Source: an uncultured Clostridium sp. (GTDB taxonomy: Bacteria > Bacillota_I > Bacilli_A > RF39 > UBA660). From it: a stretch of 64,000 nt of DNA. Made by a program: the position numbers and the translations under genes. The notes beneath the pieces are model-generated. The model saw nothing but the letters and a program-made list of their open reading frames with translations, was not told the DNA's origin and ran no database searches. Shown piece by piece: positions 1 through 64,000 of this stretch (position 1 is the first letter of the stretch; each line of letters opens with the position of its first letter). The stretch spans positions 21,857-85,856 of the forward strand of contig CAMNJQ010000059.1 of the NCBI GenBank assembly GCA_946541575.1. The letters are read 5' to 3'.

Positions 1-417
1 TACTTCATAATCATTTTTATTTTTTCTAATAATATAATTATCAGAAGAAATTCCATAAATATAATATGTATCATTATTACTAGAAAAAATTAATTTTCCA
101 TATTTATCTAACACCTTTGATTCATCATTTGAAGAAGTATAAATATAGCCATTATTGTTTACTTGATAAAGAGAAAATCTACTATCACTTTCAATTAATC
201 CATAACTATTATCATTATTATCTATTAAATAAATATTATTATCATTTCCTTTAATTAAAGCATAATCATCGCTAGTTGAAATTATTTTATTTATTTCAAC
301 AGTTCGTTTATCTTTTTTTTCTATTTCTTTTTCGTTACTCGAAGAATTAGAAGATATTCCACAAGAAGTTAAAAATATAACGAGAAAAAACACTAATAAA
401 TACTTATAAATTTTCAT
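1..417 (-). CDS. putative lipoprotein, partial (3' end runs off window start)
   Basis: Not in ORF track. I translated the complement of 1-417. ATG at 415-417 follows a GGAGG-type RBS (complement of 421-426). N-terminus MKIYKYLLVFFLVIFLTSCG has a lipobox. No stop codon before the window edge. Confidence 0.55.
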   Translation of the reverse strand, partial: MKIYKYLLVFFLVIFLTSCGISSNSSSNEKEIEKKDKRTVEINKIISTSDDYALIKGNDNNIYLIDNNDNSYGLIESDSRFSLYQVNNNGYIYTSSNDESKVLDKYGKLIFSSNNDTYYIYGISSDNYIIRKNKNDYEV

Positions 418-426
418 ATATCCTCC

Positions 427-2154
427 CTATTTATTCCATGGATTATTTGGATCAGGATCAGTTGGATCCCATCCCCTATTTGGACTATTTGCTGGAATCT
501 TTGGAGCACTTGGCTTACTAATTCCACTAGGTAAACTTCCATCATAAATCCTTACTGTAGTACCAGATGAAACATTATCAAAAATCCACTTAACATCCCT
601 TACTGTCATCCTTACACATCCAGCTGAAGCAGCAGTACCAAGTTTATTATATTCTTCCCATTCCAAATCACCTTTATTTGTAGAATAATAAGGGACAGAG
701 TGAAATAATATACTTCCTACAATTCTTGTAGAATATTGTCCAACAACACCACCAATTAAATATCCCCAAGTTTGTCCTTTAGTTGTTTTAAATGTTCCAA
801 CTGGTGTTTTACCATTTCTTCCAACTGAAGCTACAAATACTTTAACAACTTTAGTATATTCTTTATTATTATCTAAACCATAAACTATTACAACATTTTG
901 ATTTCTAATTACTTCTATATAATAAGGCTTATTATTTGTATTTACTCTATTAACTTTTTCTTTAACCGTAACTTTCATATTTTTAGAAGCAACATTTCCA
1001 GACTTATCTTCGCTAGTAATTGTTAAAGTATAATCTCCTACTTTTGAAGAATTATATGTCCCATTAATATTACATTCAACTGCATCATCAACTTCATCAA
1101 TACATTTTATTTTTTCATTAAGATTTACACTATTACCTTTATAAATAGTAATATTTTCTAAAGTAATCACTGGAGGAGTTTTATCTTCAATCAAATTAGG
1201 ATTAGAAATATTATTATAATTCAAGTCTTTTATTAAATTTTGATATTCCTCGTATTTAGAACGTTTTAAAAAAATAAGTGAACCATTAGACAAATCATAA
1301 AAGTTACTATTATTTATTAAAAATTTAATTGCATCAATCGTATCATCCATATATTTTAAAGAAAAGGTTACATCACTAAAATCAAATTTATCATATACTT
1401 TATTGATTAACCTATTATTTAATGTTAATAGTCTATCATCATCAATATCAATATTATAATATTTCTCTTTTGAATCATTTATTTGAGACAAGATAATCGA
1501 TAGTTTTTCTCTTGAATCGTCATAATAATTCAAAACATCTTGTTTACCAATATTAGAAGTATTTAAAGAATTAATAAGCAAATCATTAGTTATAATAGAA
1601 GTAACTTCATTCTTTTTTGATAATAAAAATAAAATATATTCTTCAACATTATTTTCAACTTTCAATCTTATAGAAGATGTTAAATTATTTTTAAAATTAT
1701 TAGTAACATTATCAATATTTATTTTATTATTAGACAAATCATCAATTATAGTATCAACTTCAGCATTTAATTTTTTTATTTCAATTCTTTCTTTTACCTT
1801 TGGATAAGAAAAACAAATAGATACCACTAGAAAAATAGAAAGTGCAAGTATACTTAAAATTGATAATAGCTTTCCATGATTTTGATTTTCTTTTTTAGGT
1901 TTAATTTCTTCTTTTGGTTCTCTAGAAGGTAAATCAACAATAGATTTATTTTTCTTTTGAGATTTTTCTACTACATCAGTTTTAATTTTAGACTTAGCAT
2001 TACTTTCTCTACTGATTGACCTTTTACTAATATTATTATTTTTCTTAGTTACATTTTTACTACTAGATGATGTTCTTTTATTTTTTTTCGAATTTAAAGA
2101 CATATTTCTTTTTTCTAAGTCTTTTTTTGATATTTTAACCATAAAACCACTCAC
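427..2154 (-). CDS. L,D-transpeptidase (YkuD domain) with Lys-rich N-terminus, TM anchor and Ig-like (DUF5011-type) module
   Basis: C-terminal SILFHSVPY...GTAASAGCVRMTVRDVKWIF matches the YkuD His/Cys catalytic motif. A TM segment (LLSILSILALSIFLVVSI) follows the basic N-terminus. Exact start among M1/M5/M18 is uncertain. Confidence 0.8.
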   Translation of the reverse strand: MSGFMVKISKKDLEKRNMSLNSKKNKRTSSSSKNVTKKNNNISKRSISRESNAKSKIKTDVVEKSQKKNKSIVDLPSREPKEEIKPKKENQNHGKLLSILSILALSIFLVVSICFSYPKVKERIEIKKLNAEVDTIIDDLSNNKINIDNVTNNFKNNLTSSIRLKVENNVEEYILFLLSKKNEVTSIITNDLLINSLNTSNIGKQDVLNYYDDSREKLSIILSQINDSKEKYYNIDIDDDRLLTLNNRLINKVYDKFDFSDVTFSLKYMDDTIDAIKFLINNSNFYDLSNGSLIFLKRSKYEEYQNLIKDLNYNNISNPNLIEDKTPPVITLENITIYKGNSVNLNEKIKCIDEVDDAVECNINGTYNSSKVGDYTLTITSEDKSGNVASKNMKVTVKEKVNRVNTNNKPYYIEVIRNQNVVIVYGLDNNKEYTKVVKVFVASVGRNGKTPVGTFKTTKGQTWGYLIGGVVGQYSTRIVGSILFHSVPYYSTNKGDLEWEEYNKLGTAASAGCVRMTVRDVKWIFDNVSSGTTVRIYDGSLPSGISKPSAPKIPANSPNRGWDPTDPDPNNPWNK

Positions 2155-2226
2155 TTAATAGAAAATAATATAATTAATTATATCATACTTTTCAAAGACA
2201 ATTAAAAAAAAGAGGGATTACCTCTT

Positions 2227-3015
2227 TTATTTAATATATTGAGTGATATCAAAAATTCCATTAGTTCCAGAAACTTTTGGTAACTCGCCATTCCATTTTT
2301 CTATAAATTTTTCTTTTATAATATTATCTGTTAGATTTTTTTGTTTTAACTCATTTGCAGTTTTCTCAGCTTCAGCTGCAACTATTTTCTTTTCCGCATT
2401 AATTTTTTCTCTTTCTAATTCTTGTTTTGCAGTTAAAACTTTTTGCTCTGCAACTTGTTTTTCTTCAATCGCTTTTTCAAATTCATCGCTAAAACTAAAA
2501 TTAGTAATATTAAACTCATTTACAATAATTCCATACTTACCAACTTTCTTTTCTAACTCTTCAGTACATAAAGAACTAACATCACTTCTATTTGTGATTA
2601 ATTCTTCAGCAGTATATTTAGATGTAACTGCTTTAATACTTTCTTCTATTGCAGGCTCTAAGATTATTTCTTCATAATTTTTACCAACGTTTTTATAAAG
2701 ATCTACTGCTTTTTCTTTATCAATTCTATAATTAACTGCTAAAGAAATATCTACATCTTGTAAATCTTTACTTGAACTATTAGTTTTCACTTCAGTTTTT
2801 TGAACTTTGACATTCATCTTTTCAATTGTTTCAATTAAAGGAATTTTAAGATTTATTCCTTCATTTGTTGGCCTATCAACAACTTTACCAAATCTAACTC
2901 TAATTCCAACTTCACCACTATTAATTGTAGTAACGCATGATAGAAAAACATAAAAAACAAATACAATAATTATAATAATTAAATATTTTTTATTTTCATT
3001 TAATAATTTTCTCAT
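2227..3015 (-). CDS. SPFH/band-7 (prohibitin/HflC-like) membrane protein
   Basis: N-terminal TM, then GEVGIRVRFGKV...NLKIP...VDISLAVNYRI and a coiled-coil AEQKVLTAKQELEREK tail typical of SPFH proteins. AGGAGGA RBS upstream. Confidence 0.8.
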   Translation of the reverse strand: MRKLLNENKKYLIIIIIVFVFYVFLSCVTTINSGEVGIRVRFGKVVDRPTNEGINLKIPLIETIEKMNVKVQKTEVKTNSSSKDLQDVDISLAVNYRIDKEKAVDLYKNVGKNYEEIILEPAIEESIKAVTSKYTAEELITNRSDVSSLCTEELEKKVGKYGIIVNEFNITNFSFSDEFEKAIEEKQVAEQKVLTAKQELEREKINAEKKIVAAEAEKTANELKQKNLTDNIIKEKFIEKWNGELPKVSGTNGIFDITQYIK

Positions 3016-3027
3016 ATTATCCTCCTA

Positions 3028-3174
3028 TTAAATATTTTTTTTAAATTCTAATTTCTTAGTATTTGACTCATGATTATTTCTTAAAAACTTATAAATAAGA
3101 AAACTTCCTAAAACAAAAATTGCACCAGTACTTAAAATAGACACTACTTTTCTAAAATTAAAAATATTTATCAT
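3028..3174 (-). CDS. small (48 aa) single-TM protein upstream of the SPFH gene
   Basis: Below the ORF-track size cutoff. ATG at 3172-3174 lies 6 nt after AAGGAGG. Translation is MINIFNFRKVVSILSTGAIFVLGSFLIYKFLRNNHESNTKKLEFKKNI. The stop lies 12 nt before the SPFH start. Confidence 0.4.
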   Translation of the reverse strand: MINIFNFRKVVSILSTGAIFVLGSFLIYKFLRNNHESNTKKLEFKKNI

Positions 3175-3199
3175 AAAAACCTCCTTAAGAGTCAAATTA

Positions 3200-3240
3200 C
3201 AAAAAAAACAAGACTCTTATATTTCTATAAAAGTCTTGTT
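3200..3240 (-). terminator. intrinsic terminator / attenuator hairpin
   Basis: On the minus strand AACAAGACT-n15-AGTCTTGTT is followed by T8. It sits between the thioredoxin-like gene and the small ORF/SPFH pair. Confidence 0.7.
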
Positions 3241-3349
3241 CATTATAATTAATCCGAGATAAATCTGTCTTGACGAATTAATTCACTTTTTGTGGAACTA
3301 CTCCCTCTTACAAGAATGAATTATACCACAAAATAACTAAAAAGTCAAA

Positions 3350-4057
3350 TTAGCACTTTGAGTCAGAACTACATGAATTAGAGAAAAACGACTTAAAAGT
3401 GCTCTCCTCATCTTCTAACATCTCACTAGTTAATTCAGCATATGCATCAGTTTGTTTATCCGAAATTCCCGTAACAAGTCTGATAGCTTTACCATTTAAT
3501 ACATAAACAAAATTAGGAGCATAAACTCTTTTTTCTCCAACACTTACACGATTGCCATTAGAATCAGTTAATGCATAATCTGATAAAAAATCATTAAATC
3601 TTTCTAAAACAAGTTTATAAGCAGAACTACCTTCTACTTCAAGCTCTGGTACATTATTAGAATTTAATACATATTTATCTCTAAATATTTCATTACCTTT
3701 TTCATCCCATATATCTAAATAATATATTGTATCAATATCATTTTCTCTAGAAATCTTATCAGCCATTTCTAATACACTTCTACACCATGGGCATAAAGTA
3801 GAACCAAAATAAATATAGAAAGATTCATTGTTGTTTAACTTACTTATTAATTCATCTTGAGTAATCTCTTTAAACTTATTATTTTCACTTAAAGATATAC
3901 TTCTATAATTTACTCCTCTAGAATTTACCTTATCATTCATTGATTCATAATCTTTTTTAAAAGCTAAAGAAGATTCATTTTCTTCATTTTTAGTTCCGCA
4001 TCCAACCATTACAAAAGCTACTAATATAATAATTGTAAAAAATAATTTTTTTCTCAT
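3350..4057 (-). CDS. thioredoxin-fold lipoprotein (CxxC)
   Basis: MRKKLFFTIIILVAFVMVGCG lipobox signal. FGSTLCPWCRS is a thioredoxin-type CPWC active site. The ATG at 4057 follows GGAGG. The longer track start is a TTG. Confidence 0.7.
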   Translation of the reverse strand: MRKKLFFTIIILVAFVMVGCGTKNEENESSLAFKKDYESMNDKVNSRGVNYRSISLSENNKFKEITQDELISKLNNNESFYIYFGSTLCPWCRSVLEMADKISRENDIDTIYYLDIWDEKGNEIFRDKYVLNSNNVPELEVEGSSAYKLVLERFNDFLSDYALTDSNGNRVSVGEKRVYAPNFVYVLNGKAIRLVTGISDKQTDAYAELTSEMLEDEESTFKSFFSNSCSSDSKC

Positions 4058-4071
4058 AAAAACCTCCAAAA

Positions 4072-5304
4072 CTAGTTATTAATTCTTTGGTGACAAACAA
4101 CACTAGAATCAAGAACCTTAAAAGTGTAACCATTATCAAGTCCATACTTAACAATATTTTCAATTGCAAGCGATGTATGTTTCTTTATATCATGCATCAA
4201 AATTACATTACCACGTTTTTTAGATAATTCAGATATAACATTTTTATATTCCACATTAGGATCAGTTGTTCCGCCAGCATCTCCACTAGATATATTCCAA
4301 TCAAAATAAGAATATCCATTTTGCTCAACTTCTTTTGCCAACTGAGTCATAATTCCTTTATTATACTTTCTAGATACTGTATTTGATACACCTCCAGGAA
4401 ATCTTAGTAAAGTAGACTCTTTACCCGTAATATTCTTAACTCTATCTCTAACTGTATTCATATCTTTCCAAAATGCTTCACTTGAAACATAAATTTTATC
4501 ATAAGCATGAGAAGATGAGTGTAGTCCAATTGCATGTCCCTCCTCAAATTCTCTTTTAATTAAAGAATCAGGGCCAGCACTTGTTACAAAAAAAGTAGCC
4601 TTAACATTGTATTTCTTTAAAGCATCTAGAATTACAGGAGTGTAATAAGAATTAGGACCATCATCAAATGTCAAATAAATAACACCTGCTTCGCCACAGC
4701 CTAAACTTGAGCCACCTGTAGATACAGGTCTTTTCTTAACTTCGACACTTCTTTTGGCAGTAGTAACATGCCCAGAAGAATCAGTAATTGTATAGATAAC
4801 ATCATAAGTTCCTTCTTTTGATGTATCAACCGCATTCTCAATTACTATATTACTAGTAATATCACCATCAACATTATCATTAGCAACTGCTCCTTTATCT
4901 TCATATTTATCTCCAACAAATAATGATAAAGATGCATCACCATTTAATGTTAACTCTGGAGGTATATTATCAATTACATTATATTTTATAGAATAAGTCT
5001 TTTTAAAGTTAAATTTTTTACATTCATACTCAATTGATTGTTCACCAACTTTAGTTAAATCAATATCTTTAGTAATTTTAAAATTATCGCCAGTTATTTC
5101 ACTATTTAAAAATTTACACTTAACGTCAGGATACTTAAAATCTTGAGAATTAACAGGAACTTCAATTGGTTCTTTTGATTCATCATAAGATATTTTTAAA
5201 AACGTTCCTCCAAAAATAAAAAATAAAATAACTAATATTGCAATAATAGCAATTAAACTAACTAAAACCCCAATAATCATTTTTTTATTCTTCATATACT
5301 TCAC
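4072..5304 (-). CDS. polysaccharide/peptidoglycan deacetylase (NodB domain) with TM anchor and Ig-like DUF5011-type module
   Basis: YLTFDDGP, HSSSHAY, LLRFPGG and ILMHD are the NodB homology motifs. N-terminal TM present. Central module PPELTLNGD...DNVDGDITS...GTYDVIYTITDSSGH. Confidence 0.85.
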   Translation of the reverse strand: MKYMKNKKMIIGVLVSLIAIIAILVILFFIFGGTFLKISYDESKEPIEVPVNSQDFKYPDVKCKFLNSEITGDNFKITKDIDLTKVGEQSIEYECKKFNFKKTYSIKYNVIDNIPPELTLNGDASLSLFVGDKYEDKGAVANDNVDGDITSNIVIENAVDTSKEGTYDVIYTITDSSGHVTTAKRSVEVKKRPVSTGGSSLGCGEAGVIYLTFDDGPNSYYTPVILDALKKYNVKATFFVTSAGPDSLIKREFEEGHAIGLHSSSHAYDKIYVSSEAFWKDMNTVRDRVKNITGKESTLLRFPGGVSNTVSRKYNKGIMTQLAKEVEQNGYSYFDWNISSGDAGGTTDPNVEYKNVISELSKKRGNVILMHDIKKHTSLAIENIVKYGLDNGYTFKVLDSSVVCHQRINN

Positions 5305-5391
5305 TCCTATAATTCACATCACATAAATTATACAACTATTTATATTTTTTTTAAAGTATTAAATAAAAATAAAAAAGGTTACAAAAGTAAC

Positions 5392-6174
5392 CTAAATTTG
5401 TATTTCACTAATTATATCATCAATAGATAATACCCTAACTTTATTATAATCGCCATTAAAAATCAAATTAGAGGATTCAGTATTTTCTGTATTAACTTTT
5501 ACATTAATTTTATCACCATTTATTGTAACAACAATCTCATCATCAGACGTCCTACTTACTAAAGAACCATCACTTTGTATCGCAAAATTTGAAGAATAAG
5601 GAGACAAATTATCTGATAATGTACTACTCATATCAATACGAACATTACTTTCATCAATTCTAAACATTAAAATTTTTGTATTGTCATTACCATACTCTAT
5701 ATTATATTTTCCATCCAAATATGAAGGATCTCCATAATTATCTACAAAGAAATCTTCTTTTGAATAATCTCCAACTATATTATAATCTCCAGAAACCTCA
5801 TCATTATTTTCATATGTGACAATAACTTTTCCAAGTTCGTACTTAATAGTTAAAACATTATCACACACTAACGTATTATCACTCAAACTATTAATAGAAT
5901 CATGTGAAATGAATTCAGACTCTAAATTAACTGATACTTTATCACCTAATTGATATAGCTTTAATAAAGATCCATCTTTCTCATAAACACCACTATACTT
6001 GATTTCACCAATAGATGTTTCTATTGATTTTGTTGTATTATTACTGCTATCATTTTTCTTATCAGTCTTAAAATACTTATCCTTATCCATCGCAAACATT
6101 ACACTACCTGCTGCGATTAAAATAATTCCAACAAGTATAAGACATTTAGCAATCATTTTTTTATCTTTCATCAC
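5392..6174 (-). CDS. hypothetical membrane-anchored extracellular protein
   Basis: N-terminal TM (CLILVGIILIAAGSVMFA) followed by a beta-rich D/N/S-rich region. No motif recognised. Confidence 0.5.
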   Translation of the reverse strand: MMKDKKMIAKCLILVGIILIAAGSVMFAMDKDKYFKTDKKNDSSNNTTKSIETSIGEIKYSGVYEKDGSLLKLYQLGDKVSVNLESEFISHDSINSLSDNTLVCDNVLTIKYELGKVIVTYENNDEVSGDYNIVGDYSKEDFFVDNYGDPSYLDGKYNIEYGNDNTKILMFRIDESNVRIDMSSTLSDNLSPYSSNFAIQSDGSLVSRTSDDEIVVTINGDKINVKVNTENTESSNLIFNGDYNKVRVLSIDDIISEIQI

Positions 6175-6345
6175 AATCCACTCCTTTTTATTTCACATAG
6201 ATATTTTCGTAATTGAAACTACTTCTATTTTCTTTAATTTAACATCATATAGTTAAAAATGTCAATTTCAAATGTAAATTTCTTCGGATGTAAGTGTTAA
6301 CGAAAGTAAAAAAATGTAAAAGGGATTATTATCCTAATAATCCCT

Positions 6346-7710
6346 TTAGCCTAACGATTCCATTATTTCTTTTGCTGCCTTCTTACCTGCTTCCATAGCA
6401 AGAATAACAGTAGCTGCGCCAGTTACAGCATCACCACCAGCATAGACATTATCAAGTGATGTCTTTGTTTTATCTTCTTCAGTTTTAATTAAGCCTCGTT
6501 CAGTTAATAAAATATTACTTCCTTTTAAGGCCTCATGATTTGGACTCGTTCCAAGAGCCATTACTACCATTTCACAATCAACAATATGCTTAGAAGATTC
6601 ATCAGCACTAACGCTTCTTCTTCCATCTTCTCCAGGCTCTCCAAGAATCATATTAACTACTTCCATACCAATAACATCATTATTTTCATTAGTTAATATT
6701 TTTACAGGATTTTCTAATAGATTAAATATAATCTCTTCTTCTTTAGCATGCATAACTTCCATTTTACGAGCTGGTAATTCATCTTCACTACGTCTATACA
6801 TTAAATGTGTTTCTATTCCAAGTCTTTTAAGTGATCTAACGGCATCCATTGCAACATTACCACCACCAATTATATATGCTCTTTTAACTTTTTTAATTGG
6901 TGTTTTACATTTATCTTTATATGCTCCCATTAAATTAATTCTTGTTAATATTTCATTTGCAGAGAAAACACCATTAGCATCTTCTCCAGGGATTCCCATA
7001 AATTTAGGTAAACCAGCACCGCTTCCTAAAAATACTGCATCATATTCTTCTTGTAACTCTGGAATAGTAATTGCATTTCCAACAGGTACATCAGTTTTAA
7101 TATCAACACCAAGTTTTTTCAATGATTCAACTTCTTTTTGAACAATTGATTTTGGAAGTCTAAATTCAGGTATTCCATATGTTAATACTCCACCAGCTTT
7201 ATGTAATACTTCATATATAGTTACATCATATCCTGCCTTAGCCAAATCACCAGCACAAGTTAGTCCAGCAGGGCCACTTCCAACAACTGCAACCTTTTTA
7301 CCATTTTTTTCTTTTACTTGAGCAGCACTATAATTATTTTTAATTGCTTGATCGGCTACATATCTTTCAAGAGAACCAATAGAAATTGCATCTCCTTTGA
7401 ATCCTTTAACGCACATTTTTTCACATTGTTTTTCTTGTGGACAAACTCTACCACAAACAGCAGGTAAACTTGAAGACTTTGAAATCACTTCATATGCCTT
7501 GTCTAAATGTCCTTCTTTAATTTCTTTAATGAATTCTGGAATAGCTATATTTACAGGACATCCTTTAACACATCTTGGATTTGGACATTGTAAACATCTA
7601 CTAGCTTCTTTCAAAGCTTCTTCATCATTAAATCCAAGTTCAACTTCTTCAAAATTAGTTACTCTAACAGATGGATCTTGTACTCTTCCTCTTACTTTTT
7701 CATCATTCAT
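6346..7710 (-). CDS. nfnB: GltD-like NADPH-dependent FAD/Fe-S oxidoreductase, large subunit of an NfnAB/SudAB-type pair
   Basis: Cys clusters CLQCPNPRCVKGCP and CGRVCPQEKQCEKMC. Two dinucleotide folds (VAVVGSGPAGLTCAGDL and IIGGGNVAMD). Adjacent to a PyrK-like subunit. Confidence 0.7.
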   Translation of the reverse strand: MNDEKVRGRVQDPSVRVTNFEEVELGFNDEEALKEASRCLQCPNPRCVKGCPVNIAIPEFIKEIKEGHLDKAYEVISKSSSLPAVCGRVCPQEKQCEKMCVKGFKGDAISIGSLERYVADQAIKNNYSAAQVKEKNGKKVAVVGSGPAGLTCAGDLAKAGYDVTIYEVLHKAGGVLTYGIPEFRLPKSIVQKEVESLKKLGVDIKTDVPVGNAITIPELQEEYDAVFLGSGAGLPKFMGIPGEDANGVFSANEILTRINLMGAYKDKCKTPIKKVKRAYIIGGGNVAMDAVRSLKRLGIETHLMYRRSEDELPARKMEVMHAKEEEIIFNLLENPVKILTNENNDVIGMEVVNMILGEPGEDGRRSVSADESSKHIVDCEMVVMALGTSPNHEALKGSNILLTERGLIKTEEDKTKTSLDNVYAGGDAVTGAATVILAMEAGKKAAKEIMESLG

Positions 7711-7719
7711 ATTAGCCTC

Positions 7720-8565
7720 CTAGTTTTCCTTTATAGAAAGTTCTTCTTTCATTTCTTCCAGTTTAACTTTTTCTTCTTCTTTATATACATTCATTCTTTT
7801 TAATGCCAAATCAAAATTGACTTTATGCCCATCGAATTCTGGGCCATGAATACATGCAAACTTAGGTTTACCATCAACTTCACATCTACACGCCCCACAC
7901 ATTCCACTACCATCAACCATAAGTGGATTCATACTAACAATGGTCTTTAAATTATACTTTTTAGTTAATTCACAAACATTTTTCATCATAATAACTGGTC
8001 CAATTGTAACACATATATCATAATCATTAATATGTTCTTCTAAAATATTAGTAACAAACCCTTTTGTACCAAATGAACCATCATCTGTAGCATACATCAC
8101 TTTATTAGCAACAGATTCAATTTTATCTCTAATTAATAATAAATCCTCACTTCTTGATCCATATATTACATCTACATTAAATCCATGATCATGTAAATAT
8201 TTAACTTGTGGATAAACAGGAGCAATTCCCACTCCACCTGCTACATAAACAATTTTCTTATCTTTGAATTCATCAGGATTAGCACATATTTCATTAGCAT
8301 TTCCTAACGGTCCAGTAACTGCAAATAATTCATCAGTTATATGAGATAACTCAAGAGTTGAAGCTCCCACAACTTGATAAATTAAATATAAAATTCCTTT
8401 TTCTTTATCATAATCATAAATTGTTAATGGAATTCTTTCACTTTCAGAATGTCCCATAACAATAACAAATTGTCCTGGCATAGCTTTTTTAACAACTAAT
8501 GGTGCCTCTAATGCCATTTCAAAAGAATTGGAACTAATTTTTTTATTATATAACACTTTATACAT
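7720..8565 (-). CDS. nfnA: PyrK-like ferredoxin-NADP reductase-type electron-transfer subunit (NfnA/SudB-like)
   Basis: FAD/NAD-binding barrel motifs (RIPLTI, GPLG, VAGGVGIAP). C-terminal 2Fe-2S Cys cluster GSGMCGACRC...FACIHGP. The ATG at 8565 follows AGGTGAT. Confidence 0.7.
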   Translation of the reverse strand: MYKVLYNKKISSNSFEMALEAPLVVKKAMPGQFVIVMGHSESERIPLTIYDYDKEKGILYLIYQVVGASTLELSHITDELFAVTGPLGNANEICANPDEFKDKKIVYVAGGVGIAPVYPQVKYLHDHGFNVDVIYGSRSEDLLLIRDKIESVANKVMYATDDGSFGTKGFVTNILEEHINDYDICVTIGPVIMMKNVCELTKKYNLKTIVSMNPLMVDGSGMCGACRCEVDGKPKFACIHGPEFDGHKVNFDLALKRMNVYKEEEKVKLEEMKEELSIKEN

Positions 8566-8639
8566 TATATCACCTATCCTCACATCCCTTATTTTACAAA
8601 AAAATAGCACTCTTAATCAAGTACTATTCTAAAAAAATA

Positions 8640-9722
8640 CTAATTATAATTACTATCAAATAAATTTTCTAATTCTTTGATTCTTTCTTTTTGAAGATTA
8701 TCTATTGAAATTTCTATATATTTTGTTTTACTTTTTAATACTTTCTTAACATCATCAATCATCTTTTTATTATTTTTTGAAATAATATAAGCATAATCAT
8801 TGATATTTAAATGATCGCTAGATACTCCAATTGTAGTTATTATTGGCTTCTTTAATACTAAAGATTCTAAATAAATAACAGGAAATCCTTCATAATCAGA
8901 TGTTAATATCACATAATCTGCTTTTTCAATATATGGGTAAGGATTCTTCTTTTCTCCAATAAATAAAACTCTATCTTTCAAATCATAATCACTAACTAGT
9001 TTTTCATATTTAGCTCTATCAGGTCCATCCCCAACCATCCACAATGTTATTTCGTCGATATTTTTAACAATTTCGATTGCTCTAGATAGCTTTTTAGAAG
9101 AGTCATCAAGTCTACCAACATATACAAATAAAATATTATTTGGTTTCTTTTCATTTATAGTTTCTTTACTCAAATTAATTATCTTTGAAACATTTATAAA
9201 ATTATTAAATACTTTCGTTTTATCTTTTAAATAAGGATAATACTTTAAAAAGTCGTTTCTTGATTCGAAAGACACAAAAATAATATTTCTAAATTTATCA
9301 ATATTTCTAGAATCAAAAAACTCTTTAAATTTCTTAAAATCACTTTTATATAAATCTTTATAATTACTATGAACATATATAGAACTATTCTTAGATCCAA
9401 TTAGTGCTAATTTATTACCACTATAAGAATATGTTGCATAACAACAACTAAAGTCAAATTTATTTTTATACTTAAGACTAAATAAAAGCTTACGAATAAA
9501 ATTAATTATTTTTCTAATAAATGATATTTTAAAATTAGATACTTTAAGTTCTTTAACTATAACATTTTTATTAATCTCATTTAGCAAAATTCCTTCTTTT
9601 CTCTCAAGTATTAAAGTAACATCATATTTACTATAATCTATATTATTTAATAAATTAACAAGTGAAGTTTCAATACCGCCAATATTTAAATTATAAGCTG
9701 TAAATAAAAGTTTCTTTTTCAT
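8640..9722 (-). CDS. glycosyltransferase, GT4 (GT-B fold) family
   Basis: N-terminal NLNIGGIETSLVNL. C-terminal SDYEGFPVIYLESLVLKKPIITT contains the E-x7-E motif. Confidence 0.75.
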   Translation of the reverse strand: MKKKLLFTAYNLNIGGIETSLVNLLNNIDYSKYDVTLILERKEGILLNEINKNVIVKELKVSNFKISFIRKIINFIRKLLFSLKYKNKFDFSCCYATYSYSGNKLALIGSKNSSIYVHSNYKDLYKSDFKKFKEFFDSRNIDKFRNIIFVSFESRNDFLKYYPYLKDKTKVFNNFINVSKIINLSKETINEKKPNNILFVYVGRLDDSSKKLSRAIEIVKNIDEITLWMVGDGPDRAKYEKLVSDYDLKDRVLFIGEKKNPYPYIEKADYVILTSDYEGFPVIYLESLVLKKPIITTIGVSSDHLNINDYAYIISKNNKKMIDDVKKVLKSKTKYIEISIDNLQKERIKELENLFDSNYN

Positions 9723-9774
9723 AATAAACCTCCACTATCATTATATCAATAAAATAAATAAAAAAAGAGGAAAA

Positions 9775-10281
9775 CTACTCTTTTCCCCCAAACCTGTCAA
9801 ATGGAAATATTGTTAACGAAGTTGTTCCTTGAATCTTACTAATATCAAAACATCCAAGTTCTCTACTATCAAGTGAAATATCTCTATTATCACCCATAAC
9901 AAAATAACAATCTTCTCCAACTACAGTTTCAAAATCATTAGTTAAATTATTTGCATCAAGAAAAGGCTGAGAAACTTCTTCACCATCAATATAAAGAATA
10001 TTTTTCTCTACTTTTACAGTTTCTCCTGGAAGGCCAATTATTCTTTTAATAAGTAAAGTATCATTATTCTTAATGACAACAATTTCAAATCTTTTTAAAC
10101 TATGAAGCTTATATCCAATTTTATTTAATATCATTATGTCTCCATTTTTTAAAGTAGAATACATTGAATCTCCATTTACTTGAATTGGAGTCATAATGAA
10201 ATTCTTTACAAGTAATACAACAACAATTATTATTGCAAATGGTAAAATTTCTCTAAATATACCCTTTTTTTTCTCTTCCAT
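9775..10281 (-). CDS. lepB: signal peptidase I
   Basis: TM segment, then GDSMYSTL (catalytic Ser), KRIIGLPGE (Lys box) and GDNRDISLDSR. Confidence 0.9.
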   Translation of the reverse strand: MEEKKKGIFREILPFAIIIVVVLLVKNFIMTPIQVNGDSMYSTLKNGDIMILNKIGYKLHSLKRFEIVVIKNNDTLLIKRIIGLPGETVKVEKNILYIDGEEVSQPFLDANNLTNDFETVVGEDCYFVMGDNRDISLDSRELGCFDISKIQGTTSLTIFPFDRFGGKE

Positions 10282-10315
10282 AATCTATTAACTAGCAAAA
10301 AAGAGACTAGGTCTC

Positions 10316-10660
10316 TTATTTTTGTCCTCTCTCTTTAATTCTGTATTGACCTTTTACATCTTTTAAGAAATTTAGTTTAGCTCTTCTAACCTTACCACGT
10401 CTTAATACTTCGATACTGTCAATTTTTGGTGAATGAATTGGGAATGTTCTTTCAACTCCTACACCATAAGATTCTTTTCTAACAGTGAAAGTTTCACTTA
10501 CTCCTGATCCTTTACGAGCAGTAACAATACCTTCATAAGCTTGAACTCTTTCCTTATTTCCTTCAACTATTTTAACATTCACTTTTACTGTGTACCCAAC
10601 TCTAAATTCTGGTATATTTGGGTTAATTTGTTTTTCTGTAATTTTGTCAATTACGTTCAT
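10316..10660 (-). CDS. rplS: 50S ribosomal protein L19
   Basis: [11 protein letters not shown]...[30 protein letters not shown]...[11 protein letters not shown] is canonical L19. The track N-terminal extension is rejected in favour of M20. Confidence 0.9.
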
Positions 10661-10861
10661 TCGTATCATTCCTTTCTTGTCTTTCATGGTAATCATAACT
10701 AATAATAAAAATGTCATCGGATTACACGACGAATTGATTATAACATACTATTATTTAAAACGCAATTATAAAATATTGATATTTCAACATAAAACTACAT
10801 TTTTTTAACTTTTTTTCTTAAACGTGAGTATTATATCACAAAAAAAGAACACTACAATCTT

Positions 10862-11323
10862 TTATCTGCTGTGTCCTTTCTCTTTTTCATCTTCTTTATA
10901 CTTTGCTTCTAATAAAAGTTCAAGTCTTAATTTAAGTTCATCTTCTAGTATTTCAATCTTTTTTGTCATTAATTCTAACTTTTCATCAGAAATAAATTTC
11001 TTATATTTATTCCATAGCTCTTGCTTAAGCTTTTCAGATTCATCTAAAGCAATTCTATATCCTTCACCTGATTCATCTTCATCTCCAACTTCACAAACTA
11101 TCTGAATCATATTAATAAGTTTTTCAAATTTCTTTTTTATCTTTGAAGAAGCGACCTTATCGACAAAATTAGGCTCCGTTATTATTAACCTAGAAATATC
11201 TATTCCATCAACAAAATGAACACCGCTTTTCATCGTTAAATTATATCCTTCGATATCAGATAATAACTTTGAATTTTTTTCTTCATTTTGCTTAATAATT
11301 AGAAATTTACTAGTAACAGCCAT
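10862..11323 (-). CDS. hypothetical 153-aa acidic coiled-coil protein between trmD and rplS
   Basis: Long ORF on the same strand as its neighbours. No recognisable motif. The C-terminal half is E/K/L-rich heptad-like. Confidence 0.5.
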   Translation of the reverse strand: MAVTSKFLIIKQNEEKNSKLLSDIEGYNLTMKSGVHFVDGIDISRLIITEPNFVDKVASSKIKKKFEKLINMIQIVCEVGDEDESGEGYRIALDESEKLKQELWNKYKKFISDEKLELMTKKIEILEDELKLRLELLLEAKYKEDEKEKGHSR

Positions 11324-11333
11324 ATAAATTCAC

Positions 11334-12008
11334 CTACTTCTCCAATAAATCTGGCCTTTTTTCTTTTGTCTTCTTTATACTTTCATTCAATCTATATTCA
11401 TCTATTTCTTTATGATTACCATTTAATAAAACATCCGGAACTTTCATACCATTAAACTCACGAGGTTTTGTATATGTAGGATAATCTAGTAAATTAGTAT
11501 TTGGATTAAATGAATCATTTATATGTGATTGTTCTTCTATTACTCCATCAATAAGTCTTACAACTGAATCAGTTATAATCATTGAAGGAATCTCTCCACC
11601 AGTTAAAACATAATCCCCAACACTAAGTTCTAAATCAACAACACTTCTTATTCTATCATCAAAACCTTCATAATGGCCACAAATAATTATTAAATGTTTA
11701 TGTTCTTTTAATTTATATGCTTCTTTTTGATTATAAGTTTTTCCATCTGGAGTTAAAAGAATAACAAGTGAATCATTATTCTTTAAATCCATTACTGCAT
11801 CATAAATTGGCTGAACCATTAAAACCATTCCGTTACCGCCACCATAAGGTGTATCATCAACTTTATGATGAGGATCTTTAGAATAATCTCTAAAGTTAAT
11901 TATATTAATCTCAACTAAATTTCTTTCAATTGCACGTTTTATTATAGAATTAGAAAGAAAACCATCAAACATTGATGGAAAAAGCGTTAAAATATCTATT
12001 TTCATCAA
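11334..12008 (-). CDS. trmD: tRNA (guanine37-N1)-methyltransferase
   Basis: MKIDILTLFPSMF...DDTPYGGGNGMVL...CGHYEGFDDR...SVGDYVLTGGE are TrmD signatures. Confidence 0.95.
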   Translation of the reverse strand: MMKIDILTLFPSMFDGFLSNSIIKRAIERNLVEINIINFRDYSKDPHHKVDDTPYGGGNGMVLMVQPIYDAVMDLKNNDSLVILLTPDGKTYNQKEAYKLKEHKHLIIICGHYEGFDDRIRSVVDLELSVGDYVLTGGEIPSMIITDSVVRLIDGVIEEQSHINDSFNPNTNLLDYPTYTKPREFNGMKVPDVLLNGNHKEIDEYRLNESIKKTKEKRPDLLEK

Positions 12009-12505
12009 ATCATTCCTTCTATTAAATTCAATTCAATTTTTTTGTTTTCTAAATCAACATTAAGAATAAAATCTTCATGATATGGTATCATAGTAACCTT
12101 ATCATTTATTACTGCTTCAATAATTTTATTCTTAGGATTAATTTGTCTAATTGCAACGACATGACCTACTTCCTTATTATTAAAAATAACACTCAAATTG
12201 ATTAAATCTTCATCTAAGAACTCTTTATCACCTAAATTCAAATCATTTTTCTTAATATAAACATTTTTATTTAGAAATATTAATACTTCATTAATATTAT
12301 CATATCCATAAAGAGTTATCATCTCAAATATTTTATGGTGCCTATAAGATTTTATCATCTCTTCTTTTTTCTCATCACCAATATATATTTTTCTATTTTC
12401 TAAAAATACTTTATTCTTATATTTAAAGTTACTTAAAAGTCTAAGTTCACCTTTAATACCATGAGTATTAACAATCTTGCCAATATAAATGTATTCTTCT
12501 TCCAT
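12005..12505 (-). CDS. rimM: 16S rRNA processing protein RimM
   Basis: IGKIVNTHGIKGELRL plus a PRC-barrel C-terminus. The 4-nt overlap with trmD matches the conserved operon. Confidence 0.85.
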   Translation of the reverse strand: MEEEYIYIGKIVNTHGIKGELRLLSNFKYKNKVFLENRKIYIGDEKKEEMIKSYRHHKIFEMITLYGYDNINEVLIFLNKNVYIKKNDLNLGDKEFLDEDLINLSVIFNNKEVGHVVAIRQINPKNKIIEAVINDKVTMIPYHEDFILNVDLENKKIELNLIEGMI

Positions 12506-12581
12506 AGGTCCTCCTATTTGCTTATATTATACCACAGAAAAAATTTAAAGGTCTATATTATTATAGACCAGAAATATTTAA

Positions 12582-13313
12582 TTATTTATTTAATTCATAT
12601 AATAATATGCTTGTAGCAACCCCAACATTTAAACTTTCTACAACAGAGTTCATTTCAATATATAAATAAGCATCACACATATCAAGTATTTCTTCTTTTA
12701 CCCCATTACCTTCATTTCCCATAATTAGACAGTATTTAGCTTTATCTTTATTCTTAAAATTAGCTACATCTTGACCATAATCTACTCGAGTTCCATAAAT
12801 TGGAATTTCTTTTTCTTTTAATGATGTAATTACTTCTTTTAAATCTTTTATCACTATATTAATATGAAACATCATTCCTTGAGTAGCTCTAATAACTTTA
12901 GGATTATATACATCAACAGTATTTGGACTTAGTACAATAGTATCAACATTAAATGCTACAGCACTTCTAATTATAGTGCCCAAATTACCTGGATCTTGAA
13001 CATCATCAAGCATTAATATCTTATTACCGATAATTTCACCATCTTGCATATTACAAAGAGCCATAACATTACTAGTTGATTCCATCTCACTTATTTTATT
13101 AATAATTTCATTTGTAACATAAACAGTTGGCAAATTAATTGGTAAAACCACATCTTTTTCAACAATTAGTTCTTCAACAATTCCTTTTTTATAAGCCTCT
13201 AGTACTAAATGCATTCCTTCAACAATAAACTTTTTAGTTTTTTTACGATATTTTCTATCTTTTAATTTTATATATCCTTTAATCCTATCATTATCAAGAC
13301 TAGTTATAAGCAT
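12582..13313 (-). CDS. TrmH/SpoU-family RNA 2'-O-methyltransferase
   Basis: DDVQDPGNLGTIIRSA, LIMGNEGNGV and ESLNVGVATSILLYE are the three SpoU motifs. It sits upstream of pheST, as ysgA does in Bacillus. Confidence 0.85.
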   Translation of the reverse strand: MLITSLDNDRIKGYIKLKDRKYRKKTKKFIVEGMHLVLEAYKKGIVEELIVEKDVVLPINLPTVYVTNEIINKISEMESTSNVMALCNMQDGEIIGNKILMLDDVQDPGNLGTIIRSAVAFNVDTIVLSPNTVDVYNPKVIRATQGMMFHINIVIKDLKEVITSLKEKEIPIYGTRVDYGQDVANFKNKDKAKYCLIMGNEGNGVKEEILDMCDAYLYIEMNSVVESLNVGVATSILLYELNK

Positions 13314-13320
13314 ATCAATC

Positions 13321-13956
13321 TTACTCCTTTAAAACTTTTTTTGCTTCTTTAAAAAAATCACAATTCTCTTCAACTAATGACCAAAAATCTTTAGAATGAT
13401 TAGCATGAATCAAATGAGATAATTCATGCATAATTACATAATCAAGACAAAATAAAGGTTTTCTCATTAATTCCAAATTAAGAGTAACTCTTTTATCTTT
13501 AGTATTACATACACCCCATCTAGTAGTCATTTTTCTAATTGTTAAAGAAGGATATGGAATTTTTCTTGTAAATCTATTATAGCATTCATCTAAATGTTCT
13601 TTAAAAAGTATACTTGCTTGTTTCTTATACCATTTATCTATATCTGCATCTCTATTTACAAATACTTTTTCTTCTCCTAAAGTTATACCAGGAGCTGAAG
13701 TATATATTACATCATACCTTTTTCCTAAATACAAGAACCCTTCATTATTAACACATTTCTTTTTCATTTTATTAATCATATTAATAACTGAATCTTTATT
13801 TTTTATTATTATCTTTTCTATCTCCTTATTAGAAGTAAAAGTATTTGTAGTAACATAAATTTTTAAATCTTCTTTAACTCTTAAATATGTATTTTTATTA
13901 CCGAACTTTTTTGTAATAATTACTTCATAATCTTCATCATTTATTTCAACTTGCAT
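13321..13956 (-). CDS. YgjP-like metal-dependent hydrolase (DUF45 / M48-like)
   Basis: RWGVC...VIMHELSHLIHANHSKDFWSLV is the DUF45 HExxH signature. Confidence 0.8.
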   Translation of the reverse strand: MQVEINDEDYEVIITKKFGNKNTYLRVKEDLKIYVTTNTFTSNKEIEKIIIKNKDSVINMINKMKKKCVNNEGFLYLGKRYDVIYTSAPGITLGEEKVFVNRDADIDKWYKKQASILFKEHLDECYNRFTRKIPYPSLTIRKMTTRWGVCNTKDKRVTLNLELMRKPLFCLDYVIMHELSHLIHANHSKDFWSLVEENCDFFKEAKKVLKE

Positions 13957-13958
13957 AA

Positions 13959-14636
13959 TTATCTCACTTTTATATTTCCTACTTCAGTACTTATTTTTAA
14001 ATTAAATTCATTCATCTCATCATTACTTTTATTAATCTCAACTTTTCCAACATTAGATTTAGCATCAACATTTAAATTATTAATTTTGTTAATAGTAATA
14101 TTTCCAGTATTGGATGAAATACTAGAATCTTCTTTTCCATCTATTTCGTTAATTGTAGTATTACCTATTTCAGAATAAATAATAGCTTTATTTACCAGTC
14201 CAGCATTTATATTACCAGCTTCAGAATATACATAAAGCTCTTCTAAATTAACTTCACTAGTATCGACATTTCCTAAATCAGTTCTTACATCTAGTTTTTT
14301 AAAATATTTAGGTAAATACAATATAATCTTATCTTCGCAATTAAACAAACAGAATTCTCTTGAACTTTGCTTATTAATTATTATATCAGTATTTCCTTCA
14401 TCGACTTTAATAATATCTTTATCTTTTCCATAAATAACAACATTAATGTCATTACTTCCAATATATTTAACTACTACATTTGATAAATCTGCATCAATTA
14501 CTATTTGATCCAAATAATCATATTTTCTATCTAAAACTATTCTAGAGTTATTTTCATATATCATAATGAATCCACCAATAAAAAGTGAGATTCCAATAAT
14601 AATAATGAATCTAATTTTTTTTACTTTTTCACTCAT
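13959..14636 (-). CDS. DUF4097-like beta-strand repeat protein, TM-anchored
   Basis: TM segment, then repeated G(N)I/V strands (GNVDTSEV, AGNINAGL, IGNTTINEI, TGNITINKI, VGKVEINK, VGNIKV). The ATG at 14636 follows AAGGAA. Confidence 0.6.
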   Translation of the reverse strand: MSEKVKKIRFIIIIGISLFIGGFIMIYENNSRIVLDRKYDYLDQIVIDADLSNVVVKYIGSNDINVVIYGKDKDIIKVDEGNTDIIINKQSSREFCLFNCEDKIILYLPKYFKKLDVRTDLGNVDTSEVNLEELYVYSEAGNINAGLVNKAIIYSEIGNTTINEIDGKEDSSISSNTGNITINKINNLNVDAKSNVGKVEINKSNDEMNEFNLKISTEVGNIKVR

Positions 14637-14733
14637 AAATATCATTCCTTATAACAATTATAACATGATATATCTAGATAAAAAATATCTAAATTAAAAA
14701 AAGAACCCACATATTTCTATGTAGGTTTAAATA

Positions 14734-17109
14734 TTATTTATCTCTTAAAACAGCATTATGTTTTTTAGAAACATCTTCAATAATCTTATTAAATATTTGC
14801 ATTACTTCATCATCACTTAATGTCCTTGTTGGATCACTAAATGTTAATGAATAAGCAATTGATTTTTCATCATCTTTTACATTTTCTCCAGTATAAACAT
14901 CAAATACATCGATATCAGTTAAAAGTTTACCTCCAGATTTCTTAATTGTATCAACAATTTCTCCACTATTAATATCTTTCTTAATAATAAATGCTAAATC
15001 TTTAACGATGCTTGGATATTTAGATATCTCTTTAAATTTAATTGGTTTAATTTTTTTATCTACAATCTTAGTTAAACTAATCTCAAGTACATAAATATCA
15101 TCTTTAGAAATATTTGGATGAACTCTTCCCAAATATCCAACTGCTTCTTTATCAATTGTAATTTCAGCACTTATTCCTGGATGAATTCCATCAATTTCTT
15201 TCTCTTGTAAATGATATCTATTCTTTAATCCTAAATAATCTAAAATATTTTCTAAAATACCTTTTAATAAATAGAAATCAACTTTCAAATGTTCATTACT
15301 CCATGAATTAGCTATATAGTTTCCCTTCATCAAAATAGCAATTTTAGTATCTTCTTCTGTCTTGTCATAATATGTATTTGCAATTTCATAAATCATTACA
15401 TCTTTAACATTACGAGACTTATTATATTCATATGTCTTTAAAAGTGATGGAATAAGAGTTTGTCTAATTGTTTTCTTATCACTACTCATTGGTCGATTTA
15501 AATCAATTTGTGACTTTCTATTATATTTAAACATATTATTTTCTTCATCACTTACCAATGTATAAGTTCTACATTCATTTAATCCTAAAGATCTAAGTCT
15601 ATTAGAAATTAATTTTCTATATTTTACTGCACCAACGTATTTTCCAGACTTATCAGGTATAACAGGTAATACTGATTTGATTTTATCATATCCATAAAGT
15701 CTTCCAATTTCTTCAATTAAATCTTGTTTATGAGCTTCTACATCAAGTCTTCTATTAGGAATAGTTACAGTATAAACATCCTTAGATTCTTTAAAATCAA
15801 ATCCTAAATTATTAAGACTTGTTTTAACATCTTCCCCAGTCATAGAAAGTCCTAAAGTCTTATTAATATCATCAAGACTAACTTTAGCAACTTTTTCCTT
15901 TTTATCTATATTATCATATACAATAGTATCACTTAATACTTTTCCATCTGCGTACTTTTCAAGTAAATGACAGGCTCTCTCTATTGCCATAGAAGTATAT
16001 TCGTAGTTTAATCCTCTTTCATATCTTAGAGATGCTTCACTTCTAAGATCAAGTCTTAATGAAGTATATCTAACATTATAAGAATTAAAAATCGCACTTT
16101 CAATTAAAATATCTTTAGTATTATAATCTACTTCAGTATTTTCTCCACCCATTACTCCTGCAATACAAACTGGCTTTTCTCCATCAGTTATAACAATATC
16201 TTCACTAGTTAAAACTCTTTCCTTTTTGTCTAATGTAATAATTGTTTCATTATCACCAGCCATTCTAACTTTTATTTTATCACCAAGCTTGTCTTTATCA
16301 AAAAAGTGAAGAGGTTGTCCAAATTCAAGCATAACATAATTAGAAATATCAACTACGTTATTTATAGGACGCATTCCAGCAGCAATAAGTCTATTTTTAA
16401 TAAAATCAGGAGATTCTTTAATAACGACATCTTTTACCATTTTAGCATTGTACATCATACAATTTGGTGTTGCAATTTCAAGATTAAAATGTTTCTTTAC
16501 TGAATCCTTTATTGGCTTAGTAGATAAATCAGGCAATGTTACTTTTCTACCTAAAACACTTGCAACTTCATAAGCAAATCCAATGTGATTAGTACAATCA
16601 ATATTTCTATTTGGATTTAAATCAAGTTCGTATATAGTATCATCAAGTGCCATATATTTAACTACATCTTCTCCTACTGGAGCATCAAGTGGTAATTCAT
16701 ATATACCTTTAGCATGATTTTCTGGTGTATCTTCTTCAAGCCCCAATTCAGACAAAGCACAAATCATTCCTTTTGAATCAAATCCTCTTATTTTAGATTC
16801 TTTTATTTCAAATCCACCAGGAAGAATTGCTCCAGGAAGAGACACTATTACTTTAATACCACTTCTAACATTATTAGCACCACATACTATTTGTCTTTTA
16901 TCTATTCCAACATCTACTATACATTTATGTAAATGAGTATCAGGAATATCTTCACACTCTAAAACTTCACCAACGACTAAATTATTTAAATTATTTGATA
17001 TAACATGCTCGACATTTACTCCAGCATTAGTAATTTTAGTAGCTAACTCTTTTAAATCTACATCTTTAAGGTCAACATATTCTTTGACCCAATTCATACT
17101 TATTGCCAT
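14734..17109 (-). CDS. pheT: phenylalanine--tRNA ligase beta subunit
   Basis: 791 aa, directly downstream of pheS. It has the tRNA-binding N-domain (VVGEVLECEDIPDTHLHKCIVDVG), B3/4, B5 and FDX-ACB regions. Confidence 0.95.
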   Translation of the reverse strand: MAISMNWVKEYVDLKDVDLKELATKITNAGVNVEHVISNNLNNLVVGEVLECEDIPDTHLHKCIVDVGIDKRQIVCGANNVRSGIKVIVSLPGAILPGGFEIKESKIRGFDSKGMICALSELGLEEDTPENHAKGIYELPLDAPVGEDVVKYMALDDTIYELDLNPNRNIDCTNHIGFAYEVASVLGRKVTLPDLSTKPIKDSVKKHFNLEIATPNCMMYNAKMVKDVVIKESPDFIKNRLIAAGMRPINNVVDISNYVMLEFGQPLHFFDKDKLGDKIKVRMAGDNETIITLDKKERVLTSEDIVITDGEKPVCIAGVMGGENTEVDYNTKDILIESAIFNSYNVRYTSLRLDLRSEASLRYERGLNYEYTSMAIERACHLLEKYADGKVLSDTIVYDNIDKKEKVAKVSLDDINKTLGLSMTGEDVKTSLNNLGFDFKESKDVYTVTIPNRRLDVEAHKQDLIEEIGRLYGYDKIKSVLPVIPDKSGKYVGAVKYRKLISNRLRSLGLNECRTYTLVSDEENNMFKYNRKSQIDLNRPMSSDKKTIRQTLIPSLLKTYEYNKSRNVKDVMIYEIANTYYDKTEEDTKIAILMKGNYIANSWSNEHLKVDFYLLKGILENILDYLGLKNRYHLQEKEIDGIHPGISAEITIDKEAVGYLGRVHPNISKDDIYVLEISLTKIVDKKIKPIKFKEISKYPSIVKDLAFIIKKDINSGEIVDTIKKSGGKLLTDIDVFDVYTGENVKDDEKSIAYSLTFSDPTRTLSDDEVMQIFNKIIEDVSKKHNAVLRDK

Positions 17110-17111
17110 TT

Positions 17112-18158
17112 TTAATCAGCATCCTTTCTATCAAAGTTTTCTTTTATTCTTAAGTCATTAGTATAGAATGTTCTAATATCTGTAATTCCATATTTAAGCA
17201 TAGCAAGTCTTTCAGCACCAAAACCAAATGCAAAGCCGCTCCATTTTTCTGAATCATATCCACAATTATCTAAAACATTATGATGAACAATTCCAGCACC
17301 ACCTACAGTAATCCATCCAGTACCTTTGCATATATTACATCCTTTACCACCACAATTAAAACAAGAGATATCCATTTCTACTGAAGGTTCTGTAAATGGA
17401 TAAAAGCTTGGACGGAATCTAGTTTCCCTATCACTTCCAAATAACTTTTTTGCTATTACATCAAAAGTTGCTTTAAGATTAGCAAGAGAAATATCTTTAT
17501 CTACAAGTAATCCCTCTATTTGAGTAAATTGATGTGAATGAGTTGCATCATCATCATCCCTTCTATAAGTCTTTCCAGGACAAATTATTCTAATAGGAGT
17601 TTTCTCTTCATTTGCTAACATTGTTCTAATTTGAACAGGAGAAGTTTGACTTCTTAATAATAATGTATCTCCATCTGTATAAAAAGTATCTTGAGCATCT
17701 CTTGCAGGATGTCCTTTTGGTAAATTTAAAAGTTCAAAATTGTATAAATCTTTTTCTACTTCTGGTCCTTCTACAACATCATACCCCATTGATATAGCAA
17801 GTTCTTCTACTTCCTCAATCAATTTCTCTAAAATATTTGCTCCACCAACATTTACTTTTGTACTAGGAAGAGTAATATCAATCTTTTCACTTTTTAATTT
17901 TTTTTCTAGTTCTTCATTTTTTATTTTTTCTTCTAAATTATTAATCTCCTCAGTTACATATGTTTTTACTTCATTAGAAAGTTTACCAACTTCTTTCTTT
18001 TCTTCAATTGATAAATCTTTCATATTACTAGTTAATTCTGTAACTAATCCTTTTTTACCTAAATATTTAACTTTTAAGTTTTGAATATCTTGAAGTGTTT
18101 CAGTATTATCTAAATCATTTTTTAATTCACTTTTAATAATTTCTACTTTATCTTTCAT
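17112..18158 (-). CDS. pheS: phenylalanine--tRNA ligase alpha subunit
   Basis: GHPARDAQDTFY, FRPSFYPFTEPS and GFAFGFGAERLAML are class II motifs. The start is set at MKDKVEII (18158), because the longer track start overlaps the T-box terminator. Confidence 0.95.
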   Translation of the reverse strand: MKDKVEIIKSELKNDLDNTETLQDIQNLKVKYLGKKGLVTELTSNMKDLSIEEKKEVGKLSNEVKTYVTEEINNLEEKIKNEELEKKLKSEKIDITLPSTKVNVGGANILEKLIEEVEELAISMGYDVVEGPEVEKDLYNFELLNLPKGHPARDAQDTFYTDGDTLLLRSQTSPVQIRTMLANEEKTPIRIICPGKTYRRDDDDATHSHQFTQIEGLLVDKDISLANLKATFDVIAKKLFGSDRETRFRPSFYPFTEPSVEMDISCFNCGGKGCNICKGTGWITVGGAGIVHHNVLDNCGYDSEKWSGFAFGFGAERLAMLKYGITDIRTFYTNDLRIKENFDRKDAD

Positions 18159-18164
18159 AATTTC

Positions 18165-18395
18165 TCCTTTCAATAAAAAAAGCACAACGCCCAAAGGACG
18201 AAGTGCTCGTGGTACCACCTTATTTTTTTCTTATTAAGCTATAACGCACAACCGTTTACTATTAATAAATGCCTATAGGACGAATTCATAAATACTTTTC
18301 TTACTAGTCTTCCACCTACTACTAGCTCTCTATTAGATAGTACTTTTACTACTACTTCCTAATTATCGCAATCAAATATACAAGTAAAATTATAA
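18165..18395 (-). promoter_or_regulatory. T-box leader, Phe (UUC) specifier, controlling pheST
   Basis: Minus strand shows AGAGAG and GGTGGAAG stem I elements. GAAUUCG contains UUC followed by a purine (complement of 18282-18284). T-box sequence AAGGTGGTACCACG (complement of 18208-18219) overlaps the terminator AGCAC-n17-GTGCT plus T7 (18174-18207). Confidence 0.85.
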
Positions 18396-18429
18396 AACAT
18401 TTATATTTTTTTTGCAAATGTTTTTTATT

Positions 18430-21400
18430 TTAATTCCAAACGTGATCCTTATAAATAGTACTTGTAGGAGTATCTTTAGTAATTGAAGTTATACCAACAG
18501 TATCTCCTTTAGCATACATTCTTTTACTAATTGAAATATCGTTAAAATCACCAATATTTAGATTTTTAGGAGTAACAAGTTCTTCTAAATAATTATCATT
18601 TATATGTAATCCAAGGCTTCTATTATCAATTAAAACATAACTTAAATCTAATCCACTTAAATCTATTCTTTTTGCATTATTAATTCCAAGTAACATTCCA
18701 TATACTCCATTGCCTAATGGATCAATACTACTCAAGTCAAAATAGCTTAAATCTAAGTTTTCAATCATATTTGAATATTTAAACATATAATACATACTTT
18801 TTACGTTACTTGTATCAAATGAACTAAAATCTAAGCTCCTAACATTAGGAATATCATAAAACATATAATCCATTTTTGTAACATGAGATGTATTAACATT
18901 TTTTAAATTTATTTCTTCATAAGAGCCACAAAACATATCTTGAGAATCAGGTGAAAAAATTGAGTTTTCTAAATTTAACTTTTTTATAGTTCTATTGCAA
19001 TATCCATTATCCATATTGAAAAGAAAAGCAGCTTTTTCATAATTTGAAAAGTCTAAATTACTAAGTTCAAGTTCTTCTAAGGATGAACAATTAGAAATCA
19101 TTCCTTTAAAAGTCTGAACCTTCCTTATATCTAAGCCATTTAAATTAATCTTTTTTAAGCTAGAACAACCATTAAATAGATTTGACATATCAGTAACATT
19201 TTCTGTATCAAAATCTGAGAGATTTATTTCTTTAAGTTTAGTAAGTTGATAAAATGCTTGATTCATATCTTCAACTAAAGAAGTATCGACTCCTGTTAAA
19301 TTAATAGTTTCTACATTTCTCGTATAATAAAATGTGAATACCATATATTTACCAAATTTAGCATTAGACACATTTAGATTTTTCAAACTTTCATTGTCAC
19401 CACCAAACAATTCTCCAGTTAAACCATAACCATTATTATAATTTGAAAAATCAAAGTTAGACAAATTTAAATCTCTTAGATTGTTCATTTTGTAAAACAT
19501 ATAAGAAAATCTAGTTACATTAGATGTATTAAACATACTTAAATCAAGGCTTTCAATATTTGTACAATAATTAAACATATAAGACATATCATTAACAAAA
19601 AAACTTGAAATACCATTTAAATCAATACTACTAGCATTTGTAAAATTACTAAACATATAGCTAGAATTTGGATGTAAATATATTACATTAGCTTGAGAAT
19701 AAACAAATAAACTTCCATTATCTTCCCATAAATAAATAGGATAAGTTGAATTTTCAAGAGAAACTATTGTAGTTTGAGATAAGTCACTAGGTTCTACATT
19801 GGTTCTTTTAAAAGAAATGACATTAGATTTATTACTTACTAAATTATTAAATTGTTGTCCTGGATAAAACATTGTTATAGCTTCAATCCAAATTTGATTT
19901 TCTGTTGAAGACGTAATAGAAGTATAAAAATTATTATTTTCATCAGAATAAGTTTCACTAAGTTGAATAGTTTCACTAGAAGAATTTATTTTAGGTGTTT
20001 TAATTTTAGCTAATTTAGTAGTATTAGTTATTATTTGATTAAGTCCATTAGTTACAATTTTACTCAAATCAAAGCTTCCTAAATCAAGCTCACTAATATT
20101 ATTACAATTATAAAATAATTGACTCATATTAGTAATATTTGAAGTATCCCATGTATCTAGTCCAATTATTGTCTTTAAAGACCTACTATCAGCAAATAAT
20201 CCTTGAATATCTTTTGTTCTACTTAAATCCCATCCAGTTACATCTATCTCTTCTATAGGAGAGTTATTTCCAGCCCAATTTCTTGATACCCAATGAATAA
20301 AGCTTTCTGGAATTATCCAGTTTCTAGCAGAGATTTTTTTTAGGCTAGTTGTATTATAAAAATGCCCTCCACCTGAATTAGATAAATTACTAAAATCAAA
20401 GTTATCCATATTTACTTCTAATAAATTATTATCATTATAAAACAAAGCATTTAATTCTAAAACACTTGATGTATCAAAATATCTTAAATCAAGGCTTTTT
20501 ATATTAGTCATATTATGAAACATCATGTTTAAATTAATAACATTAGATGTATCAAAACTACTTAAGTCTAATTCTTCTACTTTATTAACCCCATAAAACA
20601 TACCTACCATATTTATAACATTTGATGTATCAAAACTAGATAAATCTATATTTTTAGTTTGACTATTATTAAACATATATGACATTGAAACTACTGGTTT
20701 ATCATTAATTTTCGAGCATAACTTTGTTGTTATATCTTCCGTCGATGTTGGATTAGTTAATCTCACTCCCCATCCATCAGTTGTAATGTTTGTCCAATCA
20801 CTAGAACCATTTTCTTGCATATATCTATATGTATATTGCCCATTTACATATTCTGATCCTTGAACTAGTTCTCCGTCAAACATACATAAATTCTCTTTTA
20901 CTTTTGAAATTACAACATTTGAATTAATATTTATATTGAAAAGTAAAGCTGCTTTAATATTAGGTATAGAAATAATTCCAATTAATAGCAAAATAGATAA
21001 TTTAACAAATTTATTATTTCTTCTATAAAATAATATTCCTAATACCATAATAATTATTAACACTACAAAAATTGTCTTAGACATATTTTTTAACGTATCA
21101 GGTACACTTAAATCTTCACTAAATAATTTTAATGTTACTGAAGTATTGCTTTCTATTTTAGCACTTCTATATGCTTCTTTTGGAGCTTCATTTTTATAAG
21201 TTACTGTTAAATATAAAATACTTTCTTTTCCTTTTTTTACGACATCAGAGTCTTCCACTTCAATTTTATAATCAATATATTCATTATTAGATGATATATC
21301 ATTATTTATTTCTAGATCATCTGAAGAATTATTATTAACAACTAATTTATATTTAACATAGTCATTTATATCATAAAGCTTTATATTTAAAACTACATCC

Positions 21401-21555
21401 AAGTTATTAAAAGATGCTTCTTCCAATTCTTCTGCATTATCAGATTTATCAATTAATTCTATAGACTTTATTATTACATTTTTGGAATTATCTTCAGCCA
21501 ATACTGAAATTGGTAAAATAATTAAAAAGCATAAAAACAATAACAACTTTTTCAT
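18430..21555 (-). CDS. large surface protein with DUF285/BspA-type leucine-rich repeats
   Basis: Signal peptide MKKLLLFLCFLIILPISVLA. Many ~26-aa repeats of the form DLSSFDTSNV.NM..MF. See findings for the internal TM pair. Confidence 0.8.
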   Translation of the reverse strand: MKKLLLFLCFLIILPISVLAEDNSKNVIIKSIELIDKSDNAEELEEASFNNLDVVLNIKLYDINDYVKYKLVVNNNSSDDLEINNDISSNNEYIDYKIEVEDSDVVKKGKESILYLTVTYKNEAPKEAYRSAKIESNTSVTLKLFSEDLSVPDTLKNMSKTIFVVLIIIMVLGILFYRRNNKFVKLSILLLIGIISIPNIKAALLFNININSNVVISKVKENLCMFDGELVQGSEYVNGQYTYRYMQENGSSDWTNITTDGWGVRLTNPTSTEDITTKLCSKINDKPVVSMSYMFNNSQTKNIDLSSFDTSNVINMVGMFYGVNKVEELDLSSFDTSNVINLNMMFHNMTNIKSLDLRYFDTSSVLELNALFYNDNNLLEVNMDNFDFSNLSNSGGGHFYNTTSLKKISARNWIIPESFIHWVSRNWAGNNSPIEEIDVTGWDLSRTKDIQGLFADSRSLKTIIGLDTWDTSNITNMSQLFYNCNNISELDLGSFDLSKIVTNGLNQIITNTTKLAKIKTPKINSSSETIQLSETYSDENNNFYTSITSSTENQIWIEAITMFYPGQQFNNLVSNKSNVISFKRTNVEPSDLSQTTIVSLENSTYPIYLWEDNGSLFVYSQANVIYLHPNSSYMFSNFTNASSIDLNGISSFFVNDMSYMFNYCTNIESLDLSMFNTSNVTRFSYMFYKMNNLRDLNLSNFDFSNYNNGYGLTGELFGGDNESLKNLNVSNAKFGKYMVFTFYYTRNVETINLTGVDTSLVEDMNQAFYQLTKLKEINLSDFDTENVTDMSNLFNGCSSLKKINLNGLDIRKVQTFKGMISNCSSLEELELSNLDFSNYEKAAFLFNMDNGYCNRTIKKLNLENSIFSPDSQDMFCGSYEEINLKNVNTSHVTKMDYMFYDIPNVRSLDFSSFDTSNVKSMYYMFKYSNMIENLDLSYFDLSSIDPLGNGVYGMLLGINNAKRIDLSGLDLSYVLIDNRSLGLHINDNYLEELVTPKNLNIGDFNDISISKRMYAKGDTVGITSITKDTPTSTIYKDHVWN

Positions 21556-21626
21556 AATATACCTCTACTATATATACTATCTATTATACTTACAATTATA
21601 AGTCAGTAATTAAAATAAATCAACAA

Positions 21627-21650
21627 ATAAAAAAGACTAGAAAATCTAGT
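21627..21650 (-). terminator. intrinsic terminator closing the six-paralog operon
   Basis: Minus strand GACTAGATTTTCTAGTC followed by a T-run. Confidence 0.75.
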
Positions 21651-21661
21651 CACATGCATTA

Positions 21662-22492
21662 TTATTTATATTTTCCTATTTCCTTTCTTAAATATTTATA
21701 TCCATAAGAATCTATTCCATAATTAGACATGATAGCTCCCCTATTGCCATCTTTATTAATCATTAATTCTTCTATTACTTTCTTTATATCTTCTTTTGAT
21801 TTAACTTTATCAATAAGAGCCAAAGTTCCTTCCATAGAAGAAAGCTGTATAACACAATCTCTTGTAAAATCAGTTATGTCTTCTTCTTTCTCCTCACAAA
21901 GTTTCATAAATCTTTCAGCTTTAATATTATCTAAACTACTACAATCAGCAGTTCTTCTAAAATCTTCAAAATCATTATAATCGTCATAAGCCATTATATA
22001 ATCTTTTGTGTAACCCTTTAACTCATTTAAATGCTTTAAGCTAAAATCTTCTTCTTTATTTGCTTCTTTCATATACAAATACTCTAAATATAAAGGCAAA
22101 GTATCATCATATTCATTAGGTATATAAAAACTAGAATCATTAAAATCAGGACTATAGCTTGATAAAAGCATTCCCATATAAAACACTAATTCCCTTTTAA
22201 ACTCATTTTTTGGCTTATGAGAAGGAAATTTAATAAATCTCTCTTCTTCAAAAGAATCAGGAACTTGAGTCAAAGTGTATTTTAAAAAGTTACTCTTCAT
22301 TATTTTAATCTTCTTGCTTGTAAGAAACTCAATTGCTTTATCAGGTAAATAAACTTCAATATGTTCTGGAGTAACATCTATTTCATCCCATGAACTTAAA
22401 CTATTATCCTTTTTATACTTAGGTAAATTAGATTCTTTTAATTCTTTTGAAACATTATAAACATCAAATTTCTTCCCAAATACTCTACTCAT
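21662..22492 (-). CDS. paralog P1 of the six-gene family, HExxH-degenerate
   Basis: Starts MSRVFGKKFDVYNVSKEL and ends IDSYGYKYLRKEI. KRELVFYMG aligns to SHELGHIP of P5. EYDDTLPLYLEYL aligns to EYSEGLPIFMEYL. Confidence 0.7.
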   Translation of the reverse strand: MSRVFGKKFDVYNVSKELKESNLPKYKKDNSLSSWDEIDVTPEHIEVYLPDKAIEFLTSKKIKIMKSNFLKYTLTQVPDSFEEERFIKFPSHKPKNEFKRELVFYMGMLLSSYSPDFNDSSFYIPNEYDDTLPLYLEYLYMKEANKEEDFSLKHLNELKGYTKDYIMAYDDYNDFEDFRRTADCSSLDNIKAERFMKLCEEKEEDITDFTRDCVIQLSSMEGTLALIDKVKSKEDIKKVIEELMINKDGNRGAIMSNYGIDSYGYKYLRKEIGKYK

Positions 22493-22493
22493 A

Positions 22494-23321
22494 TTATTTT
22501 CTCCTCATATCTATTTCTTTTCTTAATCTCTTAAAACCATAAGAATCAATACCAATACTATTAATAATTGCTTGTCTATTGTTATCTTGATTTAATATTA
22601 AATCATTTAATAGCTCTCTTATACTATTTTTATCTAAATTCCTATCTATAAGCTGTAAAACAGCATCTAAAGAAGAAATAGGCATTAAATTTTCTAATGT
22701 GACATTCAAAAACTGTGACTCAGTTTTATTAAATTCTTCATTTTCTTTACTATTTTCATCATAATCATATAAAAATAATTCTCTATTTTTATCTGAAAAT
22801 CTAATATCTTGAAAATTTTTATAAGATTTTGCATATCTTTTAGCATTATATTTTAGTTCATTAATATGTTTAATACTGAAAATATCATCTTTTCCAACTT
22901 CTTTTAAATATAAATATTCTAAAATTAAACTAATTACATTTGAATATTCACTTGGAATATCATTATCTGTATATTTTTTATCCTTATTTACTGAAGATAA
23001 CATTTCACCTAAAAAGAAAACTAATTCCCTTTTATATTCTTCTATAGCATGTATTCTAGAAAAATACATTGTTGGTTCTTCTTTATCCGAAAGAAGATAA
23101 GCTGATTTAATAACAAATGGAGAATTAACTATTCTAATAGGATTATTTTCAATTATCTTTAAAGCACTATCAGGTAAATAAAATTCAATTTTTGAAGGAC
23201 AATCTATAACTTCATCCCAAGAAGTCTTGGTATTATCTTTTTTATAATCAAGTACATTTAAATCATTTAAATATCTTGAAAAAGAATATACATCTAAACT
23301 TTTACCATATAATCTACTCAT
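22494..23321 (-). CDS. paralog P2, HExxH-degenerate
   Basis: Start set at MSRLYGKSLDVY (23321), 4 nt after the P3 stop. Contains KRELVFFLGE and ends IDSYGFKRLRKEI. Confidence 0.7.
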   Translation of the reverse strand: MSRLYGKSLDVYSFSRYLNDLNVLDYKKDNTKTSWDEVIDCPSKIEFYLPDSALKIIENNPIRIVNSPFVIKSAYLLSDKEEPTMYFSRIHAIEEYKRELVFFLGEMLSSVNKDKKYTDNDIPSEYSNVISLILEYLYLKEVGKDDIFSIKHINELKYNAKRYAKSYKNFQDIRFSDKNRELFLYDYDENSKENEEFNKTESQFLNVTLENLMPISSLDAVLQLIDRNLDKNSIRELLNDLILNQDNNRQAIINSIGIDSYGFKRLRKEIDMRRK

Positions 23322-23325
23322 AAAA

Positions 23326-24150
23326 CTACCTTTTTCTAACATTATCTATTTCTTTTTTTAATCTCTTAAATCCAAATGTTTCTATTCCTTTATGCTTCAA
23401 AATTTCTTCTCTATTATGTTCAGGATTAGATATTAATTCATCTAATAAATTTTTATATTCATCGACATTATTAAACCTATCAATGATTTGTAATGATGCA
23501 TCCATTGATGAAAGTGGTACCAAACTTTGTAACGTTTTATATAAAATAGCTTTCATATTAGAATTATCATATTTTTCAATTCTATCATCACTACCAAATA
23601 TTCTATCTTCATTTTTAGCTTCAATAAATTTTTGATATGAATCATATATCTTAACAAAACTTTTAGAATTGGATAATAATTCATGAAGATACTTAAGTGA
23701 AAAATTAGATTCATTGTTATTTTCCTTATTATATAAATAATTAAGTATTAATGGAATTACATCATGATATTCACATGGAATAGTAAAATCATCAGGCATC
23801 TTATCAGGTGAATAAGAAGCAAAAATTCTACCCAAAAAGAAGATAACATCATTTTGATATTCCCTTATTATCTTACTTTTAGGAAAATACATAACAGGAT
23901 CTTCAGAACTATCTTTTGGTAAAAAAGTTAATGGTTTCCTAATAAGTATAGATTTTGATAAAACTACAGGTGTATTAGTAATTATTTCTATTGCTTTATC
24001 AGGTAAATACTTTTCTATATATGAAGGTGTATTCTCAACTTCTTCAAGAGATATTTTAGTCTTATCATAATTATAATCTATTAATTCTTTTTCCAATAAA
24101 TATTTAGAAACATTATATACATCATCACTTCTACCATATAATCTACTCAT
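23326..24150 (-). CDS. paralog P3, HExxH-degenerate
   Basis: Starts MSRLYGRSDDVYNVSKYL. Contains YQNDVIFFLGR and ends IETFGFKRLKKEI. AGGAG RBS lies inside the end of P4. Confidence 0.7.
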   Translation of the reverse strand: MSRLYGRSDDVYNVSKYLLEKELIDYNYDKTKISLEEVENTPSYIEKYLPDKAIEIITNTPVVLSKSILIRKPLTFLPKDSSEDPVMYFPKSKIIREYQNDVIFFLGRIFASYSPDKMPDDFTIPCEYHDVIPLILNYLYNKENNNESNFSLKYLHELLSNSKSFVKIYDSYQKFIEAKNEDRIFGSDDRIEKYDNSNMKAILYKTLQSLVPLSSMDASLQIIDRFNNVDEYKNLLDELISNPEHNREEILKHKGIETFGFKRLKKEIDNVRKR

Positions 24151-24152
24151 AA

Positions 24153-24908
24153 CTATCTCCTAATCTCTTTTCTAAGTCTTTTAAATCCATAAGTATCCAT
24201 ATTCATCTTATTTATAACTTCTTCTCTATTATGATTTTCATTATTAATAAGTTCTTTGATTAATAGTTTTAATTTATCTTCATCATTAACAATTTCATCA
24301 GCAATTTGTAATGTCATGTCAAAAGATGATAGTGGTACTAGAAACAATAAACTATTTTTTAAAAATCTTTCTTCATTAAAAACTTCAGGATAATTATGAA
24401 AATTTTCATATATTTTTACATATTCTTTAGCATTCAACTTTAAATCTTGTAAATGTTTATCACTAAATCTATCTTCTTTTCCTATTTCTTTTAAAAATAA
24501 ATATTCAAGAGTTAATGGTAATACATCACTATATTGACATCTTATATCAAAATCATCTGGAACATAGTCAAGATTTATTCTTCTTAATAAATCACCAGCG
24601 AAATATACTAGGTCTCTACGATACTCTTCTTTCATTTTCTTAGTAGGAAATATAATAGTATTTTTCTCTTCCCCATATCCACTATAAATAGTATCTTTAA
24701 TAAATAAATTCCATGCAACTTCAATTTGAGCATCTTTTAAAAATAATGCTGCATCTCTTGGAATAAATTTCTCAATTATTTCTAAAGATTTATCCATTTT
24801 CTCAAATGAAATAATTGCATTATCTCTCTCATATTTTTTATTATAGTTTTCTAATAAATCTTTAGAAATACTATATATGTCATTTGTTCTACCATACAAT
24901 CTACTCAT
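24153..24908 (-). CDS. paralog P4, HExxH-degenerate
   Basis: Start set at MSRLYGRTNDIY (24908), directly after the P5 stop. Contains YRRDLVYFAGD and ends MDTYGFKRLRKEI. Confidence 0.7.
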   Translation of the reverse strand: MSRLYGRTNDIYSISKDLLENYNKKYERDNAIISFEKMDKSLEIIEKFIPRDAALFLKDAQIEVAWNLFIKDTIYSGYGEEKNTIIFPTKKMKEEYRRDLVYFAGDLLRRINLDYVPDDFDIRCQYSDVLPLTLEYLFLKEIGKEDRFSDKHLQDLKLNAKEYVKIYENFHNYPEVFNEERFLKNSLLFLVPLSSFDMTLQIADEIVNDEDKLKLLIKELINNENHNREEVINKMNMDTYGFKRLRKEIRR

Positions 24909-24909
24909 A

Positions 24910-25764
24910 TTACCTCGATAATCTCTTACATTCTTCAATTACTCTTTCGCATCCGTCAGTATCGATAGATAGATTTTCAGCTGTTTCAATCATTGATTGT
25001 CCTTTAATCACATATTCTATCTCATCACCAACAGCTTTTCTATCATCTTTCATTCTATCAACAAGTTGTAAAGCAAATTCAAGTGATTCTAAATACTTAT
25101 AATAGTCTGCAAAAAGTTGCATATGATAAAGCCTAATATCATCATTTGGATTTTCAATATTCTTATATACATTCATAATATCACGAGCACCAGATTGTTC
25201 TATTGGAAGACGTTCAAACAAAAAATAATCTAGTGCATCTTCTGGATCATTGTGCCTTTTAAGTTCAGATAAATATTCCATAAAAATTGGTAATCCTTCG
25301 CTATATTCTAAATATGAATTTCTAATTAGATCAAGTTCTGGAATATGTCCAAGTTCGTGAGAATAACTAAGCTGATCAGTTACACACAAATCTTTTTTAG
25401 GTAAATGCATAATATAGTGCATAGAACCATTAATTTGTTTATCATACTCTAAATAAGCATCACCTGTTGCTTTAGTCTTATCTCTAACTACTTTAATTCC
25501 TTCTACTTTATCTTCAAAAAAATCTATAATAAAATTATTTTCAAAAATTTTTAAAGATCTAATGGAAAATCCTTTCAAGCTATCTTCTTTAATAGGGATT
25601 TTTCCATCTTTTGAAGTAGGAACATCATATCTAGTAATTTTTCTACATAGTCTAAAAATATCTTTTCTATTTGATTCATCATAAGAATTCTTAAAAGTCA
25701 AATTAAGTCTTTTTAAATCCAAATCAAACTTAGCTATTTCCAGTTTAAAATCTTGTCCTCTCAT
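24910..25764 (-). CDS. paralog P5, putative gluzincin metallopeptidase (HELGH intact)
   Basis: HELGH is encoded at 25345-25359, with conserved E in FMEYL 22 residues after the second His. GGGGGG RBS upstream. The C-terminus LQLVDRMKDD...IDTDGCERVIEECKRL aligns with P1-P4. Confidence 0.7.
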   Translation of the reverse strand: MRGQDFKLEIAKFDLDLKRLNLTFKNSYDESNRKDIFRLCRKITRYDVPTSKDGKIPIKEDSLKGFSIRSLKIFENNFIIDFFEDKVEGIKVVRDKTKATGDAYLEYDKQINGSMHYIMHLPKKDLCVTDQLSYSHELGHIPELDLIRNSYLEYSEGLPIFMEYLSELKRHNDPEDALDYFLFERLPIEQSGARDIMNVYKNIENPNDDIRLYHMQLFADYYKYLESLEFALQLVDRMKDDRKAVGDEIEYVIKGQSMIETAENLSIDTDGCERVIEECKRLSR

Positions 25765-25824
25765 ATTAACCCCCCCACTAAAAAAAATATTATAAAATTA
25801 AATAATAAAATATACAAATAATTT

Positions 25825-26619
25825 TTATAATTTTAATATTTTATTACATTGAGATGTATCGATTTCTAGTGTTTCTTTAATTTCTCTTAAAGTTTTTTCA
25901 CCATAAACAAATTTATCAATCTCACTATTAACTTTATTTTGATCATCTTTTGCTCTATCTATAAGTTGTAATGCATATTCAAAAGACTTAATGTATTTAT
26001 ATGATTCAATCATGCCATATATGTAGTACTGATCAACATAAGAGCCATTATTCTTTATACGTTTTTTTTGTTGAAAATAACCTTGAGCTTCTTTTTTGAT
26101 TGCATCAAGCCTAATATCAATAAAATTTTTATAAGCATTTTTTTTATCAAGAGATAAATTTGCCAAATACTCAAAATATATTGGAATGGTTTCTAAATAC
26201 TCATAGTACTCTAATCCATTTTTTGAAGGATTAATAAAAGATGGAATATGCCCAAATTCATGAGAAGTAGCAATGAAATCAGTATCTTTAAAATCTCTAT
26301 TAGTAACATAAACAATTTGTTTTGAAGAATTACCATATATTTGAGCATCACCATTATAAAAATCGCCCTTTTTTATTTGAGTCTTAGGAATTCTTTTCAT
26401 ATAAAAAGAAACAGTATCTTTTCCTAGCAAAGAAATTTGATCTAAAAATACTTCTTTTATCTTAGAGAAATTAAATGATGTTGGTTTATACTTTATAGAT
26501 TTTAAACCACATATTTGTTTGCACACATCATAAGGATCATCTTCACATGGCATAAAAATGGAATTATATAATTCTACATGTCTTTTAAATCCTAAAACCT
26601 CTTCTTTATAATTAATCAT
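25825..26619 (-). CDS. paralog P6, putative gluzincin metallopeptidase (HEFGH intact)
   Basis: HEFGH is encoded at 26248-26262, followed by IPIYFEYL. Start set at MINYKEEV (26619) after a GGGGGT RBS. It lies 68 nt downstream of frr. Confidence 0.7.
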   Translation of the reverse strand: MINYKEEVLGFKRHVELYNSIFMPCEDDPYDVCKQICGLKSIKYKPTSFNFSKIKEVFLDQISLLGKDTVSFYMKRIPKTQIKKGDFYNGDAQIYGNSSKQIVYVTNRDFKDTDFIATSHEFGHIPSFINPSKNGLEYYEYLETIPIYFEYLANLSLDKKNAYKNFIDIRLDAIKKEAQGYFQQKKRIKNNGSYVDQYYIYGMIESYKYIKSFEYALQLIDRAKDDQNKVNSEIDKFVYGEKTLREIKETLEIDTSQCNKILKL

Positions 26620-26686
26620 AATACTACCCCCATTTATTCCGAGTATTATACCACAATTCTTAATATTTTTCAAATAAAAAGAAGAA

Positions 26687-27232
26687 CTAAACGCTCATTA
26701 ATTCTTCTTCTTTTACTTTTAACATTTCTTCAATTTTTTTATTGTACTCATTTACTAAATCTTGAACTTCTTTATCTTTAGATTTTTCTACGTCTTCAGG
26801 AAGCTTAGCTTTTTCAATTTCTTCCATAATTTCTCTTCTAATATTTCTAACTGATACTTTAGCTTCTTCAGAAATAGCTTTAACTTGCTTAACAAGTTCC
26901 TTTCTTCTCTCTTCAGTTAAAGGTGGAATTATAATCCTAACTGTTTCACCATCGTTATTAGGAGTAAATCCAAGATTAGCTTCAAAAATCCCTTTTTCAA
27001 TAGCATGTAAACAAGATCTGTCATATGGTTTAATCAACAATTGTCTTGCTTCAGGAACTGAAATAGTAGCTAATTGTTTCAATGGTGTATCAACTCCATA
27101 ATAAGAAACCATTACTCCATCCAAAGCACTTGGGTTAGCTCTTCCTGCTCTAACAGTAGCAAATCTTTTTTCAAGATTATCTAATGCTTTAAGCATTTTT
27201 TCTTCTGCTTGTTCAATATAATTTTCTTCCAT
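26687..27232 (-). CDS. frr: ribosome recycling factor
   Basis: LDNLEKRFATVRAGRANPSALDGVMVSYYG...IPPLTEERRKELVK is canonical Frr. Confidence 0.95.
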   Translation of the reverse strand: MEENYIEQAEEKMLKALDNLEKRFATVRAGRANPSALDGVMVSYYGVDTPLKQLATISVPEARQLLIKPYDRSCLHAIEKGIFEANLGFTPNNDGETVRIIIPPLTEERRKELVKQVKAISEEAKVSVRNIRREIMEEIEKAKLPEDVEKSKDKEVQDLVNEYNKKIEEMLKVKEEELMSV

Positions 27233-27285
27233 TTAGTTTTCTCTCCTTAATATAATTTTACTATAAATATATTTTTTGTAAATAA

Positions 27286-28011
27286 TTAAAAATCAATTCT
27301 ACCATTCTTTATTCTAAATTTACTAACTGATAAAAATGTTTTAATCTCTTTACATATTCTTTCTACTTTTCTTCCCTTAAAAATATCATGATAGTATCCA
27401 TCTACAACTATTAATTTCTTCTTTTCAGTCTTTATTTTACCATATAAATCAATTGAAGACTTAACAGGAACTACTTGATCAGCACTTCCATGAATAAACA
27501 TTATAGGAACTTTTATATCATAAATATCTTTTTTATGATGATCAACCAAATTTAAAAATTCTTTCTCAGAAGTTAAAGGAAGTTTATTAACTCTAGTTAA
27601 TAATTCTTGATAACTATATGCTTTAATTAAATCAGGTATTTTAAATAATGCAGACAGTAAGCCACCTTGTTCTTTAGTACCTAAAGAAGTGAATGCAGGA
27701 GCTACTAAAACTAATCTTTTTACTTGAGGATATTTTTTAGTTAAATAAGTGGCAATCACTCCACCCATACTATGCCCAATCAAGTAAATTTCTTTATAAC
27801 CATGATCTAATAACATTTTAAGTTGTTTTTCAGACTTTTTAATCCATCTATCTTCAGTTGCATATTTCTTATTTTTAACATCATGTCCTGGAAGTGTAAA
27901 GCTAAAAACATCAAAATTTCTCTTATATTCAAGATAATTTATTAAATACTCTTCATCGTACACACCACCAGCAAATCCATGAATCACCAAAATTGCTTTA
28001 TGTTTAAACAT
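27286..28011 (-). CDS. alpha/beta hydrolase (carboxylesterase/lysophospholipase-like)
   Basis: HGFAGG oxyanion region, GHSMGG nucleophile elbow, HGSADQVV and YHDIF (Asp/His). Confidence 0.8.
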   Translation of the reverse strand: MFKHKAILVIHGFAGGVYDEEYLINYLEYKRNFDVFSFTLPGHDVKNKKYATEDRWIKKSEKQLKMLLDHGYKEIYLIGHSMGGVIATYLTKKYPQVKRLVLVAPAFTSLGTKEQGGLLSALFKIPDLIKAYSYQELLTRVNKLPLTSEKEFLNLVDHHKKDIYDIKVPIMFIHGSADQVVPVKSSIDLYGKIKTEKKKLIVVDGYYHDIFKGRKVERICKEIKTFLSVSKFRIKNGRIDF

Positions 28012-28013
28012 AT

Positions 28014-28874
28014 TTAACTCCTTTTTGCTATTCTATTTCCTTGTTTAACTTTAGTTTCAATATTGTTTTTAGAATTATTTAAAATATCTTTATCAATAGT
28101 TAAAACTCCATCTTTTACAATTATAACAATCGTAGATCCACCAAAAAGAAAATATCCTTTTTCTTCTCCCCTTTTAAAAGTTTTAACTTTATGATTAACA
28201 ATTCTACCAACCATCAAAGCCCCAACTTCCATTTGAATAATTTTTCCAAAGTTTTTTGTTTCAAGTTGTTCATATTCTCTTTGATTTTCTTCATAAACTT
28301 TAAAATGATCAAAAGCTACAGGCCCAACAGTATTATAAATTCCTTTAATTACTTTATTAGAAATAACTTTACCATCATCGATATATGAATACCTATGATA
28401 ATCATCTACAGAAAGCCTAAAAACAATAAAATAACCATTTTCATATTCTTCAGCTAATTTTTTATCTCTTAAAATTGATTCAACTGTATAAGTTTTATTT
28501 TTTATTATAAATTTACTATCTTTATCAATTTTATATACCATTACTTTAGAATCACTTGGAGAACAAAATATATTACTATCTTTAGAAAATACTCTTTTAT
28601 TATTCTTTATTTTTCTAGAAAAAAAACTATTAAAATTCTTATACTTCTCTTTTGGATATTCTTCCATATCAATATTATTATCTCTAATAAAACTATTAAT
28701 ATGTTTTGAAGAAATTTTCCTATTCATATACCATCCACCAATAGATGATACAAATCTTTTATTAACTAGTTTTAATATTATTCGTCCAAAAAGGTTTTTA
28801 TAAAGAAAATTAGCCCCTTTAGGACTTTTTTCTTCAACAATTATATTATTTTCTCTATCTATTACTTTTGTCAT
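28014..28874 (-). CDS. psd: phosphatidylserine decarboxylase proenzyme
   Basis: YHRYSYIDDG and the self-cleavage motif FLFGGSTIV. ATG at 28874 overlaps the pssA stop (TAATG). Confidence 0.85.
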   Translation of the reverse strand: MTKVIDRENNIIVEEKSPKGANFLYKNLFGRIILKLVNKRFVSSIGGWYMNRKISSKHINSFIRDNNIDMEEYPKEKYKNFNSFFSRKIKNNKRVFSKDSNIFCSPSDSKVMVYKIDKDSKFIIKNKTYTVESILRDKKLAEEYENGYFIVFRLSVDDYHRYSYIDDGKVISNKVIKGIYNTVGPVAFDHFKVYEENQREYEQLETKNFGKIIQMEVGALMVGRIVNHKVKTFKRGEEKGYFLFGGSTIVIIVKDGVLTIDKDILNNSKNNIETKVKQGNRIAKRS

Positions 28875-29485
28875 TATAATAAGCAAATCATTACAATTCC
28901 AATTACTGCTATTAAAGCAAAAATTGGATATGCAATTCCTCTTGGTTTAGGTACTTTAATATTTGAAACGAATAAAAATGCAGTAGTAATAGTAATAATT
29001 GCATAAAATATTTGACTAAAATCAAAACTAGCATAATTAGTAATTAACCATACAATTGGATATATTATAGCAGTAGATGTTACAGGTAAACCACTATAAA
29101 ACTTAACAGGGCCTTTATCTTTTTTATTAATAACTAAAACGTTGAAAAAGCATAATCTTTGAATTCCAGCCATTGCCAATAATACATAAGTGATAACGTT
29201 ATACCATTCATTGAATCCTAATGCCAACCCAAAAATAATTGGAAAACATACAAAATCAACAGTATCAGCAAGAGAGTCTAACTGAATTCCAAACATCTCT
29301 TCATCCTTATCTCTTTTACACATTCTTGCAAACTTACCATCTAGCATATCACACACACCAGCAATTATAAGGCAAACCATTGAATCTTTAAAATGAGCAA
29401 TTGATGCAAAATACATTCCTACTATTGCAAAAATAACACCAACATAACTAATAATTAATGACTTATTATACTTACCTATAAACAT
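28874..29485 (-). CDS. pssA: CDP-diacylglycerol--serine O-phosphatidyltransferase
   Basis: CDP-alcohol phosphatidyltransferase motif DMLDGKFARMCKRDKDEEMFGIQLDSLAD. Start set at MFIGKYNK (29485) after AGAAGAGG. Confidence 0.85.
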   Translation of the reverse strand: MFIGKYNKSLIISYVGVIFAIVGMYFASIAHFKDSMVCLIIAGVCDMLDGKFARMCKRDKDEEMFGIQLDSLADTVDFVCFPIIFGLALGFNEWYNVITYVLLAMAGIQRLCFFNVLVINKKDKGPVKFYSGLPVTSTAIIYPIVWLITNYASFDFSQIFYAIITITTAFLFVSNIKVPKPRGIAYPIFALIAVIGIVMICLL

Positions 29486-29538
29486 AAAAAACCTCTTCTT
29501 AAAACTATATAAAAACATTATAGCACATTTTTCTAAAA

Positions 29539-29567
29539 TTGACAAAAAAAAGAAAATATGTTAAAAT
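29539..29567 (+). promoter_or_regulatory. sigma-A type promoter for the plus-strand gene pair
   Basis: TTGACA (29539-29544), a 17-nt spacer ending in TGT, then TAAAAT (29562-29567). Confidence 0.6.
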
Positions 29568-29596
29568 ATGCGCTTGTTTAAAGGGGTTTGGTTATT

Positions 29597-30595
29597 ATGA
29601 CATTAGATGCAGAGGAAATTATTAATTATTATAAAGATAAATATGGCTATGTTACAGATATAGATAGTATAATTGAATTTTTTAAGCAAGACAAAACAAT
29701 TACAAATAAAGAAAAATCAGAAATATTACTAAGTATTTTAAGATGGAACTTAAAAATTGATAAAGAAAATAAAGAAAAATTAAAAGGATTCAAGAAAAAA
29801 GAAGAAAGACAAGAAACAAAAGAAATAAATAATCCAACTCTAGAAATAGATAAAAAAGAATCTGAATTTTTTGAAGCTTCTTCATATATTCATTCTATAA
29901 AAGAATGTGATGATGATGATTTTATTACAGAAATACTACCAACCATATATGATAACAACTATGAAAGTATAATTGGATCAATATTATTATATTTTTTAAG
30001 GGAATTATCTCTTGCTAATGACATGTTAGCAATAGAAACAAACGAAGAAGATCAATTATATCTTAAAAATGTTATCAAAAGAAATAAAGAAATAATTAAC
30101 ATTATAAAAAAATATAATAATGAAGAAGAAAATGAAACTACATTAAATACTACGCAAGAACATAATAAATTAATATTCTTAAGAAAAAAGAACTCTTCAT
30201 TATATATTAAAGATGATTTAGATAATACAGCAACAGAAGAAGATTTACTACCAATATTAAATGACATAATAACAGGAAATTTCACAAAAGAAAAAAGATT
30301 TCATAACAATGACGATTTAAAAGGGCTTTCAGCAATAAGAAGAAGAGATTCAAGAATTATTTTTGTAAGACTTAATAATAATATAATTTTAATTCTAGGA
30401 ATACTAGTAAAAAGATTTCAAAATCCACAAACATATAGAGATATGTTAAAAGCAAGAAACAAAGAATTTAAATTACAAAAAGACATTTTAAAAGAAAATA
30501 TAAATAATGAAGAATTTCTAAATTGTAATAAAGAAATACAAGAAGAAATAATTAAAGAATTAAATTCTAGGAAAAAAATACTTAAGGAGGCTTAA
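29597..30595 (+). CDS. hypothetical protein with embedded RelE/ParE/Gp49-like toxin-fold segment
   Basis: ATG at 29597 after AAAGGGG. Residues encoded at ~30161-30472 (LIFLRKK...LLPILNDI...LKGLSAIRRRDSRIIFVRLNNNIILILGILVKR...) resemble the Gp49/HigB-type pattern L.G..ElR....yRi.y......ivil.gf.KK. Confidence 0.45.
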   Translation: MTLDAEEIINYYKDKYGYVTDIDSIIEFFKQDKTITNKEKSEILLSILRWNLKIDKENKEKLKGFKKKEERQETKEINNPTLEIDKKESEFFEASSYIHSIKECDDDDFITEILPTIYDNNYESIIGSILLYFLRELSLANDMLAIETNEEDQLYLKNVIKRNKEIINIIKKYNNEEENETTLNTTQEHNKLIFLRKKNSSLYIKDDLDNTATEEDLLPILNDIITGNFTKEKRFHNNDDLKGLSAIRRRDSRIIFVRLNNNIILILGILVKRFQNPQTYRDMLKARNKEFKLQKDILKENINNEEFLNCNKEIQEEIIKELNSRKKILKEA

Positions 30596-32647
30596 ATGGA
30601 AAGATTAAAAAAATACATAGAACACTTCTATGATAAGAAAAAAATACCAACCGAGTTAAGTAGTGATGAAATTGAAGAATTAGAGTTTTTAAATGACTTT
30701 GTTAAAACAATAGATTTAAAAAATATATATACTATTTTAAATTGTAACAAAAGAAATTTTGTAATATCTGCAATCATTTCAAATAAAAATCATGAACCGA
30801 TTTCTTTATTAAAAGACAAAATAAATAGGTTGGATAATTCATTTTTCACATGTACTGATTACAATGAAATATATGAATTATATAATTCTATAATTATTTT
30901 TATAGAAAAGAATGAGTTTCAATTAATTGAAAATATTTCACCATTTGTAGAAAACAATGATCAAGATTTTAATAAAGAAATTGAAGAAAAAAATTTATTG
31001 AATGATGTAAATAAACTAAAAGAACAACTAAAAAAATATACAAAAAATGAAGAGCAAAGAAAAAACTTAATAGATTTATTTCTTAACTATAGTTATGAAT
31101 TAACTTTTTCATTAGTAGCAACTTCTGTAATAAATGAAGCAGCAACATCTTCAAATAGTAATCTACTTAGTCAAAAAAATATTTCATCCCCTATTCAGAA
31201 TAATAAACTAAACTATTTATCAATAAATAACAATGATAGTAATATAGATCTAACAGATAAAAATTGTTTAAGAAGAGTAAATGATTTAATAATGAATGCT
31301 GCACATTTTAAAGATTTATTTATATCAATGCAAAATAGAATAAAAGAAATAGAAAATTTGCCAATTACAAGAGAAAAAGAAAACAGCAAAATAACAAAGA
31401 AGAAAGAAAGAATATTAGCATATTTAGATTCATTTGATTTAAATAAACCAATAGATTTATCAAACTCATTTTTAGAATTAATTGATAATCAAAAATTAAA
31501 ATATTTCATAATTGGAAAAATAATAAGACTAAATTTAGAGCATCAAAAGAATACAATAATTGAACTAGACAAAGAAAAAGAATTATCAAAAATAGAACTA
31601 CTATTTAAAAATAGTAAATTCTCATTTGAGAAATTACTAAAAGAACAAGTTGAAAATTTAATAAAATATGGAAACATAGATAGCATTGAAAAAATATTGA
31701 CAATATTAACTGATTCAGATATTAAATTTAATGATAATTTTCCAATATATGATATTCTTCTATTATCAAATCAATCAAATGTTGCAAATATAATAAAACT
31801 ATATAATGTAAACTTAATAAACGAAGAATTTATAATTAAAAATCCAAATATATTTGTTGACACAATAAGCGAAGATTTAAAGAAAATAACTTCTATAAAT
31901 GAACCAAAATATAACGAATTAAATAATAATATAACTCAGTTAAAAGAAATTAAAATAAATATAAATGAAATTTCAAAAAAAGATAGTAAAATTCTTTTAA
32001 TGAATAATAAAGAATTAGAAACAGCTATTACATTAATTAAAAATTATCATTTAGACTATTCGACAAGTAATAACTTTGAATTAATAAGTAACATTAAAAA
32101 CATAGAAATTGCTGATAAATTCATTGAACTAGGATTAGGAGATTATTTAATAACTCACCCATATTTAATTGCAAAAAGAGCAAATAATAGATTAAAGCGT
32201 ATGCAATTATGTAAAATGTTAGAAATACCATTAATGCAAGATGGAAAAATAAATTCTAAAATAACAAGCCAAGAATTTAGAATTGGAAAAAACTATATAA
32301 ATGATGATGACATTGAATCTTTTATATCAAATTCTACACCAAGATATCAAAATCTTGATTGTCTAAAAATTTTAGTAGAAAATTATGATTATAATTACGA
32401 ATTAGAAGAAATTAAAGAGTTAGAAAAATATAAAACTAATGATTTAGAATATAACATTAATGGAATAATAATTTCAAGAAATAAAGTATTAAGAAACTAT
32501 AGCATATTATCCAAAAATATCACTATTTCAAATGACGTATTACTATTCAATTCAATTATTTATGGAAGTGTATTGGATGATGAGCAATTAGATATGTTAA
32601 GCAACTTAATAATAAATAAACAAAAAGAAAAACTGATAAATAGATAG
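30596..32647 (+). CDS. hypothetical 683-aa helical (repeat-like) protein, translationally coupled to the upstream gene
   Basis: AAGGAGG RBS. The ATG abuts the upstream TAA (TAAATG). K/N/E/I-rich protein with no catalytic motif recognised. Confidence 0.5.
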   Translation: MERLKKYIEHFYDKKKIPTELSSDEIEELEFLNDFVKTIDLKNIYTILNCNKRNFVISAIISNKNHEPISLLKDKINRLDNSFFTCTDYNEIYELYNSIIIFIEKNEFQLIENISPFVENNDQDFNKEIEEKNLLNDVNKLKEQLKKYTKNEEQRKNLIDLFLNYSYELTFSLVATSVINEAATSSNSNLLSQKNISSPIQNNKLNYLSINNNDSNIDLTDKNCLRRVNDLIMNAAHFKDLFISMQNRIKEIENLPITREKENSKITKKKERILAYLDSFDLNKPIDLSNSFLELIDNQKLKYFIIGKIIRLNLEHQKNTIIELDKEKELSKIELLFKNSKFSFEKLLKEQVENLIKYGNIDSIEKILTILTDSDIKFNDNFPIYDILLLSNQSNVANIIKLYNVNLINEEFIIKNPNIFVDTISEDLKKITSINEPKYNELNNNITQLKEIKININEISKKDSKILLMNNKELETAITLIKNYHLDYSTSNNFELISNIKNIEIADKFIELGLGDYLITHPYLIAKRANNRLKRMQLCKMLEIPLMQDGKINSKITSQEFRIGKNYINDDDIESFISNSTPRYQNLDCLKILVENYDYNYELEEIKELEKYKTNDLEYNINGIIISRNKVLRNYSILSKNITISNDVLLFNSIIYGSVLDDEQLDMLSNLIINKQKEKLINR

Positions 32648-32664
32648 TTATCAGTTTTTTATAT

Positions 32665-34992
32665 TTATTTTAACATCTCTTTAAAATCTTTATTATGTGA
32701 ACCAATATAATCAAATAATAAATAATAAACTTTCCACAAAATAACACCTAACATTACTAATGCAAAGCACAATATATACATTCCAAGATCAAGATTTGCA
32801 AGTGTAAAAAATGGTTTAAAGAATAATAATTCAGTTAAGAAAATACTACACATTGAAATCATTAAAATTTTTCTAATAGTATTAAAAGGTCTACATAATT
32901 TAAATTGATAAATAAGCATAATAATAGTAGTTATAATAACTGTTATTGTAGAACTTTCAGTCGGAGTTAATCCAGCATCCTTAGTTAATAATAAGAAAAT
33001 AAATATTGTTGAGAATACAGCTAAAGCAGTAGGAAGTGCATTAGCAATTATCTTAACTAAAAAGTTACCTTTTACTCTATCCTTATTAGGTTCCATTGCC
33101 AAAACAAGAGATGGAGCACCTATAGTAATAAGATTCATTAAGCTTAAATGAATTGGATGAAATGGATAATGGAAAGCTGTAAATAAAACCATTAATACAA
33201 TCAAAATTGTATAAATTGTCTTTGTTAAAAACAAAGAAGCACTTCTACCAATATTATTAATACATCTTCGTCCTTCCTCAACAACTTTAGGCATTGCATC
33301 AAAATTAGAATTCATTAATACTAATTGACTTACATTTCTTGCTGCATCACTACCAGAAGCCATAGCAATACTACAATCAGCTTCTTTAAGAGCTAAAACA
33401 TCATTAACACCATCACCAGTCATTGCAACAGTATGTCCAAGACTTTTTATAAGTAAAATAAGTTCTTTCTTTTGATCAGGTTTTACTCTTCCAAAAATAG
33501 TATTGTTAAGATATGCATCTTTTAACTCTTTTTTAGTCTTTATAGTACTTAAATCACAATACTTATCATAATTGTCCATACCTACTCTTTTTGCAATTTG
33601 AGATACTGTAATTGGGTTGTCGCCAGAAATAATTTTAATCTCTACACCCTGTTCTTTAAAATATGCCAAAGTATCTTTTGCTTCTTTACGAATTTTATCT
33701 TGAATAAGTATCAAAGAAACTGGAGAAATTTTACCATCTTCTTCAATTGCAAGTAATAAAGTTCTATAATCTTTTGAATAATCACTATAATCACTATTTT
33801 TTATAATAAATTCAGGTGCTCCTAAATAATAAGATATACCATCTTCTAACTCAACCTTTGAATATTTTTTATCTGACGAAAAAGGTATTATTTTTTTAGT
33901 TTTTAAAGGTTTCCCACTCTTCGTTTCAAATTTATCTCTAACAGCATTCATTGTTGGAGATACATCTTCAATTGTATGACATAATCTATCAAGTAACTTT
34001 TTTACTTCATCTTGTGAATATTTAACATTAGGAATAAAATCAACTACTTCCATTACTCCTTCTGTAATTGTTCCAGTTTTATCAAGACAAAGTACATCAA
34101 CTCTTGCAAGAGTTTCAATGCAATACAATTCTTGTACCAATACATTATATTTACTAAGTCTTATTATTGATACTGCCAAAACAGTACTAGTAAGAAGAAT
34201 TAATCCATCAGGTATCATTCCGATTAAAGCAGCAGTAGTATTTAAAACTGCTAAATTAAAATCACTATTTGCAAAATAATACTGATTAATAAATAATAAG
34301 ATTCCAACTGGAACAATTGTAAATGAAATATATTTAATAATCTTATTTAATGAAATCATCAAAACAGAATTTAACTTTTTAATATATTTAGCATCTTTAC
34401 TAATTATTGAAGTATAATTATCATCCTTAACATGCTCTACTCTTGCAAATATTTTACCACCAGTAATAAAACTACCTGACAATACCATATCTCCATTTTT
34501 CTTTTCTATTGGAGTAGATTCACCAGTAATAAAAGATTCATTTACTAAACATGTCCCATCTAAAACAATACAATCAGCTACAACTTGAGATCCTGCTCTT
34601 AATAAAACAACATCATCTAAAACAATCTCTTCTCTTGATATCTCTTTACAACTTCCATCACGAATTACTTCAACTTTAGCTTGGCTTATTAGTGATAATC
34701 TATCAACTATCTTTTTAGCCCTAATTTCTTGTACAGTACTAATAATAATATTAAAAATAACAGTACCAATAAACAACATATTTTTATAGGCACCTACAAG
34801 AGCAATAGCTAAAGCAAGTCCAAAATTCAAAAAATTAAATAAAGTGAAAAAATTATCTCTAACTATTCTTTTAATAGTTTTTGTAGGAACAGAAACATCT
34901 GTATAATTTAAGTTTTCTTTCATTCTCTCTTCTACTTCTTGAGAGCTCAATCCATTCTCTATACTTGGAAAAAATCTTTTCATCTTATACAC
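32665..34992 (-). CDS. cation-transporting P-type ATPase (HAD-IC)
   Basis: TGES actuator motif (FITGESTPIEK), CLDKTGTITEG phosphorylation site, MTGDGVNDVLALKEADCSIAM hinge, multiple TM helices. Confidence 0.9.
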   Translation of the reverse strand: MYKMKRFFPSIENGLSSQEVEERMKENLNYTDVSVPTKTIKRIVRDNFFTLFNFLNFGLALAIALVGAYKNMLFIGTVIFNIIISTVQEIRAKKIVDRLSLISQAKVEVIRDGSCKEISREEIVLDDVVLLRAGSQVVADCIVLDGTCLVNESFITGESTPIEKKNGDMVLSGSFITGGKIFARVEHVKDDNYTSIISKDAKYIKKLNSVLMISLNKIIKYISFTIVPVGILLFINQYYFANSDFNLAVLNTTAALIGMIPDGLILLTSTVLAVSIIRLSKYNVLVQELYCIETLARVDVLCLDKTGTITEGVMEVVDFIPNVKYSQDEVKKLLDRLCHTIEDVSPTMNAVRDKFETKSGKPLKTKKIIPFSSDKKYSKVELEDGISYYLGAPEFIIKNSDYSDYSKDYRTLLLAIEEDGKISPVSLILIQDKIRKEAKDTLAYFKEQGVEIKIISGDNPITVSQIAKRVGMDNYDKYCDLSTIKTKKELKDAYLNNTIFGRVKPDQKKELILLIKSLGHTVAMTGDGVNDVLALKEADCSIAMASGSDAARNVSQLVLMNSNFDAMPKVVEEGRRCINNIGRSASLFLTKTIYTILIVLMVLFTAFHYPFHPIHLSLMNLITIGAPSLVLAMEPNKDRVKGNFLVKIIANALPTALAVFSTIFIFLLLTKDAGLTPTESSTITVIITTIIMLIYQFKLCRPFNTIRKILMISMCSIFLTELLFFKPFFTLANLDLGMYILCFALVMLGVILWKVYYLLFDYIGSHNKDFKEMLK

Positions 34993-35062
34993 CTTCTATA
35001 CAACATCAAATATTATAACAAAAATAAACAATTAAAAAAAGAAAAGCTTTTAAATTTTACAA

Positions 35063-35299
35063 CTATTTTCCCTTTTTATTTTTTAAAATGTCCAATTTAT
35101 GTTTAATAAAATCAAGTCTTTTTCTTCTTTCTTCATCATCAATCATATATAAGTCATCTTTATAAACTAAAATATCTTTTTCTTTAACAACAGGAAGCAA
35201 TAATAATTCTACAAGTTTTAATTCCTTAGTATCAATATTTTCTAAAATAGCAAATTTCCCTTCAATTCTATCAACAGCATACTTCTCTAGCTTTTCCAT
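35063..35299 (-). CDS. DUF3006-like small protein
   Basis: MEKLEKYAVDRIEGKFAILENIDTKE resembles the DUF3006 N-terminus. The start abuts the stop of the MBL gene. Confidence 0.55.
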   Translation of the reverse strand: MEKLEKYAVDRIEGKFAILENIDTKELKLVELLLLPVVKEKDILVYKDDLYMIDDEERRKRLDFIKHKLDILKNKKGK

Positions 35300-35300
35300 A

Positions 35301-36233
35301 CTAACCTCCATCAGTATCAGTGCTAATACTTTTAAAATTAATTTCTTCTCCATTAGATGTAGCAACAATAGTACCCATAATACTTGTATTAAATATTTCA
35401 GAATTAATTCTTTTCAATTTATTAATTACAACATCATGAGGATGACCATAATCATTATTTTCACCACAAGATATTATAGCATATTTAGGCTTAACTTTAT
35501 TTAAAAAATAAGCACTTGAACTATATTTTGAACCATGATGCCCAACTTTTAATACAGTACTACTTATGTCGCTATTTAATATTTGCTTCTCTACATTACT
35601 AGAAGCATCTCCTGTAAATAAAAAAGAAACATTCCCATATGTTAATTTAATAACTATTGATGTATCATTTAAATCTTCTTTATCAGAACCTACATATATA
35701 ATTTTAACCTCTGAGTTACCAAGCCTCAATTTAGTACCTACCTTTGGAGTTTTAAATGCAATATTCTTTTTATCTAATGCATCCAACACTTCATAAAAAG
35801 TTTGAGTAGAAGTTATACAATCAGGCATATAAAAATTACTTACTTTAAAATTATTAATTATATCATCCATGCCACCAATATGATCTTCATGAGCATGAGT
35901 ACCTACTAAATATTTAAACTCACTAATACCTAATGTTTTAAAATAATTAACTAATTTTACACCATCATTATTGTTTCCAGCATCTATTAGCATATACTCA
36001 TCTTGAGACTTAATCAAAATACTATCAGCTTGTCCAACATCTAAAAAGAAAACCATTAAATCATCAGTTAATATAATTGACTCATTATCATTAATAATAT
36101 TAACATTTTCAACATTAACAAAAATTGCATCTTTTAATTTTTGAAAAAATTTATCATCAACAAAATAAGACAAAGCAAATATAATAAAAATTAAAAAGAT
36201 TCTTACAATATATTTTTTTGTTTTCTTCTTCAT
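35301..36233 (-). CDS. membrane-anchored/secreted MBL-fold hydrolase, ComEC C-terminal-domain paralog
   Basis: TM anchor. VGQADSILI, GTHAHEDHIGG, FTGDAS, LKVGHHGSKYSSS and NDYGHPH match the ComEC-type metallo-beta-lactamase domain. Confidence 0.8.
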   Translation of the reverse strand: MKKKTKKYIVRIFLIFIIFALSYFVDDKFFQKLKDAIFVNVENVNIINDNESIILTDDLMVFFLDVGQADSILIKSQDEYMLIDAGNNNDGVKLVNYFKTLGISEFKYLVGTHAHEDHIGGMDDIINNFKVSNFYMPDCITSTQTFYEVLDALDKKNIAFKTPKVGTKLRLGNSEVKIIYVGSDKEDLNDTSIVIKLTYGNVSFLFTGDASSNVEKQILNSDISSTVLKVGHHGSKYSSSAYFLNKVKPKYAIISCGENNDYGHPHDVVINKLKRINSEIFNTSIMGTIVATSNGEEINFKSISTDTDGG

Positions 36234-36293
36234 ATCCTATCCTCTACAATAAATATTAACAAAAAAATATATTTATGTCTATAAAGAAAAAGA

Positions 36294-37430
36294 CTATTCA
36301 CTAGTCTCTTTTTTCTCAATTACATCTTTCTTGTATTTATTTTTTATTGTACTAATATTTTTAGTATGACTCAAAGATTCATATACAAGTGGTGTTTTTT
36401 TATTAATCAAATTAATAAATGATTTAAAATATATTATTATTAAAGCAATATACATAATAATTAAAATAATATTTCCAAATAATCCTAGTTTCATAACAGA
36501 ATTATTAAATGTTAAATTAAATATTTCAAAAAATATAACATACTTAACTAAATATCTAAGTAATATCTGATATACTTTAGCTTTCTTATCATCAAAACTT
36601 ACTATCCTAATACCAACAATCATTTTCCCAATAGTTCTTCCATTAAAAATAATTGTAAAAATAATATAATATAATAAAAAGAAAAGCATTAATATAGAAA
36701 TATCTAAAGAACTTCTTGGTAAAATACCAGAAAAGACAACTACAGAAACAATAATAAAATCAATCAAAAATGAAATAAATCTTCTAGGATAAGAAACCTT
36801 TTCACCCCTATTATATGCTTTCTCATCTAATTGTTCTCTTGATGGTAAAATTTTACTTATTAAAGGTGTAAGCATATATCCAAGTAAGCCTCCAGTAGTA
36901 TTAACAATTAAATCATCGACATCAAATAATCGATATGGTCTTGGATATATTCCAAATAAACAGCTAATCTGCGTAACCTCAAAAAATAAGCTAAGCATAA
37001 AGCTCAAAACAATTACTTCCCACCATTTTCTATTAAAATAATATCTTAGGTATACTCCAAATGGTAAAGTTAATAAAAAATTAAAAAGAAGAGTATAAAC
37101 AGCAGGACTTTTTAATGTAGCTATATAAGTAGAAATATCTAAAATATTAAAGTTAGTACTAGAAATAATATCTTTAATACCCTTAAACGGCACTAATTGA
37201 GTCCATGGGCCAGTCATTTTTGCAACATATTCAATTTTAGGCAATGGAAGAATAACCATAAACCAAGCAATTAATAAATATAATATAAAAGAATAGATAA
37301 TAAAAGTTCTTAAAAAAGGAATAGATCCAAACTTATGATATTGCTTTATCATATAAGGTAACGTAAATAACAAAGCAATAATTGGAAATAAAATCAAGCC
37401 TACTTTTATTGGAACTGCATAAACACTCAT
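36294..37430 (-). CDS. VanZ-like / RDD-domain fusion membrane protein
   Basis: N-terminal multi-TM region with the DVDDLIVNTTGGLLGY VanZ signature. C-terminal RRFISFLIDFII...GRTIGKMIVGIRIV is RDD-like. Confidence 0.65.
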   Translation of the reverse strand: MSVYAVPIKVGLILFPIIALLFTLPYMIKQYHKFGSIPFLRTFIIYSFILYLLIAWFMVILPLPKIEYVAKMTGPWTQLVPFKGIKDIISSTNFNILDISTYIATLKSPAVYTLLFNFLLTLPFGVYLRYYFNRKWWEVIVLSFMLSLFFEVTQISCLFGIYPRPYRLFDVDDLIVNTTGGLLGYMLTPLISKILPSREQLDEKAYNRGEKVSYPRRFISFLIDFIIVSVVVFSGILPRSSLDISILMLFFLLYYIIFTIIFNGRTIGKMIVGIRIVSFDDKKAKVYQILLRYLVKYVIFFEIFNLTFNNSVMKLGLFGNIILIIMYIALIIIYFKSFINLINKKTPLVYESLSHTKNISTIKNKYKKDVIEKKETSE

Positions 37431-37541
37431 AAATAACCTCTTACAATATCAAACAAAATATATCAAAAAAGAAAAATAAAGTAAATAACAATTTAAAAAT
37501 AACTATTCATAATAAACTAGTTATGATATAATTACTTTGTT

Positions 37542-37617
37542 GTTCTCGTAGCTCAGCAGGATAGAGCAATCCCCTCCTAAGGGATAGATGTGGGTTCGAG
37601 TCCTACCGGGGACACCA
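37542..37617 (+). tRNA. tRNA-Arg, anticodon CCU
   Basis: Folded by hand. Acceptor GTTCTCG/CGGGGAC, D arm GCTC-AGCAGGATA-GAGC, anticodon arm ATCCC-CTCCTAA-GGGAT (CCT at positions 34-36), T arm with GGTTCGAGTCC, encoded CCA. TGATATAAT promoter sits just upstream. Confidence 0.9.
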
Positions 37618-37649
37618 TTATAAAAACAATCTACTTTTCAGTAGATTTT

Positions 37650-38219
37650 TTATTTTATAAAAAATAGAAATGCTATAATCATACAAATTGAGCGAGCAAA
37701 TTTTCTTTTATTTGCATAAATTTCTTCTTTAATAGAAATCACATCATCAACTATATCGACAATCCAACTTTCAAGATATTTTGGAATTCTAATAGGACAT
37801 ACTGGAAACATATGAGAAACTATTATGTTTTTTTCTTTGTCATTTAAATCAAAAAACTTTAAAGAATAATTAAGAGAATATTTAGGATGATTAACTAGTG
37901 TAAATGCTCTCTCTCTTAATGTAATATTTTTGTTATCTACAAGAAAAAAATCATGTAATAATCCTCCACGAGCCACTGACTCATAATCTAATCTTAAAAA
38001 TTTAGCTATTTTATATGAATAATATGACACTCTAACAGAATGATCAAATCTATTTAAACTATGATGAACGATATTTTTAGTTTTCAAAAATTCTTGATTA
38101 TTTAAAATATCATTCGTAATACTATTATACTCAAAATCATTTATAAAAATTTTAATCCTCTCCTTTGATGCAAGAATATTATAACACAAGTCAAAAAAAA
38201 AGAAAGAGGCCTCTTTCAA
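37650..38219 (-). CDS. HD-domain phosphohydrolase (start uncertain, probably near 38150)
   Basis: HHSLNRFDHSVRVS...GGLLHDFF is an HD motif. The track start is a TTG lying inside a terminator hairpin. AAGGAGAGG at 38157-38165 suggests a later non-AUG (ATT/ATA) start. Confidence 0.65.
   Translation of the reverse strand: MKEASFFFFDLCYNILASKERIKIFINDFEYNSITNDILNNQEFLKTKNIVHHSLNRFDHSVRVSYYSYKIAKFLRLDYESVARGGLLHDFFLVDNKNITLRERAFTLVNHPKYSLNYSLKFFDLNDKEKNIIVSHMFPVCPIRIPKYLESWIVDIVDDVISIKEEIYANKRKFARSICMIIAFLFFIK
38193..38217 (-). terminator. intrinsic terminator after cargo gene 5
   Basis: Minus strand GAAAGAGGCCTCTTTC followed by T9. Confidence 0.8.
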
Positions 38220-38362
38220 TCTATATTAAAGCTATATATATGCTCTTAATATAATATATGACAAACAATAAAAAAAAGAACAAATATAGCACTATATAAT
38301 CAAATTAAGCATAAATATTAACTTTCCTCCTCCAAATAGTTTATTAATCATGGACTTTTATA

Positions 38363-39013
38363 TTACTTTATTCTTTTAATATTACTCCAATCTCTTGCAT
38401 CATTTAAAATTTTTTCAGAATCAGCTAATAGTTTTGATGGATATTTAACATACTCTAAGATTTCTTCATTAGAATAATTTTCTAACATATACTTTCCTAT
38501 TGTAAATGCAATATGATAGTTTTGAGATAAAGATATAAAACTATTTATTTCTTCATTTGTTGCATTTATCACTACTTTTGTAAACATTTCTGGATTGCCT
38601 AAATTAGTTGCTAAAGCCTCCCAAAACCATATGATAGTTTTATTTGAGTGTTCCAATTCACTTTCTTGTTGGCAAATATGTACAAATTCATGTAATATTG
38701 TACTTTTTAACTCTTCAAGAGTCATATTAGCATGATAAGCTGTTTTACGAGCTTCTTTTATTGATAATAAATTAATGTTTCCATCATTTGTATCAGCACG
38801 CATATAATCATAATATTTACCAAATTGTTCAATATGCTTTTTATATAATTCTAAATCATCATATATAACTATTTTCCTCTTTTTGATAAGTGAATCTAAT
38901 TTAAAAAAAGACATAATATCATTTGATTTAGATTCTAAATAATTTACTACTTCTGGAATGTAAGAAATACTTTCATCATAATCAACTATAAAATTTTTCT
39001 TTTCTAATAACAT
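38363..39013 (-). CDS. cargo 5: putative MA-clan (gluzincin) metallopeptidase
   Basis: ILHEFVHICQ (HExxH) followed by IWFWEALATNLG, which resembles the W..EGLA third-ligand helix. ATG at 39013 follows GTGAT. Confidence 0.55.
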   Translation of the reverse strand: MLLEKKNFIVDYDESISYIPEVVNYLESKSNDIMSFFKLDSLIKKRKIVIYDDLELYKKHIEQFGKYYDYMRADTNDGNINLLSIKEARKTAYHANMTLEELKSTILHEFVHICQQESELEHSNKTIIWFWEALATNLGNPEMFTKVVINATNEEINSFISLSQNYHIAFTIGKYMLENYSNEEILEYVKYPSKLLADSEKILNDARDWSNIKRIK

Positions 39014-39059
39014 TAAAATCACTTCCTACAAAAACTATATCTCTAACAATTATTCTATA

Positions 39060-39140
39060 ATCATTTTTTTCAAATAGTTTAAAATTATTTGCTAAATAAA
39101 TTGTATCACCAATATGGTCAAAGTCTCTACTTTGTAACAT
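39060..39140 (-). pseudogene. decayed relic of a comEC 3' cassette (copy E)
   Basis: Complement translates MLQSRDFDHIGDTIYLANNFKLFEK, compared with comEC THGDYDHVGEAINLVNNFKVEK. A degenerate version of the cassette terminator hairpin lies next to it (39141-39163). Confidence 0.4.
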
Positions 39141-39163
39141 AGAATTACAATTTGATAGTTTCT

Positions 39164-39640
39164 TTAATACTTTTTAATTAGTTTCTTTATTTTTGGCTTA
39201 AGATCATATATTTCTTCTTGCATTACTTCTCCAGATTCACTAATTGATAATTCTGGAATTACAATACCAGTTTCAAGTTCAATCCAATCAGCAAGCAACC
39301 TTCTATGACAAAAGTGCTCTTTGCTTATTTCCAATCCAGGTAACTCATGACAAAGTAATATTATTTCTTCTCCAAATTTTTGCTTTAAAGTATTCATTAA
39401 TTCAAATGGATTTAAATCTTTTAATCTTAAATTATAAAATTCATATATATACCAATTGATTAATTCATCTTCTAATAAATTATCTGGATTTTGTTCATAA
39501 TACTGCCATAAATATAATCTTGGAGACATTTTCTTATATGCACTACCATAAAATCCCCAGGCATTACCACCATCTCCAGTAATTGAAACTAAATTTCCAT
39601 TTTTTGCATTAGCATAACAGCTTGTTCCTTTTATAATCAT
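39164..39640 (-). CDS. cargo 4: DUF488-like protein
   Basis: IILLCHELPG...FCHRRLLADWIELETGIVIPEL matches the DUF488 C-terminal pattern LLC.E...CHR.l.A.W. The N-terminal half is atypical, so this is tentative. Confidence 0.45.
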   Translation of the reverse strand: MIIKGTSCYANAKNGNLVSITGDGGNAWGFYGSAYKKMSPRLYLWQYYEQNPDNLLEDELINWYIYEFYNLRLKDLNPFELMNTLKQKFGEEIILLCHELPGLEISKEHFCHRRLLADWIELETGIVIPELSISESGEVMQEEIYDLKPKIKKLIKKY

Positions 39641-39762
39641 CAAAATCACTCACAAATTAATAAATATTATATCATAAACTTATTCTTTTAATTTAAAACT
39701 TTAATTAATTTCCTTTCTAAATAATTATATTTTTTATTCTATTCAATTCATCATCTCCCATT

Positions 39763-40353
39763 CTATAGACTACAAGTATCTATTTTTAATTTATTATTTT
39801 TAATCTTAAACAAAATACTTCCATCTTTATCTGTTCTATATACTTTAGAATCTTTTATGTTTTCTAATACTTCTTTATTTGGATGACCATACTTATTATT
39901 TTTACCAACACTAATAACTGAATAATCTGGATTAATATTATCTATAAACTCAATACTCAAACTTGTCTTACTTCCATGATGTCCTACTTTTAAAATATCT
40001 ACATCATGTAAAGTATATTGTTTTAATATTTCTTTTTCAGTAGTCATAGATGCATCTCCCATAAACATAAATCTATAACCACCAAGTTTTGTATATATAA
40101 CATTACTATTATCGTTCTCATTATCATATTCTTTTGTTTAAAGAAAATATAATTTATTTTTATCTATATTTAGTTCTTTAACACATGAATAATACTTTAT
40201 ATTTTTCTTATTTAATACTTTAATTAACTCTTTTTCTAAATCATTAAATTCTCCACAATTAAAGATAACTTTTTCTACCTTAAAATTATTAACTAAGTTA
40301 ATAGCTTCTCCCATGTTGGCATAATCTCCATGTGGTGACATACGTTTATGCAT
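39763..40353 (-). pseudogene. orphan comEC 3' cassette, copy C, with an in-frame nonsense codon
   Basis: Single frame reads SPHGDYANMGEAINLVNNFKVEKVIFNCGEFNDLEKEL...KLYFL*TKEYDNENDNSNVIYTKLGGYRFMFMGDAS...KIDTCSL. TAA at 40138-40140 replaces the Gln codon of comEC. Confidence 0.85.
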
Positions 40354-40368
40354 ACGAATTTAGAAATT

Positions 40369-40397
40369 AAAAAAAGAACTATCAAATAGATAATTCT
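40369..40397 (-). terminator. terminator of cargo 3 / cassette junction hairpin
   Basis: Minus strand AGAATTATC-n5-GATAGTTCT plus T7. The same hairpin sequence recurs at 42916-42943. Confidence 0.75.
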
Positions 40398-41274
40398 AAC
40401 GCTTATTTCTTGTAATCATATCACTATCCGTAGGAACTTTAGAGATAAAGCTAAATAAAGTATTTGGCAAATCACTTATAGGTATTTCAATAATACCTGT
40501 AGCTCCAACACTATCTTGATTAACTTTATTAATTCCTGGTAAATTGTTTACCATATCAACATTACATATTTTTGGAATAAAGTATTCAATCCTAGCTATT
40601 TGTAAATTTAAAGTTATTTCTATCGTTAGGGCATGCCCTCTATCTCTAACCATCATCAATAACTTTCTTTCATTAATAGCAACCATATCAGTCCATCCAA
40701 CATCTAAATCATTGGGAAATAGCGCTAATAATTGTTCAAATGCAGATACTTTAACCCCTCTTAACGATATTGGATATTTATAATCATTTTCCTTTTTATC
40801 AATCAATGGAATAGATTGCAAAATTTGTTCATTATTTAAAATAAATGAATGCATAAAATGTAATATTTCATTAATTGTCTTTGCATTTTTTGCAGAAGAA
40901 ACACTGCCAAAGGTATATCCAACACATTCTTTCTTTACAGCATTAATAAAATCTAATTCCATATTACTGACAAAATTTTTATAGAACAAACGTAATTTAT
41001 CAATATCATAACCACATGAATAAAAATTATTTTTAATAATATTTTCCATCTCAGTTATTTTGCTCATGATTTGTGATTCAAATCCAAAAATATCTGCAGT
41101 TATACATTTTAATTCACTAAATATATATATTAAGGAATCATTAACACTATTCGAATATTTTTCGACATCAGCATATAAATTATCACTTGGGGGAGCTATA
41201 TCAAGCATTTCTTTTTTTATTTTAAAATCAACTTCGAAAAAATGCTGTAGCTTTAACAATTTTACATCTACCAT
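40396..41274 (-). CDS. cargo 3: hypothetical 292-aa protein
   Basis: ATG at 41274 follows AAAGGTGTGAT. The earlier track ATG lies inside the -10 box. No motif recognised. Confidence 0.55.
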   Translation of the reverse strand: MVDVKLLKLQHFFEVDFKIKKEMLDIAPPSDNLYADVEKYSNSVNDSLIYIFSELKCITADIFGFESQIMSKITEMENIIKNNFYSCGYDIDKLRLFYKNFVSNMELDFINAVKKECVGYTFGSVSSAKNAKTINEILHFMHSFILNNEQILQSIPLIDKKENDYKYPISLRGVKVSAFEQLLALFPNDLDVGWTDMVAINERKLLMMVRDRGHALTIEITLNLQIARIEYFIPKICNVDMVNNLPGINKVNQDSVGATGIIEIPISDLPNTLFSFISKVPTDSDMITRNKR

Positions 41275-41340
41275 ATTATTATCACACCTTTTGTTCATTA
41301 TATCATATTTTTTATTCTATTCAATTCATCATCTCCCATT

Positions 41341-41883
41341 CTATGAACTACAAGTCTCTATTTTCAATTTATTATTTTTGATTTTAAACATAATACTTCC
41401 ATCTTTATCTGTTCTGTATATTTTTGAATCATTTAAATTGTCTAATACTTCTTTATTTGGATGACCATAACGATTATTTTTGCCTACACTAATAATGGAA
41501 TACTTAGCATCTATAAACTCTTTACTACTGCTTGTCTTTGAACCATGATGCCCTACTTTTAAGACATCTATATCTGATAAATTATATTTATCTAATATTT
41601 CTTTTTCAGTAGCAGTGCTTGCATCTCCCATAAACATAAATTTATAGTTATTTATTTCTGTATAAATAACATTTGAATTATCATTTTCATTATCATATTC
41701 TTTTGTTTGTAAAAAATATAATTTATTTTTATCTATATTTAATTCTTTAATACACGAATAATACTTTATTTTCTTTTTATCTAATACATTTATTAGTTCT
41801 TTTTCTAAATCGTTATATTCTCCACAATTAAATATAACTTTATCTGCCTTAAAACTATTAACTAAATTAATAGCTTCTCCCAT
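41341..41883 (-). pseudogene. orphan comEC 3' cassette, copy B (reading frame intact, lacks the comEC 5' part)
   Basis: MGEAINLVNSFKADKVIFNCGEYNDLEKEL...VGHHGSKTSSSKEFID...NNRYGHPNKEVL...KIETCSS is identical to the comEC C-terminus at most positions by eye. Homology continues upstream through HGDYDH to 41901. A TAA at 41908-41910 closes the frame. Confidence 0.85.
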
Positions 41884-41958
41884 ATGATCATAATCCCCAT
41901 GTGGTGATTATCTGTTATGCACACTAATTTAAGACAAAAGAAAAGAACTACAAAGGTC

Positions 41959-42702
41959 CTAATTTTTAATAAAATTCAATGTAACTTTCAATGCTTCTTT
42001 CATGTGCTCATCATTATGAAACCCATGATCTGCGCCATCAATTAAATATAATTTAGCATTTTTACATTTCTTGCTAGTATTAACAGAAGATTTGTATGAT
42101 ACATACGGATCAGACGTACCATGCACAAACAATAATGGAATATCTATTTTTTGCAATCTCTTGTAAGTAGTGTATTTTCGTTCATCTTTAAAATATTCAT
42201 AACTTAATTTCCAGCCATTCTCAATTGGATAATAACCTTGTTTTTTTGCAATTTTTTCTTTCTTGCTTGGAATATTAAATAATCCTCTTCCATAATCTAT
42301 TGCTGGATACCATAATATGATTTTTTTGATATCATATTTATTTAAATCAACATTAGAAACAATTCTTCCCCCCATAGAACAACCTATCAAAATAAAATTT
42401 TTATAATTATATTTTTTATTTAACATATCTAATGTATCATGAAGATTCCTTACCATATTGGACACAGTATATTCATTATAACTTCCATCTGATTCACCAC
42501 ACCCAACAAAATCAAATCTAAAATTATTAATACTATTTTTAGTCAGTTCCTCAGATATTTTAGTAGTAGGTCTAGAATCTTTGCTACTGGTTCTTGCATG
42601 ACATATAACTACTATCTCATAATTTTCGTTTGTTTTATTAATAACACCACATAGTTTTAAATTATTGTATGTTGGATAAAATATTTTTTCTTCATTTATC
42701 AT
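41959..42702 (-). CDS. cargo 2: alpha/beta hydrolase
   Basis: GCSMGG nucleophile elbow, HGTSDPYV (Asp), GADHGF (His). ATG at 42702 follows GGATGTGAT. Confidence 0.75.
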   Translation of the reverse strand: MINEEKIFYPTYNNLKLCGVINKTNENYEIVVICHARTSSKDSRPTTKISEELTKNSINNFRFDFVGCGESDGSYNEYTVSNMVRNLHDTLDMLNKKYNYKNFILIGCSMGGRIVSNVDLNKYDIKKIILWYPAIDYGRGLFNIPSKKEKIAKKQGYYPIENGWKLSYEYFKDERKYTTYKRLQKIDIPLLFVHGTSDPYVSYKSSVNTSKKCKNAKLYLIDGADHGFHNDEHMKEALKVTLNFIKN

Positions 42703-42744
42703 ACTTATCACATCCTGTAATTATTATATCATAATTCTTCGTGA

Positions 42745-42910
42745 TTACGGACCGCAAGCCTCAATTATTAATTTATTACTTTTTATTTTAAACATAATAC
42801 TTCCATCTATATCTGTTCTATATATTTTTGAAGTTTCTAAATTATTTAACGCTTCTTTATTAGAATGTCCATATCTATTATTTTGGCCAACTGCTATTGA
42901 GTAGTTAGTA
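42745..42910 (-). pseudogene. orphan comEC 3' cassette, copy D (5'-truncated, last ~55 codons)
   Basis: Not in ORF track. Complement translates NYSIAVGQNNRYGHSNKEALNNLETSKIYRTDIDGSIMFKIKSNKLIIEACGP*, compared with comEC RYSVISVGKNNRYGHPNKEALDNLRESKIYRTDEDGSIMFKIKNNELKIRTCSP*. Confidence 0.8.
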
Positions 42911-42915
42911 CATAT

Positions 42916-42943
42916 AAAAAAAGAACTATCATATGATAATTCT
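42916..42943 (-). terminator. terminator of cargo 1 / cassette junction hairpin
   Basis: Minus strand AGAATTATC-ATATG-GATAGTTCT plus a T-run. Confidence 0.75.
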
Positions 42944-43608
42944 TATACAATACTATTATTATTTAAATACTTTGTAATATATTCTATGCATTCATTAAAT
43001 ATCTTATCCAATTCTTTCTTATCAGTTATTTTATAATTATAAAGACATATTTTTGAAAAGAAATTAACCTTACCTAAATCTTTATTAGAAGATATTATAT
43101 AATTATTCAGTTTTTCTTTATTAAATGTTGCTTCATCAATATCAATTACATTGTTTACACACTTTAAATTTTTAAATTTGTAAATGTATCCATGATTAAT
43201 TAACCATTTATCATAAATATTCATTTCCCTATGCTTTAAATCTTTTCGCGCTTTTCCATCTAGAAGTTTTTTCCTACCTTTTAAATACATGCCTATACCA
43301 TTATCATTTTTATCATAGATATAAAAATGTTTAAAAAAATATTCATTATAAAATCTATCTGTTAATATATGTATAAGATACCCAAGCATTATTGGATTAT
43401 CAAGCCTATTCTTATATTTTTGTATAAATTTATCTGGATTGGCTAGACCTTCTAAATCTTTTTCACCAGATTGAAAATGAGCAACTGAATGATCTCTTCC
43501 CTCACAAATATCTGGAAGAACACTTCCTAACATTATTGAATCTAAATCCATTTTAATTTTATCATTAACTTTCTTAGCAATTGCTAAATGAATTTTATGA
43601 GTTGGCAT
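42943..43608 (-). CDS. cargo 1: hypothetical, possibly zinc-dependent phospholipase C / P1-nuclease-like fold
   Basis: MPTHKIHLAIAKKV...GSVLPDI...HSVAHF...GYLIHILTDRF gives a His/Asp pattern reminiscent of that family. Tentative. Confidence 0.4.
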   Translation of the reverse strand: MPTHKIHLAIAKKVNDKIKMDLDSIMLGSVLPDICEGRDHSVAHFQSGEKDLEGLANPDKFIQKYKNRLDNPIMLGYLIHILTDRFYNEYFFKHFYIYDKNDNGIGMYLKGRKKLLDGKARKDLKHREMNIYDKWLINHGYIYKFKNLKCVNNVIDIDEATFNKEKLNNYIISSNKDLGKVNFFSKICLYNYKITDKKELDKIFNECIEYITKYLNNNSIV

Positions 43609-43648
43609 ATAAACACATCCTATAATTATTATATCATATTACTCCTTT

Positions 43649-45676
43649 CTATGGACTACATGTTCTTATCTTTAATTCATTATTTTTAATTTTAAACATA
43701 ATACTGCCATCCTCGTCTGTTCTATATATTTTTGATTCTCTTAAATTATCTAATGCCTCTTTATTTGGATGTCCATATCTATTATTCTTTCCAACTGATA
43801 TAACACTATATCTTGGATTTATTTCATCAATAAATTCTTTACTACTACTTGTTCTTGATCCATGATGTCCTACTTTTAAAATATCTACATCATGTAAAGT
43901 ATATTGTTTTAATATTTCTTTTTCAGTAATACTTGATGCATCTCCCATAAACATAAATCTATAACCACCAAGCTCAGTATAAATAACATTAGAATTATCA
44001 TTTTCATTATCATAAACTTTCGTTTGTAAGAAATATAATTTGTTTTCATTTATATTTAATTCTTTAATACATGAATAATATTTAATTTTCTTTTTATCTA
44101 ACACTTTTATTAATTCTTTTTCTAAATCATTAAATTCGCCACAATTAAAGATAACTTTCTCTACTTTAAAATTATTAACTAAGTTAATAGCTTCTCCCAC
44201 ATGATCGTAATCCCCATGTGTAATAATTAAATAATCGAGGTTTCTAATACCAAATGACTTAAATAATGGAATAGAATTATTATAAAGAATATCACGATTA
44301 CTTATACCGCCAGTATCAATGAGAATATTTGTTCTTCTATTATGAATTAAAATTGAATCACCCTGTCCAACATCTAATATCAATACATAATTACTTAGAA
44401 AAATATCGTTATAATTATAATGAATGCATAAAATAATTAAAAAAAATACTAATAATTTTTTATTGTAAAAAATGAAAGAATAGATTATCAAATAATATAT
44501 TACAACAACAGCAATTGATGGCTTTATAAAAATTAAAGAAGAATTAATACTTCCAAACCATAATGATAAACATTCTAAAATCTTTATAAAAATTATAAAG
44601 AATTCATCAAATAATGGAAACGCTAAAGTAATAATAGAAAAAGGAAAGACTATAAAAGAAACATAAGGAACTAAAATAGAATTAAAAAGAAATGATAAGA
44701 CATTTAACTCACTATAACTATAAATATTAAGTGGAATTGAAAAAATAAAAGATAAAAAAGATATATAAATTATTTTAACAAACATATTTTTTATTTCATT
44801 TAATTTCTTACTAGATAAAGTTAATATAGAACTTATAATAAAAGAATAATAAAAGCCAATATTATATATAGAATTTGGAACTATTATAATCACAATTAAA
44901 ATACTTATTAATAAATGCCTCTTTTTATCAAAATTCAAACCTAGAATTGCATTAATTTCTTTTAAAAGAAGTTGTACCACACATCTTAATATAGATATAC
45001 TTCCAATAAATTGATAATACAAAAAAAGAATAATAGCAAATAAAAAAGTTTTCTTAATATTATTTCGCTTATACACTAAACTTAATAAACCAACTAAAAA
45101 AGAAAGATGAGTACCTGAAATTGAAAACAAATGAATTATTCCAATTTTCTTATATATTGAAATATTATCATCATTTATTTCACTCTTATCACCTAAAATA
45201 AATGCTTTTAAATAACTATAACTTTTTAATTTATTTATTTTACTATCAACATCTCTCTTTATTTTAAGAAAAAGATTTTTACTTTCTCCAACTTTTTCAT
45301 AATTATAAATTTTTAAATTAAAAAATACATTATTCCTATTTTGATATTCCTTATAATTAAATAAATTAAAATTTCTATTATTTTCTAATTCAAATAGCAT
45401 TCCTTTTATTTTTAATTTATCTCCTATTTTTAATGAATTGTTTTCTAAATAAGAAACTAATTTTTCTCCACAATCTAACTCTAGACTATTATTATTTTTA
45501 ATATTTGTAACTACACAAGAAAAAGAAGTTTTATCAATATTAAAGATTGTGTAATTATGTACCTTATAATCTGTAAATCTAAATATAGCAAAAAATATTA
45601 AGACATAAATAATTAATTTAGACTTTAATACTATTTTTAATTTTTTCAAATAATGCGTCTCCAATTCCAGAAACAT
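43649..45676 (-). CDS. comEC: DNA internalization competence protein ComEC/Rec2 (full length)
   Basis: Multi-TM competence domain. C-terminal MBL domain with VGQGDSILI, THGDYDHVGE (HGDYDH at 44201-44218), FMGDAS, VGHHGSRTSSS and NRYGHPN. Located downstream of comEA. The track start overlaps comEA by 59 nt, so the true start may be internal. Confidence 0.9.
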   Translation of the reverse strand: MFLELETHYLKKLKIVLKSKLIIYVLIFFAIFRFTDYKVHNYTIFNIDKTSFSCVVTNIKNNNSLELDCGEKLVSYLENNSLKIGDKLKIKGMLFELENNRNFNLFNYKEYQNRNNVFFNLKIYNYEKVGESKNLFLKIKRDVDSKINKLKSYSYLKAFILGDKSEINDDNISIYKKIGIIHLFSISGTHLSFLVGLLSLVYKRNNIKKTFLFAIILFLYYQFIGSISILRCVVQLLLKEINAILGLNFDKKRHLLISILIVIIIVPNSIYNIGFYYSFIISSILTLSSKKLNEIKNMFVKIIYISFLSFIFSIPLNIYSYSELNVLSFLFNSILVPYVSFIVFPFSIITLAFPLFDEFFIIFIKILECLSLWFGSINSSLIFIKPSIAVVVIYYLIIYSFIFYNKKLLVFFLIILCIHYNYNDIFLSNYVLILDVGQGDSILIHNRRTNILIDTGGISNRDILYNNSIPLFKSFGIRNLDYLIITHGDYDHVGEAINLVNNFKVEKVIFNCGEFNDLEKELIKVLDKKKIKYYSCIKELNINENKLYFLQTKVYDNENDNSNVIYTELGGYRFMFMGDASSITEKEILKQYTLHDVDILKVGHHGSRTSSSKEFIDEINPRYSVISVGKNNRYGHPNKEALDNLRESKIYRTDEDGSIMFKIKNNELKIRTCSP

Positions 45677-46226
45677 TTTTAATTTCCTCTATACTTTTAA
45701 ACTTTCCATTTTTATTACGAAAGTCAACAATATTTTTTGCTTTAGTTTTACCTATTCCATCTAAAGTCATTAATTCTTCAATCGATGCATTATTAATAGA
45801 AATTTTAGAATCACTTTTAACAACACTATCTTTTTCATTCTTTGTAATAATCTCCTTATTTGATTCCTTACTTGGAATGATAATTATCATTTCATCATAT
45901 ACTTTTTCACTTAAATTAATATTTGAAACATCAGCTTTATCCGTTAGACCACCTGCTTTATTAATAACATCTATTATTCTTTCACCATCTAAAGCTTCAT
46001 AAGTATTTGGATTTTTAATTTCTCCTTTAATATCTACTATCATTTTAGAATTAATTATTTCATCATCTTTTTCAATTAGTAATTCGTCATTATTAACTAT
46101 TTCTTCATTAGAAAAATCATTATTTGATAAAGTTAAAAAAATATTATATATAATTAAAAAAATAATAATAAAATATAAAATAATATCTTTTCGATTATAA
46201 TAAATAAAATCTTTAATTTTTTGCAT
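45618..46226 (-). CDS. comEA: competence protein ComEA (SLBB + helix-hairpin-helix DNA-binding)
   Basis: TM anchor, [14 protein letters not shown]...[11 protein letters not shown] (SLBB) and [46 protein letters not shown] (HhH). Confidence 0.9.
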   Translation of the reverse strand: [202 protein letters not shown]

Positions 46227-46259
46227 AAAAAAACCTCCCTAAGGAGATTATTAGACGTT

Positions 46260-47414
46260 TTAGACAGAAATGCCCAATTTTTTTAATCTTGTTTCAATTG
46301 CTACTCTTTGAACAATAGATAATGCTAAGATCAAACTAAGAGTAAAAGAACCACCATAACTTAAAAATGGTAATGGAACTCCAGTAAGTGGAACTAATCC
46401 CATTATTCCCAATAAATTAATAACAATATGAATAAAAATGTATATTGCAACACCATAACATATTATTGACCCTCTACTTGAAACACTATTTTTACCAATT
46501 CTTATAATTCGCCACAATAATACTATAAATAATAAAATAATAAATGAAGATGCTACACATCCTAATTCTTCAACGACAATAGCAAAAATAAAATCTGTAT
46601 GTGATTCAGGTAAATATAAATACTTTTGAGTGCTATTTCCTAATCCTTTACCCCACATACCACCATTATTAAAGGCTATATAAGAATTACATACCTGATT
46701 TCCAGAAGTATAAAATTTTTCTTCGCTACAAGGATATCTATAATCCTTACGATCAATTTGCCTTTTAAAATTTGAAGTATTAAAAATATAATAACAAAAT
46801 AATACAGCAATCATCAGAAGAATAGAAATAGAAACCACTTTAAACTTCACTAATCTTTTAATAGGCATAATTAAATATAATAAAAAAAATGTAATTAGCA
46901 TAATAGCAGCAGTACCAAAATCTGGTTGTAATATTATAAGTCCACAAAAGAAGGCAGTAACTCCAATTGGGAAAAAATTTGTAAACAATCTATCGAGTTT
47001 ATGCCGATTTAATTCAAAAAAGGCTGAATACCATACAATTAATATTACTTTAATAAACTCACTAGGTTGAAATGAAAAAGGCCCAATAACAATCCAACTT
47101 CTTGCATCATTTATTATAGCACCAAAAAATGATACAAATATCAATACTGGTATACTAATTAATAAAATAAGCCAAGAGGATCCACTATAAGTTCTAGTAT
47201 TAAAATGAATTAAAAAAAGAAAACCAATAATACCAAGTCCCAAACTTAAGCCTTGTTTTAATAAAAAATTATAAGGACTTTTATTATATCTCATGAAAGC
47301 AGCAATATTTGAGGCAGAAAAAATCATTATTAGTCCAATTGAAAAAAGTAATATACTCACAACTAATAATGTTCTGTCTACATGTTTTAACATAATTTTA
47401 TCTTTTAGTCTCAT
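46260..47414 (-). CDS. FtsW/RodA/SpoVE-family SEDS peptidoglycan polymerase
   Basis: Ten-TM profile. QPSEFIKV, PDFGTA, LPESHTDFIFA and TGVPLPFLSYGGS are SEDS signatures. Confidence 0.85.
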   Translation of the reverse strand: MRLKDKIMLKHVDRTLLVVSILLFSIGLIMIFSASNIAAFMRYNKSPYNFLLKQGLSLGLGIIGFLFLIHFNTRTYSGSSWLILLISIPVLIFVSFFGAIINDARSWIVIGPFSFQPSEFIKVILIVWYSAFFELNRHKLDRLFTNFFPIGVTAFFCGLIILQPDFGTAAIMLITFFLLYLIMPIKRLVKFKVVSISILLMIAVLFCYYIFNTSNFKRQIDRKDYRYPCSEEKFYTSGNQVCNSYIAFNNGGMWGKGLGNSTQKYLYLPESHTDFIFAIVVEELGCVASSFIILLFIVLLWRIIRIGKNSVSSRGSIICYGVAIYIFIHIVINLLGIMGLVPLTGVPLPFLSYGGSFTLSLILALSIVQRVAIETRLKKLGISV

Positions 47415-47513
47415 ATATATCCTCCTTTCAATATTCTATTATTATTATATATCATATAAAAATATTAAAAAAGGAAGAAATACAAAACTTAACATATTTA
47501 ATATAGAAAAGTG

Positions 47514-47542
47514 TAAAAAAAAGAATAGAAAAATCTATTCTT
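47514..47542 (-). terminator. intrinsic terminator after tsf
   Basis: Minus strand AAGAATAG-n6-CTATTCTT followed by T8. It overlaps the tsf stop codon. Confidence 0.75.
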
Positions 47543-48416
47543 ATCCATTAACCTGTTTCATTACTTCTTCAGCAAAGTCATCATTTCTTTTTTCGATTCC
47601 TTCTCCTACTTCATAACGAATCATTTTCTTAATTGTACCTTTATTTTCTTTTACATATTGTCCAACAGATTTATCAGAATCTTTAATAAATTCTTGTTCA
47701 ACTAAGCAAACTTCTTTATAGTACTTATTAATTCTTCCATTAACCATTTTTTCAGCAATATCAGCAGGTTTTCCTTCATTCATAGCTTGTTCTTTAATGA
47801 TTTCTCTTTCATGTTCAAGAACATCTTCAGGAACATCTTCCTTTGTCATAAATAAAGGTCTCATAGCTGCAGCATGCATTGAAACATCTTTAGCAACTTC
47901 TTCATTAGCTCCATCAAGAACTGTTAATACTGAAATTCTTCCACCTAAGTGAGAATATACTCCGAATACTTCATTCTTTTTCTTCTCAACATATTCAAAT
48001 CTTCTAAAGCTAATTTTTTCTCCAATTTTAGCAATTAGTGCTACTAAATATTCATTAACTGTTTGTCCATCATCTAATTTTAAATTCATAGCATCATCCA
48101 TAGTCTTAACACCACTATTTAAAATAGCATTTCCAACAGTACTAATGAACTTTTTAAATTCTTCGTTTTTAGCAACAAAGTCAGTTTCAGAATTAACTTC
48201 CAAAATTACTGCCTTATTTTTATCTACAATTATTTCACTTAACCCCTCTGCTGCAATACGTGACTCTTTTTTACTAGCCTTTGCAATTCCTTTTTCTCTT
48301 AACCAGTCAACAGCTTTATCCATATCACCTTCTGATGCTTCTAAAGCTTTTTTACAATCAAGCATTCCTGCTCCAGTTTTTTCTCTTAAGTCTTTTACAT
48401 CTTTAGCACTAAACAT
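47541..48416 (-). CDS. tsf: elongation factor Ts
   Basis: VKDLREKTGAGMLDCKKAL...WLREKGIAKASKK is the canonical EF-Ts UBA-like N-terminus. Confidence 0.95.
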   Translation of the reverse strand: MFSAKDVKDLREKTGAGMLDCKKALEASEGDMDKAVDWLREKGIAKASKKESRIAAEGLSEIIVDKNKAVILEVNSETDFVAKNEEFKKFISTVGNAILNSGVKTMDDAMNLKLDDGQTVNEYLVALIAKIGEKISFRRFEYVEKKKNEVFGVYSHLGGRISVLTVLDGANEEVAKDVSMHAAAMRPLFMTKEDVPEDVLEHEREIIKEQAMNEGKPADIAEKMVNGRINKYYKEVCLVEQEFIKDSDKSVGQYVKENKGTIKKMIRYEVGEGIEKRNDDFAEEVMKQVNG

Positions 48417-48438
48417 AATTAATCCCTTTCTAAAACTA

Positions 48439-49446
48439 TTACTTCTTTAATTCAGCTAATAGTTCATCTTTTTTCATTTTAGAGTAACCTTTAACGCCTT
48501 GTTCCTTTGCATATTCTTTTAATTCAGTTAAATTTAATTCTTCAAGGTTTACTTCTTCTTTTTTTTCTTCAACAGAAACTTTTTCTTCTTTTACTTCTTC
48601 TCTTTTTACATTCTTTCTTGGCTTAGTTTCTTCTTGTGGTTTATCTTCTTTTTCTACTTTAACGTTTTCTTTTTCGATTGATTCAACGAATTCATTAACT
48701 GCATCTTCTTTATTCTTGTCTGATGATTTATTCTTATCTTCTTCAGTTAAATAATCAATCATTTCATTACCATTAACTTCTGCAATTGCATTAGTTAAAA
48801 CACCAATCATTAATTTAACACTTCTTACTGCATCATCATTTCCAGGTATAACATAATCAACCATATCAGGATCACAGTTAGTATCTACAACACCAAAAAC
48901 TGGAATATTTAACTTTCTTGCCTCTTTAATTGCAATTTCTTCTTTTCTAGGATCAACGATAACTAAAGCATCAGGAAGTTTTTTCATTTCTCTGATTCCT
49001 CTTAAATTCTTATTTAATTTATCGTATTCTTTTTTAATATTAATAACTTCTTTTTTTGGAAGTAAATCAAAAGTTCCTTCTGCTTCTAGCTTTTCAATTT
49101 CTTCCATTCTCTTAATTCTAGATCTAATAGTCTTGAAGTTAGTTAAAGTTCCACCTAACCATCTTTCATTTACAAAATACATATTAGTTCTAGTAGCACT
49201 TTCTTCAGCAGCTTCTTGAGCCTGCTTTTTAGTTCCTACAAATAATACTTTTCCTTCATTTGCAGCAATTTCTTTCATAGCTTCATAAGCTTCTTCGATT
49301 TTCTTTGCTGTTTTTTGTAAATCGATTATATAAATATCATCACGTGATGTATAAATATACTCTCTCATTTTTGGGTTCCATCTTCTTCTTTGATGTCCGA
49401 AGTGAACTCCTGCTTCTAATAAATAATTCATTGACACTACTGCCAT
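48439..49446 (-). CDS. rpsB: 30S ribosomal protein S2 with ~85-aa K/E-rich C-terminal extension ending in a Rho_N/SAP-like motif
   Basis: [19 protein letters not shown]...[11 protein letters not shown]...VDTNCDPD is the core S2. The tail ends ...[32 protein letters not shown]. Confidence 0.95.
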
Positions 49447-49535
49447 AATTTAAATCTCCTTTTCGTTTTTATCTTCTATTAATTTCTAATAATTCCACCA
49501 AATTGGCACTCGGTAATTAAATCCATTAATATGCT

Positions 49536-50114
49536 TTATTCTGTTTCTTTTTTAGTTGTTTTCTTCGCTGTAGTTTTCTTTGTTGTTTCTTTTTTTACTT
49601 CAGTTTTTTCTTTTTTGGTTTCACTTACTTTTTTTTCAGCTACTACTTTTCCCTTTTTATCTTCTTTTTTAGCTTTAGAAGCTTTTTCTTCCTTTTTAGG
49701 AACTTCTTTAACTACTTCAACTTCAGATTTAACTTCTTTCTTAGCAGCTACAGTCTTTCCTTCAAGACCTAATTTTGCTTCTTTTACTAATTCACTAAAT
49801 GCTTTTGAATCTGCAATTGCAATTTCAGATAACATCTTTCTATTAACAAGAACTCCTCTTTTATTTAATCCTTCAATAAATCTAGAATAACTGATTTCGT
49901 TTTCACGACATGCAGCATTAATTCTTGTAATCCATAGCTTTCTAAAATCTCTTTTCTTTTGACGTCTATCTCTAAATGCATATTGTCCAGAATGCATTAA
50001 TTGTTCTTTTGCTGTTTTATATAATCTATGTTTACTTCCAAAGTAACCTTTAGCAGCCTTAAGTACTTTTTTATGACGTGCTTTTGTTGTTACACTATTT
50101 TTTACTCTTGCCAT
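49536..50114 (-). CDS. rplT: 50S ribosomal protein L20 with ~75-aa Lys-rich C-terminal extension
   Basis: [26 protein letters not shown]...[17 protein letters not shown] is the core L20. The tail is K/E/T/V-rich low complexity. Confidence 0.95.
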
Positions 50115-50132
50115 TTCTAACTCCTCCTTACA

Positions 50133-50321
50133 CTAAATAACTTTCTTTAATCTCTTGTAGTCTGCTTTACTTAATAGTGCATTCTTTCTTTTTGCTCTAT
50201 TAACAGCACCACTTTTCTTTCCTGTTTTATGATTTAATCCAGTTTGACGCAAAGTAATAGTTCCACTTTTTCTAACTTTAAGAACTTTACTTAATCCACT
50301 GTGAGTTTTTACTTTACCCAT
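50133..50321 (-). CDS. rpmI: 50S ribosomal protein L35
   Basis: MGKVKTHSGLSKVLKVRKSG... is a small basic protein lying between infC and rplT. Confidence 0.9.
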   Translation of the reverse strand: MGKVKTHSGLSKVLKVRKSGTITLRQTGLNHKTGKKSGAVNRAKRKNALLSKADYKRLKKVI

Positions 50322-50336
50322 TATAATCCTCCTACT

Positions 50337-50867
50337 TTATTTTGTCTTTTTTGGCATCAATAACATAATCATATTTTTTCCATCAAGTTTAGGTTTCGAT
50401 TCAATTTCTGCAATATCACTTAATCTTTCAGCAAATCTTAATAATACATCACTACCTAATTCAGTATGAGCCATTTGTCTTCCTCTAAAACGAATAGTAA
50501 CTTTAATCTTATCTCCTTTTTCAAGATACTTTGTTACTTGCTTTAACTTTGTCTCAAAATCACCAACATCAATTGATGGAGAAAGTCTAAATTCTTTTAA
50601 ATTTTGCATAGATGCTCTTTGTTTCTTCAAAGCATCTTTTTCTTTTTTACTTTTCTCATACTTATACTTTTTGTAATCCATCAATTTACATACTGGTGGA
50701 TTCCCATTAGGTCCTATTAGTACTAAATCAAGGCCAGCATAATTAGCAAGTGTTAATGCATCTTTAATTGTTTTAACACCAGTTTGCTCCCCATTCGGAC
50801 CAATAACTAAAACTTGTGGAACTTTAATTTGTTCATTAATTAACAAATTATTTTTTGAGTTTGCTAT
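50337..50867 (-). CDS. infC: translation initiation factor IF-3 (probable non-AUG start)
   Basis: INEQIKVPQVLVIGPNGEQ...KLMDYKKYKYE...KEFRLSPSIDVGDFETK is IF-3. GGAGGTG (complement of 50874-50880) sits 6 nt before an in-frame ATA at 50867. The upstream track extension runs through the attenuator hairpin. Confidence 0.85.
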   Translation of the reverse strand: MANSKNNLLINEQIKVPQVLVIGPNGEQTGVKTIKDALTLANYAGLDLVLIGPNGNPPVCKLMDYKKYKYEKSKKEKDALKKQRASMQNLKEFRLSPSIDVGDFETKLKQVTKYLEKGDKIKVTIRFRGRQMAHTELGSDVLLRFAERLSDIAEIESKPKLDGKNMIMLLMPKKTK

Positions 50868-51022
50868 ATAAAACACCTCCAATAAATATAAAAAAGTGGA
50901 TACAATATATCCACTTAATACCATAAAAACAATAAACAGCAAATCCTGTTTTCGGCATTTAACCCAAAGCTATAAAACCGCAATCGGGTGGATGTGGATA
51001 CATCTCTTTCCTTTTTTATTAC
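50868..51022 (-). promoter_or_regulatory. infC-rpmI-rplT leader with terminator/attenuator (L20-leader-like)
   Basis: ~155-nt leader ending in GTGGATATATTGTATCCAC plus T6 (complement of 50889-50914), immediately before the infC RBS. Identification as an L20 leader rests on position and the Bacillus precedent, not on a covariance-model match. Confidence 0.5.
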
Positions 51023-51029
51023 GCATAGT

Positions 51030-51058
51030 ATTATATTCTATGATTCTAATTTTGTCAA
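51030..51058 (-). promoter_or_regulatory. consensus sigma-A promoter for the infC operon
   Basis: Minus strand TTGACA (51053-51058), 17-nt spacer, TATAAT (51030-51035). Confidence 0.7.
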
Positions 51059-51061
51059 CTA

Positions 51062-51331
51062 TTATATTTTCTTTTTTCTTTTAACTTTATCTATTTCCTT
51101 CCTTATATCATTTAGCTCATCTTCTTTTTTATTAATAACAGTATTTTTTCTTTTATGGGAAAGAACAAGAACAACTATATATGATAAAAAAGCAAAAATA
51201 ATATGGACTTGAAAAAATAAATTTAAAATAGCTAAAACTATAGTTAAAGCTGCAAAAATAATTATTAATATCCTAAGAATTTCTCTTTTTTTAAAATTCT
51301 TTAAATTTTGATCATTAGAAATATCATGCAT
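51062..51331 (-). CDS. small two-TM membrane protein, hypothetical
   Basis: ORF with two hydrophobic helices and a basic coiled C-terminus. It overlaps the upstream ORF by 8 nt. Confidence 0.45.
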   Translation of the reverse strand: MHDISNDQNLKNFKKREILRILIIIFAALTIVLAILNLFFQVHIIFAFLSYIVVLVLSHKRKNTVINKKEDELNDIRKEIDKVKRKKKI

Positions 51332-51683
51332 AAAATACTCCTTTCACAACTAAAAATATAATAAAAGCTAAAATGGATATAATTAATAAGTACAATAAAA
51401 TAGTTCTCCTAGTACTATTATTTTCTTCATCGTTTTTTTGGCCTTTTAAGATATATGAATCATGTTCAGACAAATACTTATCAATATAGTTCCTAGTATC
51501 TTCAGGAATGATACTACACTTAGATAAAAACTTTAAAATATCTAAAGCAGCTAAATCATCTTTTATTTCAATTCTTCTAGTTGTACTTTTTAAAATATTT
51601 CTCAAAACTTCTGGAGTTAATAAATTATTATCAATAATCTTTTTAACTTCTTCTAAACTATAGTAATCCATTACATTCACCAT
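51324..51683 (-). CDS. small C-terminally TM-anchored protein, hypothetical
   Basis: Soluble N-domain followed by ILLYLLIISILAFIIFLVV. No motif recognised. Confidence 0.45.
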   Translation of the reverse strand: MVNVMDYYSLEEVKKIIDNNLLTPEVLRNILKSTTRRIEIKDDLAALDILKFLSKCSIIPEDTRNYIDKYLSEHDSYILKGQKNDEENNSTRRTILLYLLIISILAFIIFLVVKGVFYA

Positions 51684-51697
51684 AGATAATTATATCA

Positions 51698-52012
51698 TCA
51701 AACATCTACTTTTTTTAAAAAATATTGAAATATTTTTTTTAATCCCGCATTTATAACATGTGATATATTTCCATTTATTTCAGTAATTGCATTTCCGTAA
51801 TATTTATCTTTGATTAAATAATCATTCAAGTCAATTTCAACACCATTTTTAATATCATTTTCAAACTTATTAATTTGCTCTATAGTTAAGTTTTTTCTTT
51901 CTGTTAATTTATATCCATATATATTACCACCAAAAAAATATAAAAAAATAAAAAATAGAAATAAAATAGAAATAAAATATTTATATACTTTTTTAATCAA
52001 GTTTTCCTCCAA
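51698..52012 (-). CDS. small membrane protein in the YqxA (DUF3679) position downstream of spoIIP
   Basis: N-terminal TM. The call is based on synteny gpr-spoIIP-yqxA as in Bacillus. Sequence-level support is weak. Confidence 0.4.
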   Translation of the reverse strand: MEENLIKKVYKYFISILFLFFIFLYFFGGNIYGYKLTERKNLTIEQINKFENDIKNGVEIDLNDYLIKDKYYGNAITEINGNISHVINAGLKKIFQYFLKKVDV

Positions 52013-52904
52013 TATATAAATTGATCATCTCAGCAATAACATCTATTGTATTACCAACTTCATCAAAAGTGTTTTCTTCACCACCAACTTCAATTAAAAT
52101 ACATAAATTAGAAAAATCTTGATTGTAAACTCCATTTACTCCTTTGCCCTTTTTTCTATAAATACCTCTACTAAGTCCTTTATAATTAGTATTCAAATAA
52201 TTTTCAAGTTTTGTCATAACTATTTCATTTTGTCTATAATTTTCATTCTCAAGTCCCAATAAAAACATAGTTTTCGCATATTTTTTTCCATTAATATCAA
52301 TTGTACTAATATTTTTATTTACTGAATCTCTATGCAAATCTATAAAATACTTCAAAGATGGATTTTCTTCTTTCCTTTTTTCCATAAACATTCTAGAAAC
52401 TCTATAAGAACTAGCATAATTCCAATTATTAGTATTCAAAACGTCATTAATACTAGATGTTTCAACAATAGATTCTATTCCATATTTTTTCAGTTTACTT
52501 TGCAACAAAAAACTAGCATCTAAAACAGAATAATTAATATTTATTTCTTTCGTACCACTATATTTTTCTGTTTGATGAGTATTATAAATATATACAATAG
52601 GACTTGAATCAGTTTTCATAGTCTCTACTTCATAATCATTATCTACATTTTCATTATTAACACCTACATTATAATTATTCATTAAAATAGAAACCGGATT
52701 TATCAAATCAACAGATTTTACTTTGGATACAAACTCGTTAATAAGTCTATTTTCACTACTAATATTGCCAGAGCTATCTAATAAAACCTCTAATGTTTCC
52801 TCATCTAGCACAAGATCATAACTATCAAGCCATTTTACTGTATAAATCAAACTAAAAACCATTATTATTACCAAAGTCAAGAATTTCCAAACATTTCTTT
52901 TCAT
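51993..52904 (-). CDS. spoIIP: stage II sporulation protein P
   Basis: TM anchor. IVYIYNTHQTEKY and FIDLHRDS match the SpoIIP amidase-like motifs. Located downstream of gpr. Confidence 0.8.
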   Translation of the reverse strand: MKRNVWKFLTLVIIMVFSLIYTVKWLDSYDLVLDEETLEVLLDSSGNISSENRLINEFVSKVKSVDLINPVSILMNNYNVGVNNENVDNDYEVETMKTDSSPIVYIYNTHQTEKYSGTKEININYSVLDASFLLQSKLKKYGIESIVETSSINDVLNTNNWNYASSYRVSRMFMEKRKEENPSLKYFIDLHRDSVNKNISTIDINGKKYAKTMFLLGLENENYRQNEIVMTKLENYLNTNYKGLSRGIYRKKGKGVNGVYNQDFSNLCILIEVGGEENTFDEVGNTIDVIAEMINLYIGGKLD

Positions 52905-52940
52905 ATAATCACCAATGCAATTATATAATTATTAAATGTT

Positions 52941-53780
52941 TTAAATTGTCATTTTATGAAGACTTCTATTAATTGCTTTAGAAATTAATAAAGAAAGCTT
53001 TTCTATTTCATAATCAATTTCTTTTGGTGTTACCATAAAATTATTTCCTTTTTTTAACAAAAGTTCATCAACATTATATCCATCTAAAAAATTTCTAACA
53101 ATTGTATGAAGATTAACAACTGTAGGAACTCCAATAATAATCACATCTTTATTAAGTTTTTCCTTGGATATTTCTTTCCTAAGATTACCTACTCCACTTC
53201 CAGGTTCTATTGCAGAATCAGTAATTTGTATTACTTTATTTATCTTATCTATACTTGTACTAGATAAAGCATCAATAACAATTAAAAAATCAGGATTAAT
53301 CTTTTTAACTATTCCATCTATAATATCAAAAGTTTCAATACCAGTACTAGAAAACACTCCAGGAGCTATTTTTGAAACACAGGAATAATTTTTATCAGCA
53401 CATTTAAGCTCATATAAATGTCTAGTTGCAATAATTCCTTTAATAGTTTGTGGCCCTAATGAATCGGGAGTTGAATAATCATTACCTAATCCAACTACCA
53501 AACAAGATTTATTAGTTAATCCTTTTTTTCGTAACAGGCACTTTAATTCAATAGTTAATACTTTTAATACATTATCAAAGTTTTGTGAATCTGTTATATC
53601 ATTGAATAAAATTGAAATATAATCACCACACTTTTTATTTATTTTTTTTGAAGTTTTTATATCAATCTCAATTTTTTCTATTTTAACATTTTTAATTTTT
53701 TTAACTTTTGTCTTTAATAATGGAATATCATTAATTAAATCAAGTCTTGATATTTTATCTTCTAAATTTACTATATGCAT
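52941..53780 (-). CDS. gpr: GPR spore germination protease (A25)
   Basis: CLVVGLGNDYSTPDSLGPQ, TGIETFDII, PDFLIVIDALS, IEPGSGVGN, IGVPTVV and MVTPKEID align with Bacillus Gpr. The N-terminus is shorter than in Bacillus. Confidence 0.85.
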   Translation of the reverse strand: MHIVNLEDKISRLDLINDIPLLKTKVKKIKNVKIEKIEIDIKTSKKINKKCGDYISILFNDITDSQNFDNVLKVLTIELKCLLRKKGLTNKSCLVVGLGNDYSTPDSLGPQTIKGIIATRHLYELKCADKNYSCVSKIAPGVFSSTGIETFDIIDGIVKKINPDFLIVIDALSSTSIDKINKVIQITDSAIEPGSGVGNLRKEISKEKLNKDVIIIGVPTVVNLHTIVRNFLDGYNVDELLLKKGNNFMVTPKEIDYEIEKLSLLISKAINRSLHKMTI

Positions 53781-53880
53781 AATATCACCATTATTTATTT
53801 TCCCTACATTTTAAAGTTTTATTTGCATTTTATTTATTTTTTTGCTAATATATATGTAGTCAAAAAAGAGAGGTGATACT

Positions 53881-54153
53881 ATGCCAAATATAAAAAGTGC
53901 TAAAAAAAGAGTTTTAACAAGTGCTAAAAAGCAAGAAAGTAACAATGTTATTGAACAAAGAACTAAAACATCTGTTAAAAAATTTATAAAAGAAGTAGAA
54001 GCTGGTAATACAGAAAATACTGCTGAAAAATTAAACATTGCAATTAAGAATATCGATAAAGCTGCTGACTCAGGATTAATGCATAAAAATAAAGCAGCAA
54101 GACAAAAATCAAGATTAATGAAAATGAAGAATAAAATGGAAGAAACAAAATAG
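53881..54153 (+). CDS. rpsT: 30S ribosomal protein S20
   Basis: MPNIKSAKKRVLTSAKKQE...HKNKAARQKSRL is canonical S20. GAGAGGTGAT RBS upstream. Confidence 0.95.
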   Translation: MPNIKSAKKRVLTSAKKQESNNVIEQRTKTSVKKFIKEVEAGNTENTAEKLNIAIKNIDKAADSGLMHKNKAARQKSRLMKMKNKMEETK

Positions 54154-54166
54154 TTTCTTTTTTTTT
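54141..54166 (+). terminator. intrinsic terminator after rpsT
   Basis: AGAAAC-AAAATA-GTTTCT followed by T8. It overlaps the stop codon. Confidence 0.75.
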
Positions 54167-54207
54167 ACAAAAACTCATATATATGTTACAATAATAAAGG
54201 TGATTAT

Positions 54208-55116
54208 ATGAAAAAAATCTTATACATATTATTCTTAACAGGAAGCTTAGTTATTATATTTTTAAATAGAAACTTTATTATAAAACAAATATTAAGTGCA
54301 ATTACACAATATCAAGAAGTAAATCTTGAGTTCAAAAATAGTTATTATTTAAAATATAATTTTAAATCAGTTAACTCAGTTGATGAGTTTAGTCTTAAAA
54401 ATAAAAATGATTTATTAAATTTATATTATACGATTATAAATAACGGAAATGATACGTTTGAATTTTATTGTCCAGAAACATATAAAAATTGTTTAAATGA
54501 TATAAATGATTTAGCAAACAATCCACAAGAGTTATCAATTATAAATGGTTATGTCCACCCATATAATAGTTTCGATACTATCGAAACATTATATAATTCT
54601 CTTGGAAAAGTAAATTTAACAATCAAAAAAACATATAGTCCTTATATTATAGAAAGTATAAATGCGAAAGTTGAAGAAATAGTTAAAAATGAAGTCAAAG
54701 AAGAAAAAGATACAAGAAAAATAATTAAAATAATCCATGACTATATAATAAATCATGCAAAATATGATAAAGAAAGAACAGACAAAAATATAATTAACTA
54801 TAATTCAAATACAGCATATGGAGTTTTATTTGAAGGATATGGAATTTGTAGTGGTTATTCTGATGCAATGGCAATCTTCTTAAATTATTATGGTATACCA
54901 AATTTCAAAGTTGCTAGTGAAAATCATGTTTGGAATGCAGTATATCTCGATAATAAATGGTATCACCTAGATTTAACTTGGGATGACCCAATTGTAACAT
55001 CTGGAGAAGAAATACTAGATGATACATATTTTTTAATTACAAATGAAGAACTTAAAAAATTAAACGATTCGCAACATCATTACAATGAACAAAAATACAA
55101 AGAATTATTAAATTAA
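54208..55116 (+). CDS. transglutaminase-like cysteine protease domain protein, TM-anchored
   Basis: YGICSGYSDAMAIFLNYYG (Cys), NHVWNAVYL (His) and WYHLDLTWDD (Asp) form the transglutaminase-core triad. Confidence 0.8.
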   Translation: MKKILYILFLTGSLVIIFLNRNFIIKQILSAITQYQEVNLEFKNSYYLKYNFKSVNSVDEFSLKNKNDLLNLYYTIINNGNDTFEFYCPETYKNCLNDINDLANNPQELSIINGYVHPYNSFDTIETLYNSLGKVNLTIKKTYSPYIIESINAKVEEIVKNEVKEEKDTRKIIKIIHDYIINHAKYDKERTDKNIINYNSNTAYGVLFEGYGICSGYSDAMAIFLNYYGIPNFKVASENHVWNAVYLDNKWYHLDLTWDDPIVTSGEEILDDTYFLITNEELKKLNDSQHHYNEQKYKELLN

Positions 55117-55124
55117 AAAGAGGC

Positions 55125-56219
55125 TTACTTAGCCTCTTTAATTTTTTGCTTATTATCATCTTTATCTTTAATATTAGAAACTGTATCATAGATATCTGCT
55201 TTAAAGAAATTATAAGTACAATTTAATGCTATATACGCTGGAAGGGAAATAATAATTCCAACTATTCCAAAAAGTGTACCACCAGCAACTACAGCAAATA
55301 TAGTCCACATAGCATTAATATTATTAGTTTTACCATATACTTTAGGTGAAATAATATAACCATCGATATTTGGGAATATTAAACATATCAAAATTGTTGC
55401 TATAAATAATGGAGTTGAAACAACGCTTGCTAATATAACAGCAACGATATTAGTAATTAATCCTCCAAAGTATGGAATAACTGTAGTTAATGAAGCTAAA
55501 ACACCTAATAACAACCAGTTTGGATGTCCAATTATCAAGAATAAAAGTGTATATTCAACAAATTGAATACCAATAAATAATGCTAAACCAGTTAAATATT
55601 GTCCTAATTCCCTATCCAAAAGCTTAACAAAATCATAAACTTTTTTTCTTTTAGGACTTCTTCCAAGTAATCTATTAGCTTCAGCCCTTATTTTCTCCAT
55701 ATCTGCTAAGAAATAAATTGAAAGAATTAAAATGATTACAGCGCTTGTAATAAAATCGACTGCTTTTCCTACAAAATTAAATGTACCATCAGATAAATAC
55801 TTTCCAACAGATTGAATAAGATTATCCATAACAGTATTAATTGTAGTTTGAAAATCTCCTAAATTAATCTCAAACTTAGTTGATAAATCAGACATTACCT
55901 CACCTATTGATTGAGAAAGTAATATTAACTGATCATATACTAGAGGAACAGTAATTAATATTAAAAGTAATATTACAAAAATTACAGAACCAGCAACTAT
56001 TGTAACTGCAAGAGAATTACTCAGTCCTTTCTTTTTTAATTTTCTTACAATTGGATAAAATGCATATGCAATTGAAAATGCAATTAAAAATGGAATAATA
56101 ATTGCTATAACTTTTGATATTATTGAACCCCAAACATTAAATGTTAATATTAATAAATAAACAATTACACTAAATATTAAAACATTCAATAATTTATAAT
56201 TCAGCTTGTCTTTAAACAT
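55125..56219 (-). CDS. AI-2E family transporter (UPF0118/PerM)
   Basis: Eight-TM profile, with IPYFGGLITNIVAVILA and ISPKVYGK motifs typical of the family. Confidence 0.8.
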   Translation of the reverse strand: MFKDKLNYKLLNVLIFSVIVYLLILTFNVWGSIISKVIAIIIPFLIAFSIAYAFYPIVRKLKKKGLSNSLAVTIVAGSVIFVILLLILITVPLVYDQLILLSQSIGEVMSDLSTKFEINLGDFQTTINTVMDNLIQSVGKYLSDGTFNFVGKAVDFITSAVIILILSIYFLADMEKIRAEANRLLGRSPKRKKVYDFVKLLDRELGQYLTGLALFIGIQFVEYTLLFLIIGHPNWLLLGVLASLTTVIPYFGGLITNIVAVILASVVSTPLFIATILICLIFPNIDGYIISPKVYGKTNNINAMWTIFAVVAGGTLFGIVGIIISLPAYIALNCTYNFFKADIYDTVSNIKDKDDNKQKIKEAK

Positions 56220-56232
56220 ATTATATCTCCTC

Positions 56233-56667
56233 CTATTTTTCTAATATTATAGTAACAGGACCATCATTTAATAAAGAAACTTCCATTTCTGCACCAAAAA
56301 TTCCTGTTTCTACCTTAATATGATTACGTAACTTTTCATTAAAAAGATCGTAAAGTTTTATTGCTTCTTTTCCATTTAAAGCTTTTACATAACTTGGACG
56401 ATTTCCTTTAGTAGCATCTCCATATAATGTAAATTGTGAAATAGAAAGTATACTTCCATTTGTATCTATCACACTCTTATTCATTATACCATTTTCATCA
56501 TCAAATATCCTAAGAGATAAAACTTTTTTTACCATATAGTCTATATTTTCCTCAGTATCAGTTTGAGTAAAAGACACTAAAAGCATTAAACCATTATCAA
56601 TACTTCCAACAATTTTCTTATTTACTTCAACTTTTGCATATTTAACTCTTTGTGCTACAATTTTCAT
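56233..56667 (-). CDS. dtd: D-aminoacyl-tRNA deacylase
   Basis: MKIVAQRV...GLMLLVSF...SQFTLYGDATKGNRPSY...NDGPVTI is canonical Dtd. It overlaps relA by 4 nt. Confidence 0.95.
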   Translation of the reverse strand: MKIVAQRVKYAKVEVNKKIVGSIDNGLMLLVSFTQTDTEENIDYMVKKVLSLRIFDDENGIMNKSVIDTNGSILSISQFTLYGDATKGNRPSYVKALNGKEAIKLYDLFNEKLRNHIKVETGIFGAEMEVSLLNDGPVTIILEK

Positions 56668-58814
56668 CTCATTGTCCTCTCAATATTTTCAACATATTTT
56701 AATTGATTTAAATCTCTAATAAAATTATTAAGTCTTTCTAAATTATTTACTCTAATATCAACTTCATATATAACATTATCTGTTCTACTCAATGTTTTAA
56801 TATTATAAATTGAAATAGTACTAGCATTAGCTTTTTGCATTATTTCAAGAAGTGCCCTATCATCTTTCTTAGTAGTTATTAATAAAGAAGTTATATATTT
56901 AGATTTAGGATTCTCACTCCAACTTACAGGAATCATTCTATCTTCTAACCTATCAACATTAGGACAATTAATTCTATGAACTGTAATGCCATTGTTTTTA
57001 CTTATATATCCAATTATTTCATCACCAGGAACTGGACTGCAACAATTAGATATATTAACCTTTATTTTATCTATTCCATTAACAATTATATCAGCTTCAT
57101 TATCTTTAATTTTAACAGGATTTATAGGAATTAATTCTTGCTCTTGTGGCTGCTTATTAATCAAATTAACAACATAAGAAGCACTAAATTTATTATTTCC
57201 TATCGAAAGATAAAACTCATCTAAATCAGCACATTTAGTAGAATTTAATAAACTCTCAATATTTTCGTCAGATAAAAACTCTTGATAAGGAATTTTCTTT
57301 TTCCTTAATTCTTTTTCTAAAGAATCTTTTCCTCTTTCAATATATATTTCTTTTTCAGATTTAGTAAAGAAATTCTTAATTTTATTTTTTGCTTGTGTAG
57401 TTTTAACAATTGTTAACCATTCTTTAGATGGAGAAGAATTTCTATTAGTAATTATTTTTACAATATCATTATTTTTTAACTTATAATCAAGTGGAACAAT
57501 CATATTATTAACAATTGCTCCAACCATAGTATCACCAACAGCAGTATGTATTTTATAAGCAAAATCAATTGGAGTAGATCCATTAGGAAGCTCAAAGATA
57601 TCTCCTTTAGGAGTAAATACATAAATATTATCATTTAATATTTCATCTTTAACACTATTAACAAATTCTTCACTACTCATTTTTTCTACATCAAGTTCCA
57701 TTATTGATTTAAAAAATTGCAATTTAGCTTCAGTAGAGTTCTTACTAGTTTCAGCTAAATTTCTTTTTTCTTTATATGCCCAATGAGCTGCTACACCATT
57801 TTCCGCAATTTCATCCATTGATTTAGTTCTTATTTGAACTTCAAATATTTGACCATCAACGCCAAAAATAGTAGTATGCAAAGATTGATATCCATTTACT
57901 TTAGGCATCGCAATATAATCTTTAAATCTCTTTGGCATTGGCTTGAATTTAGAATGAATTATTCCAAGAGTAGTATAACATTCCTGTTCAGTATCTACAA
58001 GAATTCTAAGCGCTAATAAATCATATAATTCACTAAACTTTTTTCCACGTTCCATTTTCTTATAAATACTATATATACTCTTACTACGCCCTTTTATATC
58101 AAACTTTATATTATGTTCTTTAAGCATATTACTAACTTCATTAATCATTTCATTAACAGAGTTATCTCTTTCAAGTTTAGTAGTATTAAGCTTTTCAGCA
58201 ATATCATAAAACACATCTGGTTTTAAATATCTTAATGATAAATCTTCAAGTTCACTTTTAATTTTATGTATTCCCAAATGATGAGCAATTGGTGCTAAAA
58301 TCTCAAGAACTTCTTTTGCTTTAATTTTCTGCTTTTCTTTAGGTAGTGCCCATAAAGTTCTCATATTATGAAGCCTATCAGCTAATTTAATAATTATAAC
58401 TCTAACATCTTCACTCATTCCTACTATTATTTTTTTATAATATTCAACTAAAGCTTCGTTTTCAGTAGAAAAACGCATTTTACTAATTTTAGAAACTCCA
58501 TCAACAAGTCTTGCTATATCAGGATTAAATTCTTCTTCTAATTCTTGTTTTGTAACATCACAATCTTCAATAACATCATGCAATAGCCCTGCACAAATCG
58601 TATCAGTATCAGCATATACTGTAGTTAAAATTAAAGATGTACATAAAGGGTGAAAAATATAAGCTTCCCCACTTTTTCTATATTGTCCTTGATGCTTTAA
58701 AGCAGCATAATCATATGCCCTCCTAATTAAATTCAAGTTATCTTCATCTTGAATATAAACTTTTGCTTTTTCAATTAAATCATCAATGGTATATTTAGTA
58801 TAATCTTTTGTCAC
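56664..58814 (-). CDS. relA: bifunctional (p)ppGpp synthetase/hydrolase Rel
   Basis: HD hydrolase domain (HPLCTSLIL...GLLHDVIEDC), synthetase domain (GRSKSIYSIYKKM...ALRILV...YQSLHTT...EVQIRT), then TGS and ACT-like C-terminal domains. Confidence 0.95.
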   Translation of the reverse strand: MTKDYTKYTIDDLIEKAKVYIQDEDNLNLIRRAYDYAALKHQGQYRKSGEAYIFHPLCTSLILTTVYADTDTICAGLLHDVIEDCDVTKQELEEEFNPDIARLVDGVSKISKMRFSTENEALVEYYKKIIVGMSEDVRVIIIKLADRLHNMRTLWALPKEKQKIKAKEVLEILAPIAHHLGIHKIKSELEDLSLRYLKPDVFYDIAEKLNTTKLERDNSVNEMINEVSNMLKEHNIKFDIKGRSKSIYSIYKKMERGKKFSELYDLLALRILVDTEQECYTTLGIIHSKFKPMPKRFKDYIAMPKVNGYQSLHTTIFGVDGQIFEVQIRTKSMDEIAENGVAAHWAYKEKRNLAETSKNSTEAKLQFFKSIMELDVEKMSSEEFVNSVKDEILNDNIYVFTPKGDIFELPNGSTPIDFAYKIHTAVGDTMVGAIVNNMIVPLDYKLKNNDIVKIITNRNSSPSKEWLTIVKTTQAKNKIKNFFTKSEKEIYIERGKDSLEKELRKKKIPYQEFLSDENIESLLNSTKCADLDEFYLSIGNNKFSASYVVNLINKQPQEQELIPINPVKIKDNEADIIVNGIDKIKVNISNCCSPVPGDEIIGYISKNNGITVHRINCPNVDRLEDRMIPVSWSENPKSKYITSLLITTKKDDRALLEIMQKANASTISIYNIKTLSRTDNVIYEVDIRVNNLERLNNFIRDLNQLKYVENIERTMR

Positions 58815-58826
58815 GATACCACCCCC

Positions 58827-59120
58827 TTACAGCAATTCTATTTCATCTCCAACTGCTTCTTTAATGTTGTCTTTTTTATTACTAGAATACATATATTCTT
58901 TAAAATCATTATTATCTAGGTTTAATATATCATCAACCATTTCAGAAAGACTAAGTCCAGTAACATTCCCCCACTTACTTTTCAATAAATAATTCCATAT
59001 ATCTTCATTTCTAACATTTTTATAGAAAAGTTTTTCCAATTCACGTGTTTTGCATCTTAAAGCAGGAAGAAGTCTCTTATATAAATCAACTTTATTATTT
59101 ATTCCTAAATCTATCTCCAT
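58827..59120 (-). CDS. ComN-like post-transcriptional regulator family protein
   Basis: LRCKTRELEKLFYKNVRNEDIWNYLLKSKWGN...LSEMVDDILNLDNNDFKEYM resembles the YrzD/ComN pattern. Recalled from memory, not searched. Confidence 0.5.
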   Translation of the reverse strand: MEIDLGINNKVDLYKRLLPALRCKTRELEKLFYKNVRNEDIWNYLLKSKWGNVTGLSLSEMVDDILNLDNNDFKEYMYSSNKKDNIKEAVGDEIELL

Positions 59121-59161
59121 AGTCTCACCTACTTTTAAATATAATAATATTATATCATTAA

Positions 59162-60478
59162 TTAGTTAAAATGATTATTAATTTTATTAATATAATTTTC
59201 TTTTAAATGAGAAATTGATGCACAACTCATCAAGCAGATAACAGCATCACTATAATCAGGTAAAGAGCCTAAATCATTATCGCTTATCATTTCCCCATTA
59301 TTTAATAAATCAAAAATCACTTTTGAACTAACTCCACCATAATCTTCACTTTTTTCTCTGTTACATTCAATTTCAGTTAAATAAACTTTATCTGCAATAT
59401 TTAATACATCTGCAAAATCTTTATAAAACTTTTGTGTTCTTGAATATGTATTAGGTTTAAAAACTGCAATTAACTTTTTATTAGGATACTTTTGCCTTGC
59501 AGCTTCAAGTGTAACTTTAAGTTCTGTTGGATGATGAGCATAATCATCTATAATTACGTTACTTCCAACTTTTTCTATAGCAAATCTTCTTTTAGCATTA
59601 TGGAAATTTTTTAATAACTCTGCAATCTTTTCATATGAAACCCCTTCTAAATGGCAAATAACAATTGCAGCCATTGCATTTAAAACCATATGCTTACCAT
59701 ATAAAGGTAAAACAAAATGTCCAACTGATTCATTATTTACTATTAAATCAAATTCTGAACCTTTATCATTTAATACTATATTCTTGGCATACACATCATT
59801 ATTCTCATTAAATCCATAATAAATAGTTTTAGGATTTAGATTAAGCATTCTAACGTTTTCATTATCACCACAGGCAACAATTACATTTTTTGTCTTATTA
59901 GCAAATTCTGTAAATGTATTTCTAATATCCTCTATATCCTTATATATTTCAGTATGTTCTAATTCAATGTTAGTAATAACAGTATAAGCTGGATGATATG
60001 CTAAAAAATGTCTATTAAATTCATCACTTTCTATAACAAATATCTTATTATCTTTACTAGCATATCCAGTTCCATCACCAATAAAATAATTAACTTTATA
60101 AACACTATCTAATATTTGACTAATCATTGTAGAAGTAGTAGTTTTTCCGTGAGTACCAGAAACACAAATTGATTCAAACATATTAGTGATGTCTCCTAAT
60201 ATCTCATTATATTTCTTTATCTTTAATCCATTATCTCTAGCTCTAACTAATTCCGGATGATCATTTTTTAATGCCACTGAATGAGTTACAACCATATCTT
60301 TATCTAATTCATGAATATTATCATAATATATTTTAATGCCACGCTTATCAAGTCCTTCTTGAGTAAACTTATAATCAACCGCATCATCATATCCAGAAAC
60401 TTCATTTCCTAAATCATAAAGAATATTTGCTAAAGTTGCCATTCCAGCACCTTTAATACCTAAACAATAATATTTCAT
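59162..60478 (-). CDS. murC: UDP-N-acetylmuramate--L-alanine ligase
   Basis: LGIKGAGMATLANIL, VSGTHGKTTTSTM and DDYAHHPTE are Mur ligase motifs with MurC-type spacing. Confidence 0.9.
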   Translation of the reverse strand: MKYYCLGIKGAGMATLANILYDLGNEVSGYDDAVDYKFTQEGLDKRGIKIYYDNIHELDKDMVVTHSVALKNDHPELVRARDNGLKIKKYNEILGDITNMFESICVSGTHGKTTTSTMISQILDSVYKVNYFIGDGTGYASKDNKIFVIESDEFNRHFLAYHPAYTVITNIELEHTEIYKDIEDIRNTFTEFANKTKNVIVACGDNENVRMLNLNPKTIYYGFNENNDVYAKNIVLNDKGSEFDLIVNNESVGHFVLPLYGKHMVLNAMAAIVICHLEGVSYEKIAELLKNFHNAKRRFAIEKVGSNVIIDDYAHHPTELKVTLEAARQKYPNKKLIAVFKPNTYSRTQKFYKDFADVLNIADKVYLTEIECNREKSEDYGGVSSKVIFDLLNNGEMISDNDLGSLPDYSDAVICLMSCASISHLKENYINKINNHFN

Positions 60479-60596
60479 AAGTAAAACACCTCTATCTCAT
60501 TATACATTATTTTTCTATGAAAAATACATTATTATGAAATAAGTTGACACAAATTTAAACTACTATTAAAATAAAAATGTACATTACGGAGGTTAT

Positions 60597-61286
60597 ATGA
60601 AACAAGAAGATAATTACAAATCTATAATAAATTTAGCAATCGTACTATTACTTTTTTACTGTTCAAGTCTTTTTATTTTAATACCTGTACTTATCTTTAA
60701 TATAGATTTAAATAATTGTAGTAACTTAACAACTAATCTACTAAGATTATTTCCAAATTTTATGACATTCATAATTTTATTTATAATATATAGAAAAGAA
60801 ATTAAAAATGATTTTTTAAAATTAAAGAAAAATTTTGGATCAATTACTGATATAGCACTTAAATATTGGATAATTGGATTTATATTAATGATAGTAAGTA
60901 ATACAATAATTGGAGCTTTTTCTCCAATAAAGGTCCCATCTAATGAATCAAGTGTAAGAGATTTAATAATAAGTACACCATTAATTTCATTTATTTTTAT
61001 TAGTATCTTTGCTCCATTTAATGAGGAATTAATTTTCAGAAAATCTTTTAAAGATGTTTTTAAAAATAAATGGATATTTGCATTAATATCTGGACTTACT
61101 TTTGGATTACTACATGTAATTAATAGTATCTCTTCACTTTATGAACTATTATATTTCATACCATATACATCTTTAGGAATAGTATTTTCCTTAGCATATT
61201 ATAAAACTGATAATATATTTACAAGTATAATTATGCATTTTATACATAATACTTTGATATTTATTATATATATCTATACACTTTAG
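60597..61286 (+). CDS. CPBP family intramembrane glutamic endopeptidase
   Basis: APFNEELIFRKSF (EExxxR), FGLLH and MHFIHNT motifs in a multi-TM protein. Confidence 0.8.
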   Translation: MKQEDNYKSIINLAIVLLLFYCSSLFILIPVLIFNIDLNNCSNLTTNLLRLFPNFMTFIILFIIYRKEIKNDFLKLKKNFGSITDIALKYWIIGFILMIVSNTIIGAFSPIKVPSNESSVRDLIISTPLISFIFISIFAPFNEELIFRKSFKDVFKNKWIFALISGLTFGLLHVINSISSLYELLYFIPYTSLGIVFSLAYYKTDNIFTSIIMHFIHNTLIFIIYIYTL

Positions 61287-61305
61287 ATTTGGAGTGATTT
61301 AATAT

Positions 61306-62193
61306 ATGGAAACAAGAGAAGAAAAAAATGCTGAAATAGCTGAAGAAATTGAAGAAGAGAAAAATAAAATTAGAAATAAAAAAGTATTTAAAATATTATT
61401 GTGGATTTTTATACCGCTATTTGTAACCTTTACTATACTTTATACATCATTAAGATTTATAGGAAACTATGGAATTGTTGTAAGAGAATATGCTAATTAT
61501 AATTCATTTTTACCAGATAATTTAAGTGGATTAAAAATTGTCCAATTTAGTGATATTCATTATAACAACTATACATCTGCTGATAAAATAAAAAAAATGG
61601 TAAATCTAATTAATAAAGCAAATCCGGAAATTGTTGTTTTTACTGGTGACTTAATAAGTGAAGATTACAATATAAGTGATAAAGATAAAGAAGAATTAAT
61701 AAAAGAATTAAATAACATTAAAGGGAAAATAGGAAAATATGCAATTAAAGGTGACGAGGATAAAGAAGTATTTAAAGAAATATTTGATAATACAGACTTT
61801 AAAATACTAGATAATACTATTGAAAAAATATATATTGATAATTCAATTATTGACATAATCGCATTAAATGAAAATTATTCAAAAGAACAAATAATTAAAG
61901 ATGATAATAATTTCTCTATAGCAATAATACATAAACCAGATTTAACTGACCAAATTATTAAAGATTATAATGTTCAAATAATAATGGCAGGACATTCCCT
62001 AAATGGTCAAATTGTTGTTCCTTTTATTGGGCCATTAATAAAAAAAGAAGGAGCTAAAAAATATCAATCATCATATTATAAAGTCAATAATACAGACTTA
62101 TATATATCCGGTGGAATTGGAAATTGTAATTATGAATTTAGACTATTTAATCATCCTAGCATTAATTTTTATAGACTAAGAACAAACAAATAA
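61306..62193 (+). CDS. membrane-anchored metallophosphoesterase (YkuE/calcineurin-like)
   Basis: TM segment, then IVQFSDIHY, VFTGDLIS, and AGHSLNGQ in place of the usual GHTHGGQ. Confidence 0.75.
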   Translation: METREEKNAEIAEEIEEEKNKIRNKKVFKILLWIFIPLFVTFTILYTSLRFIGNYGIVVREYANYNSFLPDNLSGLKIVQFSDIHYNNYTSADKIKKMVNLINKANPEIVVFTGDLISEDYNISDKDKEELIKELNNIKGKIGKYAIKGDEDKEVFKEIFDNTDFKILDNTIEKIYIDNSIIDIIALNENYSKEQIIKDDNNFSIAIIHKPDLTDQIIKDYNVQIIMAGHSLNGQIVVPFIGPLIKKEGAKKYQSSYYKVNNTDLYISGGIGNCNYEFRLFNHPSINFYRLRTNK

Positions 62194-62229
62194 CTAAAAA
62201 AAGCATAAAATATTTCGAGGAGGTATTTT

Positions 62230-62415
62230 ATGAATCAAAGAGGATTTGGTAGACCACCACATAATAATGGATTTGGTGGAAATCTTTTTCCTTTTGTTTT
62301 AGGAGGAGTTGTTGGAAGCTTATTAACAAATAATAGAAGACCTAATTATTACTGTCCATATCCAATGTACTATTATTATCCATACCCTTATCCATACAAT
62401 AATTACTACAGATAA
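62230..62415 (+). CDS. 61-aa protein with glycine-rich TM segment and Tyr/Pro-rich tail
   Basis: GAGGAGG RBS 7 nt upstream. A terminator follows immediately. Sequence ...FPFVLGGVVGSLL...NYYCPYPMYYYYPYPYPYNNYYR. Confidence 0.55.
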   Translation: MNQRGFGRPPHNNGFGGNLFPFVLGGVVGSLLTNNRRPNYYCPYPMYYYYPYPYPYNNYYR

Positions 62416-62443
62416 AAAAATACAACCTTTTGGTTGTATTTTT
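62414..62443. terminator. bidirectional intrinsic terminator
   Basis: A7-ATACAACC-TTTT-GGTTGTAT-T4, located between convergent genes. Confidence 0.75.
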
Positions 62444-63125
62444 ATGTTAATTCAATAAAATGATTTCCAGAATCCAAATAAAGAATACCTTTCTTACCTT
62501 CTAATGTTGGATATATTTCATTATAATAATTTAAAAAATCAAATTTAGTAAGAGTTGCATATATATAATTGCCATCTACCATATATATCATAAACCTAGA
62601 GCTATCATACTCACTTGGATCATACTTTATTTCAGAAATTTTACTTTTAACATCAGCATTTACTTTTAACATTTTTTTAATAAAATTATCATATACAGTA
62701 TCAGGTATATAATTAACTACCCTAATTGGTGAAATAGAATAAGGAACAGAAGTAACTTCTTCACCACTTTCTAAAACATATTTTCCATCACTTTCTTTAT
62801 AAAATAAAACTAGATTTTCTTCAACATCAATATTTATAACGCCAAAAAAGCTTTTAGTTACCTTTACATCTTTGATAAAAGAATCCTCCTTTAGATTCTT
62901 TTCAATCATAAAAGAAACATTTTTAAAATAGCTAGGATAATCCATTAAATTAGCTTTTTCCAATATATAATCATCAGATAAATTAACAGCATTACTCACA
63001 AAAATATTCTTTATTCTAACACCTAAAAAAGCTTTAATAAGAAAATACAACAAAAAAACTACTAGTAAAAATAGTATTAAAGATATTATTTTTATTTTTC
63101 GTTTTATTATTACTTTCTTTTCCAT
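62442..63125 (-). CDS. divIB: cell division protein DivIB/FtsQ (POTRA)
   Basis: Basic N-terminus, a TM segment, then IKNIFVSNAVNLSDDYILEKANL (POTRA-like). Positioned directly downstream of murB. Confidence 0.7.
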   Translation of the reverse strand: MEKKVIIKRKIKIISLILFLLVVFLLYFLIKAFLGVRIKNIFVSNAVNLSDDYILEKANLMDYPSYFKNVSFMIEKNLKEDSFIKDVKVTKSFFGVINIDVEENLVLFYKESDGKYVLESGEEVTSVPYSISPIRVVNYIPDTVYDNFIKKMLKVNADVKSKISEIKYDPSEYDSSRFMIYMVDGNYIYATLTKFDFLNYYNEIYPTLEGKKGILYLDSGNHFIELT

Positions 63126-63126
63126 A

Positions 63127-64000
63127 TTACTCCCAATTTACAAATTCTTGTTCAACTTTTAAGTCTACATTGTATTTTTCTTTTACAGAACTTTTAACAA
63201 GTTCTATTAAATCTTTTATATCTTTACCAGTAGCATGATTATAATTAATTATAAAGTTTGCATGCTTTTCACTAACTTTTGCTCCACCAATTGAATGCCC
63301 TTTAAGTCCTAAATCCTCAATAAGTTTACCCGCAAACATATTGTCTGGATTTCTAAAAACAGATCCAGCAGAAGGATATTCAAGTGGCTGACTTTCAAGT
63401 CTTCTTTTTTTTCTATCTTCAACAATTTCTAATAATACATTCTTATCATTTTTTCTTAAAGAAAAAGTTGCTTCTAAACAAATATAATCCTTATTTGATT
63501 GTAAAAATGATGAACGATAATGAAAGTTTAATTCTTTATTAGTCATTGTAATAACTTCTAAGTTAGGAGTTAATACTTTAACACGCTTAGTAATATAACC
63601 CATATCACTTTTATAAGCTCCAGCATTCATATATATTGCACCACCAACTGTTCCTGGAATACCAGTTGCAAATTCAAGTCCTGCAAGGCCTTTTTTTACA
63701 GTTTGATTACTTAATTTAATTAAATTAACTCCTGCTCCTGCTGTAACTGTATTTCTAAAATATTCAATGTTATCAAAACAGTCAAGTTTAATAATAACAC
63801 CATCAAATTCATTATCACTAAATAATGTATTTGAACCATTACCTAATATTTTATATTTTATCTTTTTCATTTTTAAAAATTTTAAAAGAATTATTAATTT
63901 ATCTTGATTTTTTGGATAGACAAATAATTTTGCTACACCACCTACCCTATATGTTGTGTGTTTAGCAATACTTTCATTTTCAACATATTTACCAATATTA
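63127..64000 (-). CDS. murB: UDP-N-acetylenolpyruvoylglucosamine reductase, 5' end beyond window
   Basis: The frame stays open from 63870 to the window edge (NIGKYVENESIAKHTTYRVGGVAKLFVYP...). GNGSNTLF, GIPGTVGGAIYMNAGAY and PSAGSVFRNP are MurB motifs. Confidence 0.9.
   Translation of the reverse strand, partial: NIGKYVENESIAKHTTYRVGGVAKLFVYPKNQDKLIILLKFLKMKKIKYKILGNGSNTLFSDNEFDGVIIKLDCFDNIEYFRNTVTAGAGVNLIKLSNQTVKKGLAGLEFATGIPGTVGGAIYMNAGAYKSDMGYITKRVKVLTPNLEVITMTNKELNFHYRSSFLQSNKDYICLEATFSLRKNDKNVLLEIVEDRKKRRLESQPLEYPSAGSVFRNPDNMFAGKLIEDLGLKGHSIGGAKVSEKHANFIINYNHATGKDIKDLIELVKSSVKEKYNVDLKVEQEFVNWE

Follow-up and report, generated by a model that had tools for sequence, protein, structure and literature searches.

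A tandem array of predicted mini-M3-like peptidases and retained pseudo-peptidases between frr and pheS in uncultured Bacilli

Introduction

The window, a 64,000-nt stretch of DNA from an uncultured gut or rumen bacterium, contains six ORFs (P1 to P6) on the minus strand between frr and pheS, two encoding an intact HExxH zinc-binding motif and four that have lost it (hereafter dead copies). The locus raises two questions: to which protein family the six belong, and what role, if any, is left for the dead copies.

Results

Layout of the array

We recovered all six same-strand ORFs with the lengths (251-284 aa) and gaps given in a first-pass annotation of the window, which had also located the HELGH motif of P5 and the HEFGH motif of P6 correctly (Table 1). 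The starts chosen are ATG codons with a Shine-Dalgarno-like motif, and public gene calls use the same starts. P6 and P5 are 60 nt apart; the gaps between the last five genes, counted from P1 to P5, are 1, 4, 2, and 1 nt. The promoter-like site upstream of P6 matches 11 out of 12 consensus positions, plus the TG extension, although consensus matches in this AT-rich region show no excess over shuffled sequence (73 vs. 73.2 expected). The single terminator described as closing the array is present as a terminator-like hairpin and T run after P1. Read from these consensus matches only, the six genes are probably one operon with its own promoter. The neighboring frr is recognizable in related loci (PF01765 matches; orthologs 85%-87% identical), and the DUF285 gene is missing from the P1-pheS position in four of them (L024, L025, L001, and L003).

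Table 1. Positions of the array genes, key residues, and flanking features in the window
Feature	Position	Strand	Description
DUF285 (BspA-like repeat) protein	18430..21555	-	1041 aa, secreted or membrane; between P1 and pheS; context only
Intrinsic-terminator-like hairpin	21625..21651	-	GACTAGA-TTT-TCTAGTC (stem 21635-21651), then T run TTTTTTATTT; 3′ of P1
P1	21662..22492	-	276 aa, dead paralog; FYMGM; E156 to D
P2	22494..23321	-	275 aa, dead paralog; FFLGE; E156 to N
P3	23326..24150	-	274 aa, dead paralog; FFLGR; E156 to D, E163 to N; co-ortholog of P2
P4	24153..24908	-	251 aa, dead paralog; YFAGD replaces HExGH; E156 to D
P5	24910..25764	-	284 aa, predicted active mini-M3-like metallopeptidase; HELGH 25345-25359
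P5 E163	25276-25278	-	probable second-shell Glu
P5 E156	25297-25299	-	likely third zinc ligand
P6	25825..26619	-	264 aa (also in public gene call), predicted active mini-M3-like metallopeptidase; HEFGH 26248-26262; GGGGG Shine-Dalgarno-like motif
Promoter-like site	26645..26673	-	TTGAAA, 17 nt, TG-extended TATAAT; between frr stop and P6 start
frr (ribosome recycling factor)	26687..27232	-	conserved upstream anchor; context, outside the system

Fold and family of the intact copies

No family model in Pfam, NCBIfam, PADLOC, or PHROG matches the array proteins. The first-pass annotation had been unable to place the family, and the libraries searched likewise offer no placement, including none in a well-characterized family with known non-catalytic members. 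Fold searches and a weak profile match point to M3B oligoendopeptidase F. The AF2 model of P5 (pLDDT 94.1, pTM 0.92), compared with the PDB by Foldseek, has matches with E < 0.001 only to M3B enzymes (PepF and Pz-peptidase A in MEROPS; 3sks, 2h1j, 3aho, and 3ahm), with a probability of 1.00 and TM-scores on the query of 0.54-0.61. Next, with far weaker scores, comes M32 carboxypeptidase Taq (about 500 aa), which belongs with M3 and M2 to the helical gluzincin fold class and is a second-tier match of the P5 and P2 models (TM-score on query 0.37-0.42, E > 0.1). The best PDB match of the family sequence profile is also 3sks_A, weak at E 0.11; in this alignment HExxH falls on HEAGH and E156...E163 on CEIHSMSME.

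In M3B enzymes as in P5 and P6, HExxH lies on an active-site helix that is followed by a helix with E-x6-E, and the M3B and window proteins alike are cytoplasmic, without a signal peptide. At 251-284 aa, vs. about 545-565 aa, the window proteins have half the length of M3B enzymes; they lack a counterpart of the N-terminal part of PepF (roughly the first 200 residues, as judged from the profile-alignment offset), match neither Pfam Peptidase_M3 nor any NCBIfam model, and share an operon with dead paralogs. Their second His and ligand Glu are also closer together (16 residues in P5 and 19 in P6, vs. 24 in 3sks).

ImmA/IrrE (M78) and CapP are also small HExxH zincins, often regulatory, and P6 has a weak capP match (PADLOC, E 0.03) and weak IrrE-like matches in a viral structure library. 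However, Pfam M78 matches none of the six window proteins and one of 28 family members (E 0.04), the ImmA/IrrE-like structural matches span the minimal zincin core only (TM-score on query 0.2-0.3), and the array has no partner HTH repressor gene. On our best reading, P1-P6 would form a previously undescribed, lineage-restricted family of cytoplasmic gluzincin proteins. Its members are small (about 250-290 aa), and their fold appears to be a cut-down M3B oligoendopeptidase F catalytic domain; the assignment to M3 rests on predicted structure and the one weak profile match.

Active-site residues kept and lost

P5 and P6 carry HExxH plus two Glu seven residues apart (E156 and E163). The intact gluzincin signature attributed to them is borne out across the family: Among 28 diverse members E156 and E163 are invariant, and conservation is 90% or higher at H136, E137, H140, F181, R185, and Y224. 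The Glu that had been noted 22 residues after HExxH, E163, is indeed conserved, but E156 is the likelier third zinc ligand, with E163 probably a second-shell Glu. This assignment follows from the family conservation, the 3sks_A alignment, and the zinc site of the M3 enzyme thimet oligopeptidase, in which His473, His477, and Glu502 are ligands and Glu509 hydrogen-bonds His473 (PMC3268031). These four residues mirror H136, H140, E156, and E163 of P5, with identical E-x6-E spacing. Thimet oligopeptidase and neurolysin (M3A) have the same zinc-site logic, although M3A did not appear in sequence searches with the window family. M3A enzymes are two-domain proteins of about 680 aa with a deep substrate channel.

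The description of the six genes as paralogs is supported by sequence and profile comparisons. P5 shares 34% identity with P6 (E 3e-27), and P1-P4 are 36%-42% identical to one another. Between the two groups, hhalign of the catalytic-family and P1-P4 family profiles gives a probability of 96.5%-97.7% (E 8e-10 to 9e-12), and an HMM built from catalytic members only finds P2 (E 1e-13), P4 (2e-12), P3 (1e-6), and P1 (2e-6). The common motifs EY..LP..EYL, LQLIDR, and C-terminal ID(S/T).G..(K/R)L..E are present as claimed, as is the MSRLYG..DVY N-terminus common to P1-P4, and secondary-structure elements follow the same order in the AF2 models of P5 and P2 (pLDDT 90.8 for the latter). By these sequence measures P1-P6 are true paralogs, their similarity being far above chance.

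Both zinc-binding His have been lost from P1-P4, as the first-pass annotation reported, but the exact replacements that it gave (R/N and F/Y) depend on a register that is less well supported. HMM alignments and an invariant Gly place HExGH opposite [FY][FY]xG[MERD], which means that P1-P4 have also lost the catalytic Glu; under any alignment register, the former active-site helix of P1-P4 contains no His. Further changes affect E156 (to D/N), R185 (to H/L), and Y224 (to P/Q), and E163 is kept in P1, P2, and P4 and lost in P3 alone.

Distribution and selection

The family is restricted to a narrow clade. An exhaustive search of 1.84 billion representative proteins found about 100 relatives (clusters), nearly all <310 aa and none a fusion of active and dead domains, and dead-type genes occur in five out of 185,579 species genomes. 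The array is not, however, an expansion peculiar to this window: In at least five species-level MAGs of uncultured Bacilli it lies between frr and pheS in the same order (P6, P5, P4, P2/3, P1). Copy number varies across loci (one or two P6-type and two to four dead genes), and the split of two active and four dead copies seen here is three and three in L024, L025, and L001. The four dead types hold separate orthologous identities across genomes; P4 orthologs in L001, L003, L006, and L009, for example, are 46%-58% identical.

Rather than decaying, the dead copies evolve under purifying selection. Pairwise Nei-Gojobori dN/dS is 0.21 for the P2/3 type and, from partial genes, 0.12 for the P1 type and 0.24 for the P4 type, like the active P5 type (0.18). 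Among 33 sequences of the dead family, 13 columns are invariant and 26 near-invariant, and conservation is highest in the N-terminus, the former active-site helix, the Glu helix, and the C-terminal helix. Between related loci, array orthologs are 33%-58% identical, compared with 80%-91% for the flanking frr, pheS, and pheT and 62%-76% for psd, pssA, and a hydrolase. The array is evolving much faster than its neighbors, at a pace that would be unusual in a housekeeping peptidase complex.

Discussion

It is highly probable that the locus encodes a new family of mini-M3-like peptidases together with retained pseudo-peptidases. P6 and P5 are predicted to be active zinc peptidases, with H136 and H140 as ligands, E137 as general base, E156 as third ligand, and E163 as a second-shell Glu like Glu509 of thimet oligopeptidase; P4, P3, P2, and P1 would be old paralogs that have kept the fold under purifying selection after losing the catalytic residues.

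Less certain is how the dead copies act. They may be non-catalytic partner subunits of P5 and P6, by analogy with TldD/TldE and M16B peptidases, which are completed by inactive paralogs. In M16B an active beta-type and an inactive alpha-type subunit, often from adjacent genes in bacteria, form a clam-shell peptidase; unlike the window family, M16B peptidases are inverzincins (HxxEH) of a different fold, with subunits of about 420 aa. TldD and TldE are a homologous pair with a metal-binding motif in one, and both are needed for activity and jointly enclose the active site (PMC5810440). TldD/TldE (PmbA) offers a precedent of active and dead paralogs for P1-P4 working with P5 or P6, although its fold is unrelated, its motif is HExxxH plus Cys, and it has one dead partner rather than three or four; interaction is demonstrated for TldD/E and is inferred for the array. 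We regard a hetero-complex of active and dead copies as possible but less likely than not; the fast evolution of the array, the lack of active-dead fusions among the roughly 100 relatives, and the occurrence of P5-like genes by themselves speak against this reading.

Alternatively, P1-P4 may act alone, as peptide-binding, chaperone-like, or regulatory proteins or as enzymes with a new active site (candidate residues E94-E95, K97-R98, D114, K151-H152, and Y167), which we think somewhat unlikely. The dead family has invariant and near-invariant residues of its own, absent from the catalytic family, plus the MSRLYG..DVY N-terminus, and its four types stay distinct orthologs, which suggests distinct roles. 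In L008 and L010, P5-like genes occur without dead copies, on which the active enzyme is therefore not strictly dependent. Against this, at every locus examined the gene immediately upstream of a dead copy is of the P5 type or is itself a dead copy, and the two overlap or are separated by 1-4 nt. Nor does the P2 model yield any significant structural match hinting at a new activity.

The array might instead be a fast-evolving intracellular conflict system (anti-phage defense or toxin/immunity), with active copies as effectors and dead copies as sensors, decoys, or inhibitors. Rapid divergence, variable copy number, and restriction to a narrow clade are all in keeping with this, as are the variable insertions that the locus takes (DUF285 genes and an AAA_5 + DUF7192 module). 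We nonetheless judge it improbable. PADLOC gives only the capP match for P6 and nothing significant for the AAA_5 + DUF7192 module; phage and plasmid collections contain no homologs, and the viral structure library yields no significant match. In all MAGs the array occupies a fixed chromosomal site among housekeeping genes, without mobile-element genes, which fits vertical inheritance, and at gene-wide resolution (dN/dS about 0.2) there is no sign of positive selection.

Two further explanations fare worse. P5 and P6 belong to no sequence family and their peptidase activity is predicted only, so that HExxH could serve other metal-dependent hydrolysis or a structural metal site; the full M3-type signature (HExxH, ligand Glu, and second-shell Glu at +7), conserved family-wide, and a P5 fold matching peptidases only make this very improbable. 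That P1-P4 are functionless duplicates decaying under relaxed selection, as the loss of all catalytic residues might suggest, is effectively refuted by their intact reading frames and Shine-Dalgarno-like motifs, active-level dN/dS, conserved columns, orthologs in kept order in at least five species-level MAGs, and the confident AF2 model of P2.

Mini-M3-like peptidases with pseudo-peptidase partner subunits are our best explanation of the whole, and one to which we give an even chance of being right. P1-P6 lie close together, and their translation may be coupled. What a half-size M3-like enzyme is missing, its lid or substrate-selecting half, would be contributed by the dead partners, and the substrates of the complex would be cytoplasmic oligopeptides.

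Organization of the array

The six paralogous genes, which we number from P6 (proximal to frr) to P1, form a head-to-tail series on the minus strand, flanked by frr and by the gene of a DUF285 protein, beyond which pheS and pheT follow. All six starts are ATG codons with Shine-Dalgarno-like motifs, and public gene calls agree with them. The intergenic gaps across P1 to P5 are 1, 4, 2, and 1 nt, while P6 and P5 are separated by 60 nt; a hairpin with a T run is found 3′ of P1. A promoter-like site is located between frr and P6. Since promoter-like matches in this sequence of 25% GC are not commoner than in shuffles, a promoter of the array at this site is only a suggestion. Judged by eye, none of the N-termini of P1-P6 resembles a signal peptide, and there is no HTH gene within the operon. 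The window as a whole has a GC content of ~25%, a strongly negative plus-strand GC skew throughout, and nearly all of its genes on the minus strand; a tRNA-Arg(CCT) gene is the sole RNA gene detected.

Coordinates of the array genes and of associated features, in the window or in related loci (L) of other uncultured Bacilli MAGs
Feature	Locus	Position	Strand	Remarks
P1	window	21662-22492	-	276 aa
P2	window	22494-23321	-	275 aa
P3	window	23326-24150	-	274 aa
P4	window	24153-24908	-	251 aa
P5	window	24910-25764	-	284 aa
P6	window	25825-26619	-	264 aa
Promoter-like site	window	26673-26645	-	strong match; TTGAAA, 17 nt, TG-TATAAT
frr	window	26687-27232
DUF285 (BspA-like repeat) protein	window	18430-21555	-	very large, signal peptide; 3′ of P1
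YgjP-like (SprT-like fold) metallopeptidase gene	window	13321-13956	-	downstream of pheT
Two ORFs without Pfam match	window	29588-32647	+	335 and 683 aa
tRNA-Arg(CCT)	window	37542-37617	+
Four-gene insert	L001	5762-9847		rabbit-gut MAG; same in L007 and L015; between P6-type copies and P5
YgjP-like gene	L003	10435-11044		near pheT
Second DUF285 gene	L006	1060-4494		between P6 and P5
Family locus of a Hadza-gut MAG	L010	10855-11938		lone family member, then 277-aa and 107-aa proteins, then pheS
Third catalytic subtype (HELTH or HELSH)	L012	8001-8870
Third catalytic subtype (HELTH or HELSH)	L013	5876-6721
Third catalytic subtype (HELTH or HELSH)	L014	7920-8789

The zinc site of P5 and P6

P5 carries an HELGH motif at residues 136-140 and P6 its counterpart HEFGH, both at exactly the coordinates given in the first-pass annotation. 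In the P5 model the motif sits on the helix after a three-stranded sheet. Among 28 diverse members of the wider family, E156 and E163 (P5 numbering throughout) are invariant, and H136, E137, H140, F181, R185, and Y224 are each at least 90% conserved. The best PDB sequence match of the family profile is a putative oligoendopeptidase F (3sks_A, E 0.11), in which HEAGH aligns with HExxH and CEIHSMSME with the segment from E156 to E163. The M3 enzyme thimet oligopeptidase has His473, His477, and Glu502 as ligands, with Glu509 hydrogen-bonded to His473 (PMC3268031), and its Glu502 and Glu509 have the same E-x6-E arrangement as E156 and E163 of P5. By this correspondence, E156 is the probable third zinc ligand and E163 a probable second-shell Glu. 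It was E163 that had initially been taken for the zinc ligand; the alignment with 3sks_A and the comparison with thimet oligopeptidase make a second-shell position more probable for it and favor E156 as the ligand. The signature of the gluzincins (clan MA, subclan E), an HExxH with a Glu on the following helix, is present in P5 and P6 but not in P1-P4.

Relationship to peptidase family M3

Curated sequence models do not recognize these proteins. Neither Pfam nor NCBIfam has a significant match to any of P1-P6 or to the 28 diverse relatives, and for PF01432 (Peptidase_M3) and the PepF models neither set yields a match at E up to 1. In the relatives, sub-threshold Pfam matches are scattered (M48 in two; M78, SprT, and DUF6782 in one each). 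For ImmA/IrrE (M78), PF06114 matches none of P1-P6 and one of the 28 relatives at E 0.04. PADLOC and PHROGs contain nothing significant for P1-P6: in PADLOC-DB v2, five of the six proteins have no match, and P6 matches capP at E 0.03 only.

Structural comparison is more informative. A Foldseek search with the P5 model gave four matches at E <0.001, all of them M3B enzymes of 544-565 aa (3sks, 2h1j, 3aho, and 3ahm; E 1e-4 to 3e-4, probability 1.00, query TM-score 0.54-0.61), followed by much weaker matches to M32 carboxypeptidases. For the P2 model, matches are weak and of zincin type only (MATCAP, anthrax lethal factor, M32), as expected of a diverged copy that has lost its zinc site. A viral structure library yielded generic zincin cores and nothing significant. 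Searching PDB sequences with a profile of the P5 subfamily returned lipocalin matches only, which are spurious; 3sks was reached with the broader profile.

When 1.84 billion representative proteins were searched exhaustively by HMM, 100 matched. Leaving aside some fragments and a single outlier of 388 aa, the full-length relatives among them measure ~245-305 aa, and none of the 100 is a long M3-like protein or a fusion. M3 enzymes have a two-domain architecture of ~550-700 aa with an enclosed substrate channel, which P1-P6, at 251-284 aa, do not share. P5 thus has the HExxH, the E-x6-E, and a fold similar to solved M3B structures, but it is missed by the curated sequence models and lacks the two domains. 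Because the metal-site logic and fold of M3 are present while sequence models and architecture disagree, we file the proteins as a putative new family near M3 and not within it. Judged by the predicted fold, these are half-size relatives of the M3B catalytic domain that stand alone. We found no description of the family in the literature, and look-ups of its clusters gave the proteins no name. That an active peptidase may be accompanied by dead paralogues is a known principle; new, as far as searchable libraries and papers go, are the family, its half-size M3-like architecture, and the presence of three or four dead paralogues per operon.

P1-P4 are homologues that have lost the catalytic apparatus

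Paralogy is clear for P5 and P6 (34% identity, E 3e-27) and also among P1-P4 (36%-42% identity). From one group to the other, pairwise BLAST gives a marginal match (E 0.04), and common descent, on which the initial reading of six paralogs depended, is supported by profile comparison. An hhalign comparison of a catalytic alignment (18 sequences) with a dead alignment (33 sequences) gives a probability of 96.5% and an E of 8e-10, the confident region being the C-terminal 125 columns; in global mode the probability is 97.7%. An HMM built only from the 28 diverse catalytic-type members scores P2 at 1e-13, P4 at 2e-12, P3 at 1e-6, and P1 at 2e-6. The AF2 models of P5 and P2 (pLDDT 94.1 and 90.8) show a common order of elements, in which N-terminal helices lead into three strands, a long helix and then another helix come next, and five C-terminal helices close the protein.

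A MAFFT alignment of all six proteins put the active-site helix of P1-P4 against the strand region of P5 and was dropped in favor of registers from the HMM and hhalign together with model secondary structure. The register of the active-site helix differs by 2-4 residues between methods, but in no register does the equivalent helix of P1-P4 contain a His. In the best-supported register, anchored on the invariant Gly, HExGH corresponds to FYMGM in P1, FFLGE in P2, FFLGR in P3, and YFAGD in P4. In addition, E156 is changed to D or N, R185 to H or L, and Y224 to P or Q, while E163, F181, S227, and the LQLIDR motif are mostly retained. The loss of both His residues from P1-P4, reported in the first-pass annotation, therefore stands and is part of a wider loss that takes in the whole catalytic apparatus. 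With a homologous fold, lost catalytic and metal-binding residues, and purifying selection (see below), P1-P4 fit the description of pseudo-peptidases. Elsewhere in the family, a protein of the third (HELTH) subgroup, P0113, has TRGLAQ in place of HExxH and retains the EYSEVLP..EYL helix; judged by its sequence, this protein has lost the zinc site independently.

Selection and evolutionary rate

Pairwise Nei-Gojobori dN/dS between closely related metagenome sequences is 0.18 for the P5 type (284 codons) and 0.21 for the P2/3 type (277 codons); partial genes give 0.12 for the P1 type (79 codons) and 0.24 for the P4 type (44 codons). Dead and active types are thus under similar purifying selection. 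The values of 0.12-0.24, together with the conservation of P1-P4, led us to reject a reading as decaying pseudogenes. The whole array evolves quickly: for all six genes, orthologues in different MAGs are 33%-58% identical, compared with 80%-91% for frr, pheS, and pheT and 62%-76% for psd, pssA, and the hydrolase gene in the same MAGs.

Occurrence and conserved layout of the array

Relatives are confined to MAGs of uncultured low-GC Bacilli, recovered from the rabbit gut, the reticulum of roe deer, the rumen of sheep and cattle, and the human (Hadza) gut, and dead-type genes were found in five of 185,579 species-representative genomes. In the cleanest layout (L024 and L025), the hydrolase gene and frr precede P6a, P6b, and P5, after which come three dead copies and then pheS and pheT. 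The order of orthologues, from P5 through P4-type and P2/3-type to P1-type, is kept at other loci, and one metagenome contig (GCA_016648615.1) resembles the window in having four dead copies, with a 1060-aa gene after them. There are two active and four dead copies in the window, three of each in L024, L025, and L001, and a lone P5-like gene in the more distant lineages L008 and L010.

A third catalytic subtype occurs in the same MAGs at a second locus, directly upstream of uppS, cdsA, and rseP; in L012 its neighbors are infB, rbfA, and a ThiF-like gene to one side and uppS, cdsA, rseP, and smc to the other. In Bacillus-type genomes, frr is followed by uppS and cdsA. Family genes thus look to be placed at both ends of an apparently broken frr...uppS linkage, which fits an ancestral array split by rearrangement.

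Several genomes have a DUF285 protein that adjoins or interrupts the array, and L024 and L025 have none. The locus looks like an insertion hot spot. The insert in L001 encodes a 312-aa protein without family match, a 442-aa AAA_5 ATPase, a 306-aa DUF7192 protein, and, on the opposite strand, a 231-aa WG-repeat protein, and may be an uncharacterized ATPase module. In L010, the 277-aa protein has a weak Cas13-ApeA-type PADLOC match (E 2e-4) and may, together with the 107-aa protein, be a small pair of toxin-antitoxin-like or defence type that occupies this hot spot. None of these inserts (AAA_5 with DUF7192, DUF285, and the 277-aa and 107-aa pair) has a significant PADLOC match, and the designation of a defence island was rejected. 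The two window ORFs without Pfam match lie where GC is lowest in the window (0.20) and where GC and AT skew are reversed; they are transcribed divergently from the pssA-psd-hydrolase-frr block, and L001 has neighbors of similar size (341 and 669 aa) in the same position. The YgjP-like genes near pheT encode a small HExxH protein that is unrelated to the array.

Discussion

The sequence presents a compact six-gene unit in which P5 and P6 combine a conserved and complete zinc site of the M3 type with an M3B-like fold that is predicted with confidence, and four homologues without the site are kept by selection in a fixed order beside the active genes. We consider it very likely that this is a new family of mini-M3-like peptidases with retained pseudo-peptidases. 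P5 and P6 would be cytoplasmic zinc oligopeptidases, and the dead paralogues would serve as their partner subunits, completing or gating the cleft that a half-size enzyme leaves exposed. Inactive subunits play this part in M16B pairs. TldE, an inactive paralogue, likewise partners TldD (PMC5810440), and this pair is a model for how P1-P4 could complete active subunits. The gaps of 1-4 nt, the fixed order, and the strict co-occurrence of active and dead copies are consistent with a hetero-complex, which we propose tentatively. Rather less probable is that the dead copies have independent or neofunctionalized roles.

A more specific form of the hetero-complex, for which we would give only modest odds, is a "split" M3-type oligopeptidase, in which P6 and P5 are active halves and P4-P1 exchangeable lids that set the length or sequence specificity of substrates. 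If so, one catalytic core would yield several specificities in an architecture new to clan MA, which could model the origin of the two-domain M3, M2, and M32 enzymes, and the fast divergence of all members would stem from subunit interfaces that co-evolve or from peptide targets that change. Fast evolution and variation in copy number would also be accounted for by a conflict or defence system; however, the inserts lack known defence matches, and tblastn against phage and plasmid collections found no member of the family, so that we regard this as improbable. Some non-peptidase chemistry of P5 and P6 is very improbable, and that P1-P4 are functionless duplicates in decay is scarcely credible given dN/dS similar to that of the active type.

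The reach of these findings is limited. The family is restricted to a narrow, uncultured clade and decides no question of long standing; the findings are a solid, checkable lead for specialists in peptidases and pseudo-enzymes. If confirmed, the family would be a new gluzincin (clan MA) family with a minimal catalytic domain that is M3-like and half as large as any characterized M3 enzyme, and the array an unusually rich bacterial case of pseudo-enzymes being retained, each operon having three or four dead paralogues. The array offers a tractable system for studying how dead paralogues modulate an active protease and a way to ask how a closed two-domain oligopeptidase could assemble from separate parts. 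A conserved block of "hypothetical" genes in uncultured rumen and gut Bacilli is thereby annotated, and the nutrition of these organisms is probably peptide-dependent.

Follow-up and report, generated by a model that had tools for sequence, protein, structure and literature searches.

What process leaves several copies of the 3' end of comEC downstream of the intact gene, each followed by a gene of another kind? We have addressed this question in a window of 64,000 nucleotides from an uncultured Clostridium sp. (the whole stretch of DNA analysed), for which a sequence-only reading had proposed that new modules, made of a comEC 3' end and a cargo gene, displaced older ones downstream. The comparison sample consisted of 80 related gut and rumen Bacilli genomes (80 loci), with 70 intact comEC genes for the analysis of identity along the gene. 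The proposed displacement was borne out, and the array is probably (with a probability of about 0.7) a stack of small cassettes devoid of integrase, inserted successively at two fixed points of comEC.

The 3' end of comEC recurs downstream of the gene

The intact gene, its two insertion sites and the displaced copies (orphans) are listed below, copy A being the 3' end of the intact gene itself.

43649-45676, minus strand: intact comEC, 675 aa, with the Pfam domains Competence and Lactamase_B
44201-44227, minus strand: site 1 (attB-like), ATTATTACA-CA-TGGGGATTACGATCAT, the CA belonging to the His codon in HGDYDH
43781-43801, minus strand: site 2 in the intact copy, ATATCA-GT-TGGAAAGAATAAT, the start point of short-class copies
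42745-42899, minus strand: copy D, displaced last ~50 codons of comEC, short class (blastn)
41341-41903, minus strand: copy B, displaced comEC 3' end, long class, open frame (blastn)
39763-40334, minus strand: copy C, displaced comEC 3' end interrupted by a single in-frame TAA at 40138-40140 (blastn)
39683-39731, minus strand: 49-nt relic from the middle of a further comEC 3' copy, 82% identical to 44088-44136
39060-39163, minus strand: decayed remains of a hairpin and of an alpha-like arm (39123-39153), and relic E from the start of the comEC 3' end, a weak assignment

A blastn search of the window with the comEC 3' end (43644-44220) returned three copies, namely C (match at 39758-40334, 83.4% identity over 577 nt, E 2e-176), B (41336-41903, 82.4% over 578 nt, E 1e-167) and D (42709-42897, 78% over 189 nt, E 4e-39), all further matches being of 49 nt or less. 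This agreed with the recurrence noticed earlier, with B and C at 82-83% identity and D in addition, and the open frame of B and the single in-frame stop of C were also as described. Relic E (39060-39140) could be followed in its protein reading (DFDHIGDTIYLANNFK vs. DYDHVGEAINLVNNFK), whereas its similarity at the DNA level was weak (73% over 45 nt). The 49-nt relic at 39683-39731 was absent from the earlier list of copies and marks an almost wholly deleted unit.

Copy D was also considered as a random truncation, which was rejected: it represents a second copy class that starts at codon 144/145 of the repeated segment and has its own arm. Site 2 is the GT of a Val codon located 50 codons before the comEC stop, and the short-class orphans found in other loci all begin there.

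The window comes from a metagenome assembly, where repeats may arise as artefacts. The E-values, however, went down to 1e-176, and an independent assembly contig (L083) covered window positions 49967-39333 at 99.98% identity, with A, D, B and C all included. Moreover, copies that are ~83% alike would be neither collapsed nor duplicated by an assembler, so that assembly duplication is unlikely, and the same architecture was present in 44 other species. The probability that the repeats reflect an artefact or chance similarity is practically negligible.

The copies are mosaic, with A resembling C in one stretch and B resembling C in another, and therefore homologous recombination acts on them; this could be the insertion route itself. 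The orphans could also be silent donors, as in pilS, that vary the C-terminal nuclease domain of ComEC by gene conversion, the cargo being incidental. The mosaic patterns and the open frame of copy B would suit such a role. Nevertheless, many orphans are truncated, interrupted by stops or reduced to relics, the C-terminal part of ComEC is 85-95% conserved at the protein level and leaves little variation to supply, and no dedicated conversion signals were seen. We regard silent donors as a very improbable explanation.

The comEC 3' end as a moving module

Among the 70 intact comEC genes, identity stepped up exactly at the His codon of HGDYDH, from 25-55% to 85-95% for amino acids and from ~45% to 62-80% at third codon positions. 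Such a step indicates that the 3' end of comEC is a horizontally moving module. The 5' part of the gene is inherited vertically, the last ~190 codons being part of the moving module.

Cargo genes, leaders and terminators

43609-43648, minus strand: leader 1, with extended -10 ATGATATAAT (43628-43637, behind copy A) and AGGATGTG RBS region, running up to the cargo ATG
42943-43608, minus strand: cargo 1, 221 aa, resembling Zn-dependent phospholipase C (PF00882, E 5.5e-6, at the cut-off)
42922-42943, minus strand: terminator hairpin, then T-run (-9.0 kcal/mol, z -3.8)
42712-42744, minus strand: leader 2, with ATGATATAAT at 42723-42732 (behind copy D)
41959-42711, minus strand: cargo 2, alpha/beta hydrolase, 250 aa (Pfam Hydrolase_4, E 7.5e-20)
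41297-41340, minus strand: spacer type 2 and leader 3, with ATGATATAAT at 41297-41306 (behind copy B)
40396-41298, minus strand: cargo 3, 300 aa, no Pfam family
40375-40397, minus strand: terminator hairpin, then T-run (-8.6 kcal/mol, z -4.2)
39164-39675, minus strand: leader 4 (ATGATATAAT at 39666-39675, behind copy C) and cargo 4, DUF488-like, 161 aa (weak Pfam match)
38363-39022, minus strand: cargo 5, 219 aa, HEFVH motif, no Pfam match

The promoter motif ATGATATAAT, which had been read as following each copy, was found after A, D, B and C and was missing after E. Leaders of the type of leader 1 precede most cargo genes in the 80 loci. The reuse of one hairpin at 42922-42943 and 40375-40397 was confirmed, both sites folding well, whereas the claim of a hairpin and T-run behind every gene held for two of the five genes: the sites behind the alpha/beta hydrolase and DUF488-like genes gave no stable hairpin (z ~0). 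Spacer type 2 is possibly a remnant of the 3' end of yhcG, which it resembles by eye.

Several cargo genes have relatives in cassettes elsewhere. Cargo 3 together with its hairpin and arm was 96.2% identical over 1008 nt to a locus of another species (L062), the match stopping 12 nt past the core. The family of cargo 4 is also cassette cargo in five loci (L006, L008, L011, L016 and L077), and homologues of cargo 5, which belongs to the oldest unit, are cassette cargo in L052 and L062. Overall, the cargo was diverse (112 clusters among 226 ORFs), comprising hydrolases, Fic, NUDIX, GNAT and similar proteins.

A conserved arm precedes each orphan

Each orphan is directly preceded by a conserved arm of 27-29 nt, while comEC itself has none. 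The window contains three arm types (alpha, alpha' and gamma).

42887-42916, minus strand: gamma arm and site-2 junction, TATATGTACTAACTACTCA then ATAGCA-GT-TGG, 1 mismatch to the gamma consensus
41904-41930, minus strand: alpha' arm AAATTAGTGTGCATAACAGATAATCACCA, a P-type half-site before copy B
40335-40361, minus strand: alpha arm AAATTCGTATGCATAAACGTATGTCACCA before copy C, 0 mismatches to the alpha consensus

Across the 80 loci and the window we counted 28 alpha, 32 beta and 14 gamma arms, all in comEC orientation and directly before an orphan; in the other loci, the gamma consensus had 14 occurrences, invariably in this orientation. We infer that the crossover dinucleotide at site 1 is the CA of the HGDYDH His codon. 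Since the beta arm corresponds to the P half of a phage attP and, in an integrated copy of that phage, comEC coding sequence lies across the same CA core, the orphan junctions are attR-type scars (P|B'), and joints of this type are present at D, B, C and E. A search for attL (B|P') yielded none for the units of the window, the left joint of each unit being comEC-like (B' type). Likewise, no P' half-sites were detected in the window or in the 80-locus arrays, except for P|P' sites in L053 and L005. In seven contigs (L005, L053, L096, L098, L100, L106 and L107), hybrid joints, for instance P(alpha)|P'(beta) or P(beta)|P'(alpha-like), and full attP sites at cassette ends were exact at the core.

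Comparable arrays and a mobile unit in related genomes

Orphans or arms were present in 44 of the 55 species loci with at least 2.5 kb of downstream sequence, with up to ~7 joints per locus. The elements lie in tandem and in direct order at one recombinase target, with repeated att-type joints, and most are without a recombinase. Their boundaries run from core to core. Over 70 units with different cargo had the same tight layout, in which the leader ends at the cargo ATG and the unit closes with hairpin, TTTTTCTTTG and arm. A 2.05-kb DUF488 unit is shared by two species (L008 and L006) at 95-100% identity, the flanks being unrelated, and the match between L008 and L033 began at the core in both loci.

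Phages carry an attP that matches the beta arm

All 27 bases of the beta arm are identical to the P half of an attP in a phage contig (L086). This attP (ATTCGACTTACT...CCA-CA-TGG...AGTAAGTCGAAT) lies 24 nt from a gene for a 473-aa large serine recombinase with Resolvase, Recombinase and Zn_ribbon_recom domains. Five further phage contigs encode an integrase of this type (65-74% identity), and four of them keep the arrangement and the CCACATGG core. An attP of ~50 bp adjoining int, with imperfect dyad symmetry around the central dinucleotide, was seen in L086/L088, L089, L090, L091 and L092; P and the reverse complement of P' agreed at 17-18 of 27 positions in the phage contigs, while the window has P halves only. 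Phage integration at comEC was observed in L087 and L104, where attL joins the comEC coding sequence, at the CA of site 1, to P' and then int.

In phage L089, each attP half-site shares 20 of 27 positions with the alpha' arm. No phage with exactly the alpha, alpha' or gamma half-sites was found in IMG/VR, the best matches to related phage half-sites being 20/27. For the arms of the window, the link to phages is one of family resemblance, together with the alpha/beta hybrid joints in other contigs. The recombinase evidence concerns site 1, with none for site 2 (gamma).

As had been read from the sequence, no recombinase is encoded in cis: Pfam detected no recombinase domain in the ten proteins of the region, none was seen by eye elsewhere in the 64 kb, a tblastn search of the 80 loci with the phage integrase gave no match, and none occurred among the best 25 of the 41 Pfam families matched by 50 cargo representatives. 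The enzyme would therefore have to act in trans, and we infer that a phage-type serine recombinase would do so on the cassettes, because identical units occur in different species and the phage integrase family exists. Neither a trapped prophage (cassette-P|P'-int) nor a free cassette circle was seen.

These data bear on two further explanations. With homology alone, as in Rhs/CdiA loci, transformed DNA comprising a comEC 3' end, cargo and the next comEC 3' end would be incorporated by single or double RecA crossover within the conserved comEC 3' repeats, and the arms would be passive scars of one or few ancient events. The mosaic copies A, B and C fit this explanation, and the hosts, having retained an intact comEC, may be competent. 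In addition, two cassettes occur in the same order in the window and in L062, which movement of multi-unit segments by homology would predict, and a module of comEC 3' end, yhcG and leader is paired with different cargo in L008 and L033, suggestive of a crossover in the leader. Homology does not, however, account for several distinct arm types of equal length that all end in TCACCA at the same base, for arms that equal a phage attP half-site, for P|P' hybrid joints exact at the core, or for the same CCA-NN-TGG form at two separate sites. Furthermore, in three genomes the orphans behind the same DUF488 cassette diverge from the first base past the core. We consider displacement by homology alone rather unlikely.

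Alternatively, each unit could be the deletion remnant of a recombinase-bearing prophage or integrative element with a comEC 3' end. There are phages that have this P arm and encode an integrase, and one locus (L106) retains 16 nt of phage int flank beside a P' half-site, with an XRE-type gene further downstream that is phage-repressor-like by eye only. On the other hand, none of the phages seen has a comEC 3' end, ComEC would be truncated by their P' side, and L086 differs from the cassettes in the sequence upstream of its P arm. The more than 70 units share their tight layout and contain no phage gene fragments, and random deletion would not yield a unit 95-100% identical between species from core to core. 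The earlier refuting condition, a recombinase-bearing element with these same ends, applied by half: a phage with this arm and a recombinase exists, but the cassettes are compact, are conserved among species over the whole core-to-core unit, and are not decayed prophages. Ordinary decay is a quite improbable origin.

A model of stacked cassettes

According to the stacked-cassette explanation, a unit extends from core to core and consists of a replacement comEC 3' end, often a yhcG (nuclease) or Bro-N/DinD-like gene, a leader providing a conserved promoter and RBS, one cargo gene, a terminator and the 27-29-nt arm, which is the left (P) half of an attP for a large serine recombinase. Insertion at the CA of site 1 or the GT of site 2 would join the 5' part of the host comEC to the cassette's own 3' end, and since the cassette supplies this end, comEC would stay whole. 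The old 3' end would be shifted downstream behind the arm, giving the attR-type junction P|B'.

The window would accordingly record five layers. The top one may be a short-class unit, with the last 50 codons of A and the PLC-like gene, and the next a long-class unit, with A from HGDYDH to site 2 (the first ~138 codons of the repeat), D and the alpha/beta hydrolase gene. Below these would lie B with the 300-aa gene, then C with the almost deleted unit and the DUF488-like gene, and finally E with the HExxH gene. Later gene conversion and deletions may have blurred the copies.

Recombination of attR with attB is not a reaction of canonical serine integrases. As P|B' is an attR, insertion in one step is not explained. 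One possible path would be an attL x attR reaction that rescues comEC after a phage or an attP-type mini-cassette has split it, the DNA in between being lost later; another would be a RecA-mediated crossover within the 570 nt of comEC homology.

More tentatively, the cassettes bearing a comEC 3' end might be competence-repair satellites that use the phage serine integrase in an excision-type attL x attR reaction, an idea that we hold to be possible but doubtful. Where comEC had been split by a phage or mini-cassette, a circular cassette with a P|B' joint would recombine via the phage integrase, and the yhcG or Bro-N/DinD-like gene may serve as directionality factor. In one step, comEC would be made whole again and a P|P' site left behind the cassette, and the prophage, stripped of its attL, would no longer excise and would decay. 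If true, the locus would serve as a serine-recombinase platform that captures genes in the manner of an integron, with the conflict of phages with natural transformation as its driving force. In agreement with the sequence-only reading, which was aware of no such architecture for comEC, we found no published description of comEC cassette arrays of this kind.

Comparison with known systems

The array had been likened to the orphan modules of Rhs/CdiA loci and to pilS cassettes. The likeness to Rhs/CdiA lies in displaced 3' ends downstream of an expressed copy, each with a partner gene, but the analogy did not hold further. The defining feature of those loci, a toxic variable C-terminus with its cognate immunity gene, is absent: comEC is not a toxin, the cargo consists of unrelated small enzymes and not of immunity genes, and it is the cargo that varies while the gene end is conserved (85-95% at the amino acid level). 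Also, in contrast to both Rhs/CdiA and pilS, the junctions are not simple homology ends but carry recombinase half-sites, the arm being the left half of a phage attP.

An integron was considered and rejected. The array shares with integrons single-gene units with recombination sites between them, entry beside a fixed platform and diverse cargo. It differs in having no adjacent integrase (none was found) and no attC hairpin sites; instead, the DNA between cassettes consists of comEC 3' copies and serine-recombinase half-sites, each unit has its own promoter and many carry a copy of the target-gene 3' end.

CIMEs and non-autonomous elements accrete beside ICEs at the 3' end of fda in Streptococcus thermophilus. 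As here, recombinase-less, att-bounded elements that can be moved in trans lie in tandem at a gene 3' end, although the CIME systems use tyrosine recombinases and short repeats, and their elements are larger and derived from ICEs by deletion. IMEs have been reviewed (PMC5704250).

Prophages with serine integrases split competence and sporulation genes, as the A118-like phage of Listeria does in comK and SPbeta in spsM (PMC3556126, PMC5499854, PMC7397523), and MGEs in comEC have been listed (PMC12378983). The phage contigs described here, with a large serine integrase beside attP and a truncated competence gene, resemble these cases. The window differs, as it contains no prophage and its cassettes restore the gene and pile up.

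SCC and the composite islands of ccr-less pseudo-SCC elements occupy the 3' end of rlmH (orfX) in staphylococci. Compared with them, the replaced end is ~570 nt (or 150 nt) here vs. ~15 nt, the units measure 1-2.7 kb, each with a single cargo gene, and have their promoter leader in common, the P|B' junctions have no attL counterpart, and the related recombinases reside on phages that split the gene instead of keeping it intact. What the two systems have in common is the target of a large serine recombinase inside the 3' part of a housekeeping gene, an element that supplies the replaced end, and tandem accretion with repeated att-type junctions, in which many elements have no recombinase of their own and depend on one in trans.

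Copies of the comEC 3′ end in the window

The comEC 3′ end was compared by blastn with the whole window, and the recurrence described by the sequence-only reading was confirmed, with copies C, B and D lying downstream of the 3′ end of the intact gene (A).

Features of the comEC array (identities from blastn with the comEC 3′ end against the window)
45676-43649, minus: comEC, Competence and Lactamase_B domains
42709-42897, minus: copy D, 78% over 189 nt
41336-41903, minus: copy B, 82.4% over 578 nt
39758-40334, minus: copy C, 83.4% over 577 nt, E 2e-176
39683-39731: 49-nt relic, middle of a comEC 3′ copy, 82% to 44088-44136, between copy C and the DUF488 leader
39060-39140, minus: relic E, weak DNA similarity, recognisable protein-level match

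Copies B, C and D of the earlier list were thus recovered by blastn and relic E at the protein level, but the list had missed the 49-nt relic, which marks one further unit, almost wholly deleted. Alignment placed the common first base of B and C at CACCA/CATGG (slash before that base), over the HGDYDH codons, preceded by ~29 nt that both share and that comEC itself does not have. The similarity runs past the stop codon up to the cargo start codon, with one type of spacer in A and D and another in B and C, and the ATGATATAAT motif is present after A, D, B and C, as had been read. A, B and C are mosaic relative to one another. Best matches in other loci did not discriminate whether the ~138 first codons of A's repeat and D had once been a single copy, all being ~85% identical.

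An assembly artefact has a negligible probability, as A, D, B and C stand on a single contig of an independent assembly with 99.98% identity. A pilS-like role of the copies is very improbable as well, given that many of them are relics. Apart from the details noted here and below, the overall description by the sequence-only reading was correct.

Outside the array, a stand-alone 310-aa Lactamase_B protein (35301-36233, minus) is paralogous to the C-terminal domain of ComEC, and its DNA weakly resembles the 3′ end of comEC. The protein has an N-terminal hydrophobic stretch that by eye is signal-peptide-like; in the compared locus L081, a DUF3006 gene comes next after its counterpart. Six paralogous ORFs (261-284 aa each) follow one another at 21662-26673 (minus) and resemble a tandem gene family without assigned role; HELGHIP or HEFGHIP motifs occur in the two that are read first (24910-25764 and 25825-26673). 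Another protein (18430-21555, minus; 1041 aa) has numerous leucine-rich-type repeats and looks by eye like a BspA-like surface protein.

The 3′ end of comEC moves between species

We have scanned one genome per species, which gave 290 stretches encoding this ComEC C-terminal part, and studied the best 80. All 80 come from uncultured, AT-rich Bacilli of gut or rumen, labelled in their records as Bacilli, Erysipelotrichaceae, Tenericutes, Mycoplasma sp. CAG:877, Firmicutes CAG:582 or Clostridium sp. CAG:433. The N-terminal 481 residues of their ComEC are 28-39% identical to those of the window's protein, the last 194 residues 77-86%. The codon alignment of 70 intact comEC genes located this step exactly at the His codon of HGDYDH.

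Identity before and after the His codon (codon alignment, 70 intact genes)
Amino acids: 25-55% before, 85-95% after
Nucleotides: ~52% before, ~84% after
Third positions: ~45% before, 62-80% after

Since identity rises at third positions too, the comEC 3′ ends share a recent common ancestry beyond what protein-level selection alone would give, and the segment is a horizontally moving one. The look-up of conspecific strains returned just the same strain, in two assemblies, which ruled out a presence/absence comparison of units within the species. The 80 loci contain a single pair of close relatives (L054 and L061), and both contigs end just past comEC.

Orphan copies are preceded by conserved arms

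Among the 55 species loci that extend 2.5 kb or more beyond comEC, 44 contain orphan copies or arms, from one to ~7 per locus. The orphans fall into two classes, a long one starting at the His codon (site 1) and a short one starting at codon 144/145 of the repeated part (site 2), to which copy D belongs. A conserved arm stands before every orphan.

Arm types (all in comEC orientation)
alpha arm: TTCGTATGCATAAACGTATGTCACCA, 28 occurrences
beta arm: TTCGACTTACTTTTTGACAATCACCA, 32 occurrences
gamma arm (short class): TATATGTACTAACTACTCAATACCA, 14 occurrences

Arm and copy start together form an imperfect palindrome about two central bases (..TCACCA-CA-TGGnGA.. at site 1, ..TACCA-GT-TGG.. at site 2). 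The window carries alpha (before C), alpha′ (B), gamma (D) and decayed alpha (E) arms. At beta junctions (e.g., 12060-12110 of related-species locus L008), arm and orphan start read TTGACA-16 nt-TATGAT, a near-consensus promoter spanning the junction and directed into the orphan copy.

The arms are half-sites of a phage attP

The beta pattern was found in two IMG/VR phage contigs. In one of them, L086, 24 nt separate the pattern from the stop codon of a gene for a 473-aa protein (Resolvase, Recombinase and Zn_ribbon_recom domains); the pattern is part of an attP reading ATTCGACTTACT-ttttgacaatcaCCA-CA-TGGaggtatgtggtt-AGTAAGTCGAAT with perfect 12-bp inverted ends, and the consensus beta arm matches the left half of this attP in 27/27 bases. 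Relatives of the integrase (65-74% identity) are encoded on five further phage contigs, four of which keep the layout and the CCACATGG core unchanged with different outer sequences; the closest integrases from cultured phages are ~36% identical. The integrated state is seen in contigs L087 and L104, where comEC coding sequence (..L-I-I-T) is joined at the core to P′, the right attP half, followed by int. Such integration would cut ComEC to ..HGGMWLVSRIT and a stop codon.

The arms of the window match half-sites of related phages at 20/27 positions. No exact phage for its alpha, alpha′ or gamma arms was found in IMG/VR; scans with alpha and with gamma arms gave no match, and the sole hit to a looser gamma pattern, inside phage structural genes, was attributed to chance. 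P(alpha) is joined to P′(beta) at the core in metagenome contigs L096, L100, L106 and L107, and these joints place the alpha arms in the same system as beta. Taken together, the data show that one serine-integrase phage family integrates at the HGD codons of comEC and that the arms of the arrays are P half-sites of that family. Integron, IS200/IS605, group II intron and Xer/dif origins of the arms had been judged by eye and were abandoned on finding the phage attP.

Units span core to core and carry diverse cargo

The ~2.05-kb DUF488 unit consists of core, comEC 3′ end, yhcG, leader, DUF488-like gene, hairpin and beta arm, up to the next core. It is 95-100% identical between loci L008, where it directly follows the comEC 5′ part, and L006, where it comes second, behind an alpha arm; the flanks are ~45% identical upstream and 40-78% downstream. 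The match between L008 and L033 begins at the core in both loci, and a match of 96.2% identity between the window and L062 takes in the 300-aa cargo, its hairpin and its arm, ending 12 nt beyond the core. This showed that units span core to core and travel between species. Decay of full prophages is an improbable source of the arrays, as it accounts neither for the tight common layout nor for the core-to-core identity of 95-100% across species, and the phages were seen without a comEC 3′ end.

The gene directly after comEC is yhcG (YhcG_C and DUF1016_N) in 32 of 66 loci and Bro-N/DinD-like in 18; a homing-endonuclease role of yhcG was superfluous for explaining the junctions. Modules are re-assorted between units at a conserved leader (rTGATATAAT...AGGATGTGAT..ATG) that runs up to the start codon of the cargo gene. 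A generic scan of the region for promoters gave 58 vs. 61.7 expected from shuffled sequence, so that the assignment of a promoter to the leader is based on cross-species conservation. The terminator scan overlooked AT-rich hairpins. The hairpin AGAATTATC...GATAGTTCT is reused, as the sequence-only reading had it, and both copies fold well, but no fold is now found after the abhydrolase and DUF488-like genes, where one had also been claimed.

The 80 loci hold 226 cargo ORFs in 112 clusters, including Fic, transglutaminase-like, NUDIX, GNAT, S51 peptidase, DUF218, MFS, histidine phosphatase and abhydrolase types. PADLOC gave few candidate-defence matches among the cargo; the cassettes do not clearly qualify as a defence island. 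No recombinase is among the Pfam families listed for the cargo. The lack of one that the sequence-only reading had noted between comEC and tRNA-Arg held for the array region and, by eye, across the 64 kb.

A second class of cassettes carries a full attP

The P′(beta) half-site is present in 13 metagenome contigs; as a rule, 50-70 nt separate it from a leader, behind which come a cargo gene, a hairpin and a further arm. These P′(beta)-started units are mini-cassettes carrying full attP.

Joints in metagenome contigs and related loci, all exact at the core (slash, joint)
L098: comEC-yhcG-cargo-hairpin-P/P′-cargo-hairpin-X/P′-...-orphan relic
L106: P(alpha)/P′(beta) plus 16 nt of phage int flank
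L053: intact attP closing its single cassette
L005: P(beta)/P′(alpha-like) joint

Such P/P′ joints are what would be left by recombination of attL with a cassette attR. In L098 (6540-6573), L097 and L106 (3620-3656), P′(beta) is preceded at the core by yet another left half-site, TTTCGAyACTTAAAAAGTGG. Being shorter than the P arms by ~7 nt, it may have attB-type spacing or represent another site class. At ~170-300 of L101, a 166-kb metagenome contig, P′(beta) is joined to GC-rich DNA, possibly a chimeric assembly or a different-host target.

Proposed mechanism

We rate the comEC array as a case of non-autonomous elements accreting in tandem at the target of a serine recombinase. Most likely, a phage-type integrase would act in trans on the cassettes, and each insertion would fuse the 5′ part of the host comEC with the 3′ end brought in, leaving the former 3′ end behind an arm. 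The resulting P/B′ site (B′, right attB half) is an attR, and to our knowledge attR and attB are not recombined by canonical serine integrases. Two reaction routes are consistent with the data. In the first, comEC would be split by a phage or attP mini-cassette, a circle bearing a comEC 3′ end would enter attL through an excision-type reaction, and the DNA between both P arms would later be lost. In the second, a RecA-mediated crossover would occur within the 570-nt homology.

Homologous recombination acts on the array too, as shown by the mosaic copies (A, B, C) and by the re-assortment at the leader. A purely homology-driven, Rhs-like displacement is nevertheless unlikely, since it leaves the arm types and the identity with a phage attP unexplained, as well as the hybrid P/P′ joints and the presence of palindromic cores at two sites.

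Significance and comparison with known systems

ComEC is the DNA-uptake channel of naturally transformable bacteria, and competence genes are known targets of knock-out by mobile elements. Serine-integrase prophages split comK or spsM (PMC3556126, PMC5499854, PMC7397523), and insertions of mobile genetic elements in comEC are on record (PMC12378983). Cassette accretion would be the reverse, with comEC kept intact by tiny cassettes that bring a spare gene end. Across a large clade of Bacilli from gut and rumen, all uncultured, a phage integration point in comEC would serve as a landing pad where each cassette deposits a promoter-driven accessory gene, the outcome being a gene-gain hot spot (112 cargo clusters in 80 species). 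The locus is also a natural collection of related attB and attP half-sites of serine integrases and a testable instance of phage integrases exploited by recombinase-less elements. The rescue of a split comEC by the first route, if true, would be a new means for hosts or satellites to disarm prophages.

In line with the earlier suggestion that the architecture was undescribed for comEC, we found nothing in the literature searched on cassettes with a replacement comEC 3′ end or on arrays of them. The closest known systems include SCC and pseudo-SCC composite islands at rlmH, CIME accretion, the prophages in comK or spsM and integron arrays. Unusual in the comEC array are the length of the replaced gene end, the units of one gene with a promoter, the use of two sites within one gene and the clade-wide spread.

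Follow-up and report, generated by a model that had tools for sequence, protein, structure and literature searches.

What are the repeated pieces of comEC 3′ sequence that lie downstream of the single expressed comEC gene at this locus? The locus is probably a serial C-terminal displacement array, in which the repeated pieces would be former ends of the gene. In such an array, a newly arrived cassette would supply the live comEC end, and the prior end would be shifted downstream to become a 5′-truncated orphan. The cassette unit would comprise a replacement comEC 3′ end, a first gene (for a YhcG-like PD-(D/E)XK nuclease or a DinD-like protein), a TGATATAAT promoter with a leader, a cargo gene, a terminator, and a junction, with one variable cargo gene per cassette and a conserved junction. 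The first gene is deleted in all five cassettes of the window (the whole 64-kb stretch of DNA analyzed), whose order, from newest to oldest, would be A/gene 1, D/gene 2, B/gene 3, C/gene 4, and E/gene 5. The displacement-array system is present in more than 100 genomes of uncultured gut Bacilli.

The live comEC (43649..45676, minus strand, as are all features below) encodes 675 aa with Competence (PF03772) and metallo-β-lactamase (PF00753) domains according to Pfam. Its mobile-type 3′ segment, copy A (43649..44218), runs from site I (the CAT codon for His in ITHGDYDH) to the stop, and a step in cross-species ComEC conservation at residues 481–487 marks its start. Copy D (42745..42897), a class II orphan, keeps the last ~50 comEC codons in an intact frame with a TAA stop, and copy B (41341..41901), a class I orphan, is also intact in frame despite a 9-nt deletion. 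Copy C (39763..40332) is a class I pseudogene that has lost the catalytic DH, with DYANMG replacing DYDHMG, and carries an in-frame TAA within 40131–40146. Copy E (39040..39125), a fifth remnant that the original prediction did not list, is a stump (DFDHIGDTIYLANNFK, 39078–39125) left by a divergent comEC end and joined to a yhcG 3′ remnant (39040–39062), and is possibly the native comEC end of this species. Decay is thus visible in C, D, and E, the latter two being stumps.

Between the copies lie cargo genes of varied kinds. Gene 1 (42943..43608; 221 aa) encodes a protein with weak similarity to Zn-dependent phospholipase C and with a relative in the related locus L045, gene 2 (41959..42711; 250 aa, probably starting with the ATG at 42702) an alpha/beta hydrolase, gene 3 (40396..41298; 300 aa, likely start 41274) a protein of no family, gene 4 (39164..39649; 161 aa) a DUF488-like protein, and gene 5 (38363..39022; 219 aa, likely start 39013), in the oldest cassette, a protein with an HEFVH motif. 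The gene 3 region (41450–40307) is 92% identical in DNA over 1144 nt to L037, whose ComEC is only ~50% identical, and homologues of gene 5 are found 3′ of the gene 3 homologue in L037 and also exist in L007. The gene 4 cassette shares 84–87% DNA identity with cassettes in L004, L011, L025, and L049. Judged from such sequence matches, cassettes move between species.

The flanks that follow the comEC stops had been described as falling into two subtypes. The subtypes exist, and their meaning is revised here: they are leftovers of the two alternative first genes. In B and C, a ribosome-binding site and ~7 initial codons of a DinD-type gene remain, and in A what remains of a YhcG-type gene is its ribosome-binding site and ATG, fused to yhcG's own stop codon and to the TGATATAAT promoter. 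More precisely, the A flank (43609..43648) joins the yhcG-type ribosome-binding site and ATG (43634–43648) to TGATATAAT (43628–43636), the TG of which is overlapped by the yhcG stop TGA, and continues into the gene 1 leader AATTATAGGATGTG, the yhcG-like gene itself being deleted; in 50+ compared loci, the comEC stop is followed by TAG-AAAGGAGTAATATGAATTATTATAAT. The D flank (42712..42744) holds sequence resembling a YhcG 3′ remnant, TGATATAAT (42723–42731), and the gene 2 leader. In the B flank (41297..41340), the DinD-type ribosome-binding site and ~7 codons (41305–41337) are fused to TGATATAAT (41297–41305), the sole extended −10 promoter-like match within that flank. The C flank (39650..39762) has the same DinD-type 5′ remnant (39727–39759), a DinD 3′ remnant that is apparent by eye, TGATATAAT (39666–39674), and the gene 4 leader. 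The type of first gene is not linked to the preceding comEC end.

Orphans are truncated at two fixed points: site I, at CATGG in the HGDxDH motif, and site II, ~150 nt upstream of the stop. Accordingly, most orphans start at C-terminal residue 6–7, and a second class starts at 145–146. Ahead of copy D, the terminator and class II junction (42898..42944) consist of a hairpin (AGAAUUAUC-AUAU-GAUAGUUCU; fold −9 kcal/mol, z = −4.1) with a U run and of TATATGTACTAACTAC (42901–42916), which occurs once in the window and also directly before the class II orphans of L048, L065, and L009. Ahead of B, a degenerate tail with class I junction variant 1 (AAATTAGTGTGCATAACAGATAATCACCA; 41902..41958) ends at site I, and ahead of C lies a terminator hairpin with the same variant (40333..40397; ATTCGTATGCATAAACGTATGTCACCA at 40333–40359). 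The 5′ junction shared by B and C is missing from A, as originally predicted, and live comEC genes in general have unrelated sequence at the junction position. Only two or three junction types are known; variant 1, in which ATTCGTATGCATAAACGTATGTCACCA abuts CATGG (34 instances), and variant 2, in which ATTCGACTTACTnnTTGACAATCACCA does so (46 instances), have both ends in common (ATTCG...TCACCA).

Orphans lie 1–3 kb downstream of live comEC in 42 of 80 related loci (about half of 80 species), and 59 more junction-bearing stretches come from similar metagenome-assembled genomes (MAGs), with arrays of up to 4–6 orphans. Across 67 species, ComEC amino-acid identity is 0.25–0.5 at residues 1–480 and ~0.8 at 481–675, mean comEC DNA identity is 0.56 upstream of the junction versus 0.79 downstream, and identity at third codon positions climbs from ~0.45 to 0.62–0.70 in the 3′ part, with 5′ and 3′ identities uncorrelated (Spearman −0.20). 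The comEC genes of L004 and L014, for example, are 61% identical in the 5′ part versus 97% in the 3′ part, and the live module of L004 (site I to the yhcG end, 1479 nt) matches an orphan module of L014 at 95.9%, the match beginning exactly at site I. Given that 3′ identity far exceeds 5′ identity, that synonymous sites are raised as well, and that the two parts are uncorrelated, the comEC 3′ end together with its YhcG-like or DinD-like gene is, on these comparisons, horizontally mobile. That many uncultured gut Bacilli species share replacement ends and cassettes horizontally is demonstrated. The same would hold for the window: because the identity among A, B, and C (83%) is no higher than their identity to comEC ends from other species (up to 88%), the three are best read as ends acquired horizontally in succession, not as decayed duplicates of one resident gene. 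Elsewhere, the orphans of L011 (orphan 2), L016, L033, L047, and L080 are only 0.66–0.69 identical to the pool, a level matched by the live ends of the cassette-free loci L061, L077, and L079, and 0.61–0.72 identical among themselves; in four or more species, such pool-divergent orphans appear to be native ends that were displaced.

That the copies are mosaics of one another, produced by recombination, was the core of the original prediction, and this part stands, as do all of its sequence statements when checked on the window; the reservoir role attached to it is unsupported. The 67-nt identity between A and C (43862–43928 and 39976–40042) extends by 3 nt to 70 nt (43859..43928, identical to 39973–40042) and is the core of a longer A=C block (~125 nt, 93% identity); copy B has 12 mismatches over the 70 nt. 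Close to the stop, the gene-strand sequence is AGAACAGATAAAGATGGAAGT in B and C and AGAACAGACGAGGATGGCAGT in A, the 39-nt post-stop identity of B and C gains one base (40 nt; 41305–41344 and 39727–39766), and A and D share the flank ATGATATAATAATTAYAGGATGTG, which has no other site in the 64 kb against a chance expectation of 0 matches. Identity for the pairs AB, AC, and BC is 0.89, 0.84, and 0.87 over alignment columns 9–250, 0.78, 0.93, and 0.77 over columns 250–375, and 0.79, 0.76, and 0.84 over columns 375–583, so that in the last third A is the copy that stands apart; over the final 152 nt, each of the five two-by-two informative sites backs the split (A,D)|(B,C). At the 129 variable sites where two of A, B, and C agree, site patterns are clustered (runs test, 63 runs vs 86.9 ± 5.3 permuted, p < 5e-5), A=C runs are up to 12 sites long (p = 1.5e-4), a 3 × 3 block heterogeneity test gives a chi-square of 36.5 (p = 2e-7), and the p values from 3SEQ-like maximum-descent tests are 1e-4 to 3e-4. 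The PHI test is marginal for A, B, C, and their five nearest relatives (p = 0.043) and not significant for a 30-sequence pool (p = 0.52), where it is without power. The tree topology thus shifts along the repeat, and the patchwork requires recombination. Strong purifying selection fails as an explanation of the A/C tract, since each of 94 copies from other species has at least nine mismatches to it; among these copies, the tract is private to this genome.

Two sources probably contributed to the mosaic. One would be nested insertion at sites I and II, yielding a composite live end, which is demonstrated by comparing L009 with L054: a block of L009 comprising a class II orphan, a 571-aa gene, a junction, and a second orphan is collinear over 2485 nt, at 94%, with L054, where the counterpart is a live end with the same cassette. 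By analogy, the last ~150 nt of A (43649–43800, from site II) would have come with the gene 1 cassette and the remainder with the gene 2 cassette, and the architecture suggests that the upstream part of A was formerly contiguous with D; part of the mosaic would then follow from insertion at two fixed sites. The other source would be homologous exchange among the ~570-nt direct repeats of one genome, and also with incoming alleles. The patchwork itself is directly visible. Candidate footprints of such exchange are the 70-nt A=C tract, which is private, and the 40-nt B=C tract in the flank. Long perfect tracts between live gene and orphan occur elsewhere as well (L014, ~495 nt; L032, ~285; L078, ~255; L011, ~135; L031, ~75).

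Whether the array exists in one genome has to be asked, as all sequences come from MAGs, contigs end at repeats, and an assembler might have chained cassettes of several genomes through the comEC end, which many species in one gut sample have in common. In four gut metagenomes, k-mer depth is 110–470 at the repeat versus 3–55 at the cargo genes, the 3′ repeat being 10–20 times as deep as the cargo. Such an artefact is nonetheless very improbable. The junction at orphan starts is missing from live genes and cannot be made by repeat chaining, and both the stretch from the start of B through junction and gene 2 to D and that from D through junction and gene 1 to the end of A are spanned by contigs of independent samples and studies. 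A second assembly has the same 10.6-kb array with two mismatches, MAGs of unrelated studies show the same architecture and locally the same cassette order, and a mis-join would leave a single switch point and would not produce an identical patch in the interior. Because the data are from MAGs only and repeat depth is high, the distal order (B–gene 3–C–gene 4–E) rests on the assembly, L037, and the second assembly.

The idea that orphans are maintained as silent cassettes that diversify the nuclease-like domain of the expressed ComEC by gene conversion, much like the silent copies of pilE/pilS, MgPa/MgPar, and vlsE, draws on several features: several partial copies that lack promoters and are oriented like the one expressed gene beside them, private live/orphan identical tracts here and in at least five other genomes, and open frames in 19 of 21 full-length orphans. 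In L032, L011, and L076, moreover, live gene and orphan have in common an unusual, possibly native, segment start, a pattern that orphan-to-live transfer would give. Recent displacement also accounts for the open frames, however, and diversifying selection is not seen, with dN/dS among A, B, and C (0.14–0.24) the same as that of live genes across species (median 0.16). Furthermore, no other part of ComEC is as conserved in the clade as the 3′ segment, unrelated genes with their own promoters and terminators separate the copies, and orphans decay, as in C, D, and E and in the many truncated orphans outside the window. A reservoir role is therefore unsupported and, in our judgment, improbable.

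Under the displacement reading, the remaining issue is how cassettes enter. Among genomes that already have a mobile-type end, shuffling would be the work of ordinary homologous recombination, with natural transformation plausibly preceding it, and first entry into a naive comEC would be homology-independent and seemingly targeted. Both junction sites are the 5′ edges of the most conserved nucleotide stretches, a position that suits homology-driven and site-specific targeting equally. We give roughly even chances to a trans-acting, site-specific recombinase, and somewhat less than even chances to events at the conserved motif that are driven by homology or microhomology. Neither 35 representative cargo proteins, nor ten sampled ORFs of the window, nor a motif scan of the window yielded a recombinase, a transposase, or another mobility enzyme, and no phage or plasmid carrying a comEC end was found. 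A Xer-like tyrosine recombinase is encoded downstream of the array in seven loci; it is followed by tdk (in six of the seven) and by ppdK, and so has the look of a housekeeping gene kept in synteny.

A purely homology-driven origin, toward which we are rather doubtful, would have the junctions arise from one or two illegitimate duplications, followed by RecA-dependent recombination of transformed DNA that also grows the array, with no dedicated enzyme. Its arms would be the comEC-end direct repeats and, between close relatives, comEC 5′ and the downstream genes. It sits poorly with the apparent native orphans of at least four species, which are only ~61–72% identical to each other and to the pool, yet each is preceded by the same imported junction, with native sequence recognizable within the first 10 to 35 nt past CATGG, a homology too short for RecA-mediated exchange. 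Repeated microhomology events would miss a single common point, and the open frames of these orphans argue against pseudogenes handed down from a common ancestor. Conservation of the junction also seems to exceed that of synonymous sites in the adjoining coding sequence, by an informal comparison subject to ascertainment. Still, the scans of cargo proteins and window turned up no recombinase in or next to the cassettes, the lineage encodes ComEA and ComEC, the end pool is heavily recombined with patches 99–100% identical between species, ends are unlinked to the first-gene type that follows, and two or three junction types, with variants 1 and 2 sharing their ends, are what descent predicts. 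A comparable model exists in the arrays of T6SS effector–immunity genes, for which homology-facilitated illegitimate recombination has been proposed (PMC5361080).

Read along its own strand (minus throughout), the array starts with the live comEC (45676 to 43649), whose 3' segment is referred to as copy A and upstream of which lie comEA, ftsW/rodA, tsf, and rpsB; the displaced copies D, B, C, and E are found downstream in the same orientation. comEC is followed by a 40-nt flank with TGATATAAT and by gene 1, the first cargo gene, encoding a weakly Zn-phospholipase-C-like protein, and a terminator hairpin plus the motif TATATGTACTAACTAC lie between gene 1 and copy D, which comprises the last ~50 codons of comEC and is succeeded by a flank with TGATATAAT and gene 2 (alpha/beta hydrolase). 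After gene 2, the junction ...GTGCATAACAGATAATCACCA precedes copy B, which runs from the CATGG of HGDYDH onwards, has a 9-nt deletion that leaves the frame open, and is followed by its flank and gene 3, coding for a 300-aa protein of no family. A terminator and the junction ATTCGTATGCATAAACGTATGTCACCA then lead to copy C, a pseudogene (DYANMG, in-frame TAA) with the same start point as B, trailed by a flank and gene 4, for a DUF488-like protein; beyond gene 4 are the stump E (DFDHIGDTIYLANNFK), a yhcG 3' remnant, and gene 5, for a HEFVH protein. Pattern scanning for promoters and terminators was uninformative in DNA of 25% GC (71 promoter-like matches versus 75.7 expected) and missed the AT-rich terminators; folding was used instead, giving -9 and -8.6 kcal/mol (z about -4) for the terminators after genes 1 and 3. 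The longest open reading frames (ORFs) of comEA and comEC overlap by 59 nt (45618-45676), and the true comEC start may be further downstream.

Several features of the window lie around the array. The gene at 35301-36233 (minus strand) encodes a 310-aa protein that has a metallo-beta-lactamase domain and, at its N-terminus, a hydrophobic segment; it shares 36% identity with the C-terminus of ComEC, which makes it a stand-alone ComEC-like nuclease domain paralogue outside the array. Just past the distal array end, after an HD-domain gene and on the opposite strand, lies a tRNA-Arg(CCT) at 37542-37617 (plus strand) with no comEC-type repeat; a tRNA was also the sole match of the Rfam search. At 29588-32647 (plus strand), two ORFs of 335 and 683 aa with no Pfam match occupy the lowest-GC stretch of the window (0.20), where the GC skew is reversed, and on these grounds the stretch may be a separate island. 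Pfam also identifies a SpoIIP gene at 51993-52904 (minus strand), and in the related loci L005 and L032, ORF pairs adjoining the comEC arrays look, by eye, like SpoIIGA and a sporulation sigma factor. Such genes would suggest a spore-forming lineage, despite the 'Tenericutes/Mycoplasma' labels on some MAGs.

That the comEC 3' copies are mosaics of one another was the core of the original prediction, and all its sequence statements hold on the window. The tract identical between A and C (43862-43928 and 39976-40042) in fact extends over 70 nt, of which B differs at 12 positions, and all of 94 other-species comEC ends carry at least nine mismatches to it, so the outcome that the prediction had named as its refutation did not materialise. 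Close to the stop, B equals C and A is the odd one out; B and C share a 40-nt stretch that includes the stop codon and the flank after it, as well as a 5' junction missing from A, while ATGATATAATAATTAYAGGATGTG is common to A and D and has no other occurrence in the window. In a three-way alignment of A, B, and C running from the junction to the stop, 129 sites pair two copies versus the third (45 BC, 43 AC, and 41 AB), which amounts to a star overall, yet the pairing sites are strongly clustered: site-pattern runs number 63 versus 86.9 ± 5.3 expected (p<5e-5), 12 A=C sites form an unbroken run (p=1.5e-4), blocks are heterogeneous (chi-square 36.5, p=2e-7), and 3SEQ-like tests give p about 1e-4. 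In columns 250-375, identity is 0.93 for AC versus 0.78 for AB and 0.77 for BC, and in the last third, where A is the outlier, it is 0.84 for BC versus 0.79 for AB and 0.76 for AC. Over the last 152 nt, where D can be aligned, five of five informative sites separate A and D from B and C. The PHI breakpoint test was less clear, being marginal for the window copies with five relatives (p=0.043) and not significant on a 30-sequence pool (p=0.52), probably owing to saturated sites; given this weakness, the case for recombination rests on the triplet tests and the tract identities. The three copies are 83% identical to one another and up to 85-88% identical to ends of other species.

The cassette plan becomes evident in loci outside the window, in which the comEC stop (TGTAGTCCA TAG) is followed, 10-20 nt on, by one of two first genes, encoding either a ~295-aa YhcG/DUF1016 PD-(D/E)XK nuclease (PADLOC candidate PDC-S02) or a ~273-aa DinD-like Bro-N protein (NCBIfam DinD, 344 bits; PADLOC PDC-S13). 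A variable second gene comes next, with TGATATAAT in its leader 12-25 nt ahead of the start; where yhcG is the first gene, its TGA stop codon provides the TG of TGATATAAT. Among 35 representatives, the second genes belong to families such as NUDIX, Fic, WDGH, peptidase S51, DUF218, MFS, DUF952, and HD. In the window, the first genes have all been lost and only stubs are left. The flank of A is the ribosome-binding site and ATG of yhcG fused to that gene's own TGA and to the promoter, the 39-nt flank of B and C is a DinD-type ribosome-binding site with about seven codons (GATGATAAAATGAATGAAATAAAAGAATAT versus GATGATGAATTGAATAGAATAAAAAATAT), and the flank of D and the sequence past E look like yhcG 3' remnants. 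The 'two flank subtypes' described earlier are thus the two first-gene types. Pool-wide, no linkage of first-gene type with the adjacent comEC end was detected anywhere in the 570 nt, so the separation of A and D from B and C reflects local history and not two module families. In L037, the stretch between two TTGAAnATAGA repeats that comprises the end of B and the DinD stub is missing (13601-13745 compared with window 41300-41400), which looks like a small deletion between 11-nt direct repeats.

The truncation points of the orphans, that is, the displaced 5'-truncated ends, recur at two places, site I (CATGG of the HGDxDH motif; class I orphans such as B and C) and site II (~150 nt before the stop; class II, such as D), behind conserved junctions that end in TCACCA or TACTAACTAC. 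The class I junction is non-coding and conserved, consisting of a terminator, TTTTTCTTTG, about 8 nt of any sequence, ATTCG, 16 nt, and TCACCA abutting CATGG, its centre being mainly TATGCATAAACGTATG or ACTTACTTTTTGACAA; the corresponding position in live genes is occupied by unrelated sequence. Class II orphans are preceded by (T)ATATGTACTAACTAC. Junction variant 1 supplies the orphan with an in-frame ATG (MHKRMSPHGD...). In variant 2, found in other loci (e.g. L004:13505-13560), TTGACA precedes TATGAT (the orphan's Y-D codons) by 16 nt, and by eye the pair looks like a sigma-70 promoter directed towards the orphan and the cassette after it. A dif-like reading of the junction was also considered by eye.

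This organization is widespread. A ComEC search returned 80 loci with whole-protein identities of 42-54%, every one in a MAG of an uncultured gut bacterium that bears the label Bacilli, Erysipelotrichaceae, 'Tenericutes' or Clostridium sp. CAG. In 42 of them, the live gene is followed at a distance of 1-3 kb by between one and three orphan comEC ends. Most of the orphans begin at position 6-7 of the C-terminal query, which is the His of HGDxDH, and a second class begins at 145-146, like D. Scanning for TCACCA plus CATGGNGAYTAYGAYCAYATGGG added 59 stretches from the same type of MAG, in which 8 kb can contain as many as 4-6 orphans. One of the loci (L141:2-5600) contains at least four consecutive class II orphans (last ~50 codons) spaced 0.4-1.5 kb apart, plus a longer orphan fragment, and this array is built mainly at site II.

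Several lines of sequence comparison indicate that the comEC 3' end is horizontally mobile. Among 67 species, ComEC has an amino-acid identity of 0.25-0.5 over residues 1-480 and of about 0.8 over the rest, from 481, identity at third codon positions climbs from about 0.45 to 0.62-0.70 past the junction, and mean DNA identity is 0.56 for the 5' part versus 0.79 for the 3' part. The step coincides with the junction and not with the beginning of the metallo-beta-lactamase domain, which lies at about residue 435, and 5' and 3' distances have no positive correlation across these species (Spearman -0.20). In pairs such as L004/L014, identity is 61% for the 5' part versus 97% for the 3' part. The 1479-nt live module of L004, which extends from site I through the whole of yhcG, is matched by the L014 orphan module at 95.9%, and the match begins precisely at site I. 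Single ends are patchworks with segments 99-100% identical to the ends of different species. As for the window, L037 matches 41450-40307 at 92%, and the gene-4 cassette is 84-87% identical to four other species.

Taken together, the feature is an instance of C-terminal displacement, or cassette accretion, with the conserved end of a housekeeping gene itself as the mobile homology module. The L009 class II orphan and all that lies downstream are 94% identical over 2485 nt to the L054 live end and its downstream region, so that L009 amounts to an L054-like arrangement with one further cassette inserted at site II. Five orphans (L011 orphan 2, L016, L033, L047, and L080) are 0.66-0.69 identical to the pool of comEC ends, the same as the live ends of the cassette-free L061, L077, and L079, and 0.61-0.72 identical to each other; given this equal distance, they are best read as the displaced native end of each species. 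A second mobile family as the source of these divergent orphans is ruled out, their mutual distance being equal to their distance to everything else. An open frame is kept in 19 of 21 full-length orphans, which marks displacement as recent. In the window, where the former contiguity of A and D is deduced from architecture, nested insertion would explain part of the mosaic: the last ~150 nt of A would have come with gene 1, and the part upstream, once contiguous with D, with gene 2. Homologous exchange between the live end and orphans contributes as well. Perfect live/orphan tracts within genomes reach ~495 nt in L014, ~285 in L032, ~255 in L078, ~135 in L011, ~75 in L031, and 70 for copy C of the window; the L032 tract, an unusual and possibly native sequence abutting site I, could stem from orphan-to-live conversion or incomplete replacement. 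The interpretation attached to the original prediction therefore stands as regards recombination, whereas a purposeful reservoir for the ComEC nuclease-like domain is not supported, dN/dS being 0.14-0.24 among A, B, and C (median among live genes, 0.16) and similar for orphan versus live and live versus live comparisons.

It should be noted that all the sequences are metagenome-derived, that the collections contain one strain of the window's species, and that the next relative is 61% identical. In gut metagenomes, repeat depth is 10-20 times cargo depth and contigs break at the repeats. An assembly artefact as the origin of the array is nevertheless contradicted by the junction sequences, by contigs from independent samples that span B-start/junction/gene 2/D and D/junction/gene 1/A-end, by the one further contig that carries this ComEC, a second assembly of the same strain with 2 mismatches over 10.6 kb, and by recurrence in MAGs of many studies. 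In three gut metagenome runs, one contig passes in register from B-like to A-like sequence (41507 to 43829; 13 letters differ in between), which may represent another mosaic allele or a strain without cassettes 1 and 2. The source run was sought among metagenome runs and none was identified, the best run covering 23% of the sampled words.

How cassettes enter comEC was approached through the search for mobility genes. No recombinase was found among the 35 representative cargo proteins, and no mobility enzyme among ten sampled window ORFs or by motif scan of the window; across 1.85 Mb of loci, the only hits of such a scan were Xer-like genes in synteny with tdk and ppdK. In seven loci (L047, L073, L087, L093, L095, L117, and L124; e.g. 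L095:5117-6010), the first conserved gene past the array, co-oriented with it, encodes a 297-aa Xer-like tyrosine recombinase. Its sequence is 70-88% identical from one species to another, tdk (in six of the seven loci) and ppdK follow it, and no other recombinase was seen in the vicinity of an array; the idea of an array-linked integrase was rejected given this synteny and its presence in just seven loci, and the gene is probably housekeeping XerC/CodV. Phage or plasmid carriers of a comEC end were searched for and none was found.

Exchange between genomes that already have the mobile-type end would need only homologous recombination, and the seemingly fixed crossover point could then reflect descent of the junction itself. 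Natural transformation could plausibly carry this exchange, as the lineage possesses both comEA and comEC. As to first entry, apparently native ends in several species are only about 61-72% identical to the pool and to each other, yet join the imported junction within 10-35 nt after CATGG, and the junction ends in an invariant TCACCA, which forms, by eye, a partial dyad with TGGNGA. Ends joined so near CATGG, together with these motifs, point to a targeted, site-specific-like exchange. Site-specific recombination acting in trans is given about an even chance as the entry route, tempered by the position of both sites at the edge of the most conserved nucleotide stretches, which a homology-guided process would also choose. 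Homology or microhomology as the route is judged somewhat under an even chance; by homology, first entry is harder to explain, given the low identity of the apparently native ends. A broader proposal is that the cassettes are enzyme-less, or trans-mobilised, selfish elements specialised on comEC, which encodes the DNA-uptake channel. Each would bring along its own version of the terminal 150-570 nt, such that the host stays transformable; the resident end would be overwritten, and this would have homogenised one half of the ComEC nuclease-like domain in dozens of species, elsewhere in whose genomes substitutions are saturated; a cell that takes up such DNA by transformation has to possess a functional comEC, and every recipient would thereby be certain to offer the target; and displaced ends would serve as homology arms for the next arrival. 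This proposal is tentative, and on balance doubtful.

If cassette accretion by end replacement holds, a large group of uncultured gut Bacilli carries an essential competence gene of which one part is itself a mobile module, and the conservation of a coding segment, synonymous sites included, comes from horizontal replacement and not from purifying selection, a warning for phylogenies and selection scans using ComEC. The locus would be a cassette-insertion hotspot with defined ends and its own promoter and terminator, through which accessory genes cross species with no recognisable mobility gene, and the first genes match candidate phage-defence families (PADLOC PDC-S02 and PDC-S13). The fixed junctions offer a handle on a new targeting mechanism, or on the reach of transformation and homologous recombination alone, and what may be annotated as 'comEC pseudogene fragments' would be markers of cassette boundaries and of acquisition order.

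No published description of the comEC cassette system was found in the literature searched: no paper ties comEC to DUF1016, RF39 to competence, or comEC to orphan C-terminal cassettes, and the literature on attB/integration sites yielded only phage and ICE cases. Known systems nevertheless share parts of its logic. Neisseria minimal mobile elements are cassettes swapped by transformation between conserved flanking genes, and the comEC cassettes likewise lack mobility genes, carry miscellaneous cargo, and would depend on transformation and flanking homology for their spread; unlike them, the Neisseria elements lie between two different conserved genes and neither duplicate nor replace part of a gene. 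The pilE/pilS, MgPa/MgPar, and vlsE systems combine one expression site with silent cassettes that donate sequence by gene conversion, and one expression site, partial silent copies, and patchwork identity are found here too; in contrast, the comEC locus has no diversifying selection as judged from dN/dS, and its copies are by-products of cassette insertion interleaved with cargo. As in integrons, single-gene cassettes with conserved ends and miscellaneous cargo are added proximally and push older ones distally. However, no IntI adjoins the comEC array, no recombinase was found in the window, and no attC-type imperfect palindrome was recognised, the cassette ends being a terminator and a linear conserved junction. 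Moreover, unlike promoterless integron cassettes, each comEC cargo gene has TGATATAAT, and a copy of the target's end separates the cassettes.

ICE/IME/CIME elements (the ICESt family at fda), tRNA-targeting islands, and tycheposons with their satellites insert at the 3' end of a gene, carry a replacement end, and accrete in tandem, and integrase-less members of the ICE/IME type could be moved in trans. The comEC cassettes resemble them in an apparently fixed insertion point, in supplying the 3' end of the target so that the gene stays intact, in leaving the old end as a direct repeat at the far side, and in forming arrays by repeated insertion, but the integrative elements have integrases and no integrase-bearing comEC cassette was found, the duplicated target is 150-570 nt versus tens of nt in ICE-type elements, and the comEC elements are 1-2.5 kb with one or two genes and have two nested target sites in one gene. 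Closest in logic are the C-terminal displacement and orphan arrays known at Rhs, CdiA-CT/CdiI, and T6SS effector-immunity loci (PMC5361080, Kirchberger 2017, citing Jackson 2009, Poole 2011, and Koskiniemi 2014). Both have a full-length gene followed by co-oriented, 5'-truncated former 3' ends, each end tied to the gene or genes of the same arrival and the newest adjoining the live gene; in both, the new end and its linked genes are horizontally acquired and the old end is displaced, arrays are mosaic and spread horizontally with no integrase found, and orphans can recombine with the expressed gene. While the ends in Rhs, CDI, and T6SS loci are hypervariable toxin domains linked to a cognate immunity gene, those of comEC are homologous and conserved (about 80% amino-acid identity), belong to a housekeeping DNA-uptake gene, and encode half a metallo-beta-lactamase domain, and the cargo consists of unrelated accessory genes with their own promoters (NUDIX, Fic, hydrolases, DUF488, etc.). 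At comEC, furthermore, the truncation points are fixed, with a conserved non-coding junction ahead of them, and the incoming end homogenises the gene across species instead of diversifying it.
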